In this document: in pieces, positions 1-64,000 of the stretch | Position numbering within the stretch: the first letter of the stretch is position 1 | Layout of the letters: the number at the start of each line of letters is the position of its first letter | DNA from: Alphaproteobacteria bacterium | GTDB taxonomy: Bacteria > Pseudomonadota > Alphaproteobacteria > SP197 | Assembly (NCBI GenBank): GCA_022823765.1 | Contig: JAJEHK010000206.1 | Location: 3,984 to 67,983, forward strand | Direction of reading: 5' to 3' | Length of the DNA stretch: 64,000 bases | Notes under the pieces: model-generated | What the model saw: only the letters and a program-made list of their open reading frames with translations | What the model was told of the DNA's origin: nothing | Databases searched by the model: none | Translations under genes and position numbers: made by a program

Positions 1-1078
1 CGACTTCAAGGTGCGAACCGACAGCGGGGTGTCGGGCCGAGGGATTGCTGCGAGTCTTCATCGTCAGGACATGGCGTGTCTGAGGATGCCTGAGCTCGGT
101 GATTGTCTCCGAGCCGACGAAGGACACCGAGACCACCTCGCACCCGATCCGGTTGCAGGCATCACCGGACGCCGGAACGAGAGCTTCGGGACGCACCGCA
201 AGCGCGAGCCCTTCCCGGACCTGCGGCAGAGGACCATCGACGCTCATCGTACCGAAGGGGGTCGAGACCATTGTCACGGCCTCACCGGTGCTTTCGATAC
301 GGCACGGCTCGAGGATGTTGCTCGCTCCGAAGAACGCGGCAACGAAACGGCTGCGCGGCCGATAGTAGAGGTCCCTGGGGGTGCCGATCTGCTCGATGCG
401 CCCGGACCGCATCACGCAGATGCGGTCAGACACCGTGATGGCTTCGGATTGATCGTGAGTGACGAAGACGAAGGTGATACCGCTCTGCCGTTGCACGACT
501 TTGAGGAACTTCTGCATCTGGCGTCGCAAGGTCGCATCGAGCGCGGCGAGCGGTTCGTCGAGCAGGATGAGACGCGGCTCGCAGATCATGGCGCGTGCGA
601 GCGCGGTCCTCTGCTGCTGTCCGCCACTCAGTTGCGTCGGATAGCGATTGCCGAGGTCTTCGAGTTCGACAATTCCGAGCGCATCCTCGACGCGCGCGTC
701 ACGCGTCGCACGGGCAATGCCCCGCACCCGCAGGCCGAACGCGACATTTTCCCGCACCGTCATGTGGGGGAAGAGCGCATAGTCCTGAAAGACGGTGTTG
801 AAGGGGCGGCGGTTGATCGGCAGGTCGGCGATGTCACGACCGTCAAACTCGATGCGTCCGGCCGTGGGCTGCTGAAATCCGGCAATCGTGCGCAGCAGCG
901 TGGTCTTCCCCGACCCCGAGGGGCCGAGTACGGTCAGGAACTCGCCATTGAGGACGTCAAGGTCGAGGGGACGGATGGCCTCGAAGTCCTGGAAGCGGAC
1001 GCCCAGCCCGCGAATTCGCAGAAGCGGCGTCCTGTCGCCTGCCACCTCGTGCCTGCTGTCGGCGTCAGGGGCGGCCAT
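1..1078 (-). CDS. ABC transporter ATP-binding protein, PotA/FbpC-like (spermidine/putrescine-type); C-terminus runs off the window start
   Basis: Minus-strand translation from ATG at 1078 gives GPSGSGKTTLL (Walker A), FQDYALFPHMTV, LSGGQQQRTALARAM (ABC signature) and ILLDEPL (Walker B). It is absent from the supplied ORF track because there is no stop codon inside the window. The start overlaps the upstream enolase stop by 14 nt. Confidence 0.85.
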   Translation of the reverse strand, partial: MAAPDADSRHEVAGDRTPLLRIRGLGVRFQDFEAIRPLDLDVLNGEFLTVLGPSGSGKTTLLRTIAGFQQPTAGRIEFDGRDIADLPINRRPFNTVFQDYALFPHMTVRENVAFGLRVRGIARATRDARVEDALGIVELEDLGNRYPTQLSGGQQQRTALARAMICEPRLILLDEPLAALDATLRRQMQKFLKVVQRQSGITFVFVTHDQSEAITVSDRICVMRSGRIEQIGTPRDLYYRPRSRFVAAFFGASNILEPCRIESTGEAVTMVSTPFGTMSVDGPLPQVREGLALAVRPEALVPASGDACNRIGCEVVSVSFVGSETITELRHPQTRHVLTMKTRSNPSARHPAVGSHLEV

Positions 1079-2234
1079 AGGCGCGCACGGCGTCCCAGTT
1101 GATCTCCACCCCGAGGCCCGGCCTCGTGGGGGGGAGAATCTCGCCGTTTTCCAGAACCAGATCTTCCGTGGCGAGTTCGCGGCGAAGCTTCTCGATACAC
1201 AACTGCGGGGGAAGGAACTCGACAAAGGCAATCCCGGGAGTTGCGAAGGCAAGATGGGCGGTGGCGGACAGTGACACACCCGTTTTCCAGCAGTGGGGGA
1301 CCACAGGCAGGTTCCTTTCGGCCGCCATCTCGCATACCGCACGCGCCTCGCCCACACCGCCAACGCGCCCGACATCAGGCTGGACGACGCCGATCCGGCC
1401 GCGCTCGATCAGATCCTCGAATTCCCAGCGGGTCGAGAGCCACTCTCCCGAGGCGATCCGGAAGGGTGCCCAGGCCGCCAGCCTGGCATGCTCGTCGAGG
1501 AAGTCGGGCCAAAGCGGCGTCTCGACGAAGTAGAGGTCAAACTCTTCCCAGTCGCGCAGGACCGACCATGCCGTCTCGGCATCACGCCACAGGTACTGCA
1601 CATCCACCATCAGCGTCATGTCCGGTCCGAGCGTCCGGCGCACCGCCGCCACGACCTCCGTGTGGCGATCGTAGCTCTCGTTCATGCCGTCGTGGGCGTA
1701 GGGGCCTGCCATGGTGCACTCGGCCTTGACGGCCTTGAAACCGAGCTTCTTCGCGTTCTCGGCCGATTCGCAGAGCGCGTCACGATAGGCCTCGAAGCTG
1801 CTGCCAGCCGGCTGCAGGGAGGCATACGGAACAAGCGGCGTCGGGCGAGGCTCGCCGAGAAGCTTCCACAACGGCTCGCCAGCGATCTTTCCGGCGAGGT
1901 CCCGCAATGCCATCTCGACGGCACCGAGGGCGTGGATCAACGCACCGCGGCGCCCGTTCATCGCCGTCATGGTGTAGACATGGTCCCAGAGCGCCTCGAC
2001 GTTGCGGGGGTCCTTGCCCTTCAGCAGCTCAGCCATGCCGAGACCCATGGTGTGGGTGCCTGAAGCCTCGATGCAGGCACGCCCGATCCACGGGTTGAGA
2101 TCGCTTTCTCCGTAACCTTCAAGGCCCTCGTCCGTGGTAACGACGACGAGCAGGCTGTCCTGGGCCGAGGAAGTCAGACCCGGGTCGACATCGTCGGCGA
2201 CCAGGACATGACACGCGATATCGGTGATCTTCAC
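1065..2234 (-). CDS. Enolase-superfamily enzyme (mandelate racemase/muconate lactonizing enzyme family, acid-sugar dehydratase-like)
   Basis: The translation begins VKITDIACHVL and continues with an MR/MLE-type barrel. A GTG start at 2234 with an upstream G-run is preferred over the track ATG at 2282, but the start is uncertain. Confidence 0.8.
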   Translation of the reverse strand: MKITDIACHVLVADDVDPGLTSSAQDSLLVVVTTDEGLEGYGESDLNPWIGRACIEASGTHTMGLGMAELLKGKDPRNVEALWDHVYTMTAMNGRRGALIHALGAVEMALRDLAGKIAGEPLWKLLGEPRPTPLVPYASLQPAGSSFEAYRDALCESAENAKKLGFKAVKAECTMAGPYAHDGMNESYDRHTEVVAAVRRTLGPDMTLMVDVQYLWRDAETAWSVLRDWEEFDLYFVETPLWPDFLDEHARLAAWAPFRIASGEWLSTRWEFEDLIERGRIGVVQPDVGRVGGVGEARAVCEMAAERNLPVVPHCWKTGVSLSATAHLAFATPGIAFVEFLPPQLCIEKLRRELATEDLVLENGEILPPTRPGLGVEINWDAVRAYGRP

Positions 2235-2407
2235 TTGCAGCACCCCCCGCCCGTGCCGACATGCAGGTTGCCCGCACGGCAACCGGAATGCCGGTATCCG
2301 AGAGGGCCATGAACACGTTGTACGGTTGAGGCCGGACCCGAATCAACCGGTCCGGACACGAAGAAGGACGACGGGCATGCCGCGCTGCATGCCCGCCGTA
2401 TCGTCTG

Positions 2408-3412
2408 TTACTGAGCGGCCTTGACTTCGTTCCAGACGCTCACCCGGCGGTCGAAATCCTCGACAGGACGGAGCCACACCAGCTTGTCGGCGTAGTCCAG
2501 TCCGGGACTCTCGTTCGTCGTGTTCCCGTATCCGTTCTTTGCGGTCATGGCCGGGCCCGTCTCGCCGTCGAGATAATGATTGACCCACTGATGGGCGCAC
2601 TCGGAGTCCTCCACCCCCTTGGAGAGGGCCCACGTGTCGAGCCAGCCGATGCCGCCCTCATCCGGAATCGAGTACACCACATCGTAGCCGCGATTGGCGA
2701 GCTCGACCGTCTGGAATTCGCCCATCGAGAACATCAGCGTCGCCTCGCTCGAATCCCACATGTTCACGCCTTCCTCAAAGCCGGCGTAGTAGCTGATAAG
2801 ATATTGCTTCTGCTCGATCAGCTTCATCTTGACGGCATCGAAGTCGGCGTCACTGAGGTTGAACGGATCCTCGAGCCCGAGAACGATTGCCGCATTGGTC
2901 ACGTTGTTGTTGGCGTCATCGAGGGCGAGCACATGTCCCGCGTTCTCCGGGCTCCACAGGGCTTCCCAGGAATCGACCCCGTCCGGAAACGCTTCCTTGT
3001 CATAGATAAGACCAAGAGAGCCCCAGGCGATGGGAACTCCGTAGGTTTCTCCGCCGCTCATGACTTCCGCCACCGAGCTGAACGAGGGAAGCAGGTTCGA
3101 GGTGTTGGGTATCTGCGACATGTCGAAGGGAATGATCAGGCCCTGGTCGAGGTAGCGCTCGACGATCGAGGTGTCGATCGAGACAAGATCGTAGTCAGCG
3201 CCATCGCTTCCCACCATCTTGGCGAACATTTCGTCCACCGACCCGGTGTAGGCCACGCTCACCTCGCAGCCCGTGGCCTCGGTGAATGGCTCCACCCATT
3301 CCGGTTCGGAGTAGCCTTCGAAGCTGAAGAGCCGGACCTCCTGCGCCGAGGCCTGTGTGCCGGTGGCGAGGACAAGCGCCGCCGCCAGTTTCCATTCAAG
3401 CGATCGAAACAT
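2408..3412 (-). CDS. ABC transporter periplasmic substrate-binding protein, PotD/PotF (polyamine-type) family
   Basis: N-terminal signal peptide MFRSLEWKLAAALVLATGTQASA followed by a PotD-like fold. Confidence 0.8.
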   Translation of the reverse strand: MFRSLEWKLAAALVLATGTQASAQEVRLFSFEGYSEPEWVEPFTEATGCEVSVAYTGSVDEMFAKMVGSDGADYDLVSIDTSIVERYLDQGLIIPFDMSQIPNTSNLLPSFSSVAEVMSGGETYGVPIAWGSLGLIYDKEAFPDGVDSWEALWSPENAGHVLALDDANNNVTNAAIVLGLEDPFNLSDADFDAVKMKLIEQKQYLISYYAGFEEGVNMWDSSEATLMFSMGEFQTVELANRGYDVVYSIPDEGGIGWLDTWALSKGVEDSECAHQWVNHYLDGETGPAMTAKNGYGNTTNESPGLDYADKLVWLRPVEDFDRRVSVWNEVKAAQ

Positions 3413-4127
3413 GATTCATCTCCCAGTTATCTGATTCGTTGTGGTGCTCCGGCCGGTCTTCCGAGGACGACCACCAGCCGGCAATGTGTTCGCACAGCAC
3501 CGGCGCCAGATCCGAGGGGTCACCCACGGCCAGGAATCGGCGAAGTTCCTCGTGCTGCACGACGACGGCATCGAGGTCCGGATGGCTGCGGATCTCGAGT
3601 CCGAAGATGATGAGAACCTGGCGCGAGATACCTTCCCAGATGCCAAGGCCCAGTGAGTGTCCGGCCTCCGAGAGGGCGGCGCGGTGAAAGTCGACGTCGG
3701 CGCGCTGGACCTGCTCGACGTTTCCGTCCGCAGCACCCTTGCGTATCGCCTCCAGGGCCCTGTCGATCTCCGTGAAACGGGAGGGATCGGCGCGCAACCG
3801 GGGTATCGCCCTGGCGAGCAGCATCGCCTCAAGCGCAATACGCACGCCGCACACCTCACGAATCTGGCGATCATCGAAGGCAGCGACCTTCCAGCCTCGT
3901 CCCGGAGAGGAACTCAGGATCCCCTGCAGCCAGAGTTCGCGCATGGCCTCGCGGACCGGAACACGACTCACGCCAAACTCGGCGGCGAGACTCTCCTCGA
4001 CAAGACGGTGCCCGGGCGGAAACGCGCCGATGGCGATGGCGACGATGAGCCGGTCGATGACCTCGTCGGTAACCAGACGTCTGCGGATCGGCGTGATCGG
4101 AGCCAGCCCTTGGTCGCTCTGCTGCAT
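3396..4127 (-). CDS. GntR-family transcriptional regulator (FadR/FCD subfamily)
   Basis: N-terminal wHTH (LAAEFGVSRVPVREAMRELWLQG) plus a C-terminal FCD-like domain. It is divergent from the SMP-30 gene. Confidence 0.85.
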   Translation of the reverse strand: MQQSDQGLAPITPIRRRLVTDEVIDRLIVAIAIGAFPPGHRLVEESLAAEFGVSRVPVREAMRELWLQGILSSSPGRGWKVAAFDDRQIREVCGVRIALEAMLLARAIPRLRADPSRFTEIDRALEAIRKGAADGNVEQVQRADVDFHRAALSEAGHSLGLGIWEGISRQVLIIFGLEIRSHPDLDAVVVQHEELRRFLAVGDPSDLAPVLCEHIAGWWSSSEDRPEHHNESDNWEMNHVSIA

Positions 4128-4196
4128 ACTGTCATGCTATGAGACTGTATGCGGCGAGTAAAGCGCAACGGATGACGCGAGAGGAGGCTTCTGACA

Positions 4197-5096
4197 ATGC
4201 CGTTCGGAATCATCCGCCACATCGCTGCCGCGTCCCATCTGGGGGAGGCGCCGCTGTGGCTCCCGACGTCCGGCGTGTTCCTGTGGCTCGATCTTCACGG
4301 ACGCCAGGTGCACCGCTTCGATCCGCAAGGTGGAAACGACCGGGTGATTGCGAGCGGGTTCGCCGAGAACCTCGCGTGCCTTGTTCGTCTGAACGACGGG
4401 TTCGTGCTCCTTGTAACGGCGACGGGATTCCTGCGCCTCGACCCCGCAAGCGGCGACACCACACCACTGCCGGCACCCCTTCGGCCCCCTGCGGGCACCT
4501 GCTTCAACGACGGCAAGGTCGCTCCCGACGGATCTCTCTGGCTCGGGATTTCCGATGTCGACGAAGGCGAGCCGACCGGTTCGCTTCACCGCGTGAGCGC
4601 CGCGGGCGTCGAGTGCATTGACCGGGGCTTTGTCGTCGCCAACGGCCCGGCGTTCTCCCCGGATGGCAGGGATGCGTACTTCGCCGACACCGTCAGCGGC
4701 AACATTCTCCACTATGCGCTCGACGCCGGGGGACGGCCCGTCGGCCGCACGCTGTTCGCGTCGGTTCCGGCCGACGAGGGCATGCCCGACGGCATGACCA
4801 CCGACCGTGACGGGCTCCTATACAGCGCCCATTGGCAGGGCAGCTGCATCAGCGTCCGTGACCCCGGGGGGACGACGGTGGAGACGATCGCTCTTCCGGC
4901 CGGCAACGTCACCTCCTGCGCATTCGGAGGCGAGGACGGCTCGCTGCTCCTTGCGACCAGCGCGGCCCGGGACGAAGACGATGGCCCCAGGTCGCCCCAC
5001 GGCGATGCGTTCGTGCTCCGCGGCCAGTCCAGGGGAATGCCGGAGCCGGAGTTCGATCCTGCCTGGCTCGGAAGGGAAGGCCCCCCGGATCCGTGA
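4197..5096 (+). CDS. SMP-30/gluconolactonase/LRE family protein (sugar lactonase-like)
   Basis: Regucalcin-type beta-propeller motifs (EAPLW, LWLDL) and C-terminal acidic residues. Confidence 0.8.
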   Translation: MPFGIIRHIAAASHLGEAPLWLPTSGVFLWLDLHGRQVHRFDPQGGNDRVIASGFAENLACLVRLNDGFVLLVTATGFLRLDPASGDTTPLPAPLRPPAGTCFNDGKVAPDGSLWLGISDVDEGEPTGSLHRVSAAGVECIDRGFVVANGPAFSPDGRDAYFADTVSGNILHYALDAGGRPVGRTLFASVPADEGMPDGMTTDRDGLLYSAHWQGSCISVRDPGGTTVETIALPAGNVTSCAFGGEDGSLLLATSAARDEDDGPRSPHGDAFVLRGQSRGMPEPEFDPAWLGREGPPDP

Positions 5097-5128
5097 GGTC
5101 GCCTGCCTTGCGCAGCACGCGGTACCGG

Positions 5129-6259
5129 TTACCGGTCACGATGGACGTAGGCCCGGGCAAGGCGGTCTTTCAGGTCAGCGACGAAACCGGTCGTCAGGAC
5201 GGCGTCATGGGCTATGGAATGCCAGAGTCCGACCTGGTTGACATAGGACCGCATCGTCATCAGACCCTCCTCGAGCTGGTCCCACGTCAGGCCCATCGCT
5301 TCGGGACGAATGTCGAGGCCGATGCCGGAGATGGTATCGAGCATCTCCTCGGCTTCGACACCGTGCAGCATCGAGCCGACGATGACGCCGAGGCACACGG
5401 GCTGACCGTGGAGGAACTTCTTCCCTGTCAGCTTTTCCAGTGTGTAGAAGAGGAAATGGTCGGTTCCCTCGATGTGGCGGGGACACCACCCCGACCCGTG
5501 ATAGCTCGTGCCCCACTTCAGGCCGTCGGCCAGCGCGTCGATGCCGCTGTCGTTCATGGCACGGATGTTGTCGACGTTCTCGACGACCGTCCTGACCTTG
5601 GTCAGGGACTGCCTCGCCAGATTTCCGTCGAACCGCCACTTTTCTTCGATCTTGCCTTCCCTTTCGGCATAGCGCCAGTCCAGGACCCCGGTGTGAAAAC
5701 AGAGGATGTCGCCAATTCCAGACCAGTTCAGCGCCGGCGGACAGCCAGCCAGAACGTCATAGTCGATGTAGATGGCCTGCGGCACGGCCCAGCCGCGATA
5801 GACGACCCGCCCGTCGAGCCGGACACCCGAGCGCTGGCCGTAGACGGCATTCACCGACAGGGCGGTCGGCGCCTGGAAGAGCGGCAGGTTCAGGCGCCAC
5901 GAGAAGTATTTCGCGACGTCCAGCGCCTGGCCCCCACCAAGCCCGACGATGGCGCGAACCTCACCGAGATTCGCGGCCTCCCGGTCGAGGTCGGCCTGTT
6001 CGATCGACCCGCAGAAGTAGGGCCTGCAGTCGGCGCCGGCGAAATGACGGGAGAAGAGTGGCCAGAGGTCGTCCATCGTGACGACGAGGAATGGCGGATT
6101 GACGAAATGGCGGAACTCGTCCAGCAGACCGCGACCGAACACGGTCGGAAATCCGTAGGCGAGGTCCTGTTGGTGATCGTGAGGCAAATCGTTCTCTCCC
6201 GTGCTGAGCCACGCCGACCGGTCAGGCGTCACCGTGGGGTGTCCACCTGTGAGAATCAA
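5129..6259 (-). CDS. DHQS/iron-containing alcohol dehydrogenase superfamily protein, glycerol-1-phosphate dehydrogenase (AraM/EgsA)-like; paralog A
   Basis: GLGGGQALDVAKY glycine-rich NAD motif. About 55% identity to the protein at 9070..10113 (shared strings LVVTM-DLWP, WRLNLPLFQ, YHGSGW, PRHIEG). An alternative TTG start near 6187 with a GGGAGAG RBS is possible. Confidence 0.75.
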   Translation of the reverse strand: MILTGGHPTVTPDRSAWLSTGENDLPHDHQQDLAYGFPTVFGRGLLDEFRHFVNPPFLVVTMDDLWPLFSRHFAGADCRPYFCGSIEQADLDREAANLGEVRAIVGLGGGQALDVAKYFSWRLNLPLFQAPTALSVNAVYGQRSGVRLDGRVVYRGWAVPQAIYIDYDVLAGCPPALNWSGIGDILCFHTGVLDWRYAEREGKIEEKWRFDGNLARQSLTKVRTVVENVDNIRAMNDSGIDALADGLKWGTSYHGSGWCPRHIEGTDHFLFYTLEKLTGKKFLHGQPVCLGVIVGSMLHGVEAEEMLDTISGIGLDIRPEAMGLTWDQLEEGLMTMRSYVNQVGLWHSIAHDAVLTTGFVADLKDRLARAYVHRDR

Positions 6260-6309
6260 ACGACCGTCTCGATCGCCGGAACAGGCGGGCTTCGAAGCGT
6301 TTGTCCGTG

Positions 6310-7521
6310 TTACAGGGCGACATCACGGTTCCCCGACCAGCTCAGGATCGCCGCCTCGCGGGCGCGCTTGACATCGCTCCAGCCTTGGCGACAGCCATCG
6401 CCCCGTGCCTGGAAAAGGTCGACTTCTTCCCGGATGGCGACAGCGACTGCAGCGGCTTCCGCGTCGGTCAGATTGCAAGGGTCGAGGTAGAGTTCCTGCC
6501 GCTCGACGAGATCGTCGCGCACCACGATGCCGGGAGACCGGGCGGCAAGCCGGGCGGCCAGTTCCCAGGCATGGAAACCCGCTTCCCGGGGCGCGATGGT
6601 GATGCGGGTCCGCGTGATCGGGTTGCCGGTCCAGTCGGCATGGCTGGTGACGGAGACACCGGACATGTCCGCGAGTTCGCGCATCCAGAGGGCTGCGCGC
6701 GCCTCCTCGGCCCGCCGGGCGGCGCCGTGATCGCGTTTCTCCCATGACTCGAGCGCTGCCATGGCGCCGACGACGCTCTCCTTGCCTGCTTTCATCGTCC
6801 GTCCGATTCCGCGGTGCTGAAGATAGGTGGCACGAATGAGATCGGAGTTTCCCGCAACGACGGCGCTCGTGACTCCCGAGAGGAACTTGTGGCCGGAATG
6901 GATCGTGGCGGATGCACCGAGTTCGATGGGTCCGGTGAGATCGTATTCGGCGGCCATGTCGACGATCGCCGGTACGCCATGCTCGCGGCACAGGTTGATG
7001 AAGACATCCATGGGAAGTTCGTTTTCGCGCACCGTATGGTGCGAGACGACGTACATGGCCGCTACTGCGCCTGCGGCCAGGGCGTCGACGAGGTGCCAGG
7101 TTTCGCAAGCCGCAGCGGTTCCAACGGGAACGACCTCGGCTCCGGCGAGGCGGATTGCCTGATCGACCGGCGCGCCATAGTTCACCATGTGTCCCATGGG
7201 CAGCAGGACACGCCGCTCCCCAGCGACGGAAGGCAGCGCCTCGATCCTGGCAAGATCAGCGCCTGTGAGACATGCGGCGACCGTCTGCGTCATGGCGGCC
7301 GCAGAGCATGAGGCGATACACCCCGCCTCGGCACCGGTCACGCGCGCGACGACGGCGCCTGCGCGCGACTGCAGTTCGTCCATGTCGACGAAGGACGCAA
7401 GGATCCGGTCGACGCACGCACGCACGTCCTCGGGCACCCTCGATGCGCCGATGCGCGTCATCGTCCCGGAGACGTTGATGACCGGGGTGAGATTCCACCG
7501 GCCGAAGGGATCGTCCGTCAT
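6310..7521 (-). CDS. SelA-like PLP-dependent enzyme (L-seryl-tRNA selenium transferase family; DgaE-type ammonia-lyase-like)
   Basis: N-terminus TPVINVSGTMTRIG and a putative PLP-lysine in SGHKFLSG, with the overall SelA-like fold. A 4-nt ATGA overlap with the upstream ATPase gene. Confidence 0.7.
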   Translation of the reverse strand: MTDDPFGRWNLTPVINVSGTMTRIGASRVPEDVRACVDRILASFVDMDELQSRAGAVVARVTGAEAGCIASCSAAAMTQTVAACLTGADLARIEALPSVAGERRVLLPMGHMVNYGAPVDQAIRLAGAEVVPVGTAAACETWHLVDALAAGAVAAMYVVSHHTVRENELPMDVFINLCREHGVPAIVDMAAEYDLTGPIELGASATIHSGHKFLSGVTSAVVAGNSDLIRATYLQHRGIGRTMKAGKESVVGAMAALESWEKRDHGAARRAEEARAALWMRELADMSGVSVTSHADWTGNPITRTRITIAPREAGFHAWELAARLAARSPGIVVRDDLVERQELYLDPCNLTDAEAAAVAVAIREEVDLFQARGDGCRQGWSDVKRAREAAILSWSGNRDVAL

Positions 7522-8561
7522 GGCAGCCGTTCTCCGGTCGTGCTGTCGAAAAAGTGCAGCCGGTCCGGCCGGAGCGCGAGCGACAGCGTCTCGCCGGCAC
7601 GAACCGTACCGCGTATGTCACCGCTGGTCCGGACGGTCAGGTGCGCACCACGGGCATTGCTGAGATGAAGAAGCGCCTCATGGCCGAGGTCCTCGATCCT
7701 GTTGACGCGCGCCGCGCCGATCGGGACCCCGCCTTCGGTCAACCCGATCAGGAGGTGTTCGGGTCGGATTCCAAGCGTCGATCCGCGACCGTGGGCGACC
7801 GTCGCTGCGGCGTCGCCAAGGAGGTCCTTCGCGTCAAGCAGGTTCATGCGCGGACTGCCTATGAAACCTGCCACGAAGGTATTCGCGGGCTGTTCGTAGA
7901 GTTCGGTGGGGACACCGATCTGCATGATCCGGCCCTGGTTCATCACCGCGATCCGGTCACCCATCGTCATGGCCTCGACCTGGTCATGGGTCACGTAGAC
8001 CGTGGTCGTCGTCAGCTGGCGCTGCATCTCGGAGATCTCTCCACGCATCTGAACCCTGAGTTCCGCATCGAGATTGGACAGCGGTTCGTCGAAGAGGAAG
8101 GCATCCGGCCTGCGAATCATGGCACGTCCCAGGGCAACGCGCTGCGCCTGGCCACCCGAAAGCTGACGGGGCTTGCGGCCGAGAAGGTCGCCGAGACCCA
8201 GCGTGTCGGCGACGCGCACGACCTCGGACTTGACGGTGGCGGGATCGGTCTTCCTGATTCTCAGTCCGAAGGAGAGATTGTCGCGCACCGTCATGTTGGG
8301 GAACAGCGCGTAGGACTGGAACACCATCGAGATGTTGCGCTGGGCGGGCGACAGGTGGTTGGCGCGTTCGCCGCCGATCATCAGGTCGCCCGATGAGATG
8401 GTCTCGAGGCCCGCGATCATCCGAAGCGTGGTCGACTTGGCGCAACCCGAGGGACCCACCAGCACCATGAACTCTCCCTCGCGGACGTAGAGGTCGAGGC
8501 CGGAGATGACCTCGACATCGCCGTAGCTCTTCGCAACGTCCAGAAACCGGATGTCTCTCAT
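7518..8561 (-). CDS. ABC transporter ATP-binding protein, MalK/UgpC (carbohydrate) type
   Basis: GPSGCAKST (Walker A), LSGGQAQRVALGRA (signature), FLFDEPLSNLD (Walker B) and a C-terminal TOBE-like regulatory domain. Confidence 0.9.
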   Translation of the reverse strand: MRDIRFLDVAKSYGDVEVISGLDLYVREGEFMVLVGPSGCAKSTTLRMIAGLETISSGDLMIGGERANHLSPAQRNISMVFQSYALFPNMTVRDNLSFGLRIRKTDPATVKSEVVRVADTLGLGDLLGRKPRQLSGGQAQRVALGRAMIRRPDAFLFDEPLSNLDAELRVQMRGEISEMQRQLTTTTVYVTHDQVEAMTMGDRIAVMNQGRIMQIGVPTELYEQPANTFVAGFIGSPRMNLLDAKDLLGDAAATVAHGRGSTLGIRPEHLLIGLTEGGVPIGAARVNRIEDLGHEALLHLSNARGAHLTVRTSGDIRGTVRAGETLSLALRPDRLHFFDSTTGERLP

Positions 8562-9073
8562 CGCAATGCGTTCCAGTCCGGGGAAATCGAAACGATCGCG
8601 TCAATCTCGACGGTGATGTTGCCGGGCAGGGATCCCATGCCGACGGCCGTGCGCGCATGCCTGCCCCGTTCACCGAAGACGTCGCAGAACAGGTTGGAAC
8701 AACCGTCGATGACCGCCGGGTGATCAACGAAGTCGGGTCCGGCATTGACCATGCCGAAGACACGGCGGATCTGCGCGACATGCTCAAGCGAGCCAAGAAT
8801 TTCCCTTATTGCGGCGATCAGCACGAGACCGGTTCTTTGTGCGTGGTGGAACGCTTCATGGACAGGAACGTCAAGCCCGACCTTGCCGGTTGCCAGCCGG
8901 CCGCATTCCAGGACCGGCCCCTGGCCCGACAGATAGAGCGTCGTGCCGTCGATGGAGCCCAGGTCGAAGTTCCCGACAGGCGCGGGTGTCGGGGGAATGA
9001 CATGGCCGAGTTCGGCAAGCCGCCGGTCTGCGACACACTCCGGGCCAGCCGTTCCGCGTCGTTGTGTGTTCAT
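8558..9073 (-). CDS. RidA/YjgF/TdcF family protein (reactive enamine/imine deaminase)
   Basis: YjgF-type chorismate-mutase-like fold of about 170 aa. It is overlap-coupled to both neighbouring genes. Confidence 0.75.
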   Translation of the reverse strand: MNTQRRGTAGPECVADRRLAELGHVIPPTPAPVGNFDLGSIDGTTLYLSGQGPVLECGRLATGKVGLDVPVHEAFHHAQRTGLVLIAAIREILGSLEHVAQIRRVFGMVNAGPDFVDHPAVIDGCSNLFCDVFGERGRHARTAVGMGSLPGNITVEIDAIVSISPDWNALR

Positions 9074-10113
9074 GCGGCAAAGGCTCCTTCAATCCTGTTT
9101 CGGGCAGTGGTCAGGAACTCTCCCGTTACGTCGAAGTCGTTGGCGATACCGTAGGCGAGACCTTCACGCTCGACGAAGGCCCTCAATCCGCGCATGGCCT
9201 CGAAGACATCGTGCCACGTCACGTTCATGGCGGCGGGGCGAATGTCGAGGCCGAGACGGGTCACCGCACCGAGCAGTTCATCAACACGCTGACCATGCAT
9301 CATCGCGCCGAGCACGAGACCCAGACACACCGCCTGGCCATGCAGGAACGCTTTCCCTGTTCCCGCTTCGAGGGCATAGAAGATGTAGTGCTCGACTCCC
9401 TCGATGTGGCGCGGATTCCAGCCCGCACCGTGGTAGGAGGCACCACCCCATCTCAGGCCGTCGACCAGAATCCGGATGCCGCGCGGCGAAAGCGTCCTGA
9501 TTTCGTCAAGTTCGGCCAGCGCCGTCCCGGCCTTCGCCAGCGAGATGGCGGCGAGGCTCTCATCAAAGGGCCAGCGCGATTCGCACTTGCCCCGGGCCTC
9601 GGCGTGACGCCAGTCCATGACGCCGGTAACGAAGCACAGGACATCGCCCATGCCGGCGATGTTGAGTGCGCGGGGCGCGGATTCAATGATATCGAGGTCG
9701 ATGTAGACGGTTTGCGGGACGGCCCATCCGACATACCTGACGACGCTGTTTTCCCGGACCCCCGCACGATGTCCGAAGACGGCATCGACGGAAAGCGATG
9801 TCGGAAACTGGAAGAGCGGCAGGTTGAGACGCCAGGCGGCATACTTGGCGGCATCGATCGCCTGACCACCTCCCAGACCGACGATCGAGGCAACATTTCC
9901 GATCGTCTCGAGATCGGCTTCCAGCGCGTCACGTTCCATGGAACGCACCATGTAGGGCACGGCATCGTCCGGCAGGGAGTCGCGAAAGACGGGCCAGAGG
10001 TCTTCCATCGTCACGACCAGCATGGGCGGGCATACGAAGTTCGCCGCTTCGTGAAGAAGGTTGCGTCCGAAGACTGTCGTGAACTGCGGGATATCGGATT
10101 CCTTGAACGGCAT
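9070..10113 (-). CDS. DHQS/iron-ADH superfamily protein, glycerol-1-phosphate dehydrogenase-like; paralog B
   Basis: GLGGGQAIDAAKY motif. It is a paralog of the protein at 5129..6259. Confidence 0.75.
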   Translation of the reverse strand: MPFKESDIPQFTTVFGRNLLHEAANFVCPPMLVVTMEDLWPVFRDSLPDDAVPYMVRSMERDALEADLETIGNVASIVGLGGGQAIDAAKYAAWRLNLPLFQFPTSLSVDAVFGHRAGVRENSVVRYVGWAVPQTVYIDLDIIESAPRALNIAGMGDVLCFVTGVMDWRHAEARGKCESRWPFDESLAAISLAKAGTALAELDEIRTLSPRGIRILVDGLRWGGASYHGAGWNPRHIEGVEHYIFYALEAGTGKAFLHGQAVCLGLVLGAMMHGQRVDELLGAVTRLGLDIRPAAMNVTWHDVFEAMRGLRAFVEREGLAYGIANDFDVTGEFLTTARNRIEGAFAA

Positions 10114-10116
10114 GGT

Positions 10117-10974
10117 TCAGCCCTTGACTGCGCCAAGAGACAATCCCTTGACGATGTGTTTCTGTGCCGCGACAGCGAACAGCAGCATCGGCACGATGGC
10201 AACGATCGACGCGGCGGTCATCGCACCCCAGTCGAGCGACGCATAGCCGCGAAAGCTTGTTACCCCAAGCGTGACCGTCTGAGCCTTGGAGAACGTCAGG
10301 CCCAGTGCGATGGCAAGTTCGTTCCAGATCCAGATGGCGTTCAGGACGGCCGTGGCGGCCATCCCGGGCAGGGTACAGGGTACGTAGATCCTCGTCAGGA
10401 TTTGCCAGTTGGAGGCACCCTCGATGCGCGCGGCTTCGTCGATCGCCGGATTGATCTCGCGGAAGAACGAACTCAGGAGCCAGATCGACAGCGGCAGGAC
10501 GTGCACCTGGTACATGAGGGCAAGGCCGACATGGGTGTCATAGAGCCCTGTCCACTGGTAGAGCGAGAACATCGGAATGACGAAAAGAAACTCGGGGAGC
10601 ATGTAGGCAAGGATCAGCCAGACGCCGACGAGGTTCCTGCCCCTGATCTTCATCCGGACGATGGCATAGGCGGTCGGAATGGCGATGGCGAGCGACAGGG
10701 CCACGCCGATGGCCGTGATGATGACGGAGTTCAGGAACGTGTACTTGAACGTCTCATGGCTCCACAGCTTGAGATAGTTGGCCGTTGTCGGATCGAAGAT
10801 CCAGAGCGGAGGGCTGGCAAGGCCATCGCGCCTGGACTTGAGCGAGACCGTGAGCACCCAGTAGACCGGGAACAGGCTGAACAGGACCATGGCCCCGGTG
10901 AAGACATAGGCCCACGCCTGGGAAAGTCCTGTTCCCGGACCGCCGTGGAACTGCAGGACGGTGCGCATCTTCAT
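10117..10974 (-). CDS. ABC transporter permease, MalG/UgpE-like (CUT1 family)
   Basis: Six transmembrane helices and the EAA loop EAARIEGASNWQILTRIYVP. The track ORF 10117..11937 is an artificial fusion. The true start MKMRTV at 10974 overlaps the upstream permease stop (ATGA). Confidence 0.85.
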   Translation of the reverse strand: MKMRTVLQFHGGPGTGLSQAWAYVFTGAMVLFSLFPVYWVLTVSLKSRRDGLASPPLWIFDPTTANYLKLWSHETFKYTFLNSVIITAIGVALSLAIAIPTAYAIVRMKIRGRNLVGVWLILAYMLPEFLFVIPMFSLYQWTGLYDTHVGLALMYQVHVLPLSIWLLSSFFREINPAIDEAARIEGASNWQILTRIYVPCTLPGMAATAVLNAIWIWNELAIALGLTFSKAQTVTLGVTSFRGYASLDWGAMTAASIVAIVPMLLFAVAAQKHIVKGLSLGAVKG

Positions 10975-11852
10975 GCGTGGTGTTCGCCGCGCCGCTGCAA
11001 TGCCTGCAACGCCAGGGAAATGACGAGAATCAGGAGCGAGAACAGAATCATCGTCGCCATCGCCTTGCCGATCTGTTGATAGCTGTAGGCAGTGCGGTAG
11101 ACGAAGGTCTGCACGACTTCGGTTGCCAGGGCCGGTCCGCCACCGGTCGTGCCGAAGACGATGTCGAAGACCTTCAGGGTGTCGATGGCCCGGATGATGA
11201 TGACGGTGATCAGCAGCGAGCGCAGCATCGGCAATTTGATGGACCAGAAAATGGTGAACTCGCTCGCACCCTCGACACGGGCTGCCTCGACCGGTTCCGC
11301 CGGCAGGCTTCGCAATCCGGCAAGCATGATGATGAAGACGAAAGCCGTCTGCCACCAGACATCGACCGCGACGATGGAAGCCATCGCTGTTTCGACAGCG
11401 CCGTAGAAGGCCGAGGGACCAAGGCCGAACACACCGATCAGGTGGTTGATGATGCCGAGGAAGGGATCGAACATGACCTTTGACATCAGCGCAACGACGA
11501 TGCCGGAAACCATGAGCGGCAACATGATCACCGCGCGAATGAGATCCGTCCGGATGGCCAGCTTGTCGACTTGCACCGCGAGGTAGAACCCCAGCGCGAC
11601 CTCGATGGCCGTCGCCCACACGGCGAACACCACCGTGTTCTTCATGACGCTCCAGAACTCGGCGCCGGAGAGAAGGCTGGCATAGTTCGCCCAGCCGACA
11701 AACTCGAACTGGTTGCCCCAGTTCCAGTTGGTGAATGACACCGCCAGTCCGAACCCGACGGGATAGACCGACGTGAACGCGAGAATCAGGAGGCAGGGCA
11801 GAACGAACCACAGGGCCGAGGCCCTGCCGAGGAACCTGAGCGCAGACGTCAT
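10971..11852 (-). CDS. ABC transporter permease, MalF/UgpA-like (CUT1 family)
   Basis: EAA loop EAARVEGASEFTIFW. The start MTSALRF at 11852 is chosen over the long N-terminal extension given in the track. Confidence 0.85.
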   Translation of the reverse strand: MTSALRFLGRASALWFVLPCLLILAFTSVYPVGFGLAVSFTNWNWGNQFEFVGWANYASLLSGAEFWSVMKNTVVFAVWATAIEVALGFYLAVQVDKLAIRTDLIRAVIMLPLMVSGIVVALMSKVMFDPFLGIINHLIGVFGLGPSAFYGAVETAMASIVAVDVWWQTAFVFIIMLAGLRSLPAEPVEAARVEGASEFTIFWSIKLPMLRSLLITVIIIRAIDTLKVFDIVFGTTGGGPALATEVVQTFVYRTAYSYQQIGKAMATMILFSLLILVISLALQALQRRGEHHA

Positions 11853-11937
11853 GGCGCTCTCCGGACCGGAAAGCAGGATGAACTCTCCGGAAAGATGCCC
11901 CGGATGGCAGGAAATTGCCATCCGGGGCGAGGCACAT

Positions 11938-13305
11938 TCAGTTGGCGAGCATTGTCTCGAAGTCGGTCTGGGCCGCAGCGCCGGCCTCGGCAGGGTCTGC
12001 ACCGCCGTAGATATCCTGAATCACGTCAACGATGCGCAGCGCGAACTCGCTCCAGCCGGCACGTTGCACGACCGAGGTCTGCGAGTTGGGCATGGCGGCT
12101 GCCACGGCATCGACATAGGACTGCGGGAAGCTCGCCGCGTACTCGGGATCCTGCCACGTCGACAGACGCGGTGCGCCGCCGTGCAGCTTGCCGATGGTGG
12201 TCGCGTTGGCCGTGTTCGACATGTACTGGATGAAGAGCCAACCGGCCTCGGGTGAGGCGGCGTTCTGCGGGATTCCGAAACCCCACTGCCAGTGGGCCGT
12301 GTAGGGCTCGCCCTCGGCGTTGTCGACGGGGATGACCGAGTAGCCGATCTTGCCGGCAACGAGGCTCTCGTCCGGGTTCTCGAAGCCGGGAGCGAAGAGG
12401 CTTGCGTCGATGAAGAACGCCGCGCCACCCGCCATGAAGAACTGCGAGGCATCGGGCCAGTCCATGGCCTGGATGTTGACGGGACCGGCCTTCATCAGTT
12501 CCGCATAGTTCGCGAGGCCCCGCACGATATCGGGATCGTTCATCTTCGGCTTCGACCAGTCACCGTCGAACCAGACGTTTTGCGGAGCGGAGCGGTCTGC
12601 CGCACCGACCGAATTGTTCACGAAGCCGGTGACCGTGTCGATCAGCGTGTCCGACCGGATGCCACGCAGGACGGCACCCGCGATGGCGCCCCCGCTTTCC
12701 TCCTTCACCTCGCGCGCCGCGGCGATCAGTTCTGCCATCGTTGTCGGCATCTTGCCGTCAAGATACTGGTTCACGTGATCCATGTTGGCGAACAGGATGT
12801 AGGTCTCGAACGAAGCCGGGATACCGTGGTACTCCCAACGGCCGTCGATGTCGTACGTGGTTGCATCAAGGAAGCCTGCCGGGATGTCGTCCAGATTGTA
12901 GTCGCCAGCCGTGAGATCAGGGCTGTCGATGAAGTCCTGCAAGGAATGGACGAGGCCGTTGGTGTGCTGGGTGTAGGCCGTGGAATCCATCGGCAGGAAG
13001 TAGACGTCCATCTGCGAGTTGCCGCCCGAGCCGCGCAGCGCCACTTCCATGCGGTCGAAGTAGAGATCTTCGGCCATGGTCTGCAGGGTGACGTCGATCC
13101 CGGTGTCGGCCTCGAACTGGTCGAGCACCACACGCACGCCGTCGGTGACGGGATGTTCCGGCATCATGACGGTGATCGACTCTCCCGAGAGCTGGTCCCA
13201 CGAAAAGTCGGCCGTAGCGACCGTGGCGCTGACCGCAAGGGCTACCGACGATGCGGTGACCAGCTTGGCCGCTCTGACAAGGGCTCCTCGCCGCGATGTG
13301 TTCAT
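11938..13305 (-). CDS. ABC transporter substrate-binding protein (family 1, carbohydrate type) with a twin-arginine-like signal peptide
   Basis: Start MNTSRRGALVRAAKLVTASSVALA at 13305, preceded by a GGAGG RBS with a 5-nt spacer. SBP_bac_1-like fold. Confidence 0.85.
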   Translation of the reverse strand: MNTSRRGALVRAAKLVTASSVALAVSATVATADFSWDQLSGESITVMMPEHPVTDGVRVVLDQFEADTGIDVTLQTMAEDLYFDRMEVALRGSGGNSQMDVYFLPMDSTAYTQHTNGLVHSLQDFIDSPDLTAGDYNLDDIPAGFLDATTYDIDGRWEYHGIPASFETYILFANMDHVNQYLDGKMPTTMAELIAAAREVKEESGGAIAGAVLRGIRSDTLIDTVTGFVNNSVGAADRSAPQNVWFDGDWSKPKMNDPDIVRGLANYAELMKAGPVNIQAMDWPDASQFFMAGGAAFFIDASLFAPGFENPDESLVAGKIGYSVIPVDNAEGEPYTAHWQWGFGIPQNAASPEAGWLFIQYMSNTANATTIGKLHGGAPRLSTWQDPEYAASFPQSYVDAVAAAMPNSQTSVVQRAGWSEFALRIVDVIQDIYGGADPAEAGAAAQTDFETMLAN

Positions 13306-13507
13306 CGTTTCCTCCGTATGTTCTGACAGCCTGCTGATCAGGCATTGGTCGACCGGATTTTCCAGGAACGGAAATCGGTTGACCAATTGGCGCAGATGCA
13401 CAACCATTTGTCAAACCCCGTGTTCATCGCCACGTGAGCATGACGCTGCCATTTCCGGAGAGCGTTGAGGTTTGCGCGACCGGTGGACCCATTCGAAAGG
13501 AAACGTC

Positions 13508-14200
13508 ATGTCGATGGCCTTTGATGTGACCGACCGGGTTTATCGGGAGATCCGCGATCTCCTGCGCTCTGGCGACATCCTGCCCGGCCAGCGACTGCCC
13601 AACGAGCGCAAGCTGGCCGAGATGAGGGGGGCGTCGCGCACCCAGGTGCGGGATGCGCTTCTCATGTTGCAGAAGGAGGGGCTGGTCGAACGCAAGATCG
13701 GAAGTGGCACCTACCTGTCCGAGCGGGCGCCACAGATCATCGAGCTGGCTGACGCTGCGGTCCACATGTCGCCCGAGCGCTCCCATGGCTTCCACGAGAC
13801 CCTAGAGGCGCGGCTGCTTGTCGAGCCATCGGTCGCGGCGCGTGCGGCCGAGGCGCCCACACCACAGTTCTGCAAGGATCTCGAGGCAGCACTGGAACGC
13901 ATCCTGGCGGCGCCTACCTGGCTCCAGTTCAAGGAAGACATCTACGGATTCTCACGCCTCTATTACGTGGAGGCGGGCAACGACTTCCTGTGCTGGACCT
14001 TCGATCAGATCGTGGCTGCCCGTCGCGCGAACAAGTTTGACGGCGGAAGCGACCAGGCCCCGGTGGCCAATATTGTGCGCAGGCACTTCCATGACCGCCT
14101 GTCGAAGATTGCGGATGCCATCACCTCCGGGGACCCCCAACGGGCAAGGGCCGAGGTGGAGGGTTTCCTGGTTGCCATGGCCGCTTCGCTGGCGCTCTGA
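13508..14200 (+). CDS. GntR-family transcriptional regulator (FadR/FCD subfamily), divergent from the ABC operon
   Basis: wHTH (LPNERKLAEMRGASRTQVRDALLMLQKEGLV) plus an FCD domain. Start MSMAFDV is preceded by AAGGAAA. Confidence 0.85.
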   Translation: MSMAFDVTDRVYREIRDLLRSGDILPGQRLPNERKLAEMRGASRTQVRDALLMLQKEGLVERKIGSGTYLSERAPQIIELADAAVHMSPERSHGFHETLEARLLVEPSVAARAAEAPTPQFCKDLEAALERILAAPTWLQFKEDIYGFSRLYYVEAGNDFLCWTFDQIVAARRANKFDGGSDQAPVANIVRRHFHDRLSKIADAITSGDPQRARAEVEGFLVAMAASLAL

Positions 14201-14578
14201 TCAGGGGTCTCGTGACAGGCCTTCGGCTTCGAGGCGATCGAGGTAGGCCTGCCAGACACTGTCCCGGTTGCAGCCGAGTTCGTGAAGATAGTTCCACGAG
14301 TAGATGCCGGTATCGTGCAGATCGTCGAAAGTGATGCGTATGGCGTAGTTGCCGACGGGCTCCACCGACATGATGCCGACATGGCGACGGCCGGGAACGG
14401 TCTTCCTCTGGCCCGCGCCATGGCCCTGGACCTCGGCCGAGGGGCTTTCGACACGCAGCAGTTCGGCCGGCAACGTGACGGAGGTGCCGTCATCAAAGTC
14501 GATCTCGAGAGCCTTCTGCTGCGACTTAAGGCGGATCTCGACAGGCCGGTGGCGGCTGGCACGGGCCTCGCCCTTCAC
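14201..14578 (-). CDS. DUF971 (gamma-butyrobetaine hydroxylase-like N-terminal domain) protein
   Basis: [22 protein letters not shown] motif. Confidence 0.7.
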
Positions 14579-14766
14579 GTCTCCTCTCCATCGAGGCGGC
14601 GCGCCTCGTCGACCAGCATGATCGGGATGCCGTCCCGGATGGGATAGGCGAGGCCCGCTTCAGCGCTCACCAGTTCCTGGCGCTCGCGATCCAGGGTGAG
14701 CGGTCCCTTGGTCAGCGAACAGACCAGGATCTCGAGAAGCCGGGGATCGACGTCGGTTTCACTCAT
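14575..14766 (-). CDS. Trm112/YcaR (UPF0434) family small protein
   Basis: [23 protein letters not shown]...DGIPIML, typical Trm112-like protein of about 63 aa. Confidence 0.7.
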
Positions 14767-15107
14767 CGCGTTGGCCCCTCCCAAGTACGCCTCGTGATGT
14801 CCAACTTAGTCTCCATCACTCCTGACGTGCACCCCGCGAGACAGGTGGGCCTTGAACGAGCCCGACCGGTTGCGCGGTTTGCCTGTTTCCATCAGCCAGC
14901 CGTGGTCCGAAGATTTCTACTCGACTCGGCCGCCTTGCTGCAATGGCGAATGGAGGCCATGGCAATACCCTGCCACATCGAGTCGGGAATGAGTTCGACG
15001 CCCTCGCGGTGCGTCTGCATGAGAGGCGTGTCGCCAATGGCCGGCGGCGCAGCACGATGGAAACCGAACTGGTGGGCGGTCACTGTCTGGTCGCGTTGGT
15101 TGCGGGG

Positions 15108-15518
15108 TTACGGGTCCGTGCCGGAAAGAGTCCAGTCCTCGCAAACGAGTCCCTCGACGCGTTCGAACTCCCGGCTGTTGGCGGTGACCAGCACCAGTTT
15201 GCGAGCGCGGGCCTGCCCGGCGATCAACAAGTCATGAGGGCCAATCGGAAGCCCTTTCGCATCAAGCTCGCTGCGCACAGCGCCTGCTGCGCGTGCATCG
15301 CCAGCATCGAATGGAACGATCTCGAACTCCAGTCGGTCCAGCAACCCGAGATTGCGGTCTGCATGTTGGCTCTTGTGGGCGCCGTAGTAGAGCTCATAGG
15401 CGACCGGGGCAGGTAGTCCGATATCCGCAGGCCGGAGGCGGCGCAGGCGCATACGAAGCTGCGGCGATGTGTCGTTGAGCAAAGCAATGCAGGCGTTGGT
15501 ATCGAACAGGTAGCGCAT
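15108..15518 (-). CDS. vapC: PIN-domain toxin VapC
   Basis: N-terminal MRYLFDTNACIALL with conserved acidic PIN residues. ATGA overlap with the upstream antitoxin. Confidence 0.8.
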   Translation of the reverse strand: MRYLFDTNACIALLNDTSPQLRMRLRRLRPADIGLPAPVAYELYYGAHKSQHADRNLGLLDRLEFEIVPFDAGDARAAGAVRSELDAKGLPIGPHDLLIAGQARARKLVLVTANSREFERVEGLVCEDWTLSGTDP

Positions 15519-15766
15519 CAGTCGAAAACGCTGTCGAGATGCGTTCGCGATGGCAGTTCCGGCTGGTTGCGGCCTGCGGCGAAGAAATCACTTGAGAATT
15601 CGCCTGCCACGGCATCGAGCCACTCCCAGTCCGACGCAACGGGTTCAAGGATTACTGCTGCGCCCTGCCTGCGGATGCGGACTTCGGCGCCCTTCATCCG
15701 GAATTCCTTGGGAAGCCGCACCGCCTGAGAGCGGCCCGACCAGAAGAGTTTGGCCGTTCTGGACAT
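15518..15766 (-). CDS. vapB: Antitoxin VapB (AbrB/MazE/SpoVT family)
   Basis: MSRTAKLFWSGRSQAVRLPKEFRM swapped-hairpin motif. Start at 15766 is chosen rather than the longer track ORF. Confidence 0.75.
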   Translation of the reverse strand: MSRTAKLFWSGRSQAVRLPKEFRMKGAEVRIRRQGAAVILEPVASDWEWLDAVAGEFSSDFFAAGRNQPELPSRTHLDSVFD

Positions 15767-15923
15767 AAGCGCCTCCAACAGAGATATGACATTGGAATAT
15801 ACCAACTGGATGTCAGATAATCCAGATTCGGACGACAAGAGGTTGGCGACGCTCTACCTGCTCATCCGGGATTCTTCACACGAAGTCGGTCTCCCAAGGG
15901 CGCACCCGTCCCCGTTCCCTATG

Positions 15924-16595
15924 TCACTGGCGGACAGGACTGTCGTCGTCTTCCTGGCTGCCGATCTCGAGCAGGGTGGTGAGGATGCGGGCGCGTTCCA
16001 GAAAGTCCGCCGCTTCGAGCAGGGCCTGTTTCTCCAGGGGGCTGAAGGGGCAGACCATGGAAAGCGCCGTCACGAGGGTCTCGTCGTTCGCCTTGCCGAT
16101 GGCGTCCCAGTCCGCCTCGATCTGCTTTCTTTGAAAGAACTGCTTGAGGTGGGCAATGAGGGAGGTGCGTTCGATCAGGTCGGTGGCGGAAACGGGCTTC
16201 ATGTCCTCGGCGAAGTCGGAGTAGTCGGCTTCGACCAGACGGTAGGCACCGGCGGCAAGGGCGAGTTCGCGCGCCACACGATAGCGCGCCAGTCCGATCA
16301 GCGTGATCAGGTAGCGGCCGTCGTCGGTTTCGGTGAACTGGATGATTCGTCCGGCACATCCGATGGCAAAGCAATGGGCCGATCCGATGTCGTCGGCCTC
16401 CTCGTCGGGCTGGATCATGCCGATGATGCGGTCGTCGGACTTGAGCGCATCCTCGATCATGGAAACATAACGGGGTTCGAAGATGTTGAGCGGCAGGGTG
16501 CCTCGCGGCAACAGGAGGGCCCCGGGCAGGGGAAAGACAGGAATGGTCGACGGCAGTCCGTCGATGGTGCGGTAGTACGGCAGGCCCGCCATCAC
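15924..16595 (-). CDS. LON peptidase N-terminal (substrate-binding) domain protein
   Basis: PLFPLPGALLLPRGTLPLNIFEPRY motif of the Lon N-domain. This protein is commonly found next to the thioredoxin gene in alphaproteobacteria. Confidence 0.75.
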   Translation of the reverse strand: MMAGLPYYRTIDGLPSTIPVFPLPGALLLPRGTLPLNIFEPRYVSMIEDALKSDDRIIGMIQPDEEADDIGSAHCFAIGCAGRIIQFTETDDGRYLITLIGLARYRVARELALAAGAYRLVEADYSDFAEDMKPVSATDLIERTSLIAHLKQFFQRKQIEADWDAIGKANDETLVTALSMVCPFSPLEKQALLEAADFLERARILTTLLEIGSQEDDDSPVRQ

Positions 16596-16610
16596 GCCAC
16601 GACCGGCACC

Positions 16611-17522
16611 CTAGCTGAACCAGGCCGATGACAGCTTGCGGCGGCCGTCGATGGCCGCCTGATCGGTCGGTCCCCAGGCCTCGAAGAACTTCAGGAGCTC
16701 CTTGCGCGCCGCCTCGTCATTCCAGTCTCTCTTGAGGGCAATGATGGCGATGAGCTGATCGACCGCGTCGTCGCGCCGGTCAATGGCGGCGAGAGCCCGC
16801 GCCAGCTCGAGCCGTGCCTCGAAATCCTTGCCGTCGGCCGCAACCCTCGCCTCGAGGGCCGCCATGTCACCGGTTGCGCTGCCCAGGAGCTCCATCTGGG
16901 CCCTGACACCCTTGATGCGTTCGTCCTCGGCAATGGCCTCATCGAAGCTGTCAAGAAGGTCCGTCACCTCGCCTGTGCGTCCCAGGGCAATGAGCGAGCG
17001 GCACAGACCGGCGGCCGCATCGACATTGTCGCTCTCGCGCGTCAGGACCTGGCGGTAGAGGGCCGCTGCCTGCTCCGCGGAGCCCCCTTCCAGGGCTTCG
17101 TCCGCCTGGGCGAGGGCCTGCTCCACGGCACTCGGTCCGATGTCGCCGACCAGGCGTTCGACAAAGGCCTTGATCTGGCTCTCCGGCTGGACCCCGACGA
17201 AACCGTCCACCGGTTGTCCCTGATCGAAAGCGAACACCGCCGGAATCGACTGCACTCTCAGGGCCTGGGCGATCTGCGGCTCCTCGTCGATGTTGATCTT
17301 CACCAGGGTCACCTTGCCGCCGGCCGCCCGGACAACCTTCTCGAGAACGGGTGCGATCTGCTTGCACGGTCCGCACCAGGGCGCCCACAGATCGACGATG
17401 ACCGGTTTGTCGCGGGACGCCAGAAGGACATCCTGCTGGAACGTCGCCGTGGTCACGTCCTTGACCTCGCCGCCGGCCTCTGCCGCAGCCTGTGACTCTC
17501 CTCCCTGGATGATGAATGCCAT
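16611..17522 (-). CDS. Thioredoxin with a C-terminal TPR-like domain (YbbN/CnoX-like)
   Basis: WAPWCGPCK active site followed by a helical TPR-like extension of about 200 aa. Confidence 0.85.
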   Translation of the reverse strand: MAFIIQGGESQAAAEAGGEVKDVTTATFQQDVLLASRDKPVIVDLWAPWCGPCKQIAPVLEKVVRAAGGKVTLVKINIDEEPQIAQALRVQSIPAVFAFDQGQPVDGFVGVQPESQIKAFVERLVGDIGPSAVEQALAQADEALEGGSAEQAAALYRQVLTRESDNVDAAAGLCRSLIALGRTGEVTDLLDSFDEAIAEDERIKGVRAQMELLGSATGDMAALEARVAADGKDFEARLELARALAAIDRRDDAVDQLIAIIALKRDWNDEAARKELLKFFEAWGPTDQAAIDGRRKLSSAWFS

Positions 17523-17603
17523 GATCGCCGCCTTCCTGGTCTCTTGGTCTGGTGCTGGTCCGTTAGGTGGGCAAACTGCAGCCGAATCGCAAGGCCGGAT
17601 CTC

Positions 17604-18671
17604 CTATTCCGCTGCCTTCATGAAGGCGCGTGAATTCGGGAAGGCCGGCATCACTTCGTCGATGAACAGGCGCAACGAGGACTTCTGCAGTTCGAACGTC
17701 GGGCCGGTCACGCGATAGAGGAAATTGTCAACACCAAGGGCCTCGTAGCGGCGCAGCTTGGCGATCACCTCGTCGGGCGTGCCGAAGACGAGGTTGGTGC
17801 GCAGCATCTGGGGATCGTATTCGGCGACATTGTCGAGCGAGGCAAGATCGACCGCCTCGACAAAGCCATTCTTCACCTCGCCCAGTTGCTTGAACAGGTT
17901 CTCGAACTGCACACCGCTCCTTTGCACCGCCTCGACAAAGGGCTGCCAGCCGTGTTCGGAGTCCTGGTAAACGGCGGCATGGCGCATGGTCAGGAAGCGC
18001 GGCCTCGGGATCTCCGGAACCCGCGCCAGCGCATCCTCGAACTGTTGCCTGTACTTCTCGACCTCGCTGAAGGGACGGGTCAGCGCCCAGGACATGATGT
18101 TGCACCCCTGGGTGAGGGCCCAGTCGTAGGTCGAGGGATGGCGCGCCGCGACCCACAGGGGGGGATGGGGCTTCTGCAACGGCTTGGGACAGGCGGTCGC
18201 TGAAGGGAAGGACCAGAATTCGCCGCAGTGCTCATGATCGCCGGCCCACAGGCCCTTGAGCACCGGCAGCATCTCCTGCATGTAGGCGACCCCCTTGTGC
18301 TGGTCCATGCCTCCCATCATGCGGTCGAATTCACGCTGATAGGCGCCGCGACCGATACCGAACTCCACCCGTCCACCCGACATGAGATCGAGCAGGCCGA
18401 CTTCTCCGGCCACCTTGATAGGGTGCCAGTAGGGAGCCTGGACCACGGCGATTCCGAGGCGGATCTGGTCGGTGTTGGCGCCGAACCATGCGAGCAGCTG
18501 GAAGGGGTTGGGCGCAATCGTCATCTCGATCGCATGGTGTTCGGCAGCCCAGACGATCTCGAATCCCCCCGACTCGGCCATCTGCACCATGTCCATGGCG
18601 TGGCGGGCGACATCCCGCATGTCGATCGACGGGTTGTCGCGGGCAAGATCGATCGAAAGACTGAATTTCAT
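17604..18671 (-). CDS. LLM-class flavin-dependent oxidoreductase (luciferase-like monooxygenase)
   Basis: Luciferase-like TIM-barrel sequence features across 355 aa. Confidence 0.75.
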   Translation of the reverse strand: MKFSLSIDLARDNPSIDMRDVARHAMDMVQMAESGGFEIVWAAEHHAIEMTIAPNPFQLLAWFGANTDQIRLGIAVVQAPYWHPIKVAGEVGLLDLMSGGRVEFGIGRGAYQREFDRMMGGMDQHKGVAYMQEMLPVLKGLWAGDHEHCGEFWSFPSATACPKPLQKPHPPLWVAARHPSTYDWALTQGCNIMSWALTRPFSEVEKYRQQFEDALARVPEIPRPRFLTMRHAAVYQDSEHGWQPFVEAVQRSGVQFENLFKQLGEVKNGFVEAVDLASLDNVAEYDPQMLRTNLVFGTPDEVIAKLRRYEALGVDNFLYRVTGPTFELQKSSLRLFIDEVMPAFPNSRAFMKAAE

Positions 18672-18769
18672 GACGCCTACCCCTTGTCGTTGACACCGGA
18701 TTCTACGCGAGGATCGATCCCGGTGATATCGCGATGGCGAGGGACGCCCCGGCGCCCCTTGCCCGGACC

Positions 18770-19654
18770 TCAGGCCGCAGCGAGCCCGAGTTTCTGGCGC
18801 GCTTCGGCCGCGCCGACGACCCGCCCGCCCATCATCTCGATGATCCCGGCCGCCTTCTCGACCAGCTGGCCGTTGGTCGCCAGCACCCCGCGCTTCAGAT
18901 AGAGGTTGTCCTCGAGGCCGACCCGGACATTGCCACCCAGCAGCATGGCCTGGGCAACCATGGGCATCTGCATCCGGCTGATGCCGAAGCCCGCCCAGTT
19001 GGCTCCCTGGGGCAGGCAGTCCGCCATCGTCATCATGGAGCGCGTGTCCGCCCCCGCACCCCAGGGAATGCCGAGGCAGACCTGGAAGAGGGGCGGGTCC
19101 TCGATGAGTCCCTCGTCATACATGGCGCATGCGAGACGAACCTGGCCGAGATCGAACACCTCGATCTCCGGCTTGACCCCCATCTCGCGGATGTTCGACG
19201 CCATGGTGCGGCACCAGGACGCCGGGTTGACGTAGGTCTCGTTGCCGTCACCGAAGTTGATGGTGCCGCAATCGAGAGAGCAGATCTCCGGGCGCAGACG
19301 ATCGACATGGCGCAGCCGTTCGAGGGGGCCGACGATGTCACTTCCAGGACCGGGGCGGGACGGATTGTCGTCATCAAGGTTGAAGTCGCCGCCCATGCCC
19401 GCTGTCAGGTTGAGAATCACGTCGACGCCATCCTTGCGGACCAGGTTGACGGTCTCCTCGAACAGGTCGGGATCGCGCGAGCCCTTGCCGGTCTCGGGAT
19501 CACGCACGTGGATATGGGTGACCGCGGCGCCCGCATGGGCCGCCTCGATCGCCGCATCGGCGATCTGGCGCGGGGTCACCGGAACCTTGTCGCTCCGCGA
19601 AACCGTATCCCCGGCGCCGGTGACGGCGCAGGTGATGATGACGTCCGTGTTCAT
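18770..19654 (-). CDS. BKACE family enzyme (3-keto-5-aminohexanoate cleavage / dehydrocarnitine cleavage enzyme-like, DUF849)
   Basis: [18 protein letters not shown]-terminus and an overall TIM barrel typical of the BKACE family. Confidence 0.8.
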
Positions 19655-19689
19655 GAATGTTCCTCCAGGTCAATGAATGGGCTGAATGG

Positions 19690-20643
19690 TCAGAAACCGG
19701 CCTCGCGGCGGGCCTTCAGAACTCCGACAAGTCCCTCGTTCATCTTCGCCGACAGCGTCCGGAAGTCCTCTCCCGGGGCGGCCGCATCACAGCCGTCGAT
19801 GAGGCGGCGAGCAAGATCATCGGTGAGTTCAGGCGCATCAAGGCGACTCCACGGAAACTTCAGTGCCGGCCCGAACTGCTCCAGGCAATAGGCCATGCCA
19901 CCTTCGCCGCCGCCGACATGGAACACCATGCACGGTCCCATGAGGGCCCAGCGCGGTCCGGGACCATTGGTCACCGCCGTGTCGATCTGCTCCACCGTCG
20001 CCTCTCCGGCCGCGATCATGTGCAGGGCCTCGCGCCAGATCGCTTCCTGCAGCCGCGTGGCGATGAATCCGGGAACCTCGCGATCCATGACAAGGGGGGC
20101 CTTGCCGACGTGGCGAAAGAACTCTGCCGTCCAGGCCACCGCGTCCGGATCCGTCCGGCGGCCAGCGACGATCTCGACCAGAGGCATGAGATAGGGCGGA
20201 TTGAAGGGGTGGCCGGTGACCGTGCGCTCCGGCGACGGACAGAGCGCCTGGATGTCGCTCATGGAAAGACCCGAGGTCGAGGAACACAGGACGACGTCCG
20301 GTGGCGCCAGACGGCCGAGATCGGCGTAGACTGCCTGCTTCACCTCGAGGATTTCCGGAACGCTCTCCTGCACGAAGTCGGCCCCGGCTACTGCTGCCGC
20401 CAGATCGGTGGTGACATGCAACTGCCCGGGCGATGCGCCCTCTGTTGTTCCGAGCTGTTCCAGGGAGCTCCAGGCCGTCGCCACCAGGGAGCGGAGTTTC
20501 TCCTCTTCCTCCGCCTCGAGAACCCATGACGTCACGTCATGGCCCGTCGCCAGGAAGAACGCCGCCCACCCGGCGCCGATCGGCCCGGCGCCGAGGCAGG
20601 TGACGGCCGAGACGTCCTGTGGCTGTGGCCGGCCCATCGTCAT
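19690..20643 (-). CDS. 3-hydroxyacyl-CoA dehydrogenase family protein, L-carnitine dehydrogenase (LcdH)-like
   Basis: Rossmann motif CLGAGPIGAGWAAFF plus a C-terminal 3HCDH domain. BKACE partners are typically this type of dehydrogenase. Confidence 0.75.
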   Translation of the reverse strand: MTMGRPQPQDVSAVTCLGAGPIGAGWAAFFLATGHDVTSWVLEAEEEEKLRSLVATAWSSLEQLGTTEGASPGQLHVTTDLAAAVAGADFVQESVPEILEVKQAVYADLGRLAPPDVVLCSSTSGLSMSDIQALCPSPERTVTGHPFNPPYLMPLVEIVAGRRTDPDAVAWTAEFFRHVGKAPLVMDREVPGFIATRLQEAIWREALHMIAAGEATVEQIDTAVTNGPGPRWALMGPCMVFHVGGGEGGMAYCLEQFGPALKFPWSRLDAPELTDDLARRLIDGCDAAAPGEDFRTLSAKMNEGLVGVLKARREAGF

Positions 20644-21440
20644 CTGCCCAGGAAAACCGGCTGACGCCGTTCAACGAAGGCGCTGATGCCTTCCTGAGCG
20701 TCATCGGAGGCCAGCATCCGCCGGTAGAGGGGGAGGTCGGCCGAGCGCATGGTCCTGAAGGCGCCCTCGACGGTCTCGCCCTCGATGGCCCGAAGCACTT
20801 CCTTGACCGCGCCCAGTGCCAGTGGCGCGCCGGTGGCGAGGCGTTCGCCCCAGTGGCGGGCCTTCGCCATGAGCTGGGCGGCCGGGACGACAGCGTTCAC
20901 CAGTCCCAGCTGCCGTGCCTCGTCGGCCTTCATGCGGCGGCCGAGCAGCAGCATTTCCATGGCGACATTGGTTGGCAGGCGCCGTGGCAGGCGTTGCAGG
21001 GCTCCGGCATCCGGGACAATGCCAAGGGGGAGTTCGGGCAGGGCAAACTCCACGTGGTCGGCAGCTATGACGAGGTCGCAGGCGAGCGCAATCTCGAATC
21101 CGCCGCCGATGGCATGGCCGTTGAGGGCGGCGATCACCGGTTTGTCGAGATTCCACATCTCCGTGATGCCGGCGAATCCGCCAAGCGAGGCGTCTTCCGT
21201 TTCCCACCAGTTGTCCAACTGCTGATCGCCGCTCTCGAGAGCCTTGAGGTCCCAGCCAGCCGAAAACAGGCGGTCTCCGGACGCCGTGAGAATCGCCGCC
21301 CTGAGGTCGGGATCATCACGAAAGGCGACGAAGGCCTCCCCCATGAGGCGGCTCGTGGCGCGGTCGATGGCGTTGACCTTCGGCCGGTCGATCGTGATTT
21401 CCAGCAGCCTTCCGCGCCGCTCGACACCAATTCCTGCCAT
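20640..21440 (-). CDS. Enoyl-CoA hydratase/isomerase (crotonase) family protein
   Basis: Crotonase fold with the oxyanion region ALNGHAIGGGFEIALACD. Confidence 0.85.
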   Translation of the reverse strand: MAGIGVERRGRLLEITIDRPKVNAIDRATSRLMGEAFVAFRDDPDLRAAILTASGDRLFSAGWDLKALESGDQQLDNWWETEDASLGGFAGITEMWNLDKPVIAALNGHAIGGGFEIALACDLVIAADHVEFALPELPLGIVPDAGALQRLPRRLPTNVAMEMLLLGRRMKADEARQLGLVNAVVPAAQLMAKARHWGERLATGAPLALGAVKEVLRAIEGETVEGAFRTMRSADLPLYRRMLASDDAQEGISAFVERRQPVFLGR

Positions 21441-22183
21441 CAGATCAGCCGGGCCGGCGTATAGGAGGCACGGGCGGTGCCGATGGCCTCGGCAAGATCG
21501 AGGCGGCCCAGGAAAAGCGCCCTGCCGATGATGCAGCCGCCGATGTTCGGCAGGTACTTCAGCATCGAGACATCGTCGATGCTGGTGACCGTACCGCTCG
21601 AGATCACCGGCACATCGAGAACCTCACCCATGCGCATGGTCCGGGCAAGACTGTAGTCCCTTGGTTCCTTGTCGCGGTCGAGATCGACAAAGACGATTTC
21701 CGAGATACCGGCCTCCACCAGGCTCTTCGCCATTTCCGTCGCCGGAAAGGCGGTTTCCTCTCGCCACCCCTCGATGACCACCATGCCGTTGCGCGCCGCC
21801 ACGGTGGCAATGATACGGTCGGGGTAGGCCGTGCAGGCGTCGGTGACGAGGTGCCGGTCCTTGACCGCCGCCGTCCCCAGGCCCACGCGCCAGGCGCCAT
21901 GCTCGAACCACCAGTGCACGGACCCGATGGAGCGGATGCCGCCTGCAACCTGGACCGGAATGGCAACGCTGTCGATGATCCGGCAGATCTGCTCGGCGTT
22001 GTGTCGCCCGCCCTGGAGTGTCCCGTCGACATCCACCACGTGGAGACAGTCCGCTCCGGCGTCGGCGAACTTGCGGGCGGCATCCTCCGGGGAGAGATCG
22101 AAGGGTTCGGGAGTTTCGTGGCGGCCATCCACGCGATTGACCGCCTTGCCTCCCATGATTTCGATTGTGGGGTAGATTTTCAT
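21440..22183 (-). CDS. HisA/HisF-family (ProFAR isomerase-like) TIM-barrel protein, outside any his operon context
   Basis: MKIYPTIEIMGGKAV, VQVAGGIRS, SSGTVTSIDDV and GCIIGRALF align to the HisA motifs IPALDL.DG, VQVGGGVRS, SGGIG..DDV and GVIVGRAL. Confidence 0.7.
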   Translation of the reverse strand: MKIYPTIEIMGGKAVNRVDGRHETPEPFDLSPEDAARKFADAGADCLHVVDVDGTLQGGRHNAEQICRIIDSVAIPVQVAGGIRSIGSVHWWFEHGAWRVGLGTAAVKDRHLVTDACTAYPDRIIATVAARNGMVVIEGWREETAFPATEMAKSLVEAGISEIVFVDLDRDKEPRDYSLARTMRMGEVLDVPVISSGTVTSIDDVSMLKYLPNIGGCIIGRALFLGRLDLAEAIGTARASYTPARLI

Positions 22184-22241
22184 GGTCTCGAACCGCATCC
22201 GGCTGGCGCCATCATAGGCGAGAATCGCCTCCCGGCGCGAC

Positions 22242-22643
22242 TCAGGATGTCTCGTCGAGTGGCCTGAACGCGATGACCTCGATCTCGACGCGAACATCGA
22301 CCAGAAACTCGGAGATGAGCGCAGAGCGGGCCGGCGGTTCCTCGGGAAAGTACTCCGCATAGACGGCGTTGAATCCGGGAAAGTCTGCGCGATCCGACAG
22401 CCACACCATGGCCTTTACCACGTCGCCAAGAGTGCAGCCCGCTTCCGTCAGGGTCTCGCGGATCGCCTCGATGACGACCCGGGTCTGATCCTCGATGGTG
22501 CCATGGGTCATCGGCTTTCCGTCCTCAAGGGGGACCTGGCCGGTCAGGAACACGAAGTCCCCGGCCCGGATGGCGCGGGAAAGCGACAGGACCCGCCCGC
22601 CGATCGAGAGCGGCCCGCCGATCACCTGTTTCGTCGTCGTCAT
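22242..22643 (-). CDS. RidA/YjgF family protein
   Basis: Start MTTTKQVIGG, a typical RidA of about 133 aa. Confidence 0.75.
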   Translation of the reverse strand: MTTTKQVIGGPLSIGGRVLSLSRAIRAGDFVFLTGQVPLEDGKPMTHGTIEDQTRVVIEAIRETLTEAGCTLGDVVKAMVWLSDRADFPGFNAVYAEYFPEEPPARSALISEFLVDVRVEIEVIAFRPLDETS

Positions 22644-22746
22644 CTTCACAGGTCTCCCCTGGTGTGGTGCGTGACACTGTGGGGAGTTGCGTTCCATGTG
22701 CAAGCCTGTGTTGAATGACCGGCGTCAAGGAAGGGGACCGGGGACC

Positions 22747-24231
22747 ATGGAAGAACTCAGGCACTACCGCATGCTGATCGACGGCGCATGGGTCGATTCC
22801 GGGGACGGCGGCACCTTCGACAGCATCAATCCGGCGACCGGCAAGGCCTGGGCCACGGTCGCCGCCGCCACCGCGGACGATGTCGACCGGGCCGTAAGGG
22901 CGGCACATCGCGCCTTCACCAGTGGTCCCTGGGCAACCATGCTGCCGACCCAGCGGGGCCGCCTGTTGCGCAATCTTGCCGGCCTGCTGGCCGAGCGTTC
23001 GGAGGACCTGGGCCGGACCGAGTGCATCGACACCGGAAAGATGTTCAAGGAGACGCGCTGGCAGGCGCGCTACATCGCCGAGTTCTTTCATTTCTACGCG
23101 GGCCTTGCCGACAAGGTAACCGGCGAGACCCTGCCCATCGACCGCCATGACATGCTGACCATCACCACGCGCGAACCCCTGGGCGTCGTGGCCGCCGTCG
23201 TGCCGTGGAACAGCCAGCTCTTTCTCGTCGCGGTGAAGATCGGACCGGCGCTTGCAGCCGGCAACACCGTTGTCCTGAAGGCCAGCGAACACGCCTCGGC
23301 CGCCATGCTGGAGTTTGCCGAACTCGCCATGGAGGCCGGATTCCCGCCCGGCGTGGTCAACGTCGTCACCGGCCATGGCGAACCGTGCGGACGCACTCTG
23401 ACCACCCACCCCCTGGTGGCGCGCATCAGTTTCACGGGCGGACCGGCGACGGCCCGTCATGTCGTCAGGAATTCCGCCGACAATTTCGCCGAAGTCTCCC
23501 TCGAGCTGGGAGGCAAGTCTCCCGTCGTCGTGTTCGGCGATGCCGACATCGAGAGTGCTGTCAACGGTTCCCTTGCCGGCATCTTCGGCGCCAGCGGACA
23601 GAGCTGCGTCGCCGGCAGCCGGATCTATCTCCACGAGTCGATTCACGATGCCTTCATCGACCGCCTGGTGGAACGGACCGGTGACATCCGCATCGGCGAC
23701 CCCCTGGCCGAGGAGACCCAGATGGGGCCGCTCTGCACCATGGCCCAGCTCGAGGGGTGCGAGCGCCAGGTGGCCCGCGCCGTGGAGGAAGGGGGCGCCC
23801 TGCTCACCGGCGGCAAGCGTCCGGACCATCCCGATACCGGCTGGTACTTCGAACCGACCATCGTGTCCTGCCCGGACCAGTCCATGGAGATTGTCGATAC
23901 CGAGATGTTCGGGCCGGTGCTCTCGGTGCTGCGCTTCAGCGAGGAAGACGAGGTGGTCGCCATGGCAAACGACACGCGCTACGGGCTGGCGGCCGGAGTC
24001 TTCACGCGGGACCTTGCCCGTGCCTTGCGTGTCCAGAAACGGATTCGCGCCGGAATCGTGTGGGTCAACACCTACCGCGTGGTGTCGCCCATCGCCGAAT
24101 TCGGCGGCTTCAAGGACTCAGGCTACGGGCGCGAATCGGGCGCCCAGGCAATCTACGACTATACCCGGCCCAAGACCGTGTGGATCAACACGTCTGATGA
24201 GCCGATGGACAACCCCTTCATCATGCGATAG
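22747..24231 (+). CDS. NAD(P)-dependent aldehyde dehydrogenase
   Basis: ALDH motifs ELGGKSP and FGASGQSCVAGSR (catalytic Cys) over 494 aa. Confidence 0.9.
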   Translation: MEELRHYRMLIDGAWVDSGDGGTFDSINPATGKAWATVAAATADDVDRAVRAAHRAFTSGPWATMLPTQRGRLLRNLAGLLAERSEDLGRTECIDTGKMFKETRWQARYIAEFFHFYAGLADKVTGETLPIDRHDMLTITTREPLGVVAAVVPWNSQLFLVAVKIGPALAAGNTVVLKASEHASAAMLEFAELAMEAGFPPGVVNVVTGHGEPCGRTLTTHPLVARISFTGGPATARHVVRNSADNFAEVSLELGGKSPVVVFGDADIESAVNGSLAGIFGASGQSCVAGSRIYLHESIHDAFIDRLVERTGDIRIGDPLAEETQMGPLCTMAQLEGCERQVARAVEEGGALLTGGKRPDHPDTGWYFEPTIVSCPDQSMEIVDTEMFGPVLSVLRFSEEDEVVAMANDTRYGLAAGVFTRDLARALRVQKRIRAGIVWVNTYRVVSPIAEFGGFKDSGYGRESGAQAIYDYTRPKTVWINTSDEPMDNPFIMR

Positions 24232-24242
24232 GCGCGCGAACC

Positions 24243-25694
24243 ATGGCCATCGTCATCACCAGCCGCAACGACCTCACTCTGGAAAACGCCCGGCGTGTGG
24301 CCTGGGAACGGGAGGGCGTCGAGATCGGCGCCGAGGCCCTGGCCGCCATGGAAGCAGGCCGCGAGAGGCTGATGCGCATCCTCGAGCATGACCCCGACGT
24401 CACCATCTACGGGGTCACGACCGGTGCCGGCCAGATGGCCAGGCAGAAGATCAGGCCGGAGGATCGCAGCAGCCACGCCCGCATGTCACCGACCGGCGCT
24501 GCCGCATCGTGGGGCGATCCCCTGCCCGACCGGGTGGTGCGTCTCATCATCCTCGCGCGCCTCACCAATTTCATAGAGGGTCACGCGGCCGTCTCCCCCG
24601 AGATTGCCCAGGGCGTTGCGTCAATGCTCTCGCAGGAAAGCGTGCCCGTGATCCCGGCGCGGGGCCAGGGAGGCGCCGGCGAGATTCTCTCGCTCAGCCA
24701 TCTTTTCGCACCACTCGTCCAATCGGTCGGGGCCGATGTCAAGGATGTCATGTGCCTCGTCAATGGGTCGCCGTCGGCAACCGGCCTCGTCACCGATGCC
24801 GCACTGACGGCCGAAGCCCGCCTCGATCTCGCAGCCCGGGTCATCGCACTGTCGTTCGAGGCGTTCAACGCGCCCCTCGGCCACCTCGCCGGAGCTCTGG
24901 AGGACTACTGGAACAATCCCTGCGATGCCTGGGCCCTGAGGACCATGCGGACACTCATCGACGGTGGCCATGGTGGCAGCCGCCGACCCTATCAGGCCCC
25001 GGTGAGCTACCGTATCGCGCCACGCATGCTCGGTCAGGCCCGGCGTGCCGTCGACCTGGCACGTGACGTGGCCGGTGAATCTCTCCGGGCCGTGACCGAC
25101 AATCCGGTGTGGATCGATGAACGCGACGAGGACCATCCCTTCGGACAGTTCGTGTCGACCGGCGGATACCACAATCCCCACGCGGTTCTCGCCATGGATG
25201 CCTTGACGGCGACATGCGCCAATCTCTGCGTCCTTGCCGAACGTCACGGCGCCAAGTTGCTTGACGGTCATGTCTCCCTGCTGCCCGACCAGCTGATCGA
25301 CCCCGACCGGGAAGGCGGCATCCGCCGGGGATACATGGGATGCCTGCCCATGGCGCAGACCGGCTATGAGGAAGAGGCCCGATATCATGCCCAGGCCACC
25401 CTGCTTCCGGGCAGCGAGTCGGGAGGATTCGGACAGAATGACGTGGCGAGTCCGGTGTTTCTCGCCTGGACCAAGCTGCAGCGCGCCAGTGAATGCCTCG
25501 ATCTCGCGCTCGCCAGTCTCGCGCCCATTGCCGTGAGGGCCCTGGACGTTACCGGACGCCGGGTCCCCGGACCGCTGAGCGGGATTGAAGAAACCGTGCG
25601 CGACGCGTTCCCGAACCTGGAGGAACGGCGCGCCTTCGGCCCCCTGGTGGCCGACGTCGCCACGGCGTTCCGCACCACCATTCATCCTTCCTGA
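24243..25694 (+). CDS. Aromatic amino acid lyase (HAL/PAL) family protein with a non-canonical MIO region (Gly-Ala-Gly in place of Ala-Ser-Gly)
   Basis: Overall HAL fold. The segment QGGAGEILSLSHLFAPL aligns to the HAL motif GSVGASGDLAPLAHMA, so the MIO-forming Ser is replaced by Ala. Confidence 0.65.
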   Translation: MAIVITSRNDLTLENARRVAWEREGVEIGAEALAAMEAGRERLMRILEHDPDVTIYGVTTGAGQMARQKIRPEDRSSHARMSPTGAAASWGDPLPDRVVRLIILARLTNFIEGHAAVSPEIAQGVASMLSQESVPVIPARGQGGAGEILSLSHLFAPLVQSVGADVKDVMCLVNGSPSATGLVTDAALTAEARLDLAARVIALSFEAFNAPLGHLAGALEDYWNNPCDAWALRTMRTLIDGGHGGSRRPYQAPVSYRIAPRMLGQARRAVDLARDVAGESLRAVTDNPVWIDERDEDHPFGQFVSTGGYHNPHAVLAMDALTATCANLCVLAERHGAKLLDGHVSLLPDQLIDPDREGGIRRGYMGCLPMAQTGYEEEARYHAQATLLPGSESGGFGQNDVASPVFLAWTKLQRASECLDLALASLAPIAVRALDVTGRRVPGPLSGIEETVRDAFPNLEERRAFGPLVADVATAFRTTIHPS

Positions 25695-25754
25695 GCAGGC
25701 GGGGCGCCCGACGCCTCAAGTGGGCCGGCGCACGTCCCGAATGGCGTCGGCGGC

Positions 25755-25782
25755 CTTGAAGTGCGGGAATCGTGGCCTACAT
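25755..25782 (+). promoter_or_regulatory. Putative sigma-32 (RpoH)-type heat-shock promoter upstream of htpG
   Basis: CTTGAA, then a 15-nt spacer, then CCTACAT. This resembles the alphaproteobacterial RpoH consensus CTTG-N17-CYTATNT. It lies about 30 nt upstream of the htpG ATG. Confidence 0.4.
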
Positions 25783-25811
25783 CAGGCCAAGGCTAGAGCG
25801 AGGCATCCAAC

Positions 25812-27710
25812 ATGGCCGAAACGCAGACCGGCGCCCATCACGAGTTTCAGGCCGAGGTCAACCGTATCCTCGATATTGTCGTCAACTCTCTCTATTCGAA
25901 GCGCGAGGTATTCCTGCGGGAGCTGATCTCCAATGCGTCGGATGCCTGCGACAGACTGCGCTACGAGGCCCAGCTCGACGATTCGCTGATGCGGGACGAT
26001 CCCGACCTCTCCATCACCGTGTCGCTCGACGACAAGAACTCGCAGATCACGGTCACCGACAACGGCATCGGCATGAGCCGGGACGAGCTGGTCGCCAATC
26101 TCGGCACGATCGCCGGTTCTGGCACCGCGAAGTTCGCCCAGCAACTGGCCGAAGCCGAGAAGGAAAAGGCGAAGAAGGAACGTTCCGACATCAGCATGAT
26201 CGGCCAGTTCGGTGTCGGGTTCTATGCGGTCTTCATGGTTGCCGGCTCGGTGACCGTCACGTCCAGGAAGGCCGGATCCGGGGAAGCCTGGACCTGGACA
26301 TCGGACGGCCGGACGGGCTTCGACGTGGCGCAAGCTCCGGCCGACACGCCGCGCGGCACCGCCATCACCCTGGATTTGAAGAAGGACTCGAAGGAGTTTG
26401 CCGACAGGCATCGTCTCGAGACCATCATCAAGACCTACTCCGGTCATATCGGATTGCCGGTATGGGTCGCCGCCGGGGGCGAATCGCACCAGGTCAACGA
26501 GGCCGCGGCCCTGTGGACGCGGCCCAGGTCCGCCATCTCCGAGGATGAGTACACCGAGTTCTACCGTCATGTCAGCCATGGCTTCGACGAACCCTGGCTG
26601 ACGCTCCACAACAGGGCCGAAGGCGTCATCGCCTACACGAACCTGCTCTTCATTCCCACTTCGGCGCCCTACGACCTCTTCGATCCCAGGCGCCAGCACG
26701 GCGTCAAGCTCTATGTCCGCAAGGTCTTCATCACCGATGAATGCGAGGGGCTGATTCCGCCGTGGCTGCGATTCCTGCGGGGCATCGTCGATTCCGAGGA
26801 CCTGCCTCTCAACGTCAGCCGCGAAGTGCTGCAGAGAAACCCGGTGGTCGAGAGGATTTCGAGAGCTGTCGTCAAGCGGGTGCTGTCCGAACTCGGCAAG
26901 AAGGCAAAGAAGGATGCTGAGTCGTATCACACCTTCTGGGAGACCTTCGGCGCCGTCCTCAAGGAGGGTGTCTATGAGGACCACCAACGCCGCGACACTC
27001 TCCTCCCCCTGCTGCGCTTCCACTCGACGACACGCGACGGCTGGGTCAGCCTCGACGACTACATCGCCGCGATGAAGGAGGGCCAGGACTCCATCTATCT
27101 TCTGATCGGAGACAGGCTGGAGACCATGCGGTCCAATCCCATGCTCGAGGCCTTCCGGGCGAAGGGTGTCGAGGTGCTCCTGCTCGATCACCCGGTGGAC
27201 GAGTTCTGGACCATGTCGGTCGAAGGTTACGAGGAAAAGACGCTCGTCAATGTCGCGCGCGGCGACATCGATCTGGCGGCCATCGCCGGAGACGACGCCG
27301 GGACCGCCGACAAGGAGGAGGAGGCCGGCGACATCACGCCGCTCATCGCCATGATCAAGCTCGCTCTCGAGAACAAGGTCACGGACGTGCGCGAATCGAA
27401 GCGCCTCACCGACTCGGCCTGCTGCCTTGTGGTGGACGAAGGTGAAATGAGCATGCGTCTGCAGAAGATCCTGCAGTCCACCGGTCAGGACGCCATGGCC
27501 GGAAAGCGCATTCTCGAGATCAACCCGGGCCACGCCCTGATCCGCTCGCTCGTCGAGCGGACGCGAAGCGAGGGTTCGAGCCACCAGATCGAGGACATGG
27601 CCCACCTTCTTCTCGACCAGGCACTGATCCAGGAGGGCGAACTGCCACAGGATCCGGCCCGTTTCGCCAAGCGCATGAGCGACACGATGGCAAAGGCGGT
27701 CGCTCCCTGA
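25812..27710 (+). CDS. htpG: Molecular chaperone HtpG (Hsp90)
   Basis: The N-terminus HEFQAEVNRILDIVVNSLYSKREVFLRELISNASDACDRLRY is the hallmark Hsp90 ATPase signature. Length 632 aa. Confidence 0.95.
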   Translation: MAETQTGAHHEFQAEVNRILDIVVNSLYSKREVFLRELISNASDACDRLRYEAQLDDSLMRDDPDLSITVSLDDKNSQITVTDNGIGMSRDELVANLGTIAGSGTAKFAQQLAEAEKEKAKKERSDISMIGQFGVGFYAVFMVAGSVTVTSRKAGSGEAWTWTSDGRTGFDVAQAPADTPRGTAITLDLKKDSKEFADRHRLETIIKTYSGHIGLPVWVAAGGESHQVNEAAALWTRPRSAISEDEYTEFYRHVSHGFDEPWLTLHNRAEGVIAYTNLLFIPTSAPYDLFDPRRQHGVKLYVRKVFITDECEGLIPPWLRFLRGIVDSEDLPLNVSREVLQRNPVVERISRAVVKRVLSELGKKAKKDAESYHTFWETFGAVLKEGVYEDHQRRDTLLPLLRFHSTTRDGWVSLDDYIAAMKEGQDSIYLLIGDRLETMRSNPMLEAFRAKGVEVLLLDHPVDEFWTMSVEGYEEKTLVNVARGDIDLAAIAGDDAGTADKEEEAGDITPLIAMIKLALENKVTDVRESKRLTDSACCLVVDEGEMSMRLQKILQSTGQDAMAGKRILEINPGHALIRSLVERTRSEGSSHQIEDMAHLLLDQALIQEGELPQDPARFAKRMSDTMAKAVAP

Positions 27711-27944
27711 CCGGACCACAAGGGGCGTCGATGATGCTGTTCTCGAACGGTCAGATCAGGTCCTGGGTCCACGGCAGCACCCGGCCGGAGGGATGCCCCT
27801 GACCACGCTGTTCGGTGTCGGCGCGACGATCCCCAATCCCGCGCCACCGGCGCCTGGGGCAAGGTAGAGCACGTCGTCACGGGCGGCCGTGCATCACCTC
27901 GACAGAGCCGAAGCCCTTGGCGCCGATGCAATCCCCCGTCTGGA

Positions 27945-28661
27945 TCAGGCAGCCCGTTTGCGCACTCTGCGCGGGGCGCGCGCACCACCGGTCTCCGCGC
28001 GGCCGGCATCATCCTGGACGCCGTATCCTGCAAAGGCAGCAAGGGTCTCATCAATCTCGGCGTCGCTCAGCAATGTCGGCCCGCCGATCTGCAGGCTGAG
28101 ATAGTACTGCTTCGCGATCGTCTCGAGTTCGACCGCCCGCCACATCGCCTTGGCGAGCGTGTCGCCGATCGTGATCATGCCGTGGTTGGCCAGCAGACAG
28201 GCAGTGCGGTCCTTCAGGGCGGCGACAGCCAGCCGGGACAGCTCGTCGGTGCCGAACCGCACATAGTCTGCGCAGCGCACGTTGTTCCCGCCGAAGCTGG
28301 CGACCATGTAGTGGCAGGCCGGAATCTCCCTGTGCGCGATGGCAAGGGTCGTGCAGTAGGCCGGATGCGCATGCACAACGGCGTTGGCGTCGGGACGTTC
28401 GCGCAGGATCCTGTGGTGGAAGGGCCACTCCGTCGACGGCTTGAGCGGACCTTCCCAGGCGCCGCTCTCATTCTCCAGCGACACCGACGCGATCATCTCG
28501 GGCTCCATCGTGTCGTATGGAATCGCCGAAGGCGATATCAGCATGCGGGTGCCGTAGCGGACCGAAATGTTGCCGGACGTTCCCTGGTTGATGCCGCTCG
28601 AATTCAGCTCGCGACAGCGTTCGACCACGTCACGGCGCAGCCCTCTTTCTACCTTGTTCAT
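27945..28661 (-). CDS. Class II aldolase/adducin family protein (L-fuculose-phosphate aldolase-like)
   Basis: Class II aldolase fold with metal-binding His residues (HAHP, HREIPACHYM). Confidence 0.75.
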   Translation of the reverse strand: MNKVERGLRRDVVERCRELNSSGINQGTSGNISVRYGTRMLISPSAIPYDTMEPEMIASVSLENESGAWEGPLKPSTEWPFHHRILRERPDANAVVHAHPAYCTTLAIAHREIPACHYMVASFGGNNVRCADYVRFGTDELSRLAVAALKDRTACLLANHGMITIGDTLAKAMWRAVELETIAKQYYLSLQIGGPTLLSDAEIDETLAAFAGYGVQDDAGRAETGGARAPRRVRKRAA

Positions 28662-29004
28662 CGTGCTCTTTGCTCCGGAGATCCAAAGAGGCCGATTGTA
28701 TCACGCGCGCGCTAGCTCCCGGCTGTGCAGCGACATCAAGCGAGGACGCCGGGCTCCGGACCGATACTCCCGGCGAAGCACCGCACGTTCACGATGCCGG
28801 ACTCGGGGATGTGAGGGAGACGGTGCCACATGCATGCCGGACACGGACAGATTTCCTCACGCGCCATGCGAAGCTCAATCGCCCCATGTCCGGAGTTGTG
28901 CTCGTTCGTTCAGCGTTCATGAAACGAGGCGGATGCAGTTCCCCTTCAGTCGACGACCGACGCCTGTCCATGCACAATCTGCCTTTCACAGCGGACGCGA
29001 GACG

Positions 29005-29418
29005 TTGAACATCCGCCCCTCTACTCTTGAAGACCGCGCCGGGGTCGTGGCGTTGTGGGAACGCGTGTTCCGCGACAATGCGCCGCACAATGCGCCGGGG
29101 AAGGTGTTCGACTCAAAGCTCCGGGTGGCGGACGACCTGCTCTTCGTAGCCGAAGACGCGGAGTGCATCATCGGCACCGTCATGGCGGGATATGACGGTC
29201 ATCGGGGCTGGTTGTACACGGTCGCGGTCTCTCCGGAGTACCGGAGACGCGGCATCGGCACAAACCTTGTTCGCCATGCCGTCGAGGCATTGCGCGCCGC
29301 GGGCTGTATCAAGGTCAACCTCCAGATACGGGCGACGAACGCCGCGGTGCGAGGGTTCTACGAGTCGCTCGGATTCGAGGCGGAAGCGCTCCTGAGCATG
29401 GGGCTGCACATCCGCTGA
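29005..29418 (+). CDS. GNAT family N-acetyltransferase
   Basis: Acetyl-CoA binding motif RRRGIGTNLV. An in-frame TTG start at 29005 is proposed, since the track ORF begins far upstream in non-coding-like sequence. The start is uncertain. Confidence 0.65.
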   Translation: MNIRPSTLEDRAGVVALWERVFRDNAPHNAPGKVFDSKLRVADDLLFVAEDAECIIGTVMAGYDGHRGWLYTVAVSPEYRRRGIGTNLVRHAVEALRAAGCIKVNLQIRATNAAVRGFYESLGFEAEALLSMGLHIR

Positions 29419-29494
29419 CCCGCAGGTCTCATGTCCTCCATGTGGTTTGGGCCGCGAATGCGCCACGGCCGTTCCCTGTCCTGGGCCCGTCCTT

Positions 29495-30484
29495 TCAGCT
29501 GTCCTGATGATGCGATGCAAGCGTGGCGCACATTCTTGCGAGTCGCCGGCGGAGGCGCACGGGCTTCTCGATGGTGACCGTCTCGCCCCAGGTTACGAGA
29601 TGCCAGCAGATCTCGTCGAGACCGCCGGCCTCGAAGCGCACCGTGACCGTGCCGTCCCGGTTCTTCTCCACGGTCTGATCTGGATGGAAGAGAAACGCCA
29701 TTGCGTCGGGCGCGGCGGCGGCGTTGAAGTGGAGGACGACCCGGACGGGCCTTTCCTGGAAGGTGCCGAAGGAGCGCCGGGCATAGCGCTGCAGATCGAA
29801 CGCCGGGTCGCGTTCGAACCGTTCTTCGAGCAGCCTGGCATCGCTGATGCCGGTGAGGCGCCAGAGCCGCGGTTCTTGCGCGCGGTCTTTCCGGGCAACG
29901 AGGAACGCGCGGTTGCCGTAGATCAGGCCGCAGGGCTCCACGCGTTGAAGACTGGTCTCGCCGGTCGAGCGCGCCCGGTAGCTGTATCCGACCATGCGGC
30001 GTGTCAGGAGCGCCTCGCGCAGGAGCGCAAGAAGATCGGCATCGACCGGCTGCCTCGGGGCTGGCCGCATGGCCAGCCCCTCGACCTGCATCAGGGCTTC
30101 GAGATCGGCCTCTCGTCCCCCCGGGGCTGCATTGCCCCGGGCGGCGCGCAGCTTGGTGTCGATGTCCCTCAACCTGGCCGCCTGTTCCCGCAAGCCGGTC
30201 CGTTCAAGGGCCATGGCGGCGGTGCCGAGCGCCGACAGTTCCTCGGCGTTTACCCGCAGCAGGCGACGCAGATCTCCCGATTGCAGCCGCCAGTGCAACC
30301 TCGTGTCGTCCACAGGCACGGTCTCCAGAGGTCCGAAGGCCGATTCGACGGCATCGCGCAATCGCTCGGCGGTCCGGCGGCTGACCGACAGGTCCTGCTC
30401 GATCTCCTGGAGTGTCACGCCGGCACGCGACCCCTGAAGCCGGATGGCCAGGCGCATGATGTCCTTCAGGCGCTCGTATCTCAT
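29495..30484 (-). CDS. WYL-domain transcriptional regulator (N-terminal HTH plus WYL plus C-terminal WCX-like domain)
   Basis: HTH GVTLQEIEQDLSVSRRTAERLRDAV and a central WYL-like segment (MVGYSYRARSTGETSLQRVEPCGLIY). Confidence 0.75.
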   Translation of the reverse strand: MRYERLKDIMRLAIRLQGSRAGVTLQEIEQDLSVSRRTAERLRDAVESAFGPLETVPVDDTRLHWRLQSGDLRRLLRVNAEELSALGTAAMALERTGLREQAARLRDIDTKLRAARGNAAPGGREADLEALMQVEGLAMRPAPRQPVDADLLALLREALLTRRMVGYSYRARSTGETSLQRVEPCGLIYGNRAFLVARKDRAQEPRLWRLTGISDARLLEERFERDPAFDLQRYARRSFGTFQERPVRVVLHFNAAAAPDAMAFLFHPDQTVEKNRDGTVTVRFEAGGLDEICWHLVTWGETVTIEKPVRLRRRLARMCATLASHHQDS

Positions 30485-30544
30485 CCTTTCAACCTTCCAC
30501 CATTGCTGCAGACCCGTGCCCCGGCACCATAGGGGGCGACGACG

Positions 30545-32659
30545 TCAAGCAGAACTGCTACGGCCGAAACCGATGGGATACGGACGGTCCGGCTTGGCTG
30601 CGCACTCGGCGCGCAGCATCTCCACAAGGGCTTCCGCATCGTGCAGGACACCCAGGATCTCGGCCCGGTTGCGCACCACGGCAAAGTCGCCGGGCGTGAG
30701 GGCCGCGAGATCCGAGAGAGAAGGCGGCGGCGCCAGATCGAAAGAGCTGCGGAAGGCCACGTCGGCCATTTCGGGGGTGAGATAGTCGAGCTTCACCTTG
30801 AAGACGAAGCGGCGCAACGTCGCCGGATCGAGACGGTCTGCGAAATTGGTCGTGCAGGCAAAAGGCAGGGGATGGCTTTCCATCCAGGTCAGCATCTCGT
30901 TGACCTGACTCACCTCCCAGTTGCGGTTGGCGAAACGCCGGTCCGCAAGAAGGGAATCCGCCTCGTCGAAGACCAGGAACGCGCCAGCATCGCGCGCCTC
31001 GGCGAAGGCACGGGCGATCATCTTCTCGGTCCCGCCTACCCACATGGACACGAGATCGGAGGCCCGCTTCTGCACGACCTCGAGGCCGAGCCTCTCAGCG
31101 AGGTAGCGGACATAGGCGCTCTTGCCGGTCCCCGGAGGACCCTGAAGGCAGAGGGAAAACCGCCTGCGCTTCTCCGCCGCGAGACGCTCCGCGAGAACCG
31201 ACGGGTCGGTGTCGGCCCGGATGAGAGCAGGATCGAACCCGGCCGGGGCCCGCTGGGGCGGCCTGTCGCAGGAAAGCAGTCGGGCCAGGCTGCGAACCCC
31301 CGTGCGAACCGCGGCGATGTCGCTTCCGGCGAGGCAGGCGGCCGCGGTGGCGCCGGCCGCAATTCCCGGAGTGGCGTCGAACTCCGAGGCCAGGGCGGTC
31401 ACCTCTTCCGGTGCGGCAGCGATATCGTGACGGTCGAGCTGTCGTGCCCAGACCCGGGCCCGTACGGCCGTTGTCGGCGGACGCAGTTCGAGGGCAAACA
31501 TCATGCGGCGCAGGATGGCGCGACTGACCCCGTCCGTGTCGTTTATGGTCCACAACGTCGGAGCCGGAGCCTGCTCGAGCAACCGGTGCATGAAGACCTT
31601 CGAGGCGGCTCCCCGGGAACGGGAGGACCGCATCGATCCGAACAGTCCGAAGTTCCCGAAGGAGTCTTCGAGCAGGTCGTCCATCTCGTCGAACATGAGG
31701 AGTGAACGGCCGTCGTTGGCGATCAGGCGTTGCGCCAGCTTGAGTTCCTGGAGTCTCTCCAGGCGTGAGGGCTCGTCGCCGTCGTCGTCTGCCTCGCCGA
31801 CACTGTAGAGCGCAGCGCCGAGCCGGGCCGCGAGCGCCTTGCAGAATTCCGTCTTGCCGGTGCCCGGCGGCCCGTAGAGCAGCACGTTCACCCCCGCCGT
31901 GCCGCCGGCAAGTGCGCCGCGCAGGAGTTTCTCGACATGGTCACGGTCACGGGCGACATGGCTGAAGTCCGTCCATTCGAGTTCAGCCGGCGGTGCGACG
32001 CTGAGCAGCAGACCGGTGACATCGATGCGCCCAGAGCCGGGCACGGTGACAAGGCGGCGGAGACGGGGCGGGATGACAAGATCGCCGTCATCGTCGATCG
32101 AGACGAGGCCTGAACGAACCAGGGGTGCGCCGCTCTGCAGGCGGGACTGGATCGTTCGAGCGGTCATGCCGAGCATCAGGGACACCGTCCATCCACGCTG
32201 ATTGAGCGCGCTCATGCGCAATCCGGGAGTCTCGAAGATATCGTCGATCATGGACTCGAACACAGCATGGGTCTCATAACGCAGAATCAGTTCGAGAATG
32301 CCGAGATCCGTTCCATTCAATCCTGCCGTGGCCCCGAGCTGCCGCAGGCGCAAGCTGGTGCGATCCCGTCTCGCCCGGCTGTTCACACGTTCCGTTCGCA
32401 GGTCTTCCGCGATACCGCGCAACGTCCTCGTGGTGACGTTCGCCTCGTCAAGAACCTGCCCGCGGCGGCGTCTTCGACCCCGTCTTCCTGCTCCCGATCC
32501 GATGCGTTGTTCCCGGTCGCCGATCCAGTCGACCAGTGCCCGGGCCTCGGGGTCCCGGTCTGTCAGGCCCGAGGCGATGTTGGCGAGATACGTGGTGAGC
32601 AGTCTTGTCTCGTAGGCGGTCAGCATGTCTCCCTCCCCATTGGCATTTTGGAGAGACAC
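30545..32659 (-). CDS. Tandem AAA+ ATPase (two classic AAA domains, each with GPPGTGKT Walker A) with a ~230-aa N-terminal domain of unknown function
   Basis: D1 has VLLYGPPGTGKTEF and LLMFDEMDD. D2 has LCLQGPPGTGKSAY, SMWVGGTEKMIARAF and FLVFDEADSL. An alternative start at 32626 is possible. Confidence 0.75.
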   Translation of the reverse strand: MSLQNANGEGDMLTAYETRLLTTYLANIASGLTDRDPEARALVDWIGDREQRIGSGAGRRGRRRRRGQVLDEANVTTRTLRGIAEDLRTERVNSRARRDRTSLRLRQLGATAGLNGTDLGILELILRYETHAVFESMIDDIFETPGLRMSALNQRGWTVSLMLGMTARTIQSRLQSGAPLVRSGLVSIDDDGDLVIPPRLRRLVTVPGSGRIDVTGLLLSVAPPAELEWTDFSHVARDRDHVEKLLRGALAGGTAGVNVLLYGPPGTGKTEFCKALAARLGAALYSVGEADDDGDEPSRLERLQELKLAQRLIANDGRSLLMFDEMDDLLEDSFGNFGLFGSMRSSRSRGAASKVFMHRLLEQAPAPTLWTINDTDGVSRAILRRMMFALELRPPTTAVRARVWARQLDRHDIAAAPEEVTALASEFDATPGIAAGATAAACLAGSDIAAVRTGVRSLARLLSCDRPPQRAPAGFDPALIRADTDPSVLAERLAAEKRRRFSLCLQGPPGTGKSAYVRYLAERLGLEVVQKRASDLVSMWVGGTEKMIARAFAEARDAGAFLVFDEADSLLADRRFANRNWEVSQVNEMLTWMESHPLPFACTTNFADRLDPATLRRFVFKVKLDYLTPEMADVAFRSSFDLAPPPSLSDLAALTPGDFAVVRNRAEILGVLHDAEALVEMLRAECAAKPDRPYPIGFGRSSSA

Positions 32660-32967
32660 TGGCAGGCAGATACGTCATATTCGGTCGCATACGATCAAAC
32701 AAATTGGCACGCGATCGGAGGCGGAGCGACCGGCCTCCATGGATTGCGCCGGCTCCGAGGGTCACAGGACCCAGGGACCGGATACCGCGACAACGCCGGC
32801 GCGCCGGCGGATCGGGGAACCCGCGTTCCATCAAGGTGCGCGACGGCTACTGCCGCCCGGAGTTCCGCGGCTTGTTCTCCATCGAGGGTGGCCTCCTGCT
32901 TCACGCAGTTGAACGAAGGAACAGGCGCCTCCAGCGGCCGCTGCTCCCTTCCTGGAGTATCCAGGTC

Positions 32968-34185
32968 TCAGGGTCGCGCGGCCCTTCTCCCCTCGGCCCA
33001 TCGCATGGCGGCGAAGGATGCGGCGCCAAACACCGCGAAAGCGGCAATCTGGACGTGCACGCTGCCATCGAAGCTCTGGCCCACGAGCGTTCCGAGCGGG
33101 ACCGATATGAGGGTGGCGAGCGAGGCGACCACCGCCGCGCCCACTCCGGCGATGTGACCCAGCGGGCCCATGGCGAGCGCGTTGAGGTTGCCGAACAGGA
33201 GGCCGACACCGAGGAAAACGACGATCAGGTAGGCCATGAACAGCCACAGCGGCGGAAGCCCTCCGGTGGCGAAAACCAGTGGCCACGCGGCGACCGAAAC
33301 CAGGGTGACGGACGCCGCCGCCACCTTTGAGAGCCGGCGCATTCCGTGCTTCATCACGAGGCGGCCGTTGGCCAGAGAGGCGCTGCCGAAGGCCAACGCC
33401 AGCACCCCGAAATAGAGCGGGAACAGCGCGCCGGTCCCGTAGGCCTCCTGGAAGATCTGCTGGGCCGAACTCAGGTAGGCGATGAGCGGTGCGAAGGCGC
33501 ACCCGGTGGCCAGCGTGTATCCCAGCGCGGTCCGGATCCTGAGCACCTCCACGACTGCGGCGCCAACGTCGCGCGGCGAGAGCCGGCGCCGGCTCTCGAC
33601 GGGCAGGGTTTCCGGCTGGCGCAGCGCGAGCCACACGAAGGCGACCGCGGCAATGGTGAGGAAGACGGCGAAGATGGCGCGCCAGCTTCCCAGCCACAGG
33701 ATCGCCTGGCCCAGCGCCGGGGCGACGGTGGGAACGAGGATGAACACGGCCATCGCGAACGACATCAGCCGCGCCATCCGGCGTCCTTCGTACTGATCGC
33801 GCACCAGGGCCATGACCACGATGCGCGGTCCGGCAGCGCCGAAGCCCTGCAGCACGCGGCCCGCGATCATCATCTCGAAGGTGGGCGCGAAAATGCTCAT
33901 CAGACAACCGCCCATGAACAGGACAAGGCCGGCATGGATGGCGGGCTTGCGTCCGATGCGATCGGACAGCGGACCGAACACGATCTGGCCCGCTCCAAGG
34001 CCGAGGAACAGGGCGGTGACGACAAACTGCACGTCGTTGCGCCGCGTTGTGCCCAGGTCTTCGCCAATCGTGGGCAGCGCCGGCAGCATGGCGCTGGTTG
34101 CGAGCTGGACGACCGACATCAGAAGCGCGACCAGCACGATGAATTCACCGTGGCGCAGGGCGGGTTTCGCAGCCTTCCGGTTCAT
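32968..34185 (-). CDS. MFS transporter, Bcr/CflA (drug-resistance) family
   Basis: Twelve predicted transmembrane helices and the MFS motif GPLSDRIGRKP. Confidence 0.85.
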   Translation of the reverse strand: MNRKAAKPALRHGEFIVLVALLMSVVQLATSAMLPALPTIGEDLGTTRRNDVQFVVTALFLGLGAGQIVFGPLSDRIGRKPAIHAGLVLFMGGCLMSIFAPTFEMMIAGRVLQGFGAAGPRIVVMALVRDQYEGRRMARLMSFAMAVFILVPTVAPALGQAILWLGSWRAIFAVFLTIAAVAFVWLALRQPETLPVESRRRLSPRDVGAAVVEVLRIRTALGYTLATGCAFAPLIAYLSSAQQIFQEAYGTGALFPLYFGVLALAFGSASLANGRLVMKHGMRRLSKVAAASVTLVSVAAWPLVFATGGLPPLWLFMAYLIVVFLGVGLLFGNLNALAMGPLGHIAGVGAAVVASLATLISVPLGTLVGQSFDGSVHVQIAAFAVFGAASFAAMRWAEGRRAARP

Positions 34186-34965
34186 CGCCTCCTCGCTGCG
34201 CTGCGCCCATCAATGTGTGAGACATGGCGGAAGCCGCTACTCTGCGGCCCGGATGCCGAAGATTCCTTCTGGCCCCCTTGCAGGGGCCCTACGGTCGGCA
34301 GTGCCTGAAGTGGAAATTGGTCCTGAATTGGCGCTTATGGCCCGTAGCCGCCCGGGATGCAATGGCTCCGGCGCGCGGACCGTGAGCTCGAACCGGATGC
34401 CGGCGACGGTCTCCGCTGCCTGCGTCGCAGAAACACGACCGGCACGTTCGGCGTCTTGCCACCGTGAACTGGAGGCGATCACCGGAAAGCGTCGATCAGG
34501 GAGCGTTCTTGTGATCGTTGCCGTTACCGTCTATTGAGCCGCTTCCGGCGGCGATGGCCCCATCAGCAAGGTCAACTCGACAGATGCCTTCCCCGAGAAT
34601 TGAGGAAAACACTCCGGCCAGGGATGAGGCCGGCAATTCGAATGCCCTGCGCAAGTTCGCCGGCAATGAGACCGGCGAGCGGACGTTCGTCGACGCATGG
34701 CTTGGCATGCAGCCGAAGGCAGCACACGGAATGGATCGCCGAGACCCTCTGCCCCCGACCGGGCCGGATCGCCTGACGGTCCCACGCGGTGGCCGTCCGA
34801 TCAAATGTGGACGCGGCCGGACGGTGGTCGAGTCCGTCAGTCGGTCGTTCCTTCCCCACGACCGCCGCGTGCGGAATGTCGCGTCTCGTACCCCTGTCTA
34901 ATCGTGCTGCAGGATGGCCTGGGTGCTCCGCACCACCATCCGATCCGTCAAGGTGCAAGGACCTG

Positions 34966-36099
34966 ATGAATACTACAACCGGTGCACGTCCCTTCCGCTT
35001 CTTCGACAATCGGGAGAAGTACCTGCTTTTCGTGACCACATGCAGCGAAAAGTGGGCGATCGGCGAGCGCATCGGCGCAGAGCTTTCCGAACTCTCTCCC
35101 GAACCTCCGGCGCTGCGGGTGTTCGACGCCGGGACCGGCGACGGCACCGTGATGGCCAGTGTGCTCCGGCGGCTTCATGGCCGCTTCCCCACTGTGCCGT
35201 TTCTGGTTGTCGGAAAGGAGATCAGCCTCGAGGACGTGAGGCTCACGCTGGACAAGCTTCCCGATCGTTTTTCCGAGCATCCGCAGACCGTCGTGGCGCT
35301 CACCAACATGCACTATCGAGAGGCGCCATGGTTGTCCCCGACCGGGAGCGAGGCACGACAGAACCTCAACTGGCGTGAGGTCGCGCTCGACGGCCACACC
35401 GCGCACGAGTTCGACCGGCAGATCGCCGATCTCCACCCGGTCCTGGCCGACTGGTGGGAGGTGCGCACGAGTCCCAGGACCGGAAATCCGGTTTACGCCG
35501 AACCGTCCGTGATCGTTCTCTATCGCTCCGACCACAGATTCATGCTCGATGCGGTCATTCCGAGGCCGGACGAACCGCCCGGAGGTTACGACCTTGTCAT
35601 CGCGGCGCAGCCCTATCGCGCGCGCCACACTGCCCAATTCAAGGTGCGGTTCGTGCTTGAACCCCTCGCTGCTTCGCTTGCGAAGGGAGGGCGCATGATC
35701 GTCATCCAGTCGACGGGACAGGACCCGGGGATGGAGATCATCCGCAAGATCTGGCCTTCGGAGGAACCGTTCCAAACCCCGGGACCGGTGCTCACGCAGG
35801 AGTTGCGCTCCCGGCTCGAAGCCAACTTTCCGGAACGCGAATTCGGCATCGACGGCAAGTCGAGCAGCTTTTTCCGCTATTCCCTGCACGTCATGCCCAA
35901 CGAGGTCGCCGAGAACATCGGAACCTCGACGCGACTGGCTGCATGGAATGCCGCGGTGTACGTCGCCCAGATCGACGACGAGCGCATTACGCACGCCATG
36001 TCCGAAGGCGCCTATCTGAACGCGACGGCCGAAGTCGTCGCACGTCATGGCGGGCTCTGGTTCGTCGACGAATCGTTCGTGGTCGTGCGACGCAAGTAA
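34966..36099 (+). CDS. Hypothetical protein with class I SAM-dependent methyltransferase-like motifs
   Basis: Motif I VFDAGTGDG, a post-I acidic residue (VVGKE), motif II DLVIAAQPY and motif III GGRMIVI. No confident family assignment. The start MNTTT is at 34966. Confidence 0.45.
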   Translation: MNTTTGARPFRFFDNREKYLLFVTTCSEKWAIGERIGAELSELSPEPPALRVFDAGTGDGTVMASVLRRLHGRFPTVPFLVVGKEISLEDVRLTLDKLPDRFSEHPQTVVALTNMHYREAPWLSPTGSEARQNLNWREVALDGHTAHEFDRQIADLHPVLADWWEVRTSPRTGNPVYAEPSVIVLYRSDHRFMLDAVIPRPDEPPGGYDLVIAAQPYRARHTAQFKVRFVLEPLAASLAKGGRMIVIQSTGQDPGMEIIRKIWPSEEPFQTPGPVLTQELRSRLEANFPEREFGIDGKSSSFFRYSLHVMPNEVAENIGTSTRLAAWNAAVYVAQIDDERITHAMSEGAYLNATAEVVARHGGLWFVDESFVVVRRK

Positions 36100-36486
36100 C
36101 GTCAAACCGCAATCTGGATCCGGCCCCATCGTTCCAGACTGCGCAGGCATTCCGTCCGAGATCGAACCCGTTGGTGGCAGTCCATCCCGCTCGTGATGAC
36201 CGATATCGAGGCCCGTCCCGCACCGCGATGCAGGTGAGGCCCTCAATCGGAGCGACGATCTCTTCCTGTTCCGCCCAATCCCTGCCGACGAGCGCCCCGG
36301 GGGCTTGACACTCCGCGCTCGCTCCCTGCGGACTTGCCTTGATTCGTCACCTGGCCGGAGCGCAATTCGAAACAAACCATTGCGCCCGGCGCGTGAGAAC
36401 AGAGGGTAACGCTCCAACGGAGAGTATCATCCGGCGCGGCGCCAGGCGCATCAGAGGGCGTTCGATGGACGAACGCGTCGTGTCCT

Positions 36487-37464
36487 TCAGGCGGCTTCCC
36501 CGATCACTCCCAGAGCGGCGACCATGGCGCGAATGTGATCGATGCTCGTACCGCAGCAACCGCCGATGATCTGGACGCCTGAGTCAACCCAGCCACGGCA
36601 GGCGATCCCGAACTCCTCGGGGGTCGCCGTCTCGGTGCTTCGATCGATTGCCGGATCGAAGAGCAGTGTTTCGGGATAGGCCATGATGGGACCGTCCCAG
36701 AGTTCGCGCAGAACCTTGAGACCAGGTCCCGTCGCTTCCATCGAACTGTGCATGACGCCGTAGACATCGCCACCCATGGCGGTGAGTCCGGCGATAATTT
36801 CGGTGAGCGGCAGCCGGGTTCTGGGCTTGTGATCGTCCGCCAGCCGGCTGTGCTCCTCACGAGAGATGTCCCAGCCAATCAGGGAGCCGTCCGGCAAGAG
36901 GCTGCAGCTGATGCCAACCCACACCGGCAAGCCGGTCGCCAGCGCAGCCTCGAGGCACAGGCTGGCGTGATCGATGTCAGACATCATCTCCAGAAGCAGG
37001 ATATCAGCTCCCGCTTCGGCAAAGATGGTGGCCACCTCGCGGTAGTTGGCGGCTTCTTCGTCACGACTGGGCTGGTAGCGAGGGTCGGGGCTTACCGTGC
37101 CCTCGATCCAGGCAACCATGTTCGACATGGAGCCCGCCACCCAGACCGGTCGGCCGGGCGCCACGTTGACACGTGCCTCGCAGGCCAGTTCGATCGCGCG
37201 CTGGTTGATCGCCTCCGTCTGCTGGTCCAGACCTGCGCCAGCGAGAACATGGCGACAGGTCGCGAAGGTGTTGGCGGTGATCACGTCGGCTCCGGCGCGG
37301 ATGTACTCCTCGTGGACCGTGCGCACGATGTCGGGATGCGTCAAGTTCGCCTCCGCGCACCATGCCGCGTCGTTCATCCTGCCTCCCAGCCGCTCGATTT
37401 CCGTGCCTGTCGCACCGTCAAGCACGATGGTGGCGCCCGATGAAATCGTTTGGTTCAGTGACAC
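36487..37464 (-). CDS. Homocysteine S-methyltransferase (Hcy-binding domain; MmuM/BHMT-like)
   Basis: The IGGCCGT zinc-binding motif at the C-terminus and an N-terminal LDGATGTE. A GTG start at 37464 follows a GGGAGG RBS with a 7-nt spacer. Confidence 0.8.
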   Translation of the reverse strand: MSLNQTISSGATIVLDGATGTEIERLGGRMNDAAWCAEANLTHPDIVRTVHEEYIRAGADVITANTFATCRHVLAGAGLDQQTEAINQRAIELACEARVNVAPGRPVWVAGSMSNMVAWIEGTVSPDPRYQPSRDEEAANYREVATIFAEAGADILLLEMMSDIDHASLCLEAALATGLPVWVGISCSLLPDGSLIGWDISREEHSRLADDHKPRTRLPLTEIIAGLTAMGGDVYGVMHSSMEATGPGLKVLRELWDGPIMAYPETLLFDPAIDRSTETATPEEFGIACRGWVDSGVQIIGGCCGTSIDHIRAMVAALGVIGEAA

Positions 37465-37630
37465 GAGCCAGCCTCCCACATGCGATGCACAGCAGCCTAA
37501 AGGCACCAGGAGGGCATTTGAAGATGTCCGGCTGTGCGGAGATGACGCACCGGGGCTTGCAGGATGAACAACGCCGGTCTTGAGCCCGTGTTGATTGAGA
37601 CCCCTGCCTTCCTTCGCCTTCGGCGCCAAC

Positions 37631-38824
37631 TCAGACTTGTGCGTTGACCTTGCCCCGCGGGATGAGTTTCTCGGGATCGTAGAAAGGAAGGTCCAGGGTT
37701 TCGCCCGGCACCCGGTCGTCACCGCAGGTCACCTGGCGACCGATCCAGTCCCCGGCCTGCTCGAAGAGCGCGTAGGCGATATGGTGCCCCAGGTAGGGCG
37801 AGAAGGCCGTTGCGGTCAACCGGCCGGCCGGTCGACCGTCGATCTCGAACGTCATGCCGGCATGAATCTTGCCGTGGGCCTTCAGGCCCACCAGCCGGGG
37901 CCGCCGGTCGGCCGCCAGCAGGGCTTCACGGCCTATGAACCCTTCCTTTTCCAGATGGATGAACTGGCCCAGACCCGCCGCGTAGGGCGTCATGGCAGGC
38001 GACATGTCGGTGCCGTTGTTGAGGATGCCAGCCTCGATGCGACGGACATTCATGCACGCCATGGCGGCGAAGCGCATGCCGTGTCTGCCGCCCACGCCCG
38101 TCAGGTGGTTCCACAACGCACCGTGGTCGGCGTCCTCGGGCACGTAGATCTCGAACCCCACCTCGCTCGTCCAGCCGGTGCGGGTCACAAGCAGGGGCTC
38201 GCCCGCCATCGTGACCCGGGCCACGCCGAAATAGGGAAAGGGATCGGGCGCATCGCCGTCGCACAGGGCTGCCAGCACATCGAGGGAGCGGGGTCCCTGA
38301 ACCTGCAGCACCCAGTCCTTCGTGTCGACGATCTCGACGTCGAATCCCGGCTGGTGTGCCTTGAGCCAGGCGAAGATCTCGCCGTCCGCCAGCACGTAGC
38401 GGAAGTGGTCCTCGGCCAGGCGCACGAGCACGCCGTCCATGAGGATGCCGCCATCGGCGTAGCACATGAGGCCATAACAGCAACGCCCGACCTTCAGCGG
38501 CGCGATGCGGCGCACCATCAGGCGGTCGAGAAAGCGGGCGGCGTCCGGACCGACGAACTCGATGGCATGTTCGGGCACGTCGAACAACGTGGCCTGACGG
38601 CGCAGGTGCCAGTATTCGGCTTCCACATCCTCGTTCAGGTATCCCGGCGACATGTGACCGCTGTAGACTGAAAAGGAGGCATTGGGTCCGATGCGATCCG
38701 CGTAGAACGGGACGAAGGGCGAGGCCTGCAGCCCGCTGAACTCCCCGGGCCACACAGGCAGGCTGCGGCCACGGTGGCGCTGCGGTCGCATTGCCCAGCC
38801 ATCGGCGGAGGTGTTGTCACTCAT
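37631..38824 (-). CDS. Aminomethyltransferase (GcvT) family protein, DmdA / tetrahydrofolate-dependent demethylase-like
   Basis: GcvT N- and C-domain folds. The start MSDNTSADGW at 38824 is preceded by GGGAAG. Confidence 0.75.
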   Translation of the reverse strand: MSDNTSADGWAMRPQRHRGRSLPVWPGEFSGLQASPFVPFYADRIGPNASFSVYSGHMSPGYLNEDVEAEYWHLRRQATLFDVPEHAIEFVGPDAARFLDRLMVRRIAPLKVGRCCYGLMCYADGGILMDGVLVRLAEDHFRYVLADGEIFAWLKAHQPGFDVEIVDTKDWVLQVQGPRSLDVLAALCDGDAPDPFPYFGVARVTMAGEPLLVTRTGWTSEVGFEIYVPEDADHGALWNHLTGVGGRHGMRFAAMACMNVRRIEAGILNNGTDMSPAMTPYAAGLGQFIHLEKEGFIGREALLAADRRPRLVGLKAHGKIHAGMTFEIDGRPAGRLTATAFSPYLGHHIAYALFEQAGDWIGRQVTCGDDRVPGETLDLPFYDPEKLIPRGKVNAQV

Positions 38825-39333
38825 GGTCTTCCCTTGCTCCCGGATGCGTGCCGGCGCTCGTCTTGAACACCGATCAGGACAGTGATTGATACTCATGGGC
38901 GTACCGGGGTCAATCTCTGAAGCCGACCGTCGTTCATCCCGGCGAGACCGGTCCCGTGGCGACGGGTGCCAGGTTCAGCCGATCGCGAGACCGCAACAGC
39001 CATTTCCAACCGGACGCAGCAGGGGTCGGCCGGATGGCGTGTGGTCGGTGTCACGATGACGCTGAAGCGCTGATTGGACTTGTGAGGGGTCAGACATGAT
39101 GACCGATACAGCAAGAGAGCAAGGACACTCACCGGCAGAAGATCGGAATGGCGGCGGCTGCAGGTACGTTGCCATGGTCCGGTCTCCCGAGGAGCTGCCG
39201 ACCAGGCGGGCATGGAAGTCCTGCACTGCATCCGGTGGAGAATGCCGCTGCGACCGTGAGCCTCCTCGCCCGTCGAATGCCGGGGCGCGATTCGATCCGT
39301 CAAGATGAACCGCACGCCGCAAATTCGCGGTCA

Positions 39334-39347
39334 ATTCCGCGCGGAAT
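39334..39347. promoter_or_regulatory. Perfect 14-bp palindrome ATTCCGCGCGGAAT (candidate operator) inside a 735-bp non-coding gap
   Basis: The sequence equals its own reverse complement. The imperfect hairpin CCGCAAATTCGCGG lies immediately upstream at 39317..39330. It sits between the LysR 3' end and the GcvT-like/HMT operon start. Confidence 0.3.
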
Positions 39348-39559
39348 CAGCGTTTCTCCGGCCCGCGGATTGTCACCAGCCTGGGACGCTCTCTGTGCCT
39401 CCCGACGGCGGGGAGTGCGGAGGTGTTCGACCTGTGTGGTTCCGGAGAGGGCATGGCAGTGGAAGGCGGGACGGGAAGAGGTCCGCGGGCTGCGGTCGGG
39501 AGTTCTAACCGGGCGCTGTTTCTGCGGTTTCCCCGGTATCGGGGAGAGCGAGGGTGCGG

Positions 39560-40468
39560 TCAGGGGACGAAGAAGTCGAGGCAGCGCCGGGCGAGCGGGC
39601 GCTCGACGCCACGGTCCGTCAACCGAAGGTAGAAATCGGAGTTGATCTCGACGAAGCCTCCCGCGGGATTGACGAGCGCGCCGGTGTCCGTCAGGTGGTC
39701 CACCAGATGCCAATTGCCGACGCCGAGCCCATGCCCGGCGACGGCCGCATCGATCAGATAGGCGTAGTCGAAGTAGTTCCGATACCGAACCTTGAGCCTC
39801 GGATGACCGACGGCATCGAACCAGTCGTCCCAGGTCGCCCAGCCCCGGCTGGGCCGCGCAAAGGAGAGGAACGGCAACGAGCCCCACTCCGCGACGGGCC
39901 GGCTCAGGACGTCCGCATGGGCCGCGGCAAACTCGGGCGAGCAGATCGGCCCCACCAGTTCCCGGTAGATCTTCACCCGGTTCTCGGGCGCGCTGCCCCC
40001 GTCGCCGTAACCGAACACGAGATCGGCATCCTCCGGACCAAGCTGGCCCAGCATGTCGTAATCGCATGTCAGCACGCAGAGATAGACGTCCTGGCCCAGG
40101 GTCTGCTGGAGAGCGTCAAACCGCCGCTTCATGAACAGTTGCGAAAAGGCGTGGCCGCAGGCGATGACCAGCCTGTTGTCGCCCGCCAGGGTCGTTACCA
40201 TCGCGACAGCGTCTTCTATGTGTTCGAGAGCCCTGCGGACATGGGCATAGAAGGCCTCTCCGGCCTCGTTGACCTCGACCCTCTGCCGGTTGCGCTCGAA
40301 CAGCCGAACTGCCAGCCGGCGCTCGATATCGGCAATGTAGCGGCTGACCGAGGACTGCGAGATACTGAGGTCGTCGGCGGTCCGGCTGAAATTCCCATAC
40401 CGTGCGGCGCGTTCAAAAACGCGTAGCGCCGTCAATGAAAATGTCCTGCTGTTCGGGTAACGCGACAT
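39560..40468 (-). CDS. LysR-family transcriptional regulator
   Basis: N-terminal HTH FSLTALRVFERAARYGNFSRTADDLSISQSSVSRYIADIERRL plus a LysR substrate-binding domain. The start is MSRYPN at 40468. Confidence 0.85.
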   Translation of the reverse strand: MSRYPNSRTFSLTALRVFERAARYGNFSRTADDLSISQSSVSRYIADIERRLAVRLFERNRQRVEVNEAGEAFYAHVRRALEHIEDAVAMVTTLAGDNRLVIACGHAFSQLFMKRRFDALQQTLGQDVYLCVLTCDYDMLGQLGPEDADLVFGYGDGGSAPENRVKIYRELVGPICSPEFAAAHADVLSRPVAEWGSLPFLSFARPSRGWATWDDWFDAVGHPRLKVRYRNYFDYAYLIDAAVAGHGLGVGNWHLVDHLTDTGALVNPAGGFVEINSDFYLRLTDRGVERPLARRCLDFFVP

Positions 40469-41184
40469 GGTGAAGTTCGTCGTTCCTGGTTCGCAATCAC
40501 GAAGGTTCGATCTGAAGACGTTGCCTGGTCGTGCTGATGACATTTGATTGAAATCAAGGGCCGGAGATGTCGCCCCCTGATTCAATCGGCAGCCCGAGTT
40601 CAATTGTCATGGTCCGCGTCCCGCGAGCTGGCGGCAGGAAGATCACCAGTCGGAACTCGCTCAAGCGATCAGGATCCTCCAGGCGAGCGTGTTCACGCTG
40701 TTCCTCACTCTGCTCTGCGAACCCTGATCCATCGCGAACTCCAACCCTTGGTGTCTCCGAGGCCTGGAACGGCACTTGCGAAGGCAGACTACGCGAATGT
40801 GTATGCATATCGTACATTTATTGTTCTGATGAATGTATTGGTCAATTTCATGACTTTCGTGCGACTTTCCACGACACGGTTGCCAGGAGACGCTGGCGGT
40901 TCGCACGCTGGTCGAGGCGGAGTGCGGGGACGGCGATGTCGAGCTTGTCGAAGAGCGTGCCGACGGATCCGGCGATCCCATCCGGACGGCTGCCAACGAT
41001 TCGGCCGGCATCTTCCGCGGTGTACATCATGACCAGGGCGGTCTGGGCGGCCGCGACATCAAGACGAGTCTCATAACCTGTGAGTCCGAAGTTCGAAGTG
41101 TGCCTCGGGGACGGGGTTCATTGCCGGTGTGCCATTCCGTGCCGTCACGACGGCATCCGGAAAAGTCTTCCATGGCCGACAGGA

Positions 41185-41883
41185 TCAGTGCGCCGGCACC
41201 TCCAGGGCGCCGATGATCGCGCCCTGACCGGGCGTCTGGACGAGGATGGCGTGATTGCTGGTGACGGAGGCGGGAACGATGAAGACGGCGGGCGCGCCGT
41301 CCCAGGTTCCGACGGTCTGCCATGTCTCGACGATGTTGGCATGGCGCAGGGTATGCCCGGCATTCTCACCGGCGGTGACATCGGTTCTTGCTTCATCAGC
41401 AAAACGCACGACGTGAACCAGGTGGGGATCACTGGTCTCACCTTCGTCAAGGGTAATCTCCAGTAGATTCCCTTCCCTCCAGGAAGCGGCGAGGACGACC
41501 GCCGGTCCGGTGGTGGACCGTGCCTGGCGTATGGCGGTGTCGATCGCCTGTTTCGCCGATCCGATGGCCTGGTGCGTTCCGGAGACCACCAGTTGGGGCG
41601 TGTAGACGGGCGTGCCGAGACGCCGGGCATAGACGCGCTGGCGGGCGCTGAACTCGGGATCGGCGAACCTGTCGCGCCAGCCCAGCCAGTCCCAGTAGTC
41701 GACGTGCCAGCCAAGGGCGATGATGTCGTCGCGGCGGCGCAGTTCGAAGAGATGCTCATCGGCCGGCGGACATGAACTGCAGCCCTCGGACGTGAAGAGT
41801 TCGACGACGACCGGCGTCGTCGCTCCGGCGCATCCGCCGAAGGCGAGCGCCACGGCGAGGATGGCGGGAAACAGTCCCCTCAT
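41185..41883 (-). CDS. DUF1223 domain protein (secreted, thioredoxin-like CxxC)
   Basis: VELFTSEGCSSCPPAD motif after a signal peptide MRGLFPAILAVALAFGGCAG. The track ORF 41185..42720 is an over-extension. The start at 41883 overlaps the MFS stop (ATGA). Confidence 0.75.
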   Translation of the reverse strand: MRGLFPAILAVALAFGGCAGATTPVVVELFTSEGCSSCPPADEHLFELRRRDDIIALGWHVDYWDWLGWRDRFADPEFSARQRVYARRLGTPVYTPQLVVSGTHQAIGSAKQAIDTAIRQARSTTGPAVVLAASWREGNLLEITLDEGETSDPHLVHVVRFADEARTDVTAGENAGHTLRHANIVETWQTVGTWDGAPAVFIVPASVTSNHAILVQTPGQGAIIGALEVPAH

Positions 41884-43070
41884 GGTTCGCCGGAGGGAGA
41901 CGGCGTCCTGTGTCGCCACCACTCCCGGGTTGCGAAAGGCACGAAGACGGCACAGAACAGGACAAGAGCGACAACCAGACCCGATGGACCGAGGAATCCG
42001 TTGATGATGCCAACGACAGGCGGGCCGGCGAGACTCCCGAGACTCCACATCAGCGTGAAGATGGTGATCGCCGATGCCAGAGTAGTCCCGCGGTAGAAAC
42101 TGCCGATCATGTGCAGCGCCACGACATAGAGGCCGCTGGTCAGGCCTCCGATGACGAAGAAGAAGAGAAAGTCGATCCACGGCAGGCGCACGACCAGTTC
42201 GAAACAGGCGAAGCCGACAACGGCAACGAGCAGCAGGAGGAGACCGACGAGACGCCGGTCGCCCCGGTCGACCAGCCAGCCGATCGGCAACTGCAGGACG
42301 ACCGCCCCGGCAGCACAGAATGACAGCTGACGGTAGGCGTGCTCCACATCGTAGTGCGTGTCGACGGCATAGACCGGGAGAAAGGTCCACAGAGCCATGA
42401 AGGTGAGGGCGTAGGAGAGATTGAGCAGCATGGGCAACGGCGTCTGGCGCATAGGCTTCAGGAGGGCGCGAACCGAGGGGCGTGTGTGCTCTCCGGACAT
42501 GGCCGGCGCCAGGCGCCGGGCGAGAATGACAGGCACGGTTGCCGTCGCCATCAGCAGGGCCGCGAGGATGAACGGCAGATTTCCGGTATGTCCCGCCCAG
42601 GCGAGAATCATCGGACCGATTGCCACACCCAGACCGAAACAGGAATTGTAGATGGCGAGGATCCGTCCCCTGAAGGCGTCGGGTGCGGCAGAGGTGATCC
42701 ACACCTCGCCGGCGACCCATGACGCCAGGCCGACGGCTCCCATGATCAGGCGGATGGCGGTCCAGCCGGTGAACCCGGGAACCAGGATACAGGCAAGGTA
42801 AAGCAGACCCTCGAGGATACCGGCCACGATCATGGCCCGCGCCAGACCCCAGCGCATCAGGACGAGTGCGGCCATCGGCGCCATGAAGAAGGGGCCGACC
42901 GCGTTGGCGGCGGCATTGATGCCGATCAGCTCATCGCTGTATCCCATGGCATCGAGACGCGTGGAAAAGAGCGGCGAGTTGAATCCGGCGATCATGGCGA
43001 TGACGGTCATGCCGCTGATGATCGCGGTCAGGCTTGCCAGGGGGATGGCCTTGATGACGTCCCAACTCAT
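41880..43070 (-). CDS. MFS transporter
   Basis: Twelve predicted transmembrane helices. Confidence 0.8.
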   Translation of the reverse strand: MSWDVIKAIPLASLTAIISGMTVIAMIAGFNSPLFSTRLDAMGYSDELIGINAAANAVGPFFMAPMAALVLMRWGLARAMIVAGILEGLLYLACILVPGFTGWTAIRLIMGAVGLASWVAGEVWITSAAPDAFRGRILAIYNSCFGLGVAIGPMILAWAGHTGNLPFILAALLMATATVPVILARRLAPAMSGEHTRPSVRALLKPMRQTPLPMLLNLSYALTFMALWTFLPVYAVDTHYDVEHAYRQLSFCAAGAVVLQLPIGWLVDRGDRRLVGLLLLLVAVVGFACFELVVRLPWIDFLFFFVIGGLTSGLYVVALHMIGSFYRGTTLASAITIFTLMWSLGSLAGPPVVGIINGFLGPSGLVVALVLFCAVFVPFATREWWRHRTPSPSGEP

Positions 43071-43194
43071 CCTTCACCCCGGGCAGCCTGGTGGTGTGCA
43101 AACCCGCACACCTTTCGGGTACGGAGCATGCACCGTATACCCTTGGCCGACCATGGCTCCATAGCGCAGGAAGAATTAGCTGAAGGGGGATGCA

Positions 43195-44055
43195 GTGAGC
43201 GAACGCGCCAGGGGCCTGGCGATTACCACGCTGGCGATGCTGGTGATCACGCCCGACGTCCTGCTGATACGACTGATCGACACCGATCCCTGGACACTCG
43301 CCTTCTGGCGCGGGCTCCTGTCCGCCGCCGGACTCGTCATCGGGCTCCTTGCCATCTACCGTCGCCGGGCCCTGGAGGTCATGCTGGCGCCCGGCGTTCC
43401 AGGTCTCGTGATCGGCACCCTCTTCGGCATCGGCACCGTTGCCTTTGTCTGGGCCATCACCCATACCTCGGCCGCCAGCACGCTTCTGATCATCGCCACC
43501 GGCAGCATGTTCGGTGCGGCGTTTTCCTGGCTTCTCATGCGCGAAAGACTGCCGGTTTACACCATCGTCGCGATGATCGGGACATTCGCCGGGCTGCTGA
43601 TCATTGTCTCCGGGGAAGCCGGCACCGGCTCTTCCCTCGAGGGTGATCTTTCCGCCCTCGTCGTGGCAGTGCTCTCGGGTCTGACCTTCGCCCTCATCCG
43701 CAAACACAGGATGACGGACATGGTTCCGACCCTGGCCATCGGCGGTCTCGTCACGGCGGCCATCGCCATGGCCGTCTCCCTGCCGGTGGCGGTCGGCACC
43801 GGAGATGCCCGCCTGATTGCCGTCATGGGGCTCATCATGCTCCCTCTTGCCTTCTCCCTGCAGTTCATCGGCGCCCGCTATCTTCCGGCCCCGGAGGTCC
43901 TGCTGCTCTTCCTGCTGGAGGCGGTCCTGGCGCCCATCCTCGTTTGGGCGGTGATCGATGAAGAACCCGCCGGCACCACACTCGTCGGCGGACTGGTCAT
44001 TCTTGCCACACTTGCCTCACACGCCGTCTGGAGCCTGCGCCGACAGAAGGGGTAA
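43195..44055 (+). CDS. DMT-superfamily (EamA-like) transporter
   Basis: Ten predicted transmembrane helices in two EamA-like halves. Confidence 0.8.
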   Translation: MSERARGLAITTLAMLVITPDVLLIRLIDTDPWTLAFWRGLLSAAGLVIGLLAIYRRRALEVMLAPGVPGLVIGTLFGIGTVAFVWAITHTSAASTLLIIATGSMFGAAFSWLLMRERLPVYTIVAMIGTFAGLLIIVSGEAGTGSSLEGDLSALVVAVLSGLTFALIRKHRMTDMVPTLAIGGLVTAAIAMAVSLPVAVGTGDARLIAVMGLIMLPLAFSLQFIGARYLPAPEVLLLFLLEAVLAPILVWAVIDEEPAGTTLVGGLVILATLASHAVWSLRRQKG

Positions 44056-44078
44056 GGAGGCACGCGGCTCACTCAGGA

Positions 44079-45266
44079 TCAAAGCGGCACGGTCTCCGGT
44101 TCGAGGTGGAGGTGATCGTCGGTGTAGGGGTGGGCGCGCGCCACGTCCTCGTCGAGTTCGACGCCTATACCGGGTGCGTCCGGCGGAATGACATGACCTT
44201 CCTCCCAGCGCATCGGGGACTTGAGGATTCTGGCATGGAAACCGTCCCAGCGGCGGATGCTCTCGAGTATCAGGAAGTTGGGTGATGCGGCGGCAATCTG
44301 GACATTGGCCGCACCCTCGATCGGCCCGCAATAGAGATGGGGCGCGATCTGGGCGTGGTGCGCCTCTGCCATGCCGGCAATCTTCTTCGCTTCCAGGAGG
44401 CCCCCCACCCGGCCGAGCGCCATCTGCAGGATTGAGGCTGCACCGGTCGCCAGTACGCGGGCGAACTCGTACTTCGTCGCCAGCCGCTCCCCGGTGGCGA
44501 TCGGAATGGTCGTTGAGCGGGCGACACGGGCCATCTCCTCCGGCATTTCCGCAGCCACCGGCTCCTCGAACCAGAGCGGATCGTAGGCTTCGAGCCGCCG
44601 GGCGAGACGGATGGCCCCCGACGGGGTGAACTGTCCATGGGTGCCGAAGAGCAGGTCAGCCTTCGTGCCCACGGCCTCGCGCAGCGTCCTCACGAAGGCT
44701 TCCGAGAGCTCCATTCTCTCCAGGGAAGGCTGGCGCGGATCGAAGACGCTGTAAGGTCCGGCGGGATCGAACTTCACCGCCGTGAACCCCTCGCGCACAT
44801 AGGCGGCGGCCTGTTCGGCGGCAACATCCGGATCGGTGTAGACGGCCTCCTCTTCATCTCCGTCGGCCGGATAGAGGTAGGTGTAACTGCGCAACCGCTC
44901 GTGCACCCTGCCGCCAAGCAGCATATGGACCGGCTTCGACGTCGCCTTGCCGATGATGTCCCAGCAGGCGATCTCGAGACCCGACATGACCGCCAGCAGG
45001 GAGATCTCGGGGCGCATGCTGTAGCCGCCGCCATACATCCGACGCCACATGGTCTCGATGTTGAAGGGGTTCTCGCCGATGACATGGCGCACGGCGATGT
45101 CCTCCACCATGGCCGCCACGACATGGGGCGAGAAACTGGCCGCATAGACCTCCCCGTAGCCGACGATGCCGTCGTCGGTCACCAGCTTGACGAAGACGAA
45201 GAAGCGGCCACCGAAGTGCGGCGGTGGATTGCCCACAACGAACGTCTCGATCCCGGCGATCTTCAT
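44079..45266 (-). CDS. Enolase-superfamily enzyme (MR/MLE; D-galactonate/mannonate dehydratase-like)
   Basis: Start MKIAGIETFVVGNPPPHFGGRFFVFVKLVTDDGIVGYGEV (capping domain), plus barrel metal ligands. Confidence 0.8.
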   Translation of the reverse strand: MKIAGIETFVVGNPPPHFGGRFFVFVKLVTDDGIVGYGEVYAASFSPHVVAAMVEDIAVRHVIGENPFNIETMWRRMYGGGYSMRPEISLLAVMSGLEIACWDIIGKATSKPVHMLLGGRVHERLRSYTYLYPADGDEEEAVYTDPDVAAEQAAAYVREGFTAVKFDPAGPYSVFDPRQPSLERMELSEAFVRTLREAVGTKADLLFGTHGQFTPSGAIRLARRLEAYDPLWFEEPVAAEMPEEMARVARSTTIPIATGERLATKYEFARVLATGAASILQMALGRVGGLLEAKKIAGMAEAHHAQIAPHLYCGPIEGAANVQIAAASPNFLILESIRRWDGFHARILKSPMRWEEGHVIPPDAPGIGVELDEDVARAHPYTDDHLHLEPETVPL

Positions 45267-45339
45267 GGGTAACGTCCCTTCTTCAGGTGAGGCCGCCATG
45301 ATGCGGACACCGCTGGCCGACTCAAGGGAGGCAATCCTC

Positions 45340-46479
45340 ATGATGGGTCCCCAACCCGCGATCATCACCGATCTCCGGCGCGTGAAACCGCCTGCCAGCC
45401 GGTCGCCGACACTGCCTCCAGCGGTCTACACCGATCCGGATGTGCTGATGCTGGAACGCGACCGGCTGTTCCGCAGCGGATGGTTGGGTTGCGGCCGCAG
45501 CGACCGCTGGCCGTCTGCCGGTTCATGCGCCCCGGTCGATGTCGCCGGCGTACCGGTCCTGATCACCAGGGACGGGACGGGCACACTTCATGCCTTTGCC
45601 AATTCCTGCCGCCACCGCGGTACACAGCTCGTTGGCGAATCATGCCGTCTCGCCCGCATCGTCTGCCCGTTTCATGCCTGGGCCTATACCCTCGACGGCC
45701 GCCTGGTGGCGGCACCCCGCATGGAGTCGGCCTCCGGCTTCGACATGGCAGACCACGGCCTCCACGCCTACCACGTGGCGGAGCGAGCGGGATTCGTCTT
45801 CGTCAGCCTCGACGCGGCGTCCTGTTCGATCGACGACTGGCTTGGTGACTTCGAGGCGGTGCATGCGCCCTGGCCTCTCGATCGACTCGTCACCACGCGC
45901 CGCCTGGAACGCGACATCGACTGCAACTGGAAACTGTTCCTGGAGGTCTTCAACGAGTACTACCATCTGGGCAGCGTTCACCGGCAGACCTTCGGCGCCA
46001 TCTACGATGAGCCCGATCCGCCGGATGAGGTGGCGGGCAACTTCACATCCCAGTTTGGCACGACATCGGGAACCGGAGCCCTGAAATCCGGCGACCAGGA
46101 ATACGCCCTCGATCCGATGCCGGGGCTCGGCGGACGGCACCTCTCGGGCACGCGCTACACGTGGATCTATCCGAACATGACGTTTGCTGCCGGCAGGGAC
46201 GCGATGTGGATGCTGGAGGCCTGGCCCCGGGGAGCAGAATCATGCCGTGCCGTCATGTCCGTGTGCTTTCCCGAGGAGACGCGCGCGGCACCGGGGTTCA
46301 AGCGCGCATCCCGGCTTTACTATCAGCGCATGGATGAAGCCATGGATGAGGACGTTGATGTCCTCGAAAGGCAACAAGGCGGCATGGCGTCACCTGACGC
46401 CGTTCCGGGCCGATTCTCGGCACTGGAACCGTCGATGGCCAACTTTGCCTTCTGGTATGCAGCCCTGCTGGCTGCCTGA
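45340..46479 (+). CDS. Rieske [2Fe-2S] non-haem-iron oxygenase alpha subunit (GbcA/CntA/Stc2-like demethylase/monooxygenase)
   Basis: Rieske motif CRHRG...CPFHAW and a mononuclear-iron motif EVFNEYYHLGSVH. The start at 45340 is preceded by AGGGAGG. Confidence 0.8.
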   Translation: MMGPQPAIITDLRRVKPPASRSPTLPPAVYTDPDVLMLERDRLFRSGWLGCGRSDRWPSAGSCAPVDVAGVPVLITRDGTGTLHAFANSCRHRGTQLVGESCRLARIVCPFHAWAYTLDGRLVAAPRMESASGFDMADHGLHAYHVAERAGFVFVSLDAASCSIDDWLGDFEAVHAPWPLDRLVTTRRLERDIDCNWKLFLEVFNEYYHLGSVHRQTFGAIYDEPDPPDEVAGNFTSQFGTTSGTGALKSGDQEYALDPMPGLGGRHLSGTRYTWIYPNMTFAAGRDAMWMLEAWPRGAESCRAVMSVCFPEETRAAPGFKRASRLYYQRMDEAMDEDVDVLERQQGGMASPDAVPGRFSALEPSMANFAFWYAALLAA

Positions 46480-46483
46480 GCCG

Positions 46484-46768
46484 TCAGCGACGGCGATTGC
46501 GGGGGAACCTGCGGGGGTTGGCCCCGGGCACGCGTGCCGTACTGCTTTCGTCCTTGTGACGGAAATTGATGCGCGCCTTCGTGAGATCGTAGGGCGTCAT
46601 CTCGACCGTGACGCGGTCACCCGTCAACACACGGATCCTGGCCTTGCGCATGCGGCCTGACGTGTAGGCCATCACCTTGTGGCCGTTGTCGAGCTCCACC
46701 CGGAAATGGGCGTCGGGAAGAACCTCCGTCACGACGCCATCAGCTTCTATCAGATCCTCTTTCGACAT
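46484..46768 (-). CDS. infA: Translation initiation factor IF-1 with a ~20-aa basic C-terminal extension
   Basis: [73 protein letters not shown] aligns to IF-1 over its full 72 aa. An extra tail [21 protein letters not shown] follows. Confidence 0.85.
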
Positions 46769-47127
46769 GCAGGACTCCCCTGTTGTTGCCACGTTCCGCC
46801 CTTCCGGAGGCCCGGCTGGGCGGGTTTTCCTGCTCCATGTGGACCAAAGACCGGCGAAGTGCAAGCGCCGGGGTCACACGACGGGGCCTGCACCGGCCTC
46901 CACCCCGCGTCTCGACAAGGTGGTTGAGGGCACGGGCCAGCACGTGCGAACGCCGGCATGGCCAAACTTTTTGCTTGTCTGTTACAGAATTTGGTTCACC
47001 ATGGGGAAAGTCCGCGCCGACCGGAGATATTATGGCTTGCCTGACGGAAGCCTGTCCTGCCCGATGAGGAGTCCCGTGACCACCAAAGTAACGGGAGCGG
47101 ATACATTGCAACACTGGAACAATGCGC

Positions 47128-47658
47128 ATGTCTGACGAGTATGAATCGGAGTCCCCGGGCAGCCGTCTCAACGTCTCGGCCACGGTCAAGTGGTACAATT
47201 CGACAAAGGGATTCGGTTTCGTTCAGGTCAATCCCGACGAACCTGATGTGTTTATCCATGCCTCCGCCGTCACCCAGGCCGGCCTGAGCGATATCCCCAA
47301 CGGTGCCACCATCGAGTGTGACATCATCCGCACGGAGCGGGGATTCCAGGTGTCCAACCTTCACAAGGTGGACGTGTCGACGGCGGAACAGATGCCTCCG
47401 CGTGATCGAAGCAGGGGGCCTCGTGAATGGCAAGGCTCCTATGGTGACGAGCACGAAACCGACGGTACGGTGAAGTTCTTCGACAGCAACAGGGGTTTCG
47501 GCTTCATCGTTCCAGACGACAGTGACCGTGACATCTTCCTTCCCGGACGCATTCTCACGAGAGCCGGCATTCCGATGCTGGAATCCAACCAGCGGGTGCG
47601 GGTTCGCTGGCGCGAGGGTGACCGGGGGCCGCTGGCAACGTGGGTGGAGCCTGCCTGA
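47128..47658 (+). CDS. Cold-shock protein with two tandem cold-shock domains
   Basis: Two CSD cores: VKWYNSTKGFGFVQ and VKFFDSNRGFGFIVPD. Confidence 0.85.
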   Translation: MSDEYESESPGSRLNVSATVKWYNSTKGFGFVQVNPDEPDVFIHASAVTQAGLSDIPNGATIECDIIRTERGFQVSNLHKVDVSTAEQMPPRDRSRGPREWQGSYGDEHETDGTVKFFDSNRGFGFIVPDDSDRDIFLPGRILTRAGIPMLESNQRVRVRWREGDRGPLATWVEPA

Positions 47659-47697
47659 ACCGGCATTCCGGTCCTGGGTCGCACACTTCAAGGCGAT

Positions 47698-48753
47698 TCA
47701 GGGATCACCCATGGCGCTCAGCCATTTTGCCTGGAAATCATGCACCGCGTGCTCGCTGTACTGGCTGCGCTCGGGGTCGACGATGAACCGGCCCTGACGG
47801 TAGCCGAGCGAGTGCAGTCCCTGCTGCACGCTCTCGCACAGCGGGATGTCCTCGAGACGCACTTCGTGCACAAAGTCGATGACCTCCTGCTCTTCGGCGG
47901 TCGGTGTCGATTGCGGGAAGTACCACTCGCAGCGCTGCACTGTTTCCTCTGGCCCCAGGGGAACATGGTGGAACACGGTCAGGTTGCCCCCCGGATAGGC
48001 CTCACACACCCAGTTGGGCCACAACAACCAGCTGGCAAAGCTCTCCGGCTTCGCCGCGCCCTGCGTTACCGACCGGTAGCCCACGTTCTTCTCAACCGAG
48101 TAGTGGGCGTGATGATGATCATGGGTGGCGATGCGGTAACTCTCCCAGTCAATCGCTTCCTCGATCAGTGACCGGTGCTGGTTCGGGCAATGGAAGCACT
48201 CGTCGTAGTTCTCCACCGAGTTCTTCCAGTTGGCCTTGAGAGGGTACTCGCTGCGATCGGCGCACTTCAGCTGCGCCGCCATCGGGGAGAAGGACGCGAT
48301 CTCGGCTTCGAGCGCTGCCGTTACCTGGCCGAAGGGCGGTGCGGTGCCATCGAGGTTGACGAAGAGGAAGCCCAGCATCTCACCGACGGGGACCTCCTCA
48401 AGGTGGTACGCCGAGGCATCGAAGCCGGACATGCGTTCACTGCCCCGCGCCTTGCGCAGGGCGCCGCTCTGGTCATAGGCCCAGTTGTGATAGGGACAGG
48501 TGATGATCGGGCCAAGACGACCCTCTCCCTCGAGCAGGCGGTGGGCGCGGTGCTGGCAGACGTTGAAAAAGGCCTTGATCCCGCCCTGCGCGTCACGCAG
48601 CACGATCACGCTCTGATCGACGATGTCACGCACGATGTAACTGCCGTTGTCCGGCACCATCGAGACATGCCCGACATACTGCCAGGTGGCATGGAAGATC
48701 CGGCGTTTCTCACGCTCGTAGACCGCCGGATCGTGGTAGTAGGATGCCGACAT
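47698..48753 (-). CDS. Rieske [2Fe-2S] non-haem-iron oxygenase alpha subunit (CntA/GbcA-like)
   Basis: Rieske motif CQHRAH...CPYHNW and an iron motif ENYDECFHCPNQH. The start is MSASYYHDP at 48753. Confidence 0.8.
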   Translation of the reverse strand: MSASYYHDPAVYEREKRRIFHATWQYVGHVSMVPDNGSYIVRDIVDQSVIVLRDAQGGIKAFFNVCQHRAHRLLEGEGRLGPIITCPYHNWAYDQSGALRKARGSERMSGFDASAYHLEEVPVGEMLGFLFVNLDGTAPPFGQVTAALEAEIASFSPMAAQLKCADRSEYPLKANWKNSVENYDECFHCPNQHRSLIEEAIDWESYRIATHDHHHAHYSVEKNVGYRSVTQGAAKPESFASWLLWPNWVCEAYPGGNLTVFHHVPLGPEETVQRCEWYFPQSTPTAEEQEVIDFVHEVRLEDIPLCESVQQGLHSLGYRQGRFIVDPERSQYSEHAVHDFQAKWLSAMGDP

Positions 48754-48910
48754 CGTCTGGGATCGTTCCGGATCGTCCTGGAAGCCGGTGACCGGAAGAG
48801 AAGTTATCGCGACCATGACGTCTCTCGAGAAGGTGGCGTACGGTCCAGAGATATACAACAACGGTGTCGCTGTTCAATCTCCGGGCCTTGCCTGTAGACT
48901 TCGGCCCGCC

Positions 48911-49249
48911 ATGCACGACGACGCCGGAATCAAACGCCTTCTGACGGAACGGCTCACCCGGATCGATGAAGATCAGGCGGCCACGGCCAGCGAACGCGAG
49001 CCGGTGATGCTGGATCAGTCCCGGATCGGTCGGCTGTCGCGCATGGATGCCCTGCAGGTCCAGGCGATGGCCGAGGCACAGGAACGGCGGCGGCGCGCCG
49101 AGCGCCAGCGGATCGAGACTGCCCTCGAGCGCCTGGCCGACGGCACCTGGGGCCTGTGCACCGAGTGCGGCGAGGAGATTGCCGGGGCCCGCCTTGACTT
49201 CGACCCCACCGTCGCCCTGTGTATCCGTTGCGCCCGGGAGGCCGGATAA
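48911..49249 (+). CDS. DksA/TraR-family C4-type zinc-finger protein
   Basis: CTECGEEI...CIRC zinc finger and a coiled-coil N-terminus. Confidence 0.7.
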   Translation: MHDDAGIKRLLTERLTRIDEDQAATASEREPVMLDQSRIGRLSRMDALQVQAMAEAQERRRRAERQRIETALERLADGTWGLCTECGEEIAGARLDFDPTVALCIRCAREAG

Positions 49250-50586
49250 TGCCCATGCTGAGCCACCAAAGTCCCGTGACCTTCCGGGATTCGCTCCCGG
49301 AACGCGTCGATGTCGTTGTCATCGGCGGCGGCATCGCCGGCATTGCCAGTGCGTGGTTCCTCGCCGAACGCGGCGACAGGGTCCTCGTGGTCGAGAAAGG
49401 GAGGATCGCCGGAGAGCAGTCGAGCAGGAACTGGGGCTGGGTGCGCCAGCAGAGTCGCGACGCCGCGGAGCTCCCGATCATGATGGAATCGAACCGGATC
49501 TGGCGCGGCCTGGCGGCGGATACCGGCAGCGGGGACCTCGCGTTCACTCAATCTGCGTGCGTCAAGCTGGTGGAAAACGAAGAGGCGGTCGCCGGCATGG
49601 AAGCGTGGCATGCCATCGCCCGGGAACACCAGCTCGACACGGTTCTCCTGAGCGCCCGCGAGGTGGAGAGCCGGTTTGCCGCCATGGGCGGCAGCTTCGT
49701 CGGCGGCATGATGACAGAATCGGATGGCCGTGCCGAACCCGAGCGTGCGGTGCCTGCCTGGGCGCACGCCCTTCGGGACCGCGGTGTGACCATCATCGAG
49801 GAGTGCGCGGCACGGGTTCCCGACATCGAGGGTGGACGCATCACCGGCGTAGTCACGGAGAAGGGCCGCGTCGCCTGCGATCACCTGCTCCTTGCCGGTG
49901 GCGCGTGGTCATCCGGATTTGCCGCCAATTGCGGCATCGACCTGGCCCAGCTGGTGGTGCGCTCCACGGCGGCGCGGACCTCTCCGTCAGAGGATATCCT
50001 GCCGCTCAACATGTCGGTTCCCGGGCTGGCGACACGGCGACGTGCCGACGGGGGTTACACGGTCTCCACCGGCGATGCCGCCGAACACTACGTCGGACCG
50101 CCATCCTTCCGGCACGCCATGCGGTTTGTGCCCCTGCTCCGCAAATCCGCCCGCGACGTCAGGCTGCGCCCGTCCGCCCCCGCCGGCTACCCGGGAAGCT
50201 GGGGTCTCGCCCGACGCTGGTCGGCAGACGAGGAGTCTCCCTACGAACGCCAGCGTGTCCTCAATCCGCCACCATCGCCTCTCGTCATCCGGCGCCTCGA
50301 GGAACGCCTGCCCCTGCGGGCGCCTGCCCTTGCAAGGGCAGGACTGGCCGAGGCCTGGGCCGGCATGATCGATGTCACGCCCGACGCCGTTCCGATTCTC
50401 GGGGAACTTCCGATACCGGGACTCTTCGTGGCGACCGGATTCAGCGGTCACGGATTCGGCATTGGCCCCGCCATCGGACGCATCATGGCCGATCTCGTGA
50501 CCGGCCGCAGTCCTGGCCACGACCTGCATCGCTTCCGCCCGGGACGTTTTGCCGACGGAACAAGGATCGTGCCTGGACCCTACTGA
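49249..50586 (+). CDS. FAD-dependent oxidoreductase (DAO family; sarcosine/dimethylglycine oxidase-like or D-amino-acid dehydrogenase-like)
   Basis: N-terminal dinucleotide motif VVVIGGGIAGIASAWFLAERG. The start overlaps the dksA-like stop (TAATG). Confidence 0.8.
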   Translation: MPMLSHQSPVTFRDSLPERVDVVVIGGGIAGIASAWFLAERGDRVLVVEKGRIAGEQSSRNWGWVRQQSRDAAELPIMMESNRIWRGLAADTGSGDLAFTQSACVKLVENEEAVAGMEAWHAIAREHQLDTVLLSAREVESRFAAMGGSFVGGMMTESDGRAEPERAVPAWAHALRDRGVTIIEECAARVPDIEGGRITGVVTEKGRVACDHLLLAGGAWSSGFAANCGIDLAQLVVRSTAARTSPSEDILPLNMSVPGLATRRRADGGYTVSTGDAAEHYVGPPSFRHAMRFVPLLRKSARDVRLRPSAPAGYPGSWGLARRWSADEESPYERQRVLNPPPSPLVIRRLEERLPLRAPALARAGLAEAWAGMIDVTPDAVPILGELPIPGLFVATGFSGHGFGIGPAIGRIMADLVTGRSPGHDLHRFRPGRFADGTRIVPGPY

Positions 50587-50596
50587 GGCAGGACCG

Positions 50597-52096
50597 ATGC
50601 GTCCGAACGTTCTTTTGCTGTGCACCGACCAGCAGCGTGCCGACAGTCTGGGATGCTATGGCCAGAACGCCGCGTTCACCCCGCATCTCGATGCCCTGGC
50701 GGCGCGCGGACTGCGTTTCGACAACCACTTGACTCCCAACCAGATCTGCTGCCCCAGCCGCGGCACCATGATCACGGGACTCTATCCCCGGCGCCACGGC
50801 ATGACGACCAACGGACGCACTCTCGAGGAGGGGCTCCACTTTCTGCCCGCCCTTCTGGCGGGAGCCGGCTACGACACCCACGCCGTGGGCAAGCTTCACC
50901 TGCAGCCTATTCTTGCTCCAGAGGATCGTGGCTACCCGGAATCGGTCGCCTTCTGGACATCGGACCGGCACGCGGGCTGGACCGGACCCTACTTCGGCTA
51001 CGACACGGTGGACTTCGTGATCGGCGAATCCCTGCTCGTCACCGAAGGCGGACACTACGCAGCATGGCTGAAAGCGGAACACCCGCAGGCCGTGCCGCTC
51101 TTCCAGCCCGCCGCCGCCCTCGAGGGCCCGCTTGACGATCTTTCCGAGGCCTGGGTATCGGCGGTGCCGGATGCGCTTCACTACAACACGTGGATCGCCG
51201 ACAGGGCGATCGCGTTTCTCGAACGCGCCCGGCCGCCCTTCATGATGTTCGTCTCGACACCCGATCCCCATCATCCGTTCAGCCCGCCACGGCCATGGGC
51301 GGACCTCCATGGTCCCGGCCCCCTGCCCCGGCACGAACCGGGAGAACTCGAACGGATGCCGGACTACATCAGCCGGCACCTTGCGACCGACTGGATCGGC
51401 AATGCGGCCGCGGCCGTGGAACAGGGAGGCATGACCCTCACGTCGGACATGTCGGATGCCAGCCTCGGCCGGGCGATCGGTCTGACGCGGGGCATGGAGT
51501 CCCAGGTGGATCACGCCTTCGGCCGGGTCCTGGCCACGCTCGCCCGCCTCGGCCTCGCCGAGGACACGGTGGTCATCTTCACCTCGGACCACGGGGAGTT
51601 TCTCGGTCACCACGGATTGCTGCACAAGGGACCGCCGCCCTGGCGCGACCTCACACGGGTGAGTTTCATCATGGCGGGACCGGGAATTCCTGCAGGCACC
51701 ACCACCAAGGCGCCATCGAGCCATCTCGACATCACGCCGACACTGCTGGAGCTGGCCGGCATCGCCCTTCCGTCCCGTCTCGACGGTATGTCCCTGAAGC
51801 CCCTCTTCGAGGGCCGTTCCCTCGACCGCAAGGCGCGTTTCCTCGAGTTTCATCCACGAATCGATCAGCGTCTCTACAACCATTCCATCGTCACCGATGG
51901 CTGGCGACTGACTCTCTATCCTGAGGGTGAGGCAGACTGGGGCGAACTTTTCGACCTCGAGGCCGATCCGGACGAACACCGCAATCTCTTCCACGATCCG
52001 GCCCGCCGCCTCCGACGGGATTCTCTTGCCGAAGCCCTGACGGCATCCTTCCCGGCCGCTCCCGAAGCCGGAACCCGGCTCGTCGCCAAGTGGTAA
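50597..52096 (+). CDS. Sulfatase (formylglycine-dependent), choline-sulfatase (BetC)-like
   Basis: LLLCTDQQRAD and CCPSRGTMITG (the C-x-P-x-R FGly motif), with an alkaline-phosphatase-like fold. Confidence 0.8.
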   Translation: MRPNVLLLCTDQQRADSLGCYGQNAAFTPHLDALAARGLRFDNHLTPNQICCPSRGTMITGLYPRRHGMTTNGRTLEEGLHFLPALLAGAGYDTHAVGKLHLQPILAPEDRGYPESVAFWTSDRHAGWTGPYFGYDTVDFVIGESLLVTEGGHYAAWLKAEHPQAVPLFQPAAALEGPLDDLSEAWVSAVPDALHYNTWIADRAIAFLERARPPFMMFVSTPDPHHPFSPPRPWADLHGPGPLPRHEPGELERMPDYISRHLATDWIGNAAAAVEQGGMTLTSDMSDASLGRAIGLTRGMESQVDHAFGRVLATLARLGLAEDTVVIFTSDHGEFLGHHGLLHKGPPPWRDLTRVSFIMAGPGIPAGTTTKAPSSHLDITPTLLELAGIALPSRLDGMSLKPLFEGRSLDRKARFLEFHPRIDQRLYNHSIVTDGWRLTLYPEGEADWGELFDLEADPDEHRNLFHDPARRLRRDSLAEALTASFPAAPEAGTRLVAKW

Positions 52097-52205
52097 GAAC
52101 GACGCGGGACCGCCGGGAAAGCCGTCCCGGATATCTCCACCAGGAGAGGCGGCCACCGTTCTCCAGCCAGCGACACCCTGTCGACCAGACAGCACGGCTT
52201 ACCGG

Positions 52206-53381
52206 TCAGGCGTCCGGAGCGCCGGTTCTCGTGTCTGTGCGAAAGCCGAACGCGATGTCGGGAAGTCCGGTGATGGGCAGCACGGTGACCTTGTTGTCGA
52301 GCCGATAACCCTCCTGACCGGGGTAGACGATCCACAGGTGCCGAATCGGCAGGTCGCGCAACACCGCATGCATGCTCTTCGTCATTGCGGGCGCGTCCTG
52401 GTACTTGAACTCCATACCCCACAACGCTCCGCCGGCCTGCCAGACAAGGTCTAGTTCCGCGCCGGTGTGAGTGCGCCAGAAGTGTGGACGGGACACGTCC
52501 ATCAGGCGGATGGCCTGCTCCATGGCGAAACCCTCCCATGACGCACCGAACTTCGGGTGGGACTCCAGCTGCCGGGGTGTGGTGATGGTGTGCAGGGAGT
52601 GAAGCAGGCCGCTGTCGCGGACGTAGAGCTTCGGCGCCTTCACCAGCCGCTTGCCGACGTTCGCGTACCACGGGGGCACCAGCCTGATCATGTAGGTCCC
52701 GCTCAGAATCTCGAGGTAACGGCGGACCGTGTGATCGGAAACGCCGAATGACCGGCCAAGCTCGGAAAGGTTCAGCACCTGCCCATGATAGTGGCTTACC
52801 ATCTCCCAGAATCGCCGCAGGGTCTCCGCCGGGACGAAGACGCCGAGGGCTGGAATGTCACGCTCCAGGTGACTGCGTATAAGGTCGTCGCGCCACAGGG
52901 CGGACTCCGTGTCATCGTCGGCCAGATAGCTCCGGGGGAATCCTCCGCGGAGCCACAGCCGGCGCCATCCGGAAACACCGGTCTCGTCGACCGTCAACGG
53001 GCCAAGATCGTGATACGCGATCCGACCGGCGAGACTCTCGGAAACCTCCTTCACCAGGTTCGGCGAGGCACTGCCAAGCAGCAGGTATCGTGCAGCCTCG
53101 TGGTGACGGTCCGCGAGGACACGGAGCAGGGGAAAGAGATCCGGCTTGCGCTGCACCTCGTCGATCACGACTGTGCCTGTCAGTCCTTCCAGGGCGGTTT
53201 GCGGTTCGTCCAGCCGGACCAGGCTCCTCGGATCCTCAAGGTCGAAGTAGTGCTCCGCCTCCAGCTCCCGCGCCAAGGTGGTCTTGCCGCACTGGCGGGG
53301 TCCCAGAAGCGCCGTAACGGGCGCGCGGCGCAAACCGGCCCTGATGGCCTCCAGTTCCCGGGGACGAGGAAGGTAGTGCAT
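52206..53381 (-). CDS. ATP-binding protein (AAA_14 plus DUF4143 family)
   Basis: Walker A GPRQCGKTTLA, and a C-terminal DUF4143-like region. Confidence 0.7.
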   Translation of the reverse strand: MHYLPRPRELEAIRAGLRRAPVTALLGPRQCGKTTLARELEAEHYFDLEDPRSLVRLDEPQTALEGLTGTVVIDEVQRKPDLFPLLRVLADRHHEAARYLLLGSASPNLVKEVSESLAGRIAYHDLGPLTVDETGVSGWRRLWLRGGFPRSYLADDDTESALWRDDLIRSHLERDIPALGVFVPAETLRRFWEMVSHYHGQVLNLSELGRSFGVSDHTVRRYLEILSGTYMIRLVPPWYANVGKRLVKAPKLYVRDSGLLHSLHTITTPRQLESHPKFGASWEGFAMEQAIRLMDVSRPHFWRTHTGAELDLVWQAGGALWGMEFKYQDAPAMTKSMHAVLRDLPIRHLWIVYPGQEGYRLDNKVTVLPITGLPDIAFGFRTDTRTGAPDA

Positions 53382-53607
53382 GGAAGAACCATAGCACAAA
53401 AGCAGGAAAAGTCGAATATGGCATTCGAATTTTCAACCTTATGGCCGATGCCCGCGCGACCTCGTCCCGGAGAGTTTCATCATGACGAGGCGCCTCGCAC
53501 CTCGTCTCCCGCTTACCCGCTGCTCCAGACGCAGCGACCCGGCCGATCGCCAGGTGGCAATCGCCTGGCGGCCCCGGTTGACCGGGGCCGCCAGCGAGAA
53601 CAGTTGA

Positions 53608-55191
53608 TCAGGCCCAGCTAAAGTGCTGGGTCTGCCAGATGTACCCGTTGGGCGTGATGACAGGCTCCAGCCCCTTGCGGTACATGACGCCGTTGGGCGG
53701 GAACATGAGCCACACATAGCCGCCCGTGTCCTCCATGATCTCCTGCATGCGGACGTACATGTCGTGGCGCCTGGCCGGGTCCGTTTCGGAGAGACCATCC
53801 TGGAACAGCTGGTCGAACTCCTCGTCGCTCCAGCGCTCCCAGTTCCACACGCCGACCTGATCGGAGATGAACCACTGGGTCATCTGGCTGGGGTCAGGAG
53901 AATCGAGATAGGACATGATCCACAGTTCGAGATCCTTCCACTCGTCTCCCTCGACCTCGAGACCCAGGTTCCAGAAGGGCCCGGCATCCATCGGAATGAC
54001 ATCCACCTCGAGACCGATGTCCGCGAGGTTGGCCTGGATGATGGTGGCTGCCGCCATGCGGTCCTGCAGGTTGATCGTCTTGAGGGTGAGCTTGGTCCCC
54101 TCGGCGCCGGCTTCGGCGATGAGCGCACGGGCCGCCTCGAGATCGGGCTTGGCGAACTTGCCTTCGGTGCGGTGGCCGATGAGGCCCGGAGGCACGATGC
54201 CGTAGGCCCGGGTTCCCGCATTGGCCCATGCACCCTCGAGGATGGTGTCCACATCCACCGCGTGCTGGATGGCGCGGCGCACCCGGATGTCCTGGAGATT
54301 CGGGTGCTCGGTGTTGAGCCCCATCCAGTACCACTGTGTGCCCGAGAAGGCTCTCACGATGCCGTCTTCGGGCGGTGATTCCATGAGGCGCGGGATGGCA
54401 TCGACAGCGATGTGGGTGATGTCGATCTCGCCCGCTTCAAAGGCGATTTCGGCGGTTTTCTCGTCGTCGATGATGACGAACTTCACATCGGCGATTGCCG
54501 CAGGCGTCCCGGGCCAGTTCGGGTTCGGCTCCAGGGTGAAGCTCTGCTTCTGCAGCCATTCCGAGACCCGGTAGTAGCCGCAATAGAAGTTGAACATGCC
54601 GTCGTACTTGCCGCCGGCCGCTTCGACAGCCGTCTTCGAGAGAATGGCGCCGGTCCCGTCGCACAGCCACGTCAGCCAGATGGGTGCGAAGGGCTGGTTG
54701 AGGTGGATGATTCCCGAATGGCTGCCGGTGACCTCGACGTGATCGAGAGCCACCGCCTTGTCCTTCCACTCGGAAACCTTCATGCGCTCCAGCGAGTACT
54801 TGACGTCCTCGGCATCGAGTTCGCCGATCTCCTCGTGGCTGTTTGCGTCGTACCACATGATCCCCTTCTTCAACTCGAAGGTGATCGTTTGCGCATCGGG
54901 CTGGTCCAGGGATTCGACGAACTCGCTCGGCTCCCAGTCCCACGTGTCACCGCTGTTGGTGTACTTGGCCAGACGGGCAAGGCACGCATACTGCAGGACC
55001 ATCTCGAAACCACCGATCATGTAGCCGGGGTCCGTCGACAGGATGGCCCGGTTGGAACGCAGCCTGAGTGGTCTGCCGGACTGCGCCCAGGCGGTGCCTG
55101 GATCAAGCAGTCCGTCAACGAAAGCGGCCGCGGCAGCGGAACCGGCTGTTGCCTGGAGCATTCCGCGGCGTGTCATGGTGGGTAATGTCAT
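53608..55191 (-). CDS. ABC transporter substrate-binding protein, family 5 (peptide/opine/nickel type) with a Tat signal
   Basis: Tat motif MTRRGMLQATAGSAAAAAF and an SBP_bac_5 fold. Confidence 0.85.
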   Translation of the reverse strand: MTLPTMTRRGMLQATAGSAAAAAFVDGLLDPGTAWAQSGRPLRLRSNRAILSTDPGYMIGGFEMVLQYACLARLAKYTNSGDTWDWEPSEFVESLDQPDAQTITFELKKGIMWYDANSHEEIGELDAEDVKYSLERMKVSEWKDKAVALDHVEVTGSHSGIIHLNQPFAPIWLTWLCDGTGAILSKTAVEAAGGKYDGMFNFYCGYYRVSEWLQKQSFTLEPNPNWPGTPAAIADVKFVIIDDEKTAEIAFEAGEIDITHIAVDAIPRLMESPPEDGIVRAFSGTQWYWMGLNTEHPNLQDIRVRRAIQHAVDVDTILEGAWANAGTRAYGIVPPGLIGHRTEGKFAKPDLEAARALIAEAGAEGTKLTLKTINLQDRMAAATIIQANLADIGLEVDVIPMDAGPFWNLGLEVEGDEWKDLELWIMSYLDSPDPSQMTQWFISDQVGVWNWERWSDEEFDQLFQDGLSETDPARRHDMYVRMQEIMEDTGGYVWLMFPPNGVMYRKGLEPVITPNGYIWQTQHFSWA

Positions 55192-55258
55192 GGATCCTCC
55201 CTCGGGTTTTCCAATTTGATCCGTGGATCATTCCCCCAACGACGGGGACCGGTCAAGC

Positions 55259-57280
55259 TCACACGCCATCGCGCGGGATGGTGTCCTCCCAGCTCCTCGA
55301 CCAGATGCGTTCATCGCCGTCATGGGCTTCTGCGTGGGCCGAAAGAAGAAAGGCCTCCCGCGTGGCGGTGAGCACGAAGCGGGTATCGAGCCGGGTCTTC
55401 CAATCCGGTTCCCGTGCTAGCGTGATGACGTAGTCGACCCGGGCTCGCGCCGACAGCGGATCGCCGTCCCTGATGACATAGGTCTCGTGACCGCCACCGG
55501 AGTACTCGGTGCCGGTCTCCTCAATCCGGATATGGCCGCGATCCTTCACCATGTCGATGCGGGTCTCGCCGGTGACGTAGTCGCGTGCCATGGATCGGGA
55601 CCGGTGGTAGGGCTTCATCGTCGTTACCGCCATCGGCGTTGCGGTCGCGCCCCGGCCGAGGGAAGGCAACCTCCTGTCCGACGCCCGCCGACGCCTTGCC
55701 GGAAGCGTGAGTGTGCTGGCTCCGGTGACGATCGAGACCGCCGACGGTTCAGGCGACGGCCAGACGAGCGGCCACGAACCTGTCTGGATGGCAAGGCGGA
55801 TGCGATGTCCCGGGGCAAAGACGTGGCCACAGTCATTCAGCGTAACGCGGACCTTCGTCGTGGTGTCCGGCTCCAGTGGTTCGGGTCGTTCGTGACCGTT
55901 GCGGTGCGAGAGGTTGAGCACGCCGTAGGTCACGCGCGTCGAGGCTCCGTCGGGCGCGACATCGTTGAGACGCACGTAGAGCTGCGCCTGCGGTACGTCG
56001 CATGTGAGTTCCAGATCGACAACCGGCGCTCCGAGTATCTCCATGCGCCTCCCGAGGGCGGGGGTATCGAAGGCAAGACTGCGGCCGTCCTCTTCGCGCT
56101 GGTCGGACGGCATTTCCGCATCGAACCCGTAGGGACACCAGTCTCCATGGGTGATGCCCGCCAGCACTTCCGAGGCGCACACAAGCGTTTCCGGACGACC
56201 TGGTCGCGCTCCCAGGACACCCCTGGCGAGATGGAATGTCCGATCGGTGATTTCAGGATCCGGCCACATCGGCGCCGCCACCCAGCGGCCCGGACGATGA
56301 TCGTAGGACGTCCGCGGCGGCACGCCTTCCTGCATCCAGCAGCGCAGACGCGGTTCATCCATCATGCCGGTGTCGATACCCTTCAGCCAGTGATCCCACC
56401 AGCGGACAAGGTCTTTGAGACCGTCGATTTCCGGGCCGGGCTTTGCCTTCCAGGGGTAGGCGTGGGTCCATGGACCAACGAGGCCGCGGAACGGCGCCTT
56501 CAGGCCGGCCGCCACGCGAAAGATGGCGTTGGTGTAGCCGTCGGCCCAGCCGCCGACCATGTAGACGGCGGCCTTGATGGCGTCGTAGTTCTCGATGACG
56601 GAGCCGTGCTTCCACTGCCCGTCCCGTCGCTGATGGCTCAGCCACTTCGCCACCAGGTTCGGCGCATTGTCGAGGCGTTCCAGCCAGATGCGGCGCCAGT
56701 CCGCGCCAACGACCGCGGGGTCGGGCGGACGCATGGCGAAGGTCGTCATGGTCGTACCCCAGTTGAGGTTGTCGTTGAGCAGACAACCGCCCATGAAATG
56801 GATGTCGTCGGCGTAGCGATCATCCGTCGAGGCGGCGGAGTAGACGGCTTTCAGCGAAGGTGGTCTCAAGGCCGCCACCTGCAGGCAGTTGAAACCGCCC
56901 CAGCTGATTCCCATCATGCCCGTTGCGCCGGTGCACCAGGGTTGGGCCGCCAGCCAGGCGAGAACGTTGTATCCGTCATCGAGTTCCTGCGGCGAGTACT
57001 CGTCATCGAAGAGACCTTCCGAATCGCCGTTGCCCCGAAGGTCGCATCGCACCGCCGCGTAACCGTGACCGGCCAGCCAGGGATGGTGGAGCGAGTCTCC
57101 TGCAGCCGTGAAGTCACGCCGCCTGTAGGGAATGAACTCGAGGACGGCGGGAACCGGATGGTCTTCGGCGTCGTCCGGAAGCCAGATGGTGGCGGAGAGC
57201 CTGACGCCATCGGGCATGGGAATCCACACGGTGTCACGCTTCGTCACCCGTCTGGGAAATCGTGAAACGATCCGCGTCAT
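55259..57280 (-). CDS. CocE/NonD-family hydrolase (peptidase S15, X-Pro dipeptidyl-peptidase-like)
   Basis: Alpha/beta hydrolase nucleophile motif GISWGG and the C-terminal beta-sandwich domain typical of CocE/NonD. Confidence 0.8.
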   Translation of the reverse strand: MTRIVSRFPRRVTKRDTVWIPMPDGVRLSATIWLPDDAEDHPVPAVLEFIPYRRRDFTAAGDSLHHPWLAGHGYAAVRCDLRGNGDSEGLFDDEYSPQELDDGYNVLAWLAAQPWCTGATGMMGISWGGFNCLQVAALRPPSLKAVYSAASTDDRYADDIHFMGGCLLNDNLNWGTTMTTFAMRPPDPAVVGADWRRIWLERLDNAPNLVAKWLSHQRRDGQWKHGSVIENYDAIKAAVYMVGGWADGYTNAIFRVAAGLKAPFRGLVGPWTHAYPWKAKPGPEIDGLKDLVRWWDHWLKGIDTGMMDEPRLRCWMQEGVPPRTSYDHRPGRWVAAPMWPDPEITDRTFHLARGVLGARPGRPETLVCASEVLAGITHGDWCPYGFDAEMPSDQREEDGRSLAFDTPALGRRMEILGAPVVDLELTCDVPQAQLYVRLNDVAPDGASTRVTYGVLNLSHRNGHERPEPLEPDTTTKVRVTLNDCGHVFAPGHRIRLAIQTGSWPLVWPSPEPSAVSIVTGASTLTLPARRRRASDRRLPSLGRGATATPMAVTTMKPYHRSRSMARDYVTGETRIDMVKDRGHIRIEETGTEYSGGGHETYVIRDGDPLSARARVDYVITLAREPDWKTRLDTRFVLTATREAFLLSAHAEAHDGDERIWSRSWEDTIPRDGV

Positions 57281-58737
57281 GATCGTGATCCTCCATTCTT
57301 CCCGCGGCCAACGATGCGGCCGGGACGTCTACCGGTGTGGCCGCCACCATTCCACACCTCGACTCCATTGACGAAGACATGCCCGATCCCGGCGGAGGGC
57401 TTTTCGGGGTCCATGTAGGTCGCCCGGGAGGCGATGGCGGCCGGATCGAAGACCACGAGGTCTGCCCAGGAGCCGGCAGCCACGCGACCTCGCCCCTCGA
57501 GACCGAACCATTCGGCCGAGGCCCCGGTCATCCGGTGAATGGCGGCCTCGAGGCCGGTCAGGCCGAGTTCCCGGACATAGTGACCCAGGACATGCGGAAA
57601 GGTGCCCCACAAGCGTGGGTGGGGGTGTGGCGCCAGGGGAATGCCGTCCGAGCCGATGAGAATGTCGGGATGGGCCATGAGGCGTTCGACATTGCGCTCG
57701 TCACGTCCAAAGTAGATCGCTCCACCCGGTGCAAGACGGCGTGCAGCGGTCAGCGCATCGACATCCCAGTCGTCTGCAATCTCGTCGAGATAGCGTCCGC
57801 CCATGTCCGGGTGTGGCTTCGACCAGGTGACCAGCACCTTGGTGCGACGCTCGACGAAGTCCGGCAGGATGGACGTGCTCGATGCCTCGTAGGGGTAGGC
57901 ATCGGCGATGATCCGGACACCTTGCCTGCGGCTCCGCGCGAACCACGCGAGCGCTTCACCTGCCAGTTCCGGATTGTCGTGCTCGTGACAGTGAAAGTGC
58001 GAGATGATGACCGGGATGTCCGCCTTCCGGCCGATGTGAACGGCCTCGTCGTACGCCTCCCGCGCCTCGCCGGCATAGCTCCTCATGTGGGTTGCATAGA
58101 CACCGCCGGCAGCTGCGGCCCTGGACGCAAGTTCGACAACCTCCGCAGTTTCGCAACAACGCGCCGGCGGGTACTCAAGCCCCGTCGAGAGGCCGATGGC
58201 GCCAGCCGCCATCGCTTCGTCAAGCGCTCCCTTCATGGTCTCGATCTCAGGCCCGGTGGCGGGACGCAGGACATCATCCATGGCGGCAAGGCGCAGCGTC
58301 GCATGGCCCACCAGGAAGGCAGCGTTGCAGGCTGCAGGCGCACGGTCGAGTTCGTCGAACAGGGCCTGGTACGTGGGATAGCGGAAGTCACCCTCGAGGC
58401 CGATGAGATCAAAGGGCTCCATGGGTCGCTCGTCCGCCACCAGGGGAGCGAGCGAGATTCCGCAGTTGCCGGCCACCACCGTCGTCACGCCCTGGCTGAC
58501 CTTGGGGGTCATGTCGCCGGCATCACGCACCATGCGGTCGTCATGGGTATGAACATCGATGAACCCGGGAGCCACCACCTGTCCGGTGGCGTCGATGTCG
58601 GTGTCGGCCGTCATGCCGGAAAGGTCTCCGACAGCGGCAATCCGGTCATCGTCGATGGCGACGTCGGCGCGAAAGCCGCTGCGGCCGCTCCCGTCCATGA
58701 CCGTGCCGCCGCGAAGAATGAGACCGTGTCCGGTCAT
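57277..58737 (-). CDS. D-aminoacylase (N-acyl-D-amino-acid deacylase), amidohydrolase superfamily
   Basis: GFIDVHTHDD metal-binding motif and overall D-aminoacylase architecture. The start MTGHGLILRGGTV is at 58737. Confidence 0.8.
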   Translation of the reverse strand: MTGHGLILRGGTVMDGSGRSGFRADVAIDDDRIAAVGDLSGMTADTDIDATGQVVAPGFIDVHTHDDRMVRDAGDMTPKVSQGVTTVVAGNCGISLAPLVADERPMEPFDLIGLEGDFRYPTYQALFDELDRAPAACNAAFLVGHATLRLAAMDDVLRPATGPEIETMKGALDEAMAAGAIGLSTGLEYPPARCCETAEVVELASRAAAAGGVYATHMRSYAGEAREAYDEAVHIGRKADIPVIISHFHCHEHDNPELAGEALAWFARSRRQGVRIIADAYPYEASSTSILPDFVERRTKVLVTWSKPHPDMGGRYLDEIADDWDVDALTAARRLAPGGAIYFGRDERNVERLMAHPDILIGSDGIPLAPHPHPRLWGTFPHVLGHYVRELGLTGLEAAIHRMTGASAEWFGLEGRGRVAAGSWADLVVFDPAAIASRATYMDPEKPSAGIGHVFVNGVEVWNGGGHTGRRPGRIVGRGKNGGSRS

Positions 58738-58807
58738 GGTTCCCACTTCCTGTTTCTCGGACGCCAAGTTATCCTTTGTCATCCTGGCGCGCTATGTGGG
58801 ATGGACC

Positions 58808-61174
58808 ATGACACGCCATTCGATCGGCGCTTCCTGCCTGCGCAGGGAAGACAGGCGATTCCTGACCGGCCGGGGCCGCTACACCGGTGATCGTCCGCCT
58901 TCGGACGTTCTCACCGCCGTCTTCGTGCGCTCGCCCCTGGCCCATGCCGCGATGACCATCACCGACCGGGACGCTGCGCTGGCCCAGCCTGGCGTCGTCG
59001 CCGTGCTGACGGCGGCCGACATGATGGCCGACGGCGTCGCTCCCCTTTCGGCGTCCTGGAACCTCCGCAACGCCGACGGAAGCGCCTCCTTCTTTCCCGC
59101 CATGCTTGCGCTGGCCGACGGACGGGTCCGCTATGTCGGCCAGCCCTGTGCCATGGTGATCGCCACCAGTGAGGCTGCAGCCCGGGACGGCGCCGAGAAC
59201 CTCGCCATCGACTTCGACGACATGCCGGCAGCAGCCACCCTCGAAGACGCCACCGCCGCGGGGGCACCGGCAGTGTGGGACGCCTGTCCCTCGAATATCA
59301 GTCTTGACTGGACCAACGGCGATGCCTCGGCGGTGGCACGGGCCTTCGCCGGCGCCGCACACCAGGTGAGCCTCGACCTCGTCAACCAGCGCATCACGGC
59401 CATGCCCATGGAACCGCGACTTGCCATCGCGCGCTACGACGCCGGGGCCGACCGGCTGACCTGTCACGTCTCACACCAGCTTCCCCATGAACTGCAGCGG
59501 GCCATCGCGGCCGCCCTTTCCATGCCGGAAACCCGGGTCGATGTCGTGGCCGAGGATGTCGGCGGCGGATTCGGCATGAAGTCCTATTCCTATCCCGAAG
59601 ACATCGCCCTCGCCTGGGCGGCGCGCCGGCTGCAACGCGACATCGCCTGGACCTCGGAGAGGAACGAGGCCTTCCAGGCCGATGCCGGAGCCCGCGATCA
59701 TGTCGCCCGGGTCGCCATGGCCCTCGACGCGGACTTCAGGTTCCTCGCACTCGACATCGAGATCACGGCCAACATGGGGGCCTATCTCAGCCAGCATGCG
59801 CACGCGGTGCCGACCATCTACTGCACCTACTCCATTCCAGGCCCCTACCGCTTCGCCTCGGCCCACGTCAGGGTGCGTGCCGTGCTGACCCATTCGGCCC
59901 CCATCGACGCCTACCGCGGAGCGGGACGCTCGGAAGCCGTCTACATGACCGAGCGAATCATCGATCACGCGGCGCGCGCCCTCGGACTCGATGCCGCGGA
60001 CCTGCGTCGCCGCAACCTGATCGAGCCGCGGCACATGCCCTTCACCACGGCACTCGGCATGACGCTGCAGGATGCCGATGCCCCGCAGCTCCTGCAGCGC
60101 GCTCTCGAGGCGGCCGACCAGGCCGGATTCCGGGCGCGCCGTGACGAGGCAAGACACCGGGGGCATCTGAGGGGTTTCGGCATGGCGCTCCATGCGGCCG
60201 CCTGCGGCGGCTGCTCCTCGGCCGACAGCCTGGCGGCAGGCGCCATGGTCGGTAACTGGGAGAGTGCGCGCCTCCAGGTGCATCCTTCCGGGGCGGCAAC
60301 CCTTTACGTCGGGTCCCACAACCATGGCCAGGGCCACGAGACGGCCTTTGCGCAGCTGGTGGTCGAGCGCACCGGACTTTCCTTCGACGCCATCGAGGTG
60401 GTCTTCGGCGATACCCGCCGCGTGCAGCGCGGCATGGGCACCTTCGCCTCGCGCTCGGCGGTCGTCTGCGGCCCGGCGATCGCCCTTGCCTGCGACAGGG
60501 TCACTGCCAAGGCGCGTGAGATTGCCGCTTGGATGCTCGAGGCGTCGGCTGACGACATCGAACTCGAAGACGGCCGTTTCACCATTGCCGGAACCGACCG
60601 CTCCCTCGACTTCGGCGACGTCGCCCGCGCCGCCTACCAGGCGGCGGGTTTCGGCGAAAATGACCGGGAACCCGGCCTCGACGAGACGGCATTCCACGAT
60701 CCTCCGGACTTTACCTGGCCGTTCGGTGCCCACATCGCCGAAGTGGAGATCGATCCGGCGACGGGTGAGGTGACGCTCGAGCGCTATGTCGCCGTGGATG
60801 ATGTCGGCGTCGAGATCAATCCACTGATCGTCGAGGGACAGATTCACGGCGGGATCGTCCAGGGCGCCGGCCAGGCGCTGATGGAGGCCATCCGCTACGA
60901 CCCGGCCAGCGGCCAGTTGCTGACCGGCAGTTTCCTGGACTACGCGATGCCACGGGCGGACAGCGTCCCGTCGTTCGTCAGCGAACGCATCGCCTGCCGC
61001 GCAACGGTCAATTCCCTCGGTGCCAAGGGGGTTGGCGAGGTCGGCACGTTCGCCGCACCCGCCGCTGTCACCAACGCTGTCCTCGACGCGCTTTCAACAC
61101 GGGGAATCACGCGTTTCGACATGCCGGCAACCCCGTTGAGGGTCTGGCAGGCACTTCACCGCGCCGGCGGCTGA
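58808..61174 (+). CDS. Molybdopterin-dependent oxidoreductase large subunit (xanthine dehydrogenase/CoxL family); no small or medium subunit genes are adjacent
   Basis: An N-terminal a/b hammerhead (CLRREDRRFLTGRGRYTGD) and a MoCo-binding C-terminus (GVGEVGTFAAPAAVTNAV). The start is at 58808, and the track ORF includes 83 spurious upstream codons. Confidence 0.8.
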   Translation: MTRHSIGASCLRREDRRFLTGRGRYTGDRPPSDVLTAVFVRSPLAHAAMTITDRDAALAQPGVVAVLTAADMMADGVAPLSASWNLRNADGSASFFPAMLALADGRVRYVGQPCAMVIATSEAAARDGAENLAIDFDDMPAAATLEDATAAGAPAVWDACPSNISLDWTNGDASAVARAFAGAAHQVSLDLVNQRITAMPMEPRLAIARYDAGADRLTCHVSHQLPHELQRAIAAALSMPETRVDVVAEDVGGGFGMKSYSYPEDIALAWAARRLQRDIAWTSERNEAFQADAGARDHVARVAMALDADFRFLALDIEITANMGAYLSQHAHAVPTIYCTYSIPGPYRFASAHVRVRAVLTHSAPIDAYRGAGRSEAVYMTERIIDHAARALGLDAADLRRRNLIEPRHMPFTTALGMTLQDADAPQLLQRALEAADQAGFRARRDEARHRGHLRGFGMALHAAACGGCSSADSLAAGAMVGNWESARLQVHPSGAATLYVGSHNHGQGHETAFAQLVVERTGLSFDAIEVVFGDTRRVQRGMGTFASRSAVVCGPAIALACDRVTAKAREIAAWMLEASADDIELEDGRFTIAGTDRSLDFGDVARAAYQAAGFGENDREPGLDETAFHDPPDFTWPFGAHIAEVEIDPATGEVTLERYVAVDDVGVEINPLIVEGQIHGGIVQGAGQALMEAIRYDPASGQLLTGSFLDYAMPRADSVPSFVSERIACRATVNSLGAKGVGEVGTFAAPAAVTNAVLDALSTRGITRFDMPATPLRVWQALHRAGG

Positions 61175-61524
61175 TCGCCGACGAGATCGAGGACTCTTTC
61201 CGGCGGCCGTCCGAGAACCGCCCTGGCGCCTGCGAGCACGACTGGACGCTCGATCAGCACGGGATGCTCGTGCATGGCCCGGATCAGGGCGTCGTCGGAG
61301 AGATCCGCTTCGTCGAGTCCGAGGTCGCGCCAGGGCGCCTCGCGGGTCCGCATCAGGTCGCGTGGTCCCATGTCGAGCCGACGGAGCACGTCGCGCAGTT
61401 CTGCCGGCTGCGGCGGTGTCTTCAGATACTCCACGATCCTGGGCCTGAGGCCGTGGTCATTCAGGATCTCCAGTGCGCGCCGCGATTTGCTGCAGCGCGG
61501 ATTGTGCCAGATGGTGATCGTCAT
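61156..61524 (-). CDS. ArsC/Spx-family protein (arsenate reductase, glutaredoxin-coupled type)
   Basis: MTITIWHNPRCSKSRRALEIL active-site motif. Its 3' end overlaps the CoxL-like stop by 19 nt. Confidence 0.8.
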   Translation of the reverse strand: MTITIWHNPRCSKSRRALEILNDHGLRPRIVEYLKTPPQPAELRDVLRRLDMGPRDLMRTREAPWRDLGLDEADLSDDALIRAMHEHPVLIERPVVLAGARAVLGRPPERVLDLVGDQPPAR

Positions 61525-61706
61525 CGCCTGCTTCGTCTCCGTTCCTGACGCGGTCCAGGGGCGACAACGTGTGACGCCCTGACCGCCGGTTCGATCGTCA
61601 TCGTTTCCGGAACGACAGAAACGTCGTCCCCAGAAAATTCCTTTCCCTCGCCAACGCCGACCGCCGTGCCGGGCAGCGGAGCCGGCACGTTTGCATGAAG
61701 GACACC

Positions 61707-63671
61707 CTACCTTCCAGCAGGGACGGGATCGGACGGCGGAGCTGCGACCGTCACCAGAATGACGCCTTCCTCGACACGGTCGCCGGGTTGGACGGTGACC
61801 GTCCGAGCAGTGCCGGCGCCTTCGGCCCGGATGGCAATCTCCACCTTCATTGCCTCCAGAACAACAAGAACGTCACCGCGTCGGAACGTGTCACCCTGCG
61901 CAATGTTGACGGCGGCCACGGTCCCCGGCAATGGCGCCGTCACGTTGCCCGACGCCCCGGCGGCGGAGCCTGAGGTTGCCTGGTGTCGCCGTCGGCTGAC
62001 CACATGGCTGCATCCCTGCCAGGCGACGAGAACGTTCTCGCCCGCCACCACCAGGTCGAGATGCAGAATCCGGCATCCGGCCTCCAGGGTGAGGGCGGCG
62101 CCGGAGTGTTCGATGACCTCGACAACGTCATCGCCGATGCGACAGCGGCCCTTGCCAAGGACCGTAACGGCGACATCATGCAATCTCCCGTCGATAGCGA
62201 GTTCCATCACTCCGGTATCGTCGCCCCACAGGCGCCAGCCAGCCAGGGACTTCCAGGGATCGCCGAAGCCGCCCTGATCAAGGGCGCCGCTGAAGTGCAT
62301 GGCGGCAACGGCGATGACGGCTCGGGGAACGGCTTGAGGCTGTTGGGTGATCCGTTCGAGAAACCCGGTGTCGACCGCGCCCTCGCGGAACTCCGGATTC
62401 TCGAGGGCGTTCCTGAGAAACCCGGCGTTGGTGGCGACACCCAGAATGCTGACGGAACCCAGTGCCTCGCCCAAGCGGGAGACGGCCTCATCCCGGTCAT
62501 CGCCGCATGCAATGATCTTGGCCAGGAGGGAATCGTAGTGACGACTGACCGTGACGCCGTTGCGGATGCCTGAATCGACCCTCAGGCAGGCCGATTCCCC
62601 AGGCATGCGCAGATGGTGGATGCGGCCGGTCGAGGGCAGGAAGTCCCGCGACGGGTCTTCGGCATTGAGGCGCGCTTCGATGGCGTGACCATGAGAGCGG
62701 ATGGTGTCCTGGCGCAAGGTCAGCACCTCTCCGGCGGCAATTCTGAGCTGCCATTCGACGAGATCGATGCCTGTGATCATTTCGGTCACGGGGTGTTCCA
62801 CCTGCAGGCGGGTGTTCATCTCGATGAACGAGAACGCTCCGTCTGCGACGATGAACTCGACGGTTCCCGCACCCCGGTAGTCGACCGCACGAGCCGCGGC
62901 CACGGCCGCCTCGCCCATCTCTTCGCGCAACCGCTCAGAGAGACCCGGCGCAGGGGATTCCTCGATGAGCTTCTGCCAACGGCGCTGCACCGAGCAGTCA
63001 CGTTCAGGAAGATGGAGGACCGTGCCGTGGGAATCGGCCAGCACCTGGATCTCCACGTGGCGTGAAGAGGCCATGAAGCGCTCGATGAGCATCCGTCCGT
63101 CGCCAAAGGCAGCCTGGGCCTCGCGACGCGCCGAGCGCAGCGCTTCGGGAAAGTCCCCCTCGCTCTCCACCCGGCGCAGCCCCCGCCCGCCACCACCGGC
63201 TACCGCCTTGATGATCACCGGAAAGCCGATGTCGAGAGCCTGCTCGAGAAGACCGGCGTCGTCCGGCGACGCCTCCGCATGGCCCTTCGAAACGGGAACC
63301 CCGGCTGCCGCCATGGCGGACCTGGCGGAGTCCTTGAGGCCCATGATGCGGCTGGCCCTTGCGGGAGGGCCGACGAAAACGAGGCCTGCATCCACGCAGG
63401 CTTCGGCCAGCGCCGGATTCTCGGAAAGGAAGCCGTAGCCCGGATGCAGGGCCTCTGCGCCGGAATCGCGGGCAACGCCGATCAGTCGATCGATGTCGAG
63501 ATAGCCATCCGTCTCACCGATACTCCAGGCCTCGCCGGCTTCTGACACGTGTCGCTGGCCGCGGTCGGGATCTGTGTAGACGGCAATGGAATGAACGCCG
63601 AGACGCCGTGCCGTTTTCATGATGCGGCAGGCGATTTCACCGCGGTTGGCCACGAGAAGCCTGGTGAACAC
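61707..63671 (-). CDS. Acyl-CoA carboxylase alpha subunit (biotin carboxylase plus BCCP; methylcrotonyl-/geranyl-/propionyl-CoA carboxylase alpha-like)
   Basis: MFTRLLVANRGEIACRIMKTARRLG biotin-carboxylase N-terminus, an ATP-grasp domain and a C-terminal biotinyl domain EAMKVE. Confidence 0.9.
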   Translation of the reverse strand: MFTRLLVANRGEIACRIMKTARRLGVHSIAVYTDPDRGQRHVSEAGEAWSIGETDGYLDIDRLIGVARDSGAEALHPGYGFLSENPALAEACVDAGLVFVGPPARASRIMGLKDSARSAMAAAGVPVSKGHAEASPDDAGLLEQALDIGFPVIIKAVAGGGGRGLRRVESEGDFPEALRSARREAQAAFGDGRMLIERFMASSRHVEIQVLADSHGTVLHLPERDCSVQRRWQKLIEESPAPGLSERLREEMGEAAVAAARAVDYRGAGTVEFIVADGAFSFIEMNTRLQVEHPVTEMITGIDLVEWQLRIAAGEVLTLRQDTIRSHGHAIEARLNAEDPSRDFLPSTGRIHHLRMPGESACLRVDSGIRNGVTVSRHYDSLLAKIIACGDDRDEAVSRLGEALGSVSILGVATNAGFLRNALENPEFREGAVDTGFLERITQQPQAVPRAVIAVAAMHFSGALDQGGFGDPWKSLAGWRLWGDDTGVMELAIDGRLHDVAVTVLGKGRCRIGDDVVEVIEHSGAALTLEAGCRILHLDLVVAGENVLVAWQGCSHVVSRRRHQATSGSAAGASGNVTAPLPGTVAAVNIAQGDTFRRGDVLVVLEAMKVEIAIRAEGAGTARTVTVQPGDRVEEGVILVTVAAPPSDPVPAGR

Positions 63672-63682
63672 CCCCTGCCCCC

Positions 63683-64000
63683 TTACATGCGGAAGAGGCC
63701 GAACCGGGTCTCGCCGACCGGCGCGTTGAGAGCCGCCGAAAGAGACAGGGCGAGAACCTCGCGGCTCTTCCTGGGATCGATGATGCCGTCATCCCACAGG
63801 CGGGCGCTGGCGTGGAGCGGATGACCCTCCGCTTCGAAACGGTCAACGATGCTCTTCCTGTAGGCTTCTTCCTCCTCCGCCGACCAGTCCTCCCCGCGTC
63901 GCGTCATGGCCTCCCGGCGCACCGTGCCGAGAACGCTGGCCGCCTGCTCGCCCCCCATCACGGATATCCGTGCGTTCGGCCACATCCACAGGAACCTGGG
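63683..64000 (-). CDS. Acyl-CoA carboxylase carboxyltransferase (beta) subunit, C-terminal part; the N-terminus lies beyond the window end. MccB/LiuB-like
   Basis: [15 protein letters not shown]...[29 protein letters not shown] matches the conserved C-terminus of methylcrotonyl-CoA carboxylase beta. The reading frame is open to position 64000. Confidence 0.75.

Follow-up and report, generated by a model that had tools for sequence, protein, structure and literature searches.

Organization of the locus

The locus lies within a 64-kb stretch of alphaproteobacterial DNA (hereafter the window) and consists of eight co-directional minus-strand genes (A to H) and one divergent plus-strand gene (I) for a GntR/FCD regulator (Table 1). 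The original prediction spoke of nine minus-strand genes; the number is right, and the strand is right for all except the regulator. The four ATGA start/stop overlaps that it named (7518/7521, 8558/8561, 9070/9073 and 10971/10974, at the C/B, D/C, E/D and G/F junctions) are all seen in the sequence, and F and E are separated by 3 nt. Gene A is read as a 352-aa protein from a likely TTG start at 6187 with GGGAGAG before it, in an ORF that extends to 6259, and I is read from ATG at 13508 behind AAAGGAAA, in an ORF that opens at 13472. The stem-loop between H and G is presumably of the intercistronic type that stabilises the message of the solute-binding protein (SBP). Profile searches bore out the domains assigned earlier to the nine products (SBP_bac_1, two BPD_transp_1, ABC_tran with TOBE_2, two Fe-ADH_2, YjgF_endoribonc, a DgaE/SelA-related enzyme, and GntR with FCD).

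Table 1. Genes and candidate regulatory features of the locus (positions in the window).
Feature	Position	Strand or place	Assignment	Profile score (bits)
A	5129..6187	-	G1PDH/GldA-like metal- and NAD(P)-dependent oxidoreductase, paralog 1, 'SVNA' clade	Fe-ADH_2 50.3
B	6310..7521	-	DgaE-family (SelA-related) fold-type I PLP enzyme, predicted aminoaldonate ammonia-lyase/dehydratase	TIGR01437 277
C	7518..8561	-	MalK/UgpC-type ABC ATPase with TOBE	ABC_tran 103.8, TOBE_2 36.4
D	8558..9073	-	Rid-family enamine/imine deaminase (RidA), predicted	PF14588 (YjgF_endoribonc) 72.3
E	9070..10113	-	G1PDH/GldA-like metal- and NAD(P)-dependent oxidoreductase, paralog 2, 'SVDA' clade	Fe-ADH_2 54.1
F	10117..10974	-	ABC permease, MalG/UgpE-like	BPD_transp_1 60
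G	10971..11852	-	ABC permease, MalF/UgpA-like; ATG start 11852	BPD_transp_1 62
Hairpin	11897..11928	-	Perfect 13-bp stem, GCCCCGGATGGCA ... TGCCATCCGGGGC, between SBP gene H and first permease gene G	
H	11938..13305	-	Periplasmic SBP, CUT1 family	SBP_bac_1 67.1
Operator pair	13344..13387	H-I intergenic	Inverted GntR-type candidate sites ATTGGTCGACCG / CGGTTGACCAAT	
Third operator-like site	13481..13492	-	Degenerate, ATGGGTCCACCG, 2 mismatches, just upstream of I start codon	
I	13508..14200	+	GntR/FCD transcription factor, divergent from operon	GntR 69.9, FCD 42.8

Importer and regulator

The carbohydrate ABC importer of the CUT1 type that had been proposed is well supported by domain and family profiles: one SBP_bac_1 protein (H), two BPD_transp_1 permeases (G and F) and an ATPase of the MalK/UgpC type (C), which ends in a TOBE/OB domain and scores 430.7 bits on the UgpC subfamily model against a cut-off of 432. 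H has an N-terminal signal sequence containing SRRGAL, and its fold agrees with an SBP when an AF2 model (pLDDT 89.6) is compared by Foldseek. Its nearest solved structures, by sequence and by fold, are 5iai and 4rya, at just 21-23% identity. Both are EFI solute-binding proteins, 4rya carries the label 'Sorbitol', and neither is an amino-sugar binder. Similarity of H to UgpB-type proteins was undetected in a PDB sequence search. By homology, this system imports its compound unphosphorylated, as is also implied by the use of an ABC importer rather than a PTS.

Regulator I has an N-terminal GntR winged helix, a C-terminal FCD domain and a conserved palindromic pair near its own gene, which place it in the FadR/FCD subfamily of GntR regulators, when membership is taken to include a palindromic operator of the TGGT...ACCA type. 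The pair, ATTGGTCRACCG, has no further exact copies within the 64 kb, and it is kept in an alignment of related loci, a Bauldia sp. record among them. The third site is weak on its own, and the region around it is conserved in the same alignment. Among 35 dereplicated loci, there are 18 in which the regulator gene stands beside the operon. It is predicted that I represses the operon by binding the inverted pair at the operon promoter, and that it probably senses an acid intermediate; carboxylates are a common signal for regulators of the FCD type. Because of the ATGA overlaps, the conserved synteny and the conserved operator pair, which in the window is found only here, the genes can be regarded as one regulated operon, as was first supposed.

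Enzymes of the operon

Every enzyme of the operon scores under the curated cut-off of the family for which it is named. For B, the scores are 277 bits on TIGR01437 (cut-off 385.3) and 238 bits on the DgaE equivalog NF047797 (cut-off 600), and its best PDB match is Salmonella DgaE (7lc0, E=1.4e-57, 34% identity). In DgaE, Lys213 binds PLP and His162-His163 is the proton-donor pair, and from manual docking Arg301, Arg332 and Arg346 were proposed for the 6-phosphate and Arg226 for the alpha-carboxylate (PMC9529869). In the alignment, B keeps the equivalents of K213 (SGHK), H162/H163 (VSHH), Arg301 and Arg332. The Arg cluster as a whole is not shared: Cys replaces Arg346 in each of the 10 family members that were compared, and position 226 is Asn in the B of the window and variable elsewhere in its family. 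The lack of a conserved Arg226 counts against the function proposed below. The mannose-type PTS and KDPG-type aldolase that accompany DgaE are absent from the operon, which has the ABC importer instead. Since DgaE is nearest to B among characterised and structurally solved proteins, and the PLP lysine, the His-His pair and two arginines are kept, B is predicted to act in a DgaE-like manner; it would eliminate water from a 2-amino-3-hydroxy acid. Some source annotations name B homologues 'L-seryl-tRNA(Ser) seleniumtransferase'. Selenocysteine synthase SelA was considered and rejected for B, which reaches 23.2 bits on TIGR00474 (cut-off 267.9), has 403 aa against about 460 aa, and lacks SelA-type tRNA context, as no tRNA genes lie in the 64-kb window. 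The earlier assignment of a SelA-like enzyme of the DgaE type therefore holds, with DgaE models scoring far above SelA.

D belongs to the Rid family with its imine-hydrolysing subfamilies, as judged from its PF14588 score, which is well above the cut-off of 35 bits, and from the equivalents of the catalytic residues Arg105 (38 of 41 orthologues) and Glu120 (36 of 41), numbered on an E. coli RidA reference sequence. The archetypal RidA subfamily TIGR00004 is a different matter, with 19.5 bits against a cut-off of 106.25. The roles of this Arg and Glu in RidA have been described (PMC4433059), and their conservation suggests that D would hydrolyse the enamine/imine released by B. The RidA gene directly follows E wherever it is present in the cluster family, overlaps E in the window, and never adjoins B.

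A and E are 51% identical and have GGGQ, GD(V/I)LCF, HIEGxxH and LHGQ in common. On the G1PDH equivalog NF002022, whose cut-off is 413 bits, E scores 121.3 and A 101.5, while the pair obtains 46.7 and 38.8 bits on GldA NF006941 (cut-off 336) and 39.5 and 16.3 bits on DHQS/AroB TIGR01357 (cut-off 305). The best PDB matches of E are 3ce9, 5fb3 and 4rgq (E 1e-17 to 1e-20), with whose motifs GLGGGQAID, GDVLCF, VEH and LHGQ align, the putative Asp/His/His metal ligands included, as assigned from the GldA/G1PDH family. The A/E family is distinguished by the motif G[HQ]R[AS]G[VI]R, and A forms a separate clade. Two family-wide arginines without counterpart in the aligned G1PDH and 3ce9 sequences hint at an anionic substrate. 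The pair had been announced as enzymes of the DHQS/Fe-ADH/G1PDH fold; within this description, the scores are far closer to G1PDH than to DHQS. Some source annotations call A/E homologues 'glycerol dehydrogenase-like'. The possibility that A and E are ordinary glycerol dehydrogenases unlinked to the transporter, which the original prediction had itself raised, is excluded by the GldA scores and by synteny, as their genes, usually a paralogous pair, accompany those of the importer in 30 of the 35 dereplicated loci.

Conservation and variants of the locus

The comparison covered 34 genome loci, further metagenome loci and a dereplicated set of 35 loci. More than 30 loci, found in sponge symbionts and in pelagic and freshwater bacteria, retain the synteny, and the neighbourhood check suggested earlier found the same gene order in 24 of the 34 genome loci, with B identities of 57-91%, and again in metagenome loci. 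The locus is real and conserved, and its arrangement is far beyond chance. The hosts include unclassified Alphaproteobacteria, Rhodospirillales, Paracoccaceae and Geminicoccaceae, and rearranged versions occur on metagenome contigs.

The constant core across loci is the importer with the G1PDH-like enzymes, and B, RidA, a short-chain dehydrogenase (SDR) and a lactonase come and go. Of the 35 dereplicated loci, 25 have B, which is also present in versions that were rearranged independently. Pelagic loci have importer, E and A with neither B nor RidA inside the operon, the Bauldia sp. record has RidA and no B, and several sponge-type loci have B and no RidA. DgaE-like and RidA genes are also paired elsewhere, as a second pair in L013 and L016 and in the Firmicutes loci L031 and L033. 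The SelA-like enzyme and RidA, which had been singled out as a classic pair, do co-occur, but they are not the invariant heart of the system. Related full-length versions have between B and A an SDR, whose best family match is glucose 1-dehydrogenase. This gene is missing from the operon of the window, and the lactonase neighbouring it has no operator copy and its own GntR regulator.

In place of these genes, other versions have those for a GlcNAc-kinase-like kinase, SIS_2, GlmU-like, DegT, PIG-L or GNAT proteins. For example, in the related locus of Vibrio mediterranei, a cultivable organism, the same transporter family and A/E-like enzymes are joined by a kinase of NagK type, a GlmU-like enzyme, SIS_2 and an ROK regulator resembling NagC/Mlc, and a GH18 chitinase gene lies about 2.5 kb upstream. 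Other loci have a PIG-L deacetylase, a DegT aminotransferase, or GNAT with SIS_2 and a class-III aminotransferase, and the neighbours of pelagic loci include a NagZ-sized GH3, a distant SelA-like gene and a CE7 esterase. The SDR-DgaE-like-RidA module is also seen in unrelated settings with a clear link to hexosamines: in Firmicutes, it accompanies GH38/GH2 mannosidases, a D-aminoacylase-like amidohydrolase, an AGE epimerase and an RraA-like aldolase.

Proposed function and alternatives

The uncultured sponge, ocean and lake bacteria in which the locus mostly occurs most likely use it to import and break down an amino-sugar-like nutrient. The variant genes and the chitinase of V. mediterranei point to a substrate of this type, so that the locus comparison favours the amino sugar, amino-sugar acid or aminopolyol first suggested. 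The recurrence of SDR, DgaE-like enzyme and RidA together elsewhere fits an oxidative hexosamine route, in which an aminoaldonate yields a 2-keto-3-deoxy acid and ammonia. Our preferred reading, held tentatively and at somewhat less than an even chance, is uptake and catabolism of a free-amine hexosamine, or of an amino-alditol or amino-aldonate close to it. E and A would carry out sugar-level redox steps, which from their context may be oxidation towards the aminoaldonate or, alternatively, epimerisation, by way of a keto intermediate, to give a standard amino sugar or acid. The action of B and D would then give a 2-keto-3-deoxy acid and ammonium, to be passed to Entner-Doudoroff-type enzymes encoded elsewhere. 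In the fuller relatives, the glucose-1-dehydrogenase-like SDR, with or without the lactonase, would serve the aldose-to-aldonate step; the SDR has been lost in the lineage of the window. Points against this reading are that the operon of the window lacks the SDR and that the neighbouring lactonase is separately regulated, which leaves the aldose-to-aldonate step without an assigned gene here, that the nearest, though distant, SBP structures are no amino-sugar binders, that pelagic operons have no deaminating enzyme, and that a kinase or aldolase for the product is missing from the operon.

It is a speculative, rather doubtful extension that A and E form a branch of the G1PDH/GldA fold that is dedicated to amino sugars and had gone unrecognised, either as a keto-intermediate epimerase pair that would turn an 'orphan' amino sugar abundant in the environment, such as galactosamine, into a standard one, or as a deaminating amino-polyol dehydrogenase with co-translated RidA. 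If either role is true, a new amino-sugar assimilation route would be widespread in bacteria of the open ocean and of fresh water, in sponge symbionts and in some vibrios.

The position of RidA directly after E in every version that has it, even in the B-less Bauldia sp., suggests an unlikely alternative: the importer would take up a 2-amino-polyol (serinol-like to glucosaminitol-like), E would act in the manner of glycerol or G1P dehydrogenase but make an imine at the NH2-bearing carbon, RidA would convert this into ketone and ammonia, A would handle a second stereoisomer or oxidation, and B would be accessory. The sorbitol label of one nearest SBP structure and the place of A and E in the polyol-dehydrogenase branch of the superfamily agree with it. 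However, an aldose/lactone intermediate is what one would expect from the accessory genes for SDR and lactonase, and the Vibrio and T7 contexts (kinase, SIS_2, GlmU-like) suit sugars over alditols. In addition, we know of no amine dehydrogenase within the G1PDH/GldA fold and of no abundant natural amino-alditols.

As pelagic operons contain no deaminating enzyme, the core of importer, A and E could act on a nitrogen-free polyol or sugar acid, with B and RidA as a later, loose insertion such as a side-activity or detoxification module. The absence of B, D and SDR each from some loci and the sorbitol-labelled structure are in line with this, but we judge it quite improbable, given how widely B is retained, also in rearranged versions, and that B-less loci usually have DegT, class-III aminotransferase with SIS_2 and GNAT, a NagK-like kinase or a nearby SelA-like gene.

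It is very unlikely that the system scavenges headgroups of the glycerophospho-serine type, such as those of sn-glycerol-1-phosphate lipids from archaea. After Ugp-like import, B would eliminate the phosphodiester from serine, RidA would turn aminoacrylate into pyruvate, and A/E would oxidise G1P or G3P to DHAP, so that E, D, B and A alone would lead to central metabolites only. Sponges, in which hosts live, also harbour abundant archaea, the ATPase nearly reaches the UgpC cut-off, the permeases match UgpA/UgpE among others, G1PDH is the best named family of A/E, and B keeps two of the three putative phosphate-binding arginines of DgaE. Against this, A/E stay at 101.5-121 of 413 bits, H shows no UgpB-type similarity in the PDB search, and the SDR, lactonase, PIG-L, NagK-like and GlmU-like genes of the relatives are left unexplained.

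Aminocyclitol (inosamine-type) catabolism with A/E as DHQS-like carbocycle enzymes, an option of the original prediction for which nothing specific was found, is highly improbable: A and E are members of the DHQS-like superfamily, one related locus has a DegT aminotransferase, from a family that includes inosose aminotransferases, and PIG-L proteins also occur in aminoglycoside pathways, but DHQS scores (16-40 bits) are far below those for G1PDH, none of the compared loci has inositol-pathway genes (IolG, IolE and the like), and the chitinase, NagK-like and GlmU-like neighbours point to hexosamines. That B is a true selenocysteine synthase and/or A/E ordinary glycerol dehydrogenases, as homologue annotations would have it, has a negligible chance in view of the scores (SelA 23 vs 268; GldA 39-47 vs 336 bits) and the importer-linked synteny.

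Comparison with known systems

We found no publication describing the cluster. In the Salmonella DgaE system, B has a full-length homologue with the same predicted reaction type, in which the PLP lysine, the His-His pair and two of three active-site arginines are shared. However, uptake there is by a PTS and a DgaF aldolase follows, whereas here an ABC importer is used, no aldolase is present, B falls under both DgaE cut-offs with Cys for Arg346, and RidA and two G1PDH-like enzymes are added. A and E resemble EgsA/AraM G1PDH and GldA in fold, in the GGG motif for the dinucleotide and in the putative Asp/His/His metal site, but they reach only a quarter to a third of the NF002022 cut-off, are marked by the family motif G[HQ]R[AS]G[VI]R and always occur in importer-linked catabolic clusters. 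Another distant homologue annotated as G1PDH is a glycolaldehyde reductase (PMC9700705), which indicates that this annotation is unreliable at such distance. The Smo sorbitol/mannitol operons also combine a CUT1 importer with two dehydrogenases, and 4rya is among the nearest SBPs; here, the dehydrogenases are of another superfamily, the SBP identity is about 21-23%, and PLP lyase and RidA are added.

The marine oxidative chitin (ong) pathway of Pseudoalteromonas uses the deacetylase OngB, the GlcN1A deaminase OngC, the RidA OngD and KdgK (PMC9537276). As proposed for the operon, an aminoaldonate is deaminated, in this case to KDG, in marine bacteria and with a genetic requirement for a RidA-family protein (PMC9537276). 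On the other hand, OngC, a PLP enzyme of fold type III, has no relation to B, uptake relies on a TonB/SSS system, a deacetylase and a kinase take part, and there are no G1PDH-like enzymes. A glucosamine oxidation route predicted in haloarchaea consists of glucose dehydrogenase, a DgaE-like enzyme and a RutC-family protein (PMC12343721), and this trio of aldose dehydrogenase, DgaE-like lyase and Rid-family protein is shared with the fuller relatives of the operon. That route, itself a prediction, differs in being archaeal, in its chitinase clusters with an IclR regulator and in having no G1PDH-like pair (PMC12343721). The claim that no described pathway matches the operon is right in that no match was found, but its chemistry is less unprecedented than first thought, with parallels in haloarchaea and in the marine ong pathway.

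Organization of the locus

The locus consists of eight co-directional genes on the minus strand, transcribed in the order H, G, F, E, D, C, B, A, and the divergent regulator gene I. The original prediction counted nine minus-strand genes; apart from this number, its observation stands, and direct reading of the sequence confirmed the start/stop overlaps that it reported. G/F, E/D, D/C and C/B are each joined by ATGA, and F and E are separated by 3 nt. Shine-Dalgarno-like sequences precede the likely starts of H, G, A and I. By their domain assignments, H, G, F and C form a CUT1-type importer.

Features of the locus and of the neighboring DNA
Feature	Position	Strand	Remarks
MR_MLE enolase-superfamily dehydratase-like gene	1065-2282	minus	
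SBP_bac_8 binding protein	2408-3412	minus	
Second GntR/FCD regulator	3396-4127	minus	
SMP-30/gluconolactonase	4197-5096	plus	convergent with A
A, G1PDH-like oxidoreductase	5129-6187	minus	likely start TTG 6187
B, DgaE-like PLP enzyme	6310-7521	minus	
C, ATPase	7518-8561	minus	MalK/UgpC-type with TOBE domain
D, Rid-family protein (RidA)	8558-9073	minus	PF14588
E, G1PDH-like oxidoreductase	9070-10113	minus	
F, permease	10117-10974	minus	BPD_transp_1
G, permease	10971-11852	minus	BPD_transp_1; likely start ATG 11852
Hairpin	11897-11928		perfect 13-bp stem GCCCCGGATGGCA / TGCCATCCGGGGC, 6-nt loop; in the 85-nt gap between H and G
H, solute-binding protein (SBP)	11938-13305	minus	SBP_bac_1; first gene transcribed; likely start ATG 13305
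Candidate operator, first site	13344-13355		ATTGGTCGACCG; H-I intergenic region, inverted pair
Candidate operator, second site	13376-13387		CGGTTGACCAAT; H-I intergenic region, inverted pair
I, regulator	13508-14200	plus	GntR and FCD domains; divergent; likely start ATG 13508
Lon substrate-binding-domain protein	15924-16595	minus	
Thioredoxin-TPR protein	16611-17522	minus	
Luciferase-like monooxygenase	17604-18671	minus	
BKACE	18770-19654	minus	
3-hydroxyacyl-CoA dehydrogenase	19690-20643	minus	
Enoyl-CoA hydratase	20640-21440	minus	
His_biosynth-fold protein	21440-22360	minus	

The inverted pair between H and I has no other exact copies in the 64-kb window and is conserved across related loci as far as a Bauldia sp. 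record. A TTGACA-containing block just upstream of the pair on the operon strand is likewise conserved in related loci. Judged from the sequence, this arrangement fits a FadR-type GntR repressor acting on the operon promoter. The hairpin between H and G may be an mRNA-stabilizing element. Promoter and terminator scans gave results not above chance, an Rfam search of 4000-15900 returned no match, and the window holds no tRNA genes.

On the side of A lies an adjacent, separately regulated acid-sugar-type locus (1065-5096). Its lactonase, which retains its position in the closest relatives of the window (72-90% identity), was weighed as a member of the system because related operons contain lactonases. 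However, it is convergent with A, stands beside its own GntR gene, has no operator copy, and is only 30-37% identical to the in-operon lactonases of related loci. It was rejected as a member and is treated here as part of the acid-sugar locus. On the other side, no larger ORF in the ~1.7 kb past the regulator gene (14200-15900) has a Pfam match. Further on, in the run at 17604-22360, the BKACE and 3-hydroxyacyl-CoA dehydrogenase pair resembles what we take to be carnitine/dehydrocarnitine-type degradation genes.

Enzymes of the operon

In profile searches, A and E score 101.5 and 121 bits against the G1PDH model (cut-off 413) and 39-47 bits against GldA. The GldA scores and synteny exclude that they are ordinary GldA. 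A and E share 51% identity. Alignment to G1PDH structures indicates that both keep the GGGQ dinucleotide motif and a putative Asp/His/His metal site, and A has SVNA at the position of SVDA in E. A G[HQ]R[AS]G[VI]R motif runs throughout the A/E family and is absent from the aligned G1PDH/3ce9 sequences. The two proteins fall into separate clades, each with sponge-type, pelagic, Bauldia sp. and rearranged members, so their duplication is old. Of the clusters in a library holding 1.8 billion representative proteins, only 107 match E at E<=1e-30 (best match 51% identical); the family is small and distinct.

B reaches 277 bits against the DgaE family model (cut-off 385), 238 bits against the DgaE equivalog (cut-off 600) and only 23 bits against SelA (cut-off 268). 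The last score, together with synteny, excludes a true SelA. Its nearest solved relative is Salmonella DgaE (E=1.4e-57, 34% identity). By the residue roles described for DgaE (PMC9529869), the PLP lysine, the His162-His163 pair, Arg301 and Arg332 are kept in B and its family. However, an invariant LDPCN motif has Cys in place of Arg346 of DgaE, and the residue at 226, proposed to bind the carboxylate in DgaE, is not conserved. For these reasons, B represents a distinct DgaE subfamily, probably with a substrate other than glucosaminate-6-phosphate. This agrees with ABC uptake, which does not phosphorylate. D scores 72 bits against PF14588, and the catalytic Arg and Glu have equivalents in 38 and 36 of 41 orthologues, respectively. 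Since the scores lie below family cut-offs, all enzymes of the operon are best regarded as relatives of the named families, not as members.

The predicted structure of H is confident (pLDDT 89.6). Its best matches by sequence and Foldseek searches are 5iai and 4rya (21-23% identity), closely followed by maltose, sulfoquinovosyl-glycerol and oligosaccharide binders. Reading the ligand from this model was rejected, as the matches reflect a generic CUT1 fold at 14-23% identity and are too distant.

Distribution and variation of the locus

The names attached to homologues of B, E and H are all either generic or misleading. Nearly all genome matches are MAGs of unclassified Alphaproteobacteria, Rhodospirillales, Paracoccaceae and Geminicoccaceae. 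The bin names RHO, CAR and APA, frequent among them, are read as sponge metagenome bins. B is 88-91% identical between the window and its nearest genome matches.

Gene content was compared by tblastn and called genes, and the locus types are labeled by us. The fullest type, T1, is found on two long-read chromosomes and has the order I / H G F E D C B SDR A, where SDR is a glucose-1-dehydrogenase-like gene. The window and its nearest relatives lack the SDR; a sister group of several sponge-type loci lacks RidA; and the Bauldia sp. record has RidA and SDR without B. The pelagic type T2, on Tara and other ocean contigs, is reduced to H G F E C A, with a NagZ-sized GH3, a second ABC system, an epimerase-like gene, a distant SelA-like gene and a CE7 esterase as neighbors. 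T4, on metagenome contigs (~62% GC in L067), is split into two divergent operons, I A (lactonase) SDR B F G H and C E D, and one such locus is adjoined by a PIG-L deacetylase gene. In low-GC marine metagenome contigs, E is accompanied either by a DegT aminotransferase, lactonase, SDR and B, or by GNAT, SIS_2 and a class-III aminotransferase. A count over the 35 dereplicated loci whose flanks were long enough gave 30 with the importer, 25 with B, 23 with A, 20 with RidA, 16 with SDR and 10 with a lactonase. Thus, the constant core is the importer with the G1PDH-like enzyme(s). The original prediction named the DgaE-type enzyme and RidA as the classic pair for eliminating an amine from an amino sugar acid; both are frequent yet optional, and RidA always lies immediately downstream of E (overlapping it in the window), never beside B.

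The sole named isolate among the genome matches, Ruegeria sp. 2012CJ15-1 (L018, 7400-11970), has a decayed cluster without SBP or permease genes, with a partial E, a truncated ATPase, and intact B and SDR. A plasmid collection gave near-identical DNA only for generic ugpC-like ATPases, and a protein-level search for E in plasmids gave no match, so that rhizobial transport-induction data are not applicable. Two Paracoccaceae MAGs carry a second, paralogous and adjacent RidA and SelA/DgaE-like pair ~2.5 kb upstream of the main cluster (L013, 2-1641; L016, 14-1526; 43-46% identical to D and B). In pelagic loci L035-L038 (1801-6615), a TctABC tripartite transporter, an FCD-domain fragment and a PdxA-family dehydrogenase, which form another acid-sugar-type module, lie directly upstream of the importer-E-A operon.

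Substrate class and possible pathway

The best handle on the substrate is Vibrio mediterranei (L123, assembly GCA_013114225.1, contig VTXV01000050.1, 6354-17125), a cultivable carrier of the same transporter/oxidoreductase core. It has the nearest SBP homologue (58-61% identical) with permeases and ATPase, and the transporter is flanked by an enzyme 46% identical to A and to E alike. The order is a NagC/Mlc-like ROK regulator, Fe-ADH_2, SBP, two permeases, ATPase, NagK-like kinase, a second, more distant Fe-ADH_2, a bifunctional GlmU-like enzyme and SIS_2. The best model for the kinase, of BadF type, is Shewanella GlcNAc kinase, and a GH18 chitinase gene (1003-3855) lies ~2.5 kb upstream. Independently, the trio of SDR, DgaE-like enzyme and RidA, the last as two paralogs, occurs in the Firmicutes Lachnotalea sp. 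(L031, 6012-16341) and Blautia producta (L033, 9162-18679), together with an ABC importer, GH38 and GH2 mannosidases, a D-aminoacylase-like amidohydrolase, an RraA-like aldolase and an AGE-family epimerase. This set resembles an oxidative route, so far undescribed, for hexosamine derived from N-glycans. The best family match of the SDR is glucose 1-dehydrogenase. In the marine ong pathway, GlcN1A is converted to KDG by an aminoaldonate deaminase and an essential RidA (PMC9537276), and a route via glucose dehydrogenase, a DgaE-like lyase and a RutC-family protein is predicted in haloarchaea (PMC12343721). Because of these contexts and parallels, an amino-sugar-type substrate, among those suggested by the original prediction, is the best-supported class.

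By the same hexosamine-related contexts and published parallels, it is credible that B and RidA would convert an aminoaldonate into a 2-keto-3-deoxy acid and ammonium. For A and E, which are usually paired and accompany the importer whether the downstream toolkit is oxidative or consists of kinase and SIS, we favor a sugar-level redox role ahead of standard amino-sugar enzymes, as the putative redox machinery is kept. They might oxidize the sugar in the direction of the aldonate, in which case it would be clear how the lineage of the window can do without the SDR, or epimerize it via a keto intermediate. As another option, E might make an imine directly from an amino-polyol, in agreement with the tight coupling of E and RidA. 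A nitrogen-free core, to which B and RidA would be an add-on, is possible but weakened by the fact that some nitrogen-handling enzyme regularly accompanies the core. Scavenging of glycerophospho-serine/G1P would neatly account for the four enzymes of the window; however, it conflicts with the low G1PDH scores of A and E, with the lack of a UgpB-type match to the SBP in the PDB sequence search, and with the accessory genes that related loci carry. Aminocyclitol catabolism with DHQS-like A and E, also raised originally, found no specific support, the DHQS scores being 16-40 bits by profile search. Mycosporine-like amino acids, sulfonates (DHPS, cysteinolate), opines and teichoic-acid fragments likewise lack specific support and fail to explain the NagK-like, GlmU-like, SIS_2 and PIG-L contexts.

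Significance and comparison with known systems

Amino sugars account for much of the dissolved organic nitrogen in marine and fresh waters, and for much of sponge and chitin-derived material. To our knowledge, it is only in part understood by which routes abundant, uncultured Alphaproteobacteria use them. The locus is conserved in sponge symbionts, in Tara-type pelagic contigs and, rearranged, in other metagenome contigs, and A and E belong to an enzyme family without a characterized member. Identification of the substrate would give a function to hundreds of genes now 'hypothetical' or misnamed 'selenocysteine synthase' and 'glycerol-1-phosphate dehydrogenase', and models of sponge symbiosis and of organic-matter turnover would gain a trait for the acquisition of carbon and nitrogen. 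With a related locus in cultivable V. mediterranei, the question is experimentally tractable.

A literature search found no publication that deals with the cluster, with PDB 8t7j or with enzymes like A and E; the finding holds, and the locus is uncharacterized, as originally proposed. The original prediction also recognized no described pathway in the gene combination. What is new is the conserved G1PDH-like pair that goes with a CUT1 importer and, in some loci, with a DgaE-like/RidA module; part of the logic of the locus is already known or predicted elsewhere (PMC9537276; PMC12343721).

Follow-up and report, generated by a model that had tools for sequence, protein, structure and literature searches.

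Results and Discussion

Eight genes in the 64-kb stretch of DNA analysed here (the window) probably form an island for the catabolism of betaines (quaternary amines), a reading that we hold with moderate confidence and in which a known module is joined by a conserved accessory module and two lineage-specific additions. Judged by homology, the core gene set, encoding a CaiD-like enoyl-CoA hydratase (ECH), an LcdH-like dehydrogenase (HCDH) and a BKACE, matches that of the pathway from gamma-butyrobetaine through carnitine to glycine betaine. Genes for an LLM flavin-dependent oxygenase component, an aldehyde dehydrogenase (ALDH) and a RidA-family protein constitute what their homologues and neighbours indicate to be a widely conserved, uncharacterised add-on that recurs with the core, and a HisA paralogue and a HAL homologue are the two additions.

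Organization of the locus

Open reading frames and Pfam domains place all eight genes at the positions and in the orientations given in an earlier note on this DNA, whose gene identities were all correct. The stop codon of the HisA-like gene overlaps the hydratase start in TGATG, the hydratase stop overlaps the dehydrogenase start in ATGA, and the ALDH and HAL-like genes are 11 bp apart, spacing and overlaps that support an operon organization. The RidA gene (22242–22643, reverse strand; 133 aa; PF01042, 93 bits) and the ALDH gene (22747–24231, forward strand; 494 aa; PF00171, 566 bits) diverge from a 103-bp intergenic region (22644–22746) that, read from the sequence, is presumably a bidirectional promoter region; a scan for consensus promoters gave no match in this spacer, and the divergent arrangement is also kept in other genomes. 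The flanks are housekeeping genes: HtpG at one end and, at the other, thioredoxin-TPR and a protein with a Lon N-terminal domain. Elsewhere the window contains GCV_T, Rieske, DAO and sulfatase genes, and it lacks the CoA ligase, acyl-CoA dehydrogenase (ACAD), thioesterase, flavin reductase, alpha/beta hydrolase and AA_synth genes of the full clusters described below. In the NCBIfam profile comparison every enzyme of the cluster scored below the equivalog cut-offs.

A carnitine-type core

The BKACE (18770–19654, reverse strand; PF05853, 322 bits) shares the fold of Kce, and its zinc ligands (H47, H49 and E248) and intact catalytic residues (E163/E165, R244 and D249) align with those of Kce structure 2Y7D. 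With the BKACE encoded in the canonical carnitine operons of A. fabrum (pAT) and P. denitrificans, which include a gene that PGAP names carnitine 3-dehydrogenase, it shares 56% identity, and with those of extended clusters with ECH, HCDH, ACAD and ligase genes 62–84%; its substrate loop reads TGAGD, as against TGSGQ in the canonical operons. The adjacent LcdH-like, NAD-dependent 3-hydroxy-acid dehydrogenase of the HCDH fold (19690–20643, reverse strand; 317 aa; PF02737 and PF00725) has L-carnitine dehydrogenase as its best NCBIfam match (294 bits against a cut-off of 414), and the solved structures nearest to it are of enzymes for free acids rather than CoA esters. Its identity to the A. fabrum protein that PGAP calls carnitine 3-dehydrogenase is only 38%, and it is a single-domain protein, without the thioesterase domain of the 484-aa carnitine enzyme. 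Its orthologues (57–73% identity) adjoin ECH and BKACE genes. The ECH itself (20640–21440, reverse strand; 266 aa; PF00378, 228 bits) best matches crotonobetainyl-CoA hydratase (307 bits against a cut-off of 500) and shares 66% identity with a P. marina protein annotated by PGAP as carnitinyl-CoA dehydratase. The proposal in the earlier note that the dehydrogenase and BKACE are a dehydrogenase/cleavage pair, here for a cationic beta-hydroxy acid, is borne out.

From orthology and gene context we infer that the hydratase would turn crotonobetainyl-CoA into carnitinyl-CoA, that the dehydrogenase would use NAD to oxidise L-carnitine in its free form, or a cationic beta-hydroxy acid closely resembling it, to the corresponding 3-keto acid, and that the zinc-dependent BKACE would join this acid with acetyl-CoA and cleave it to acetoacetate and betainyl-CoA. 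Glycine betaine could then be demethylated through the Rieske, DAO and GCV_T genes elsewhere in the window. Because the ligase and ACAD genes are missing from the window, the hydratase has no obvious source of substrate; for the gamma-butyrobetaine branch, the CoA ligase, ACAD and thioesterase would be encoded outside the window, or the branch would be absent. The true substrate of the trio may be a carnitine analogue instead of carnitine, given the TGAGD loop and the presence of a PotD-like rather than an OpuAC binding protein in the extended clusters.

In P. aeruginosa, cdhCAB-lcdH serves the catabolism of carnitine to glycine betaine. A set comprising BcoAB, BcoC, a hydratase, an LcdH-thioesterase and BKACE, which takes gamma-butyrobetaine and carnitine to glycine betaine, was reportedly described in S. 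meliloti by Bazire et al. in 2019. The product of S. meliloti BcoAB is gamma-butyrobetainyl-CoA, and the LcdH/BKACE route is cited as running from carnitine through dehydrocarnitine to betainyl-CoA. These systems share with the window an LcdH-like dehydrogenase gene adjacent to that of BKACE and a CaiD-like hydratase; they differ in that the window is without ligase, ACAD, thioesterase, transporter and regulator, and adds the LLM, ALDH, RidA, HisA-like and HAL-like genes. The earlier note had not recognised the assemblage as a described pathway. We count the core as one because of the S. meliloti Bco/LcdH/BKACE set, but the combination of a carnitine-type core with a Tgn-like module was not found in the literature searched, and to that extent the statement stands.

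Related loci in other genomes

Orthologues of the ECH–HCDH–BKACE trio (57–84% identity) are found on many metagenomic contigs and on plasmids of cultured Parasedimentitalea and Aminobacter. In loci L088–L090, L142, L152, L153 and L170, P. marina pW43B and Aminobacter pSR3 they lie beside genes for ACAD and an ADP-forming CoA ligase, and in the plasmid clusters a GlxA/AraC regulator gene adjoins that of BKACE, as in canonical carnitine operons; glycine-betaine demethylation genes are a further feature that the orthologous loci share with carnitine systems. Trio-bearing contigs also hold OpuAC transporters, Rieske oxygenases, a DgcA-like flavoprotein, and sarcosine-oxidase subunits or GCV_T/DAO genes. 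In P. marina and Aminobacter, ALDH–LLM–ECH–HCDH form one tight same-strand run, divergent from RidA, and this arrangement in cultured bacteria argues against separate modules and for accessory genes that share the pathway of the core.

The divergent RidA/ALDH pair is kept together with LLM and the trio in marine and soil metagenomes and on plasmids of cultured bacteria; the two divergent arms are related, as the earlier note had supposed. Since the same six families (LLM, BKACE, HCDH, ECH, RidA and ALDH) occur together in many unrelated contigs, the grouping is beyond chance for six of the eight genes.

The accessory module

The LLM (17604–18671, reverse strand; 355 aa; PF00296, 185 bits), which scored below every NCBIfam cut-off and has LuxA as its closest solved structure, is 55–57% identical to the LLM of the Parasedimentitalea and Aminobacter clusters, 49% to a homologue in the A. 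fabrum pAT operon and 40–43% to that of a Tgn-like operon on S. meliloti pSymA; its orthologues (55–96% identity) occur in 80 metagenome loci. The ALDH, which is TgnC-like and betaine-aldehyde-dehydrogenase-like, has betaine-aldehyde dehydrogenase as its best NCBIfam match (514 bits against a cut-off of 669) and is 72–79% identical to the ALDH of L087, P. marina and Aminobacter and 54–56% to that of the pSymA operon. RidA scored 90 bits on Rid family TIGR00004, under the cut-off, and is 69% identical to P. marina RidA, which has the same divergent layout; RidA/ALDH pairs were also seen in L087, L108, L131, L145, L152–154, L157, L170 and L178. In the 27 loci around LLM genes whose flanks reach 3 kb or more, ALDH was the commonest neighbour of LLM (17/27), with RidA in nine and a trio gene in eight, and L087 and L116 have a flavin reductase gene upstream.

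TgnB is a luciferase-like monooxygenase. The trigonelline degradation system TgnA-F of Acinetobacter baylyi is said to have been described by Perchat et al. in 2018, and the five-gene pSymA operon (AA_synth/hydrolase/flavin-reductase/LLM/ALDH) is presumably the corresponding trigonelline (trc/Tgn) set. The window shares with the pSymA operon homologous LLM (40%) and ALDH (55%) proteins, an identity too low to assume a common substrate, but it has only these two of the five families and adds RidA; its genes are fused into a carnitine-type operon, whereas the Tgn genes are followed by succinate-semialdehyde dehydrogenase. Most likely, the FMNH2-dependent LLM would oxidatively cleave a C-N or C-C bond in a cationic N-compound, RidA would clear the imine or enamine, and ALDH would take the resulting aldehyde to the acid.

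It is possible, though unlikely, that core and accessory genes serve instead a single undescribed pathway for another cationic N-compound, that carnitine and gamma-butyrobetaine are not physiological substrates, and that the window carries a reduced version. A Tgn-like oxygenase (LLM with flavin reductase), RidA, a hydrolase and ALDH would then open or dealkylate an imported compound to a carboxylic acid, to be activated, desaturated, hydrated, oxidised and cleaved by ligase, ACAD, ECH, HCDH and BKACE. The 19–26 bp gaps or overlaps within the P. marina ALDH–LLM–ECH–HCDH run and the PotD-like ABC transporter embedded in the P. marina and Aminobacter clusters are consistent with such a pathway, as are the divergence of the trio from the canonical carnitine operons in HCDH identity and BKACE loop, the presence of all five pSymA-type families in the full clusters of both bacteria, accompanying the trio in Aminobacter, and the lack of a described precedent in the literature searched. 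However, LLM accompanies the trio in only ~30% of adequately flanked loci, often standing with ALDH alone, and the trio occurs without LLM, ALDH and RidA in L088–L090 and L177, suggesting two modules able to work separately. Glycine-betaine demethylation genes are also repeatedly near the trio, as expected if the product is glycine betaine.

Less probable still is a primary-amine route of the polyamine or omega-amino-acid kind, in which RidA would handle an amino-aldehyde or cyclic imine, an aminobutyraldehyde-dehydrogenase-like ALDH would oxidise it, and the omega-amino acid would become a beta-keto amino acid cleaved by BKACE, like Kce in lysine fermentation. Kce is indeed the top-scoring NCBIfam model for BKACE, which has an acidic residue, D16, in the loop where Kce has E14; the ALDH scored 447 bits on the aminobutyraldehyde dehydrogenase subfamily model, RidA suits imine chemistry, and the full clusters encode a PotD-like binding protein. 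But the Kce score falls far short of the equivalog cut-off (241 against 382 bits), lysine-fermentation genes are absent nearby, the best match of the hydratase is CaiD, and the neighbours (sarcosine oxidase, Rieske, DgcA-like, OpuAC and the GlxA regulator) point to methylated-amine metabolism.

Two lineage-specific additions

The HisA-like gene (21440–22183, reverse strand; PF00977, 174 bits) starts at MKIYP and encodes 247 aa, as in its homologues, rather than the 306 aa of the longer reading frame. Its product is a full-length His_biosynth (beta-alpha)8 barrel, 33–42% identical to HisA, and has the GGIR and GRAL phosphate-binding motifs in common with HisA/PriA (ProFAR isomerase), but it scored below the HisA equivalog cut-offs of NCBIfam. 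Its catalytic residues are altered: 59 of 60 paralogues have Glu for the catalytic beta1 Asp that 54 of 55 HisA proteins keep, the window protein and its subgroup have Ala for the beta5 Asp, and all paralogues compared have lost the Gly of the beta6 'DG' motif. The gene does not belong to a his operon, and a glyoxalase domain is fused to some of its relatives. The product may be a recruited (beta-alpha)8 enzyme whose translation is coupled to that of the hydratase. The gene is found with HCDH–BKACE, ECH–HCDH–BKACE–LLM or ALDH/RidA genes in L177, L082 and L178; such company with HCDH–BKACE or ALDH/RidA is limited to a small number of related uncultured Alphaproteobacteria.

The HAL-like gene (24243–25694, forward strand; 483 aa; PF00221, 219 bits in two stretches) has 167 relatives in the genome collection, of which 80, nearly all MAG records, were kept. 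It adjoins the cluster in just 10 close relatives, where the whole region is syntenic, and homologues below 83% identity lack the cluster neighbours; across 64 more distant loci, it had no recurrent partner from the window cluster. The eight genes are not one conserved assemblage, and the idea that all of them make up a single novel pathway finds only partial support. A chance juxtaposition of eight unrelated neighbours in one lineage is nevertheless very improbable: although no cluster gene accompanies the HAL homologue outside the window's clade, the HisA paralogue has unrelated neighbours in L083–L086, and the housekeeping flanks are also syntenic in close relatives, so that conservation there tells little, chance is rejected for LLM, BKACE, HCDH, ECH, RidA and ALDH, which recur together across distant taxa and environments, and the HisA-like gene is tied to ECH and HCDH by start/stop overlaps and adjoins HCDH–BKACE or ALDH/RidA in three more independent contexts.

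The HAL homologue is MIO-less, as had been noted: the triad position reads G-A-G (GQGGAGEILSLSH) instead of Ala-Ser-Gly, invariant in 12 diverse family members, and the catalytic Tyr is retained (TIYGVTTG). In the literature, MIO-less HAL/PAL members are described as trimethylammonia-lyases, and this protein is probably one too. Co-transcribed with ALDH only in the window's clade, it would most likely eliminate trimethylamine from a histidine-betaine-like substrate, an alpha-N-trimethyl amino acid. It shares the PF00221 fold, the loss of Ala-Ser-Gly and the conserved Tyr with ergothionase, the histidine betaine lyase Swoo_3913 and SO_3057/SO_3299. However, its similarity to T. denticola ergothionase is weak (E = 1.8e-9) and confined to the N-terminal third, and HAL and tyrosine aminomutase are nearer to it, suggesting that MIO was probably lost independently. 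The imidazole-contacting His of HAL aligns, in our interpretation of the alignment, with Ala, and the protein differs from the known MIO-less lyases in appearing cytoplasmic and without a flavocytochrome partner. A CMD-family gene lies directly upstream of the HAL-like gene in four distant loci, and a urocanase homologue in six, the latter a feature shared with MIO-less trimethylammonia-lyases.

Gene organization of the cluster

The cluster at 17604-25694 lies in a region of 65% G+C and comprises eight genes, and the gene list proposed in the earlier note agrees exactly with the ORF listing and Pfam scans. Six genes are on the minus strand and code, in order of transcription, for a RidA protein (22242-22643; PF01042, 93 bits against a threshold of 27), a HisA-like barrel (21440-22183), a CaiD-like crotonase (ECH; 20640-21440), a 3-hydroxyacyl-CoA-dehydrogenase-fold protein (HCDH; 19690-20643), a BKACE (18770-19654; PF05853, 322 bits), and a luciferase-like monooxygenase (LLM; 17604-18671). 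On the plus strand, and divergent from RidA across a 103 bp spacer, is an aldehyde dehydrogenase gene (ALDH; 22747-24231), followed after a gap of 11 bases by a gene for a HAL/PAL-family protein with the PF00221 fold (24243-25694). The HisA-like stop codon overlaps the crotonase start (TGATG), and the crotonase stop overlaps the HCDH start (ATGA). The flanking genes have housekeeping functions and encode a thioredoxin-TPR protein, a Lon N-terminal domain protein, and HtpG. The ORF listing and Pfam scans reveal no regulator or transporter genes inside the cluster, and a promoter and terminator scan was uninformative in window DNA of this composition. All of the cluster proteins fall short of the NCBIfam equivalog cut-offs; the models that they match best below threshold are those for L-carnitine dehydrogenase, crotonobetainyl-CoA hydratase, betaine-aldehyde dehydrogenase, Kce, and HisA.

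The proposed carnitine-type core

The BKACE has the fold of its family with zinc ligands (His-x-His plus Glu) and catalytic Glu, Arg, and Asp residues intact; H47, H49, E248, D249, R244, and E163/E165 align with those of the solved Kce structure 2Y7D and are invariant in eight relatives. The HCDH scores below the L-carnitine dehydrogenase equivalog cut-offs NF005471 and NF005716 (294 versus 414 and 272 versus 592 bits, respectively), and the ECH falls below that for CaiD (NF002936; 307 versus 500 bits), although CaiD remains its best match. The Parasedimentitalea marina orthologue of the ECH (66% identity) is annotated in RefSeq as a carnitinyl-CoA dehydratase. The gene context is that of a carnitine dehydrogenase, in that BKACE adjoins HCDH and the orthologous loci carry carnitine-type regulator or transporter genes together with betaine-catabolism genes.

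In canonical carnitine operons such as those of the A. fabrum plasmid pAT and P. denitrificans, the gene order is GlxA, BKACE, a binding protein, a 484-residue 'carnitine 3-dehydrogenase', an ABC transporter, and a hydrolase. The window BKACE is 56% identical to the BKACEs of these operons and has the loop TGAGD where they have TGSGQ, and the HCDH is 38% identical to the A. fabrum carnitine 3-dehydrogenase. As indirect evidence on whether the BKACE belongs to the carnitine-specific dehydrocarnitine cleavage enzymes (ASMC group G5), its sequence identity and its loop point in different directions.

The contigs of the best 120 of 8000 scored environmental BKACE matches (68-97% identity) repeat the gene order ECH-HCDH(-x-)BKACE, and their orthologues of the window genes are 60-84% identical. 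An acyl-CoA dehydrogenase (ACAD) and an ADP-forming acyl-CoA synthetase adjoin the trio in several of the loci compared (L088/L089, L090, L142, L152, L153, and L170), and L088/L089 also encode an AraC/GlxA regulator, an OpuAC ABC transporter, Rieske oxygenases, and a DgcA-like flavoprotein. In L082, subunits of a sarcosine oxidase are encoded with a Rieske oxygenase upstream of the trio; in L177, DAO and GCV_T genes are present. Several related clusters have a stand-alone GAF-domain gene (~175 codons) between HCDH and BKACE that is absent from the window (L082, 11339-11872; L087, 9408-9935; L093 and L097-L099).

The same cluster is found on plasmids of two cultured bacteria, pW43B of Parasedimentitalea marina and pSR3 of Aminobacter sp. 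SR38. One arm contains genes for AA_synth, a CoA-transferase or flavin reductase, an alpha/beta hydrolase, and RidA; the other, divergent from the RidA end, contains ALDH, LLM, ECH, and HCDH, then a GlxA regulator, BKACE, an ABC transporter, ACAD, and a member of the acetate-CoA ligase family. A ligase, ACAD, hydratase, dehydrogenase, and BKACE together match the composition of the S. meliloti pathway from gamma-butyrobetaine through carnitine to glycine betaine, which was reportedly described by Bazire et al. in 2019. Gamma-butyrobetainyl-CoA is made by BcoAB, and a later paper cites the dehydrogenase/thioesterase and BKACE steps. The set of CoA ligase, ACAD, hydratase, and thioesterase is complete in orthologous loci and is represented in the window by the hydratase alone; tblastn of the 64 kb window with the ligase, ACAD, and hydrolase sequences of P. 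marina found no match.

We conclude that ECH, HCDH, and BKACE form a carnitine-type module, with three caveats. First, the trio is a distinct subfamily, with a single-domain dehydrogenase and the altered BKACE loop. Second, the full clusters on the two plasmids use a PotD-like binding protein. Third, the ligase, ACAD, and thioesterase are absent from the window.

The accessory module

When metagenomes were scanned with an alignment of LLM sequences, 80 loci with 55-96% identity were recovered. Among the 27 that extend at least 3 kb to both sides, ALDH is present in 17, RidA in nine, a trio gene in eight, and ACAD in six, and HisA-like and HAL genes are present in just one, which belongs to the same clade as the window. 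Upstream of LLM there are often genes for a LysR regulator and a flavin reductase. The divergent RidA/ALDH pair recurs widely (L087, L108, L131, L145, L152-154, L157, L170, and L178), which argues against the possibility, raised previously, that the divergent arms are unrelated operons.

The closest solved structure to the LLM is the bacterial luciferase alpha subunit, which fits an FMNH2-dependent two-component oxygenase. On plasmids, homologues of the LLM fall into two tiers, at about 50% and 40% identity. In the first, Agrobacterium and Rhizobium have a second Tgn-like operon, of flavin reductase, ALDH, LLM, hydrolase, carboxymuconolactone-decarboxylase-family (CMD), in some cases NIPSNAP, and AA_synth genes (L175, 6466-12255, on A. 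fabrum C58 pAT; L176, on Rhizobium binae p6). The C58 operon adjoins ProXVW, is distinct from the pSymA type, and is closer to the window LLM (49%). The second tier includes an Acinetobacter baumannii record and an operon on S. meliloti pSymA with the order GntR, AA_synth, hydrolase, flavin reductase, LLM, and ALDH, with SSADH farther along. We take this second tier to be the trigonelline (tgn/trc) cluster, reportedly described by Perchat et al. in 2018. TgnB is a luciferase-like enzyme.

The window has only LLM and ALDH of the five Tgn-type families, and the Aminobacter pSR3 cluster has all five. These are pairwise homologous to their counterparts in the pSymA operon (LLM 42%, ALDH 54%, AA_synth 61%, reductase 40%, and hydrolase 30% identity), which suggests that the accessory genes are a Tgn-type oxidative cleavage module with RidA added. 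The RidA protein scores below the TIGR00004 cut-off (89.6 versus 106.25 bits). Next to LLM and ALDH, some clusters encode a serine hydrolase with a beta-lactamase fold and a binding protein of the PotD type (L087, 1412-3706, and L110; L171, 17170-18297); this hydrolase may be the esterase or thioesterase that is missing from the pathway.

Interpretation of the locus

Six of the eight genes are a conserved unit, consisting of the carnitine-type core and the predicted Tgn-type accessory module. That part of the earlier description of an eight-gene assemblage stands; the HisA paralogue is lineage-specific and the HAL homologue is separate. The explanation that we favor, and regard as somewhat probable, is a carnitine-type core plus an accessory module. 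The earlier view that this is not a described pathway holds only in part: the trio with its ligase and ACAD partners has the composition of the S. meliloti pathway, but our literature search found no paper on LLM, ALDH, and RidA combined with BKACE genes.

In the chief rival, which we consider unlikely, accessory and core genes constitute a single undescribed pathway that acts on some other cationic compound. A broader proposal joins three readings, and as a set we advance it only tentatively. In the first, the supercluster found in Parasedimentitalea, Aminobacter, many marine and soil metagenomes, and possibly Burkholderia (from a BKACE match only) would encode a single widespread and undescribed pathway that uses a Tgn-like two-component oxygenase, RidA, a hydrolase, ALDH, the ligase/ACAD/ECH/HCDH/BKACE set, and a PotD-like transporter. 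It would act on a cationic nitrogen compound that is abundant and is neither carnitine nor trigonelline. In the second, sponge-type Alphaproteobacteria would have recruited into this pathway, as a new enzyme, a barrel that derives from HisA and has its catalytic residues rewired. In the third, the clade of MIO-less HAL proteins would represent a new trimethylammonia-lyase that acts on a substrate of its own.

Several described systems can be set aside. Lysine fermentation does not fit, as the Kce cut-off is not reached and the gene context differs. The Rut pyrimidine pathway also combines an LLM, RidA, a hydrolase, and a flavin reductase, but the RutC score is 62 versus 169 bits and RutB and RutE are absent, so that the likeness is one of chemical analogy only. 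The homarine hom operon, considered in connection with trigonelline, has a different gene set, including the FAD-binding HomA and the peptidase HomC.

In the ocean and in the microbiomes of animals, betaines such as carnitine and gamma-butyrobetaine serve as major currencies of carbon and nitrogen. If LLM, ALDH, and RidA act in the same pathway as the core, then the textbook route from carnitine to glycine betaine misses steps or substrates in many bacteria; if they merely adjoin it, the locus is an ordinary betaine-catabolism island. Because P. marina W43 and Aminobacter sp. SR38 can be cultured, this link is directly testable. The significance of the locus rests mainly on this conserved link and on its two unusual enzymes, of which the HisA paralogue would be a biosynthetic barrel recruited into catabolism, and the MIO-less HAL clade would extend the newly recognized trimethylammonia-lyases, with relevance to trimethylamine production.

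The HisA paralogue

Homologues of this 247-residue protein range from 94% down to about 44% identity, and then merge into true HisA proteins at 33-42%. Alignment with solved HisA and PriA structures shows that the fold and phosphate-binding motifs are kept. At the beta1 catalytic position, 59 of 60 paralogues have Glu where 54 of 55 HisA proteins have Asp; the window's subgroup has Ala in place of the beta5 Asp, and none of the paralogues keeps the Gly of the beta6 'DG' motif. With a score of 185 versus 243 bits and these beta1 and beta5 substitutions, the protein does not qualify as a ProFAR isomerase, and the catalytic residues and gene context rule it out as the organism's real hisA.

The gene is linked to the cluster in four configurations: between RidA and ECH in the window's clade, next to LysR and ECH-HCDH-GAF-BKACE-LLM in L082, directly before HCDH-BKACE in L177, and 3 kb from an ALDH/RidA pair in L178. 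Elsewhere it lies between gcvTHP and an aminotransferase gene (L083/84), or next to MurJ and a methyltransferase gene (L085/86). It is thus a lineage-restricted, recurrent, and non-obligatory partner of the cluster. Some family members are fused to a glyoxalase/VOC domain (PF00903; database proteins P0158, 374 aa, and P0163, 412 aa), a possible clue to the family's chemistry. L178, a 60 kb metagenomic contig of a related alphaproteobacterium, also encodes a 1281-residue protein with Cas13a endoribonuclease Pfam domains (11688-15533), about 1 kb from the HisA paralogue.

The MIO-less HAL homologue

The HAL homologue has Gly-Ala-Gly at the aligned position of the Ala-Ser-Gly MIO triad, and its prior designation as MIO-less is thus borne out. 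Both this triplet and the motif GQGGAGEILSLSHLF are unchanged in 12 family members, the most distant of which is 59% identical. The protein retains the PF00221 fold and the catalytic Tyr, scores well below the HutH cut-off (156 versus 539 bits), and matches solved ergothionase weakly. Its similarity to HAL and tyrosine aminomutase is higher than that to ergothionase, and we therefore read it as an independent MIO-less clade. According to recent work, MIO-less members of the family are trimethylammonia-lyases (ergothionase and histidine betaine lyases), for which a trimethylammonium leaving group is strictly needed. The HAL homologue probably acts as such a lyase, of the histidine-betaine type.

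This is a large family with tight sequence conservation: a protein database yielded 1682 matches, of which the best 105 are 66-96% identical over their full length. An exact-sequence look-up of the window protein returned only a 3.2 kb metagenome contig. The genome collection contains 167 loci, of which 80, nearly all from MAGs and mostly Alphaproteobacteria, were kept; several of these genomes have bin names suggestive of sponge metagenomes. By tblastn with all of the cluster proteins against the kept loci, the rest of the cluster adjoins the HAL gene only in ten close relatives (at least 83% identity), in which even the housekeeping flanks are syntenic. ORF clustering of 64 more distant loci found no neighbour family common to more than nine, and a Pfam scan of 62 immediate neighbours recovered only urocanase, OpuAC, SoxG, and CMD, three or four times each. 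A urocanase homologue is directly upstream of the HAL gene in six distant loci (L046, L052, L026, L055, L057, and L059; ~8170-9990), and a CMD gene precedes it in four from Hyphomicrobiales-type MAGs (L071, L072, L076, and L068), with the CMD stop and HAL start overlapping in L071 and L076. These are alternative two-gene operons for one lyase family. The HAL homologue is evolving separately, and joined the ALDH operon only in the window's clade.

Other genes in the window

Elsewhere in the window are genes for a GCV_T-family aminomethyltransferase (37631-38896), a Rieske ring-hydroxylating oxygenase alpha subunit that is GbcA/CntA-like by domain (47698-48861), a DAO-family FAD oxidoreductase (49219-50586), and a 515-residue sulfatase, possibly of the choline-sulfatase type (50549-52096). 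All four fit methylated-amine or betaine metabolism, consistent with a part of the genome dedicated to the use of methylated amines. Between them are genes for a LysR regulator and MFS/EamA transporters. A separate cluster (2408-9073) codes for an ABC ATPase, an SBP_bac_8 binding protein, a GntR regulator, an enolase-superfamily enzyme, an SMP-30 lactonase, and a second YjgF/RidA-superfamily protein (PF14588; 8558-9073). Finally, within 29495-32659, a WYL/WCX-domain regulator gene (29495-30484) adjoins that of a 704-residue protein with two AAA ATPase domains (30545-32659).

Follow-up and report, generated by a model that had tools for sequence, protein, structure and literature searches.

Background

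The MIO cofactor, which HAL/PAL enzymes build themselves, has long been regarded as the hallmark of their superfamily. In HAL, Tyr280 is the partner of MIO (and of the amino group). The cofactor-less aspartase/fumarase fold is a relative of the HAL fold.

In a true PAL, a Ser-to-Ala exchange at the triad position abolishes both MIO and activity (PMC3903478). The only characterised exceptions to MIO that we found are a few lyases of histidine-derived betaines. So far, every PF00221 enzyme characterised as MIO-deficient is a trimethylammonia-lyase, since trimethylamine needs no MIO (bioRxiv 10.1101/2025.08.13.670108; 10.64898/2026.04.22.720169). One of these is ergothionase (ergothioneine trimethylammonia-lyase, T. 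denticola, PDB 6s7j), in which the Tyr base and the carboxylate-binding residues are conserved, the imidazole-binding residues are retained and Lys384 is needed for the thiolate (same two preprints). Also MIO-deficient are Swoo_3913, SO_3299 (histidine-betaine, N(pi)-methyl-histidine-betaine trimethylammonia-lyases) and SO_3057 from Shewanella. The Shewanella trimethylammonia-lyases rely on a good leaving group, trimethylammonium (both preprints). They are periplasmic, lie beside flavocytochrome c urocanate-type reductases and retain His117 and Glu467 for the imidazole (bioRxiv preprint 10.1101/2025.08.13.670108 or 10.64898/2026.04.22.720169).

Results

Open reading frame and sequence sets

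The window, i.e. the whole 64-kb stretch of DNA analysed, contains the gene referred to below as the query:

24243..25694, + strand: open reading frame of a PF00221 protein predicted to lack MIO (query), 483 amino acids plus stop, unbroken translation

PF00221 is the sole Pfam family on the query, matching with 219.4 bits against a gathering cutoff of 27.3 (E=1e-64) over the usual HAL length. The protein is full length, as originally predicted, and no DNA-binding or signalling domain is attached to it.

Two sets of sequences were used for comparison, 35 orthologs with 59-96% identity to the query, and a wider clade of 70 full-length sequences consisting of the query and 69 relatives at 26-48% identity. 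The reading frame is intact in 82/82 query-related loci and is under purifying selection with a dN/dS of 0.08-0.17. The GC3 of the query gene, 0.78, is near the values of the adjacent genes. Judged from its sequence, the query is an intact, strongly conserved HAL/PAL relative.

The MIO site

24672..24680, + strand: Gly144-Ala145-Gly146 (codons GGC GCC GGC), in the register of the MIO triad Ala142-Ser143-Gly144 of HAL

The original prediction was that Gly-Ala-Gly replaces Ala-Ser-Gly at this site (positions 24654-24716 of the window read PARGQGGAGEILSLSHLFAPL), and two alignments uphold it in the same register. In a phmmer search against PDB, 'GSLG[X=MIO]DLAPLSH' of SgTAM was aligned with 'GQGGAGEILSLSH' of the query, and MAFFT placed A142-S143-G144-D145 of P. 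putida HAL over G144-A145-G146-E147. The P. putida HAL reference sequence was checked and is essentially identical to PDB 1gkm. A plasmid HutH candidate (H17), tried as the canonical alignment partner, itself lacks Ala-Ser-Gly, and P. putida HAL was used instead.

The motif GQGGAGEIL is invariant in 34/35 orthologs and is thus no chance or sequencing oddity; residue 145 is Ala in the same number, and Pro (GPG) in one. Across the wider clade (n=70) the position of the Ser is occupied by A30/P22/S11/G3/T2/V1, and the residue types are interleaved and scattered over a neighbour-joining tree. A true Ala-Ser-Gly occurs in two of the 70 sequences. Pro at the triad position is unable to give MIO. Together with the intact reading frames and the low dN/dS, the invariance of the motif indicates that loss of the triad is a family trait and not decay.

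Only two other x-Ser-Gly tripeptides are present in the query, E392-S393-G394 and L445-S446-G447. Both were rejected as alternative triads, since they lie outside the region of the MIO triad and the wider clade conserves the Ser of neither; a genuine triad elsewhere, which could have overturned the original prediction, is thus absent from the query. We predict that the query is unable to make MIO and, from the residues found at this position, that the MIO serine is not required in its clade.

Other active-site residues

The remaining active-site positions were taken from the alignment with HAL:

24408..24410, + strand: Tyr56, equivalent of the catalytic base Tyr53 of HAL, on the inner loop IYGVTTG, which is mobile; kept in 35/35 orthologs and in 61/70 members of the clade
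24498..24500, + strand: Ala86, aligned with the imidazole-binding His83 of HAL; not conserved, A17/I13/P4/V1 in the orthologs
24762..24764, + strand: Asn174, equivalent of HAL Asn195, NGSP motif; 35/35 orthologs, 61/70 clade sequences
24993..25013, + strand: Q251-A-P-V254-S-Y-R257, with the Gln277 and Arg283 equivalents (carboxylate binding) kept and Tyr280 changed to Val
25101..25103, + strand: Asn287, equivalent of HAL Asn313, DNP motif; 35/35 orthologs, 64/70 clade sequences
25437..25439, + strand: Asn399, aligned with the imidazole-binding Glu414 of HAL, the Glu being lost; Asn in 35/35 orthologs, N/D/S/T in the clade

Q251, V254 and R257 are each found in 35/35 orthologs, and in 64, 59 and 66 of the 70 clade sequences, respectively. 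The equivalent of Tyr280 is Val even in those clade members which carry the Ser, and an independent HAL homologue without MIO has Leu there. The Tyr base and the Asn and Arg equivalents are thus kept alongside the triad substitution. At the sequence level this is the combination which, by the two bioRxiv preprints cited above, marks a trimethylammonia-lyase, i.e. triad absent, Tyr base and carboxylate site retained.

Predicted fold

The AF2 model of the query has a pLDDT of 79 and a pTM of 0.85. Foldseek matched it with TM ~0.8 to 3kdz, 2o6y, 1gk3 and 6s7j, and with a probability of 1.00 and TMq 0.79-0.84 to entries of P. putida HAL, TAM, TAL and ergothionase. The model thus bears out a HAL/PAL-type all-helical fold (HAL/TAM/TAL) for the query. 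Residues 54-68, the loop carrying Tyr56, have low pLDDT, which is consistent with a flexible lid.

Comparison with known enzymes

None of eight NCBIfam models for HutH, TAM, PAM, TAL and PAL assigns the query; all score far under their cutoffs (best 163 bits against 524).

With HutH (P. putida, PDB 1b8f/1gkm) the query shares the fold (Foldseek TMq 0.83-0.84 to 1b8f, 1eb4 and other P. putida HAL entries), the register of the MIO-site loop and the equivalents of Tyr53, Asn195, Gln277, Arg283 and Asn313. It differs in Ser143 to Ala, Tyr280 to Val, His83 to Ala and Glu414 to Asn, in a deletion of about 23 residues past the MIO helix, and in scoring 156-163 bits against NCBIfam HutH cutoffs of 524-539. 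No hutU, hutI or hutC was found near the query, where the neighbours are an aldehyde dehydrogenase (ALDH), HtpG and a divergent carnitine-type operon.

The best PDB sequence match is the tyrosine 2,3-aminomutase SgTAM (PDB 2ohy/2rjr; phmmer E=4e-23, Foldseek TMq 0.81-0.82). SgTAM is MIO-dependent, whereas the query lacks both the triad and the equivalent of Tyr308/Tyr280 and reaches 97 bits on TIGR03832, which has a cutoff of 501.

Ergothionase shares with the query the PF00221 fold (Foldseek TMq/TMt 0.82/0.80) and the lack of a MIO triad or MIO. However, identity in the structural alignment is 18%, the phmmer match to 6s7j (E=1.8e-9) is weaker than those to TAM (4e-23) and HAL (9e-21), and the imidazole-binding His and Glu positions are occupied by Ala86 and Asn399 in the query. 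The helix that would correspond to the Lys384 region reads GYEEEAR. Among the genes of the 64-kb window none was identified as ergothioneine-catabolic. The Shewanella lyases are like the query in lacking the triad, but the query has no urocanate-type reductase as a neighbour and lacks the His and Glu equivalents. Its N-terminus aligns at the start of cytoplasmic HAL, and is therefore read as carrying no signal peptide. On this comparison the query appears analogous to ergothionase and the histidine-betaine lyases, yet not a member of them; being less similar to ergothionase than to TAM and HAL, it owes the analogy to something other than homology.

Gene neighbourhood

22687..24231, + strand: aldehyde dehydrogenase upstream of the query, PF00171 E=5e-170, 11-nt spacer to the query ATG

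The best NCBIfam match of the ALDH is BADH with 513 bits, under the cutoff of 668.6, and the two genes are probably co-transcribed. The catabolic context originally described, with the query directly downstream of an ALDH, thus holds in the window. Among relatives, the ALDH adjoins the query homologue in only 12/82 loci, all at least 79% identical, and is gone across 46 non-redundant loci. We therefore rejected this lineage-specific link as functional evidence; it says little on function.

All-vs-all BLAST clustering covered the reading frames of the 82 loci and of the 46 non-redundant ones, and no partner gene is conserved across the latter. A Pfam scan covered 127 upstream and 132 downstream reading frames, and tightly linked neighbours were scanned separately. 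Pfam matches were used for the counts, as gene calls based on GC3 erred at some loci (in one locus, L001, an antisense reading frame was called). No family exceeded 6 matches (CMD 6, SDR 5, Peptidase_A24 5, ECH 4, TauE 4), and assignment of a substrate from context was for this reason abandoned.

UbiD, or UbiD together with UbiX, is linked to the gene in a subclade 42-48% identical to the query (R. tropici, R. jaguaris and the locus L088); by tblastn, neither is present at the other 82 loci or anywhere in the window. The ortholog of R. tropici CIAT 899 lies at NC_020062.1:1814806-1816236. UbiD decarboxylases act on unsaturated or aromatic acids, so the linkage, confined to this distant subclade, is a hint that fits an enoate product.

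Discussion

Proposed function

The original prediction of a functional, MIO-independent member of the fold is probably right, given the motif invariance, the low dN/dS, the HAL-like fold and the residue pattern: the base Tyr and the carboxylate-site Asn, Gln, Arg and Asn are kept, while Tyr280, which is coupled to MIO, is lost together with it. From this pattern we infer, with about even confidence, a HAL/PAL/TAM-fold lyase whose substrate would be an alpha-substituted carboxylate with an intrinsically good leaving group and no imidazole.

Such an enzyme would work in the cytoplasm without the MIO electrophile. The carboxylate of the alpha-substituted acid would be held by Arg257, Gln251 and Asn287, with Asn174 close by, and Tyr56 of the mobile lid loop would take off the beta-proton. 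The alpha-substituent, being a good leaving group already, would depart without covalent activation to give an alpha,beta-unsaturated acid. By analogy with the characterised MIO-less PF00221 enzymes the leaving group would most plausibly be a quaternary (trimethyl)ammonium. As the equivalents of His83 and Glu414 are absent, the side chain of the substrate would not be an imidazole.

Several observations speak against this lyase: no betaine transporter or trimethylamine-handling gene lies consistently near the homologues in the 46 non-redundant loci, the similarity to ergothionase is below that to TAM and HAL (~1e-23), the UbiD link is restricted to the distant subclade, and Ser is found in 11/70 clade sequences, two of them with a true Ala-Ser-Gly.

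Tentatively, the clade may represent a new reaction class of the PF00221 fold, a cofactor-free non-histidine lyase which either releases trimethylamine from an alpha-betaine, by a route not described before, or performs a non-nitrogen elimination. An abundant betaine of plants, sponges or the sea, such as that of tryptophan, tyrosine or another amino acid, could be the substrate. With either leaving group, the enoic acids would be passed to UbiD-type decarboxylases in some lineages.

Alternative explanations

A less probable alternative, still to be taken seriously, is a MIO-independent, aspartase-like E1cB lyase with ammonia or a non-nitrogen group (e.g. sulfite) as leaving group. It would be no betaine lyase; the substrate would be an acidic or sulfonated acid whose beta-proton is acidified by a second anionic group. 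The relation of the HAL fold to the cofactor-less aspartase/fumarase fold favours it, as do two charged features specific to the clade, the invariant Arg247-Arg248 just ahead of Gln251 (RRPYQAPVS) and the conserved GYEEEAR helix. Sulfur-type neighbours are recurrent and weak: TauE is found in 4 and TauD in 2 of the 132 downstream reading frames (two of each directly 3' of the gene), and the R. tropici homologue adjoins an LLM/SfnB-like/MetN-type cluster. Each of these signals occurs, however, in at most 4/46 non-redundant loci, and such a reaction is without precedent in PF00221.

That the query is a non-catalytic ligand-binding or regulatory pseudo-enzyme, which has kept the fold and lost the chemistry, is improbable. 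The binding or regulatory derivative offered as the second choice in the original prediction would account for the lost cofactor residues and Tyr280 and for the absence of a conserved pathway context. It becomes less likely since the catalytic residues are conserved: Tyr56 and four carboxylate/active-site residues are invariant in the orthologs and found in 61-66/70 clade sequences. A single Pfam family over the usual HAL length, with nothing fused to it, also argues against it, and elsewhere in the family MIO-less proteins are genuine enzymes.

We give very little credence to a MIO-like electrophile forming all the same, e.g. by a GFP-like route in which Gly-Ala-Gly cyclises and then undergoes an O2-dependent dehydrogenation, in a conventional ammonia-lyase or aminomutase. 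The loop length and the flanking Gly146-Glu147 do match Gly144-Asp145 of HAL, and the Ser-bearing clade members point the same way. Against this stand the Pro in 22/70 sequences, the interleaving of residue types on the tree, the Val at the Tyr280 equivalent even where Ser is present, and the Ser-to-Ala mutants of true lyases, which have neither MIO nor activity (PMC3903478).

A decaying pseudogene, suggested by the missing Ser only, is refuted by the unbroken frame in the query and all 82 related loci and the dN/dS of 0.08-0.17, with the GC3 in line with that of neighbouring genes, and the decay once considered possible can be set aside.

Extent of the clade

On the sequences collected, the query is one member of a large and old clade, so far uncharacterised and found mostly in Alphaproteobacteria. 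It comprises 175 clusters (50% identity) at E<=1e-30, with at least 535 matching stretches in a one-genome-per-species collection; literature searches returned no paper on it. Automatic annotation calls its members 'aromatic amino acid lyase' or 'histidine ammonia-lyase', names that are probably incorrect. The clade has lost the cofactor as the lyases of histidine-derived betaines have, but with a different active site. Identification of the substrate would correct hundreds of annotations and would make clear how the HAL scaffold functions in the absence of MIO. It might, in addition, bring to light a new origin of trimethylamine, or of a different small leaving group, among the Alphaproteobacteria of marine habitats, sponges and the rhizosphere. 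A cultured representative is Rhizobium tropici CIAT 899.

Sequence and family assignment

The gene and its MIO (4-methylidene-imidazol-5-one) site are located as follows.

24243-25694, + strand: lyase gene, 483 uninterrupted codons
24672-24680, + strand: codons GGC GCC GGC of Gly144-Ala145-Gly146, the MIO site in HAL register

The GC3 of the gene (0.78) is close to that of neighbouring genes. The protein matches Lyase_aromatic in Pfam (PF00221, E=1e-64) and falls far under every NCBIfam equivalog cutoff in the lyase family, with 156-163 bits against cutoffs of 524-539 for the HutH models, 97 bits against 501 for the TAM model, and lower scores still for PAL, PAM and TAL. The top PDB matches found by phmmer were tyrosine aminomutase (4e-23) and histidine ammonia-lyases (about 1e-20 to 1e-22); ergothionase 6s7j was weaker (1.8e-9).

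The Ala-Ser-Gly triad is replaced by Gly-Ala-Gly exactly as originally predicted, and the TAM alignment, the HAL alignment and the codons agree. In the phmmer alignment to PDB, 'GSLG[X]DLAPLSH' of SgTAM, where X is MIO, is paired with 'GQGGAGEILSLSH'. A142-S143-G144-D145 of P. putida HAL (reference sequence essentially identical to PDB 1gkm) corresponds to G144-A145-G146-E147 with no register shift, and a deletion of about 23 residues relative to HAL directly follows the MIO helix. A genuine triad elsewhere in the protein, which would have undone the prediction, is absent: the protein has just two further x-Ser-Gly tripeptides, ESG (392-394) and LSG (445-447), which lie off the MIO site and have non-conserved serines.

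Long antisense or out-of-frame ORFs overlap the gene, e.g. 24621-25685 (- strand) and 24509-25066 (+ strand), and appear 'conserved' in 55-75 related loci (ORF clusters 1-5). Overlapping genes were rejected here, since high G+C together with the conserved true frame accounts for the apparent conservation.

Predicted fold

An AlphaFold2 model built from the ortholog alignment had a mean pLDDT of 79 and a pTM of 0.85. Low confidence was confined to segments 54-68, which holds the Tyr56 loop, 359-361, and 390-400, which holds the GQND loop; we take the Tyr56 and GQND segments to be the flexible lid loops of the HAL/PAL fold. Foldseek against PDB returned HAL, TAL, TAM, PAM, PAL and ergothionase structures only, with TMq of 0.79-0.84 to P. 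putida HAL, TAL, TAM and ergothionase entries.

Active-site residues

Exhaustive phmmer searching of 1.84 billion representatives gave 175 cluster representatives at E<=1e-30 and 1,219 at E<=1e-10. The clade analysed consists of 70 full-length sequences, i.e. the query and 69 representatives of 26-48% identity.

Equivalents of HAL active-site residues in the query, 35 aligned orthologs and 70 clade sequences

Tyr53 (beta-proton base): Tyr56; orthologs 35/35; clade 61/70
Asn195: Asn174; orthologs 35/35; clade 61/70
Gln277: Gln251; orthologs 35/35; clade 64/70
Arg283: Arg257; orthologs 35/35; clade 66/70
Asn313: Asn287; orthologs 35/35; clade 64/70
Ala142: Gly144; clade mostly Gly
Ser143: Ala145; orthologs Ala 34/35, Pro 1/35; clade Ala 30, Pro 22, Ser 11, Gly 3, Thr 2, Val 1
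Gly144: Gly146; clade Gly 66
Asp145: Glu147; clade Glu 59, Asp 8
Tyr280: Val254; orthologs Val 35/35; clade Val 59/70
His83: Ala86; variable in orthologs and clade
Glu414: Asn399; orthologs Asn 35/35; clade N/D/S/T

The proposed check of catalytic residues against HAL thus found the Tyr loop, Arg and Asn equivalents kept in all 35 orthologs. In two preprints on Shewanella lyases (bioRxiv 10.1101/2025.08.13.670108, 10.64898/2026.04.22.720169), Gln, Arg and Asn bind the carboxylate, His and Glu contact the imidazole nitrogens, and Tyr abstracts the beta-proton. Since Tyr, Asn, Gln, Arg and Asn are kept and the Ser143, Tyr280, His83 and Glu414 residues are lost, the parts of the active site that hold an alpha-substituted carboxylate and take away its beta-proton are judged from these residues to be intact, and those that activate an amino leaving group and recognise histidine to be gone. 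Among the conserved clade features without an equivalent in HAL are SWGD (Trp90), WNN...D.W (223-230), RRPYQAPVS (Arg247-Arg248), GYEEEAR (375-380) and LLPGSESGGFGQND.

Proposed reaction

A functional MIO-independent member of the fold, as originally suggested, is the best-supported reading: the motif is conserved, dN/dS is 0.08-0.17, and the base Tyr and carboxylate binders are kept. We regard a working enzyme of this kind as likely. Arg257, Gln251 and Asn287 would bind the substrate carboxylate, Tyr56 would abstract its beta-proton, and an intrinsically good alpha leaving group would depart to leave an enoic acid. Both preprints describe characterised PF00221 enzymes that are MIO-deficient, namely ergothionases and histidine-betaine lyases, including T. 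denticola Td_ETL (6s7j), Swoo_3913, SO_3057 and SO_3299; their MIO deficiency is put down to trimethylamine leaving far more readily than ammonia. By this precedent a quaternary ammonium would be the most plausible leaving group; that the protein is specifically a trimethylammonia-lyase is a tentative proposal by analogy.

The proposed chemistry would resemble that of these enzymes, but the query stands apart from them: they bind imidazole, whereas it lacks the imidazole binders, so its substrate is predicted not to be histidine-derived, and its sequence resembles TAM and HAL more than ergothionase. The features that define MIO-dependent lyases and HutH are likewise missing from the query. Another elimination that needs no cofactor, with an acidic or sulfonated substrate, seems somewhat less probable than the trimethylammonia-lyase reaction, and a non-catalytic derivative is improbable.

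The MIO-less concept has precedent; the clade itself is distinct, large and uncharacterised, and its size, mis-annotation and testability make it worth study. Full-text literature searching found no papers on it.

Serine in the wider clade

An unconventional MIO-like cofactor could be imagined from the serine in 11/70 clade sequences, two of which (the distant members P0134 and P0136) have a true Ala-Ser-Gly triad at the MIO site and nine x-Ser-Gly. However, P0134 and P0136 still have Val at the Tyr280 position, like the rest of the clade, and on a rough neighbour-joining tree with HAL as its root the sequences bearing Ser, Ala and Pro are intermixed. Methylidene imidazolone cannot arise from Pro, found in 22/70. 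Replacing the MIO serine by Ala in a genuine PAL abolished both MIO and activity (PMC3903478). Such a cofactor is thus very improbable in the query, though the Ser-bearing members might form MIO, and the Ser143-position residue appears to behave as a small, exchangeable loop residue, not a cofactor precursor.

Conservation and distribution

A word-indexed search of 5.8 billion proteins gave more than 100 full-length orthologs of 59-96% identity. Among the 35 aligned, GQGGAGEILSLSHLF is essentially invariant apart from the single Pro at position 145. Scanning genomes sampled at one per species yielded at least 599 pattern matches, of which at least 535 were confirmed relatives; Alphaproteobacteria (Rhodospirillales, Hyphomicrobiales, Dongiaceae, Paracoccaceae) predominate among those listed, many of them from sponge or marine MAGs, and a few among the matches listed are Binatia, Thermodesulfobacteriota and Ectothiorhodospiraceae MAGs. 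The ORF is intact in 82/82 loci analysed, and dN/dS (Nei-Gojobori, query against nine orthologs) is 0.08-0.17. The GAG motif is, on this evidence, a conserved family trait under selection, and the decaying pseudo-enzyme named in the original prediction can therefore be set aside.

An ortholog of 54% identity is carried by a 1.2-Mb contig that bears the title Oceanobacillus sp. HTM 045 (WNWL01000001.1, locus L069). Because the 21-kb stretch taken from this contig has 69% G+C, implausible for a Bacillaceae genome, the assembly is probably mislabelled or contaminated.

Genomic neighbourhood

A betaine-aldehyde-dehydrogenase-like ALDH lies 11 nt upstream of the lyase gene and htpG downstream. A divergent run lies upstream of the ALDH-lyase pair.

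17604-22703, - strand: RidA; HisA-like barrel; CaiD-like enoyl-CoA hydratase; L-carnitine-dehydrogenase-like 3HCDH; BKACE; luciferase-like oxidoreductase

This run looks like carnitine or beta-keto-acid catabolism, among which the RidA and HisA-like genes are unusual. At 185 bits the HisA-like barrel falls short of the NCBIfam cutoff (243); its listed ORF is about 58 aa too long at the N-terminus, probably because of a mis-set start. Elsewhere in the window are a GcvT-like aminomethyltransferase (37631-38896, - strand) and an ABC uptake system (7518-13407, - strand; SBP_bac_1, permease, ATPase with TOBE domain) adjoined by a GntR/FCD regulator.

The catabolic cluster downstream of an ALDH holds locally but carries little functional weight, because the arrangement was found in only 12/82 loci, all at least 79% identical and of the same lineage (including L001), and no neighbour family recurs in more than about 6 of 46 loci non-redundant at 85% identity. 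Tightly linked same-strand partners varied (LLM, CMD, ornithine-cyclodeaminase-like, acyl-CoA dehydrogenase, DAO, ferredoxin reductase, ECH, TauE, TauD, FGGY kinase), and a 70% ortholog (locus L002) is preceded by genes for an HTH regulator and for a binding protein of family PF12974.

In a subclade of 42-48% identity the lyase gene is linked to UbiD.

L085, 6530-8776: R. tropici CIAT 899 plasmid pRtrCIAT899c
L083: UbiD-linked locus
L088, 8001-12611: lyase gene overlapping the start of the orthologous UbiD, then 2OG-Fe(II) oxygenase and methyltransferase

UbiD and UbiX are divergently oriented to the gene in R. tropici CIAT 899 and R. jaguaris; downstream in R. tropici are an LLM monooxygenase, two SfnB/DszC-like acyl-CoA-DH-fold proteins and a MetN-type ABC ATPase. 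Unsaturated or aromatic acids are the substrates that UbiD decarboxylases act on, and the link, confined to this distant subclade, is suggestive in that it fits the product expected of a lyase with a HAL-type fold.

A second MIO-less homologue

WP_342312516.1, annotated hutH 'histidine ammonia-lyase', is encoded on a Burkholderia pyrrocinia plasmid (NZ_CP150851.1; locus L084, 2995-4488), in a position between an amine ABC transporter and hutC. It has GSVG-Y-LTHMAH against GSVGASGDLAPLAH of HAL, three residues shorter and without Ala-Ser-Gly; this shortened loop, in the sole other MIO-less HAL homologue aligned, differs from the HAL-length loop of the query. Its best PDB matches are true HALs (7tqr, 4e-85, against 5e-50 for ergothionase), and the His83 and Glu414 equivalents are kept. 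It is probably another MIO-less lyase mis-annotated as HutH, possibly acting on a histidine-derived betaine. Because its Tyr280 equivalent is Leu, this unrelated protein points to a joint loss of Tyr280 and MIO.
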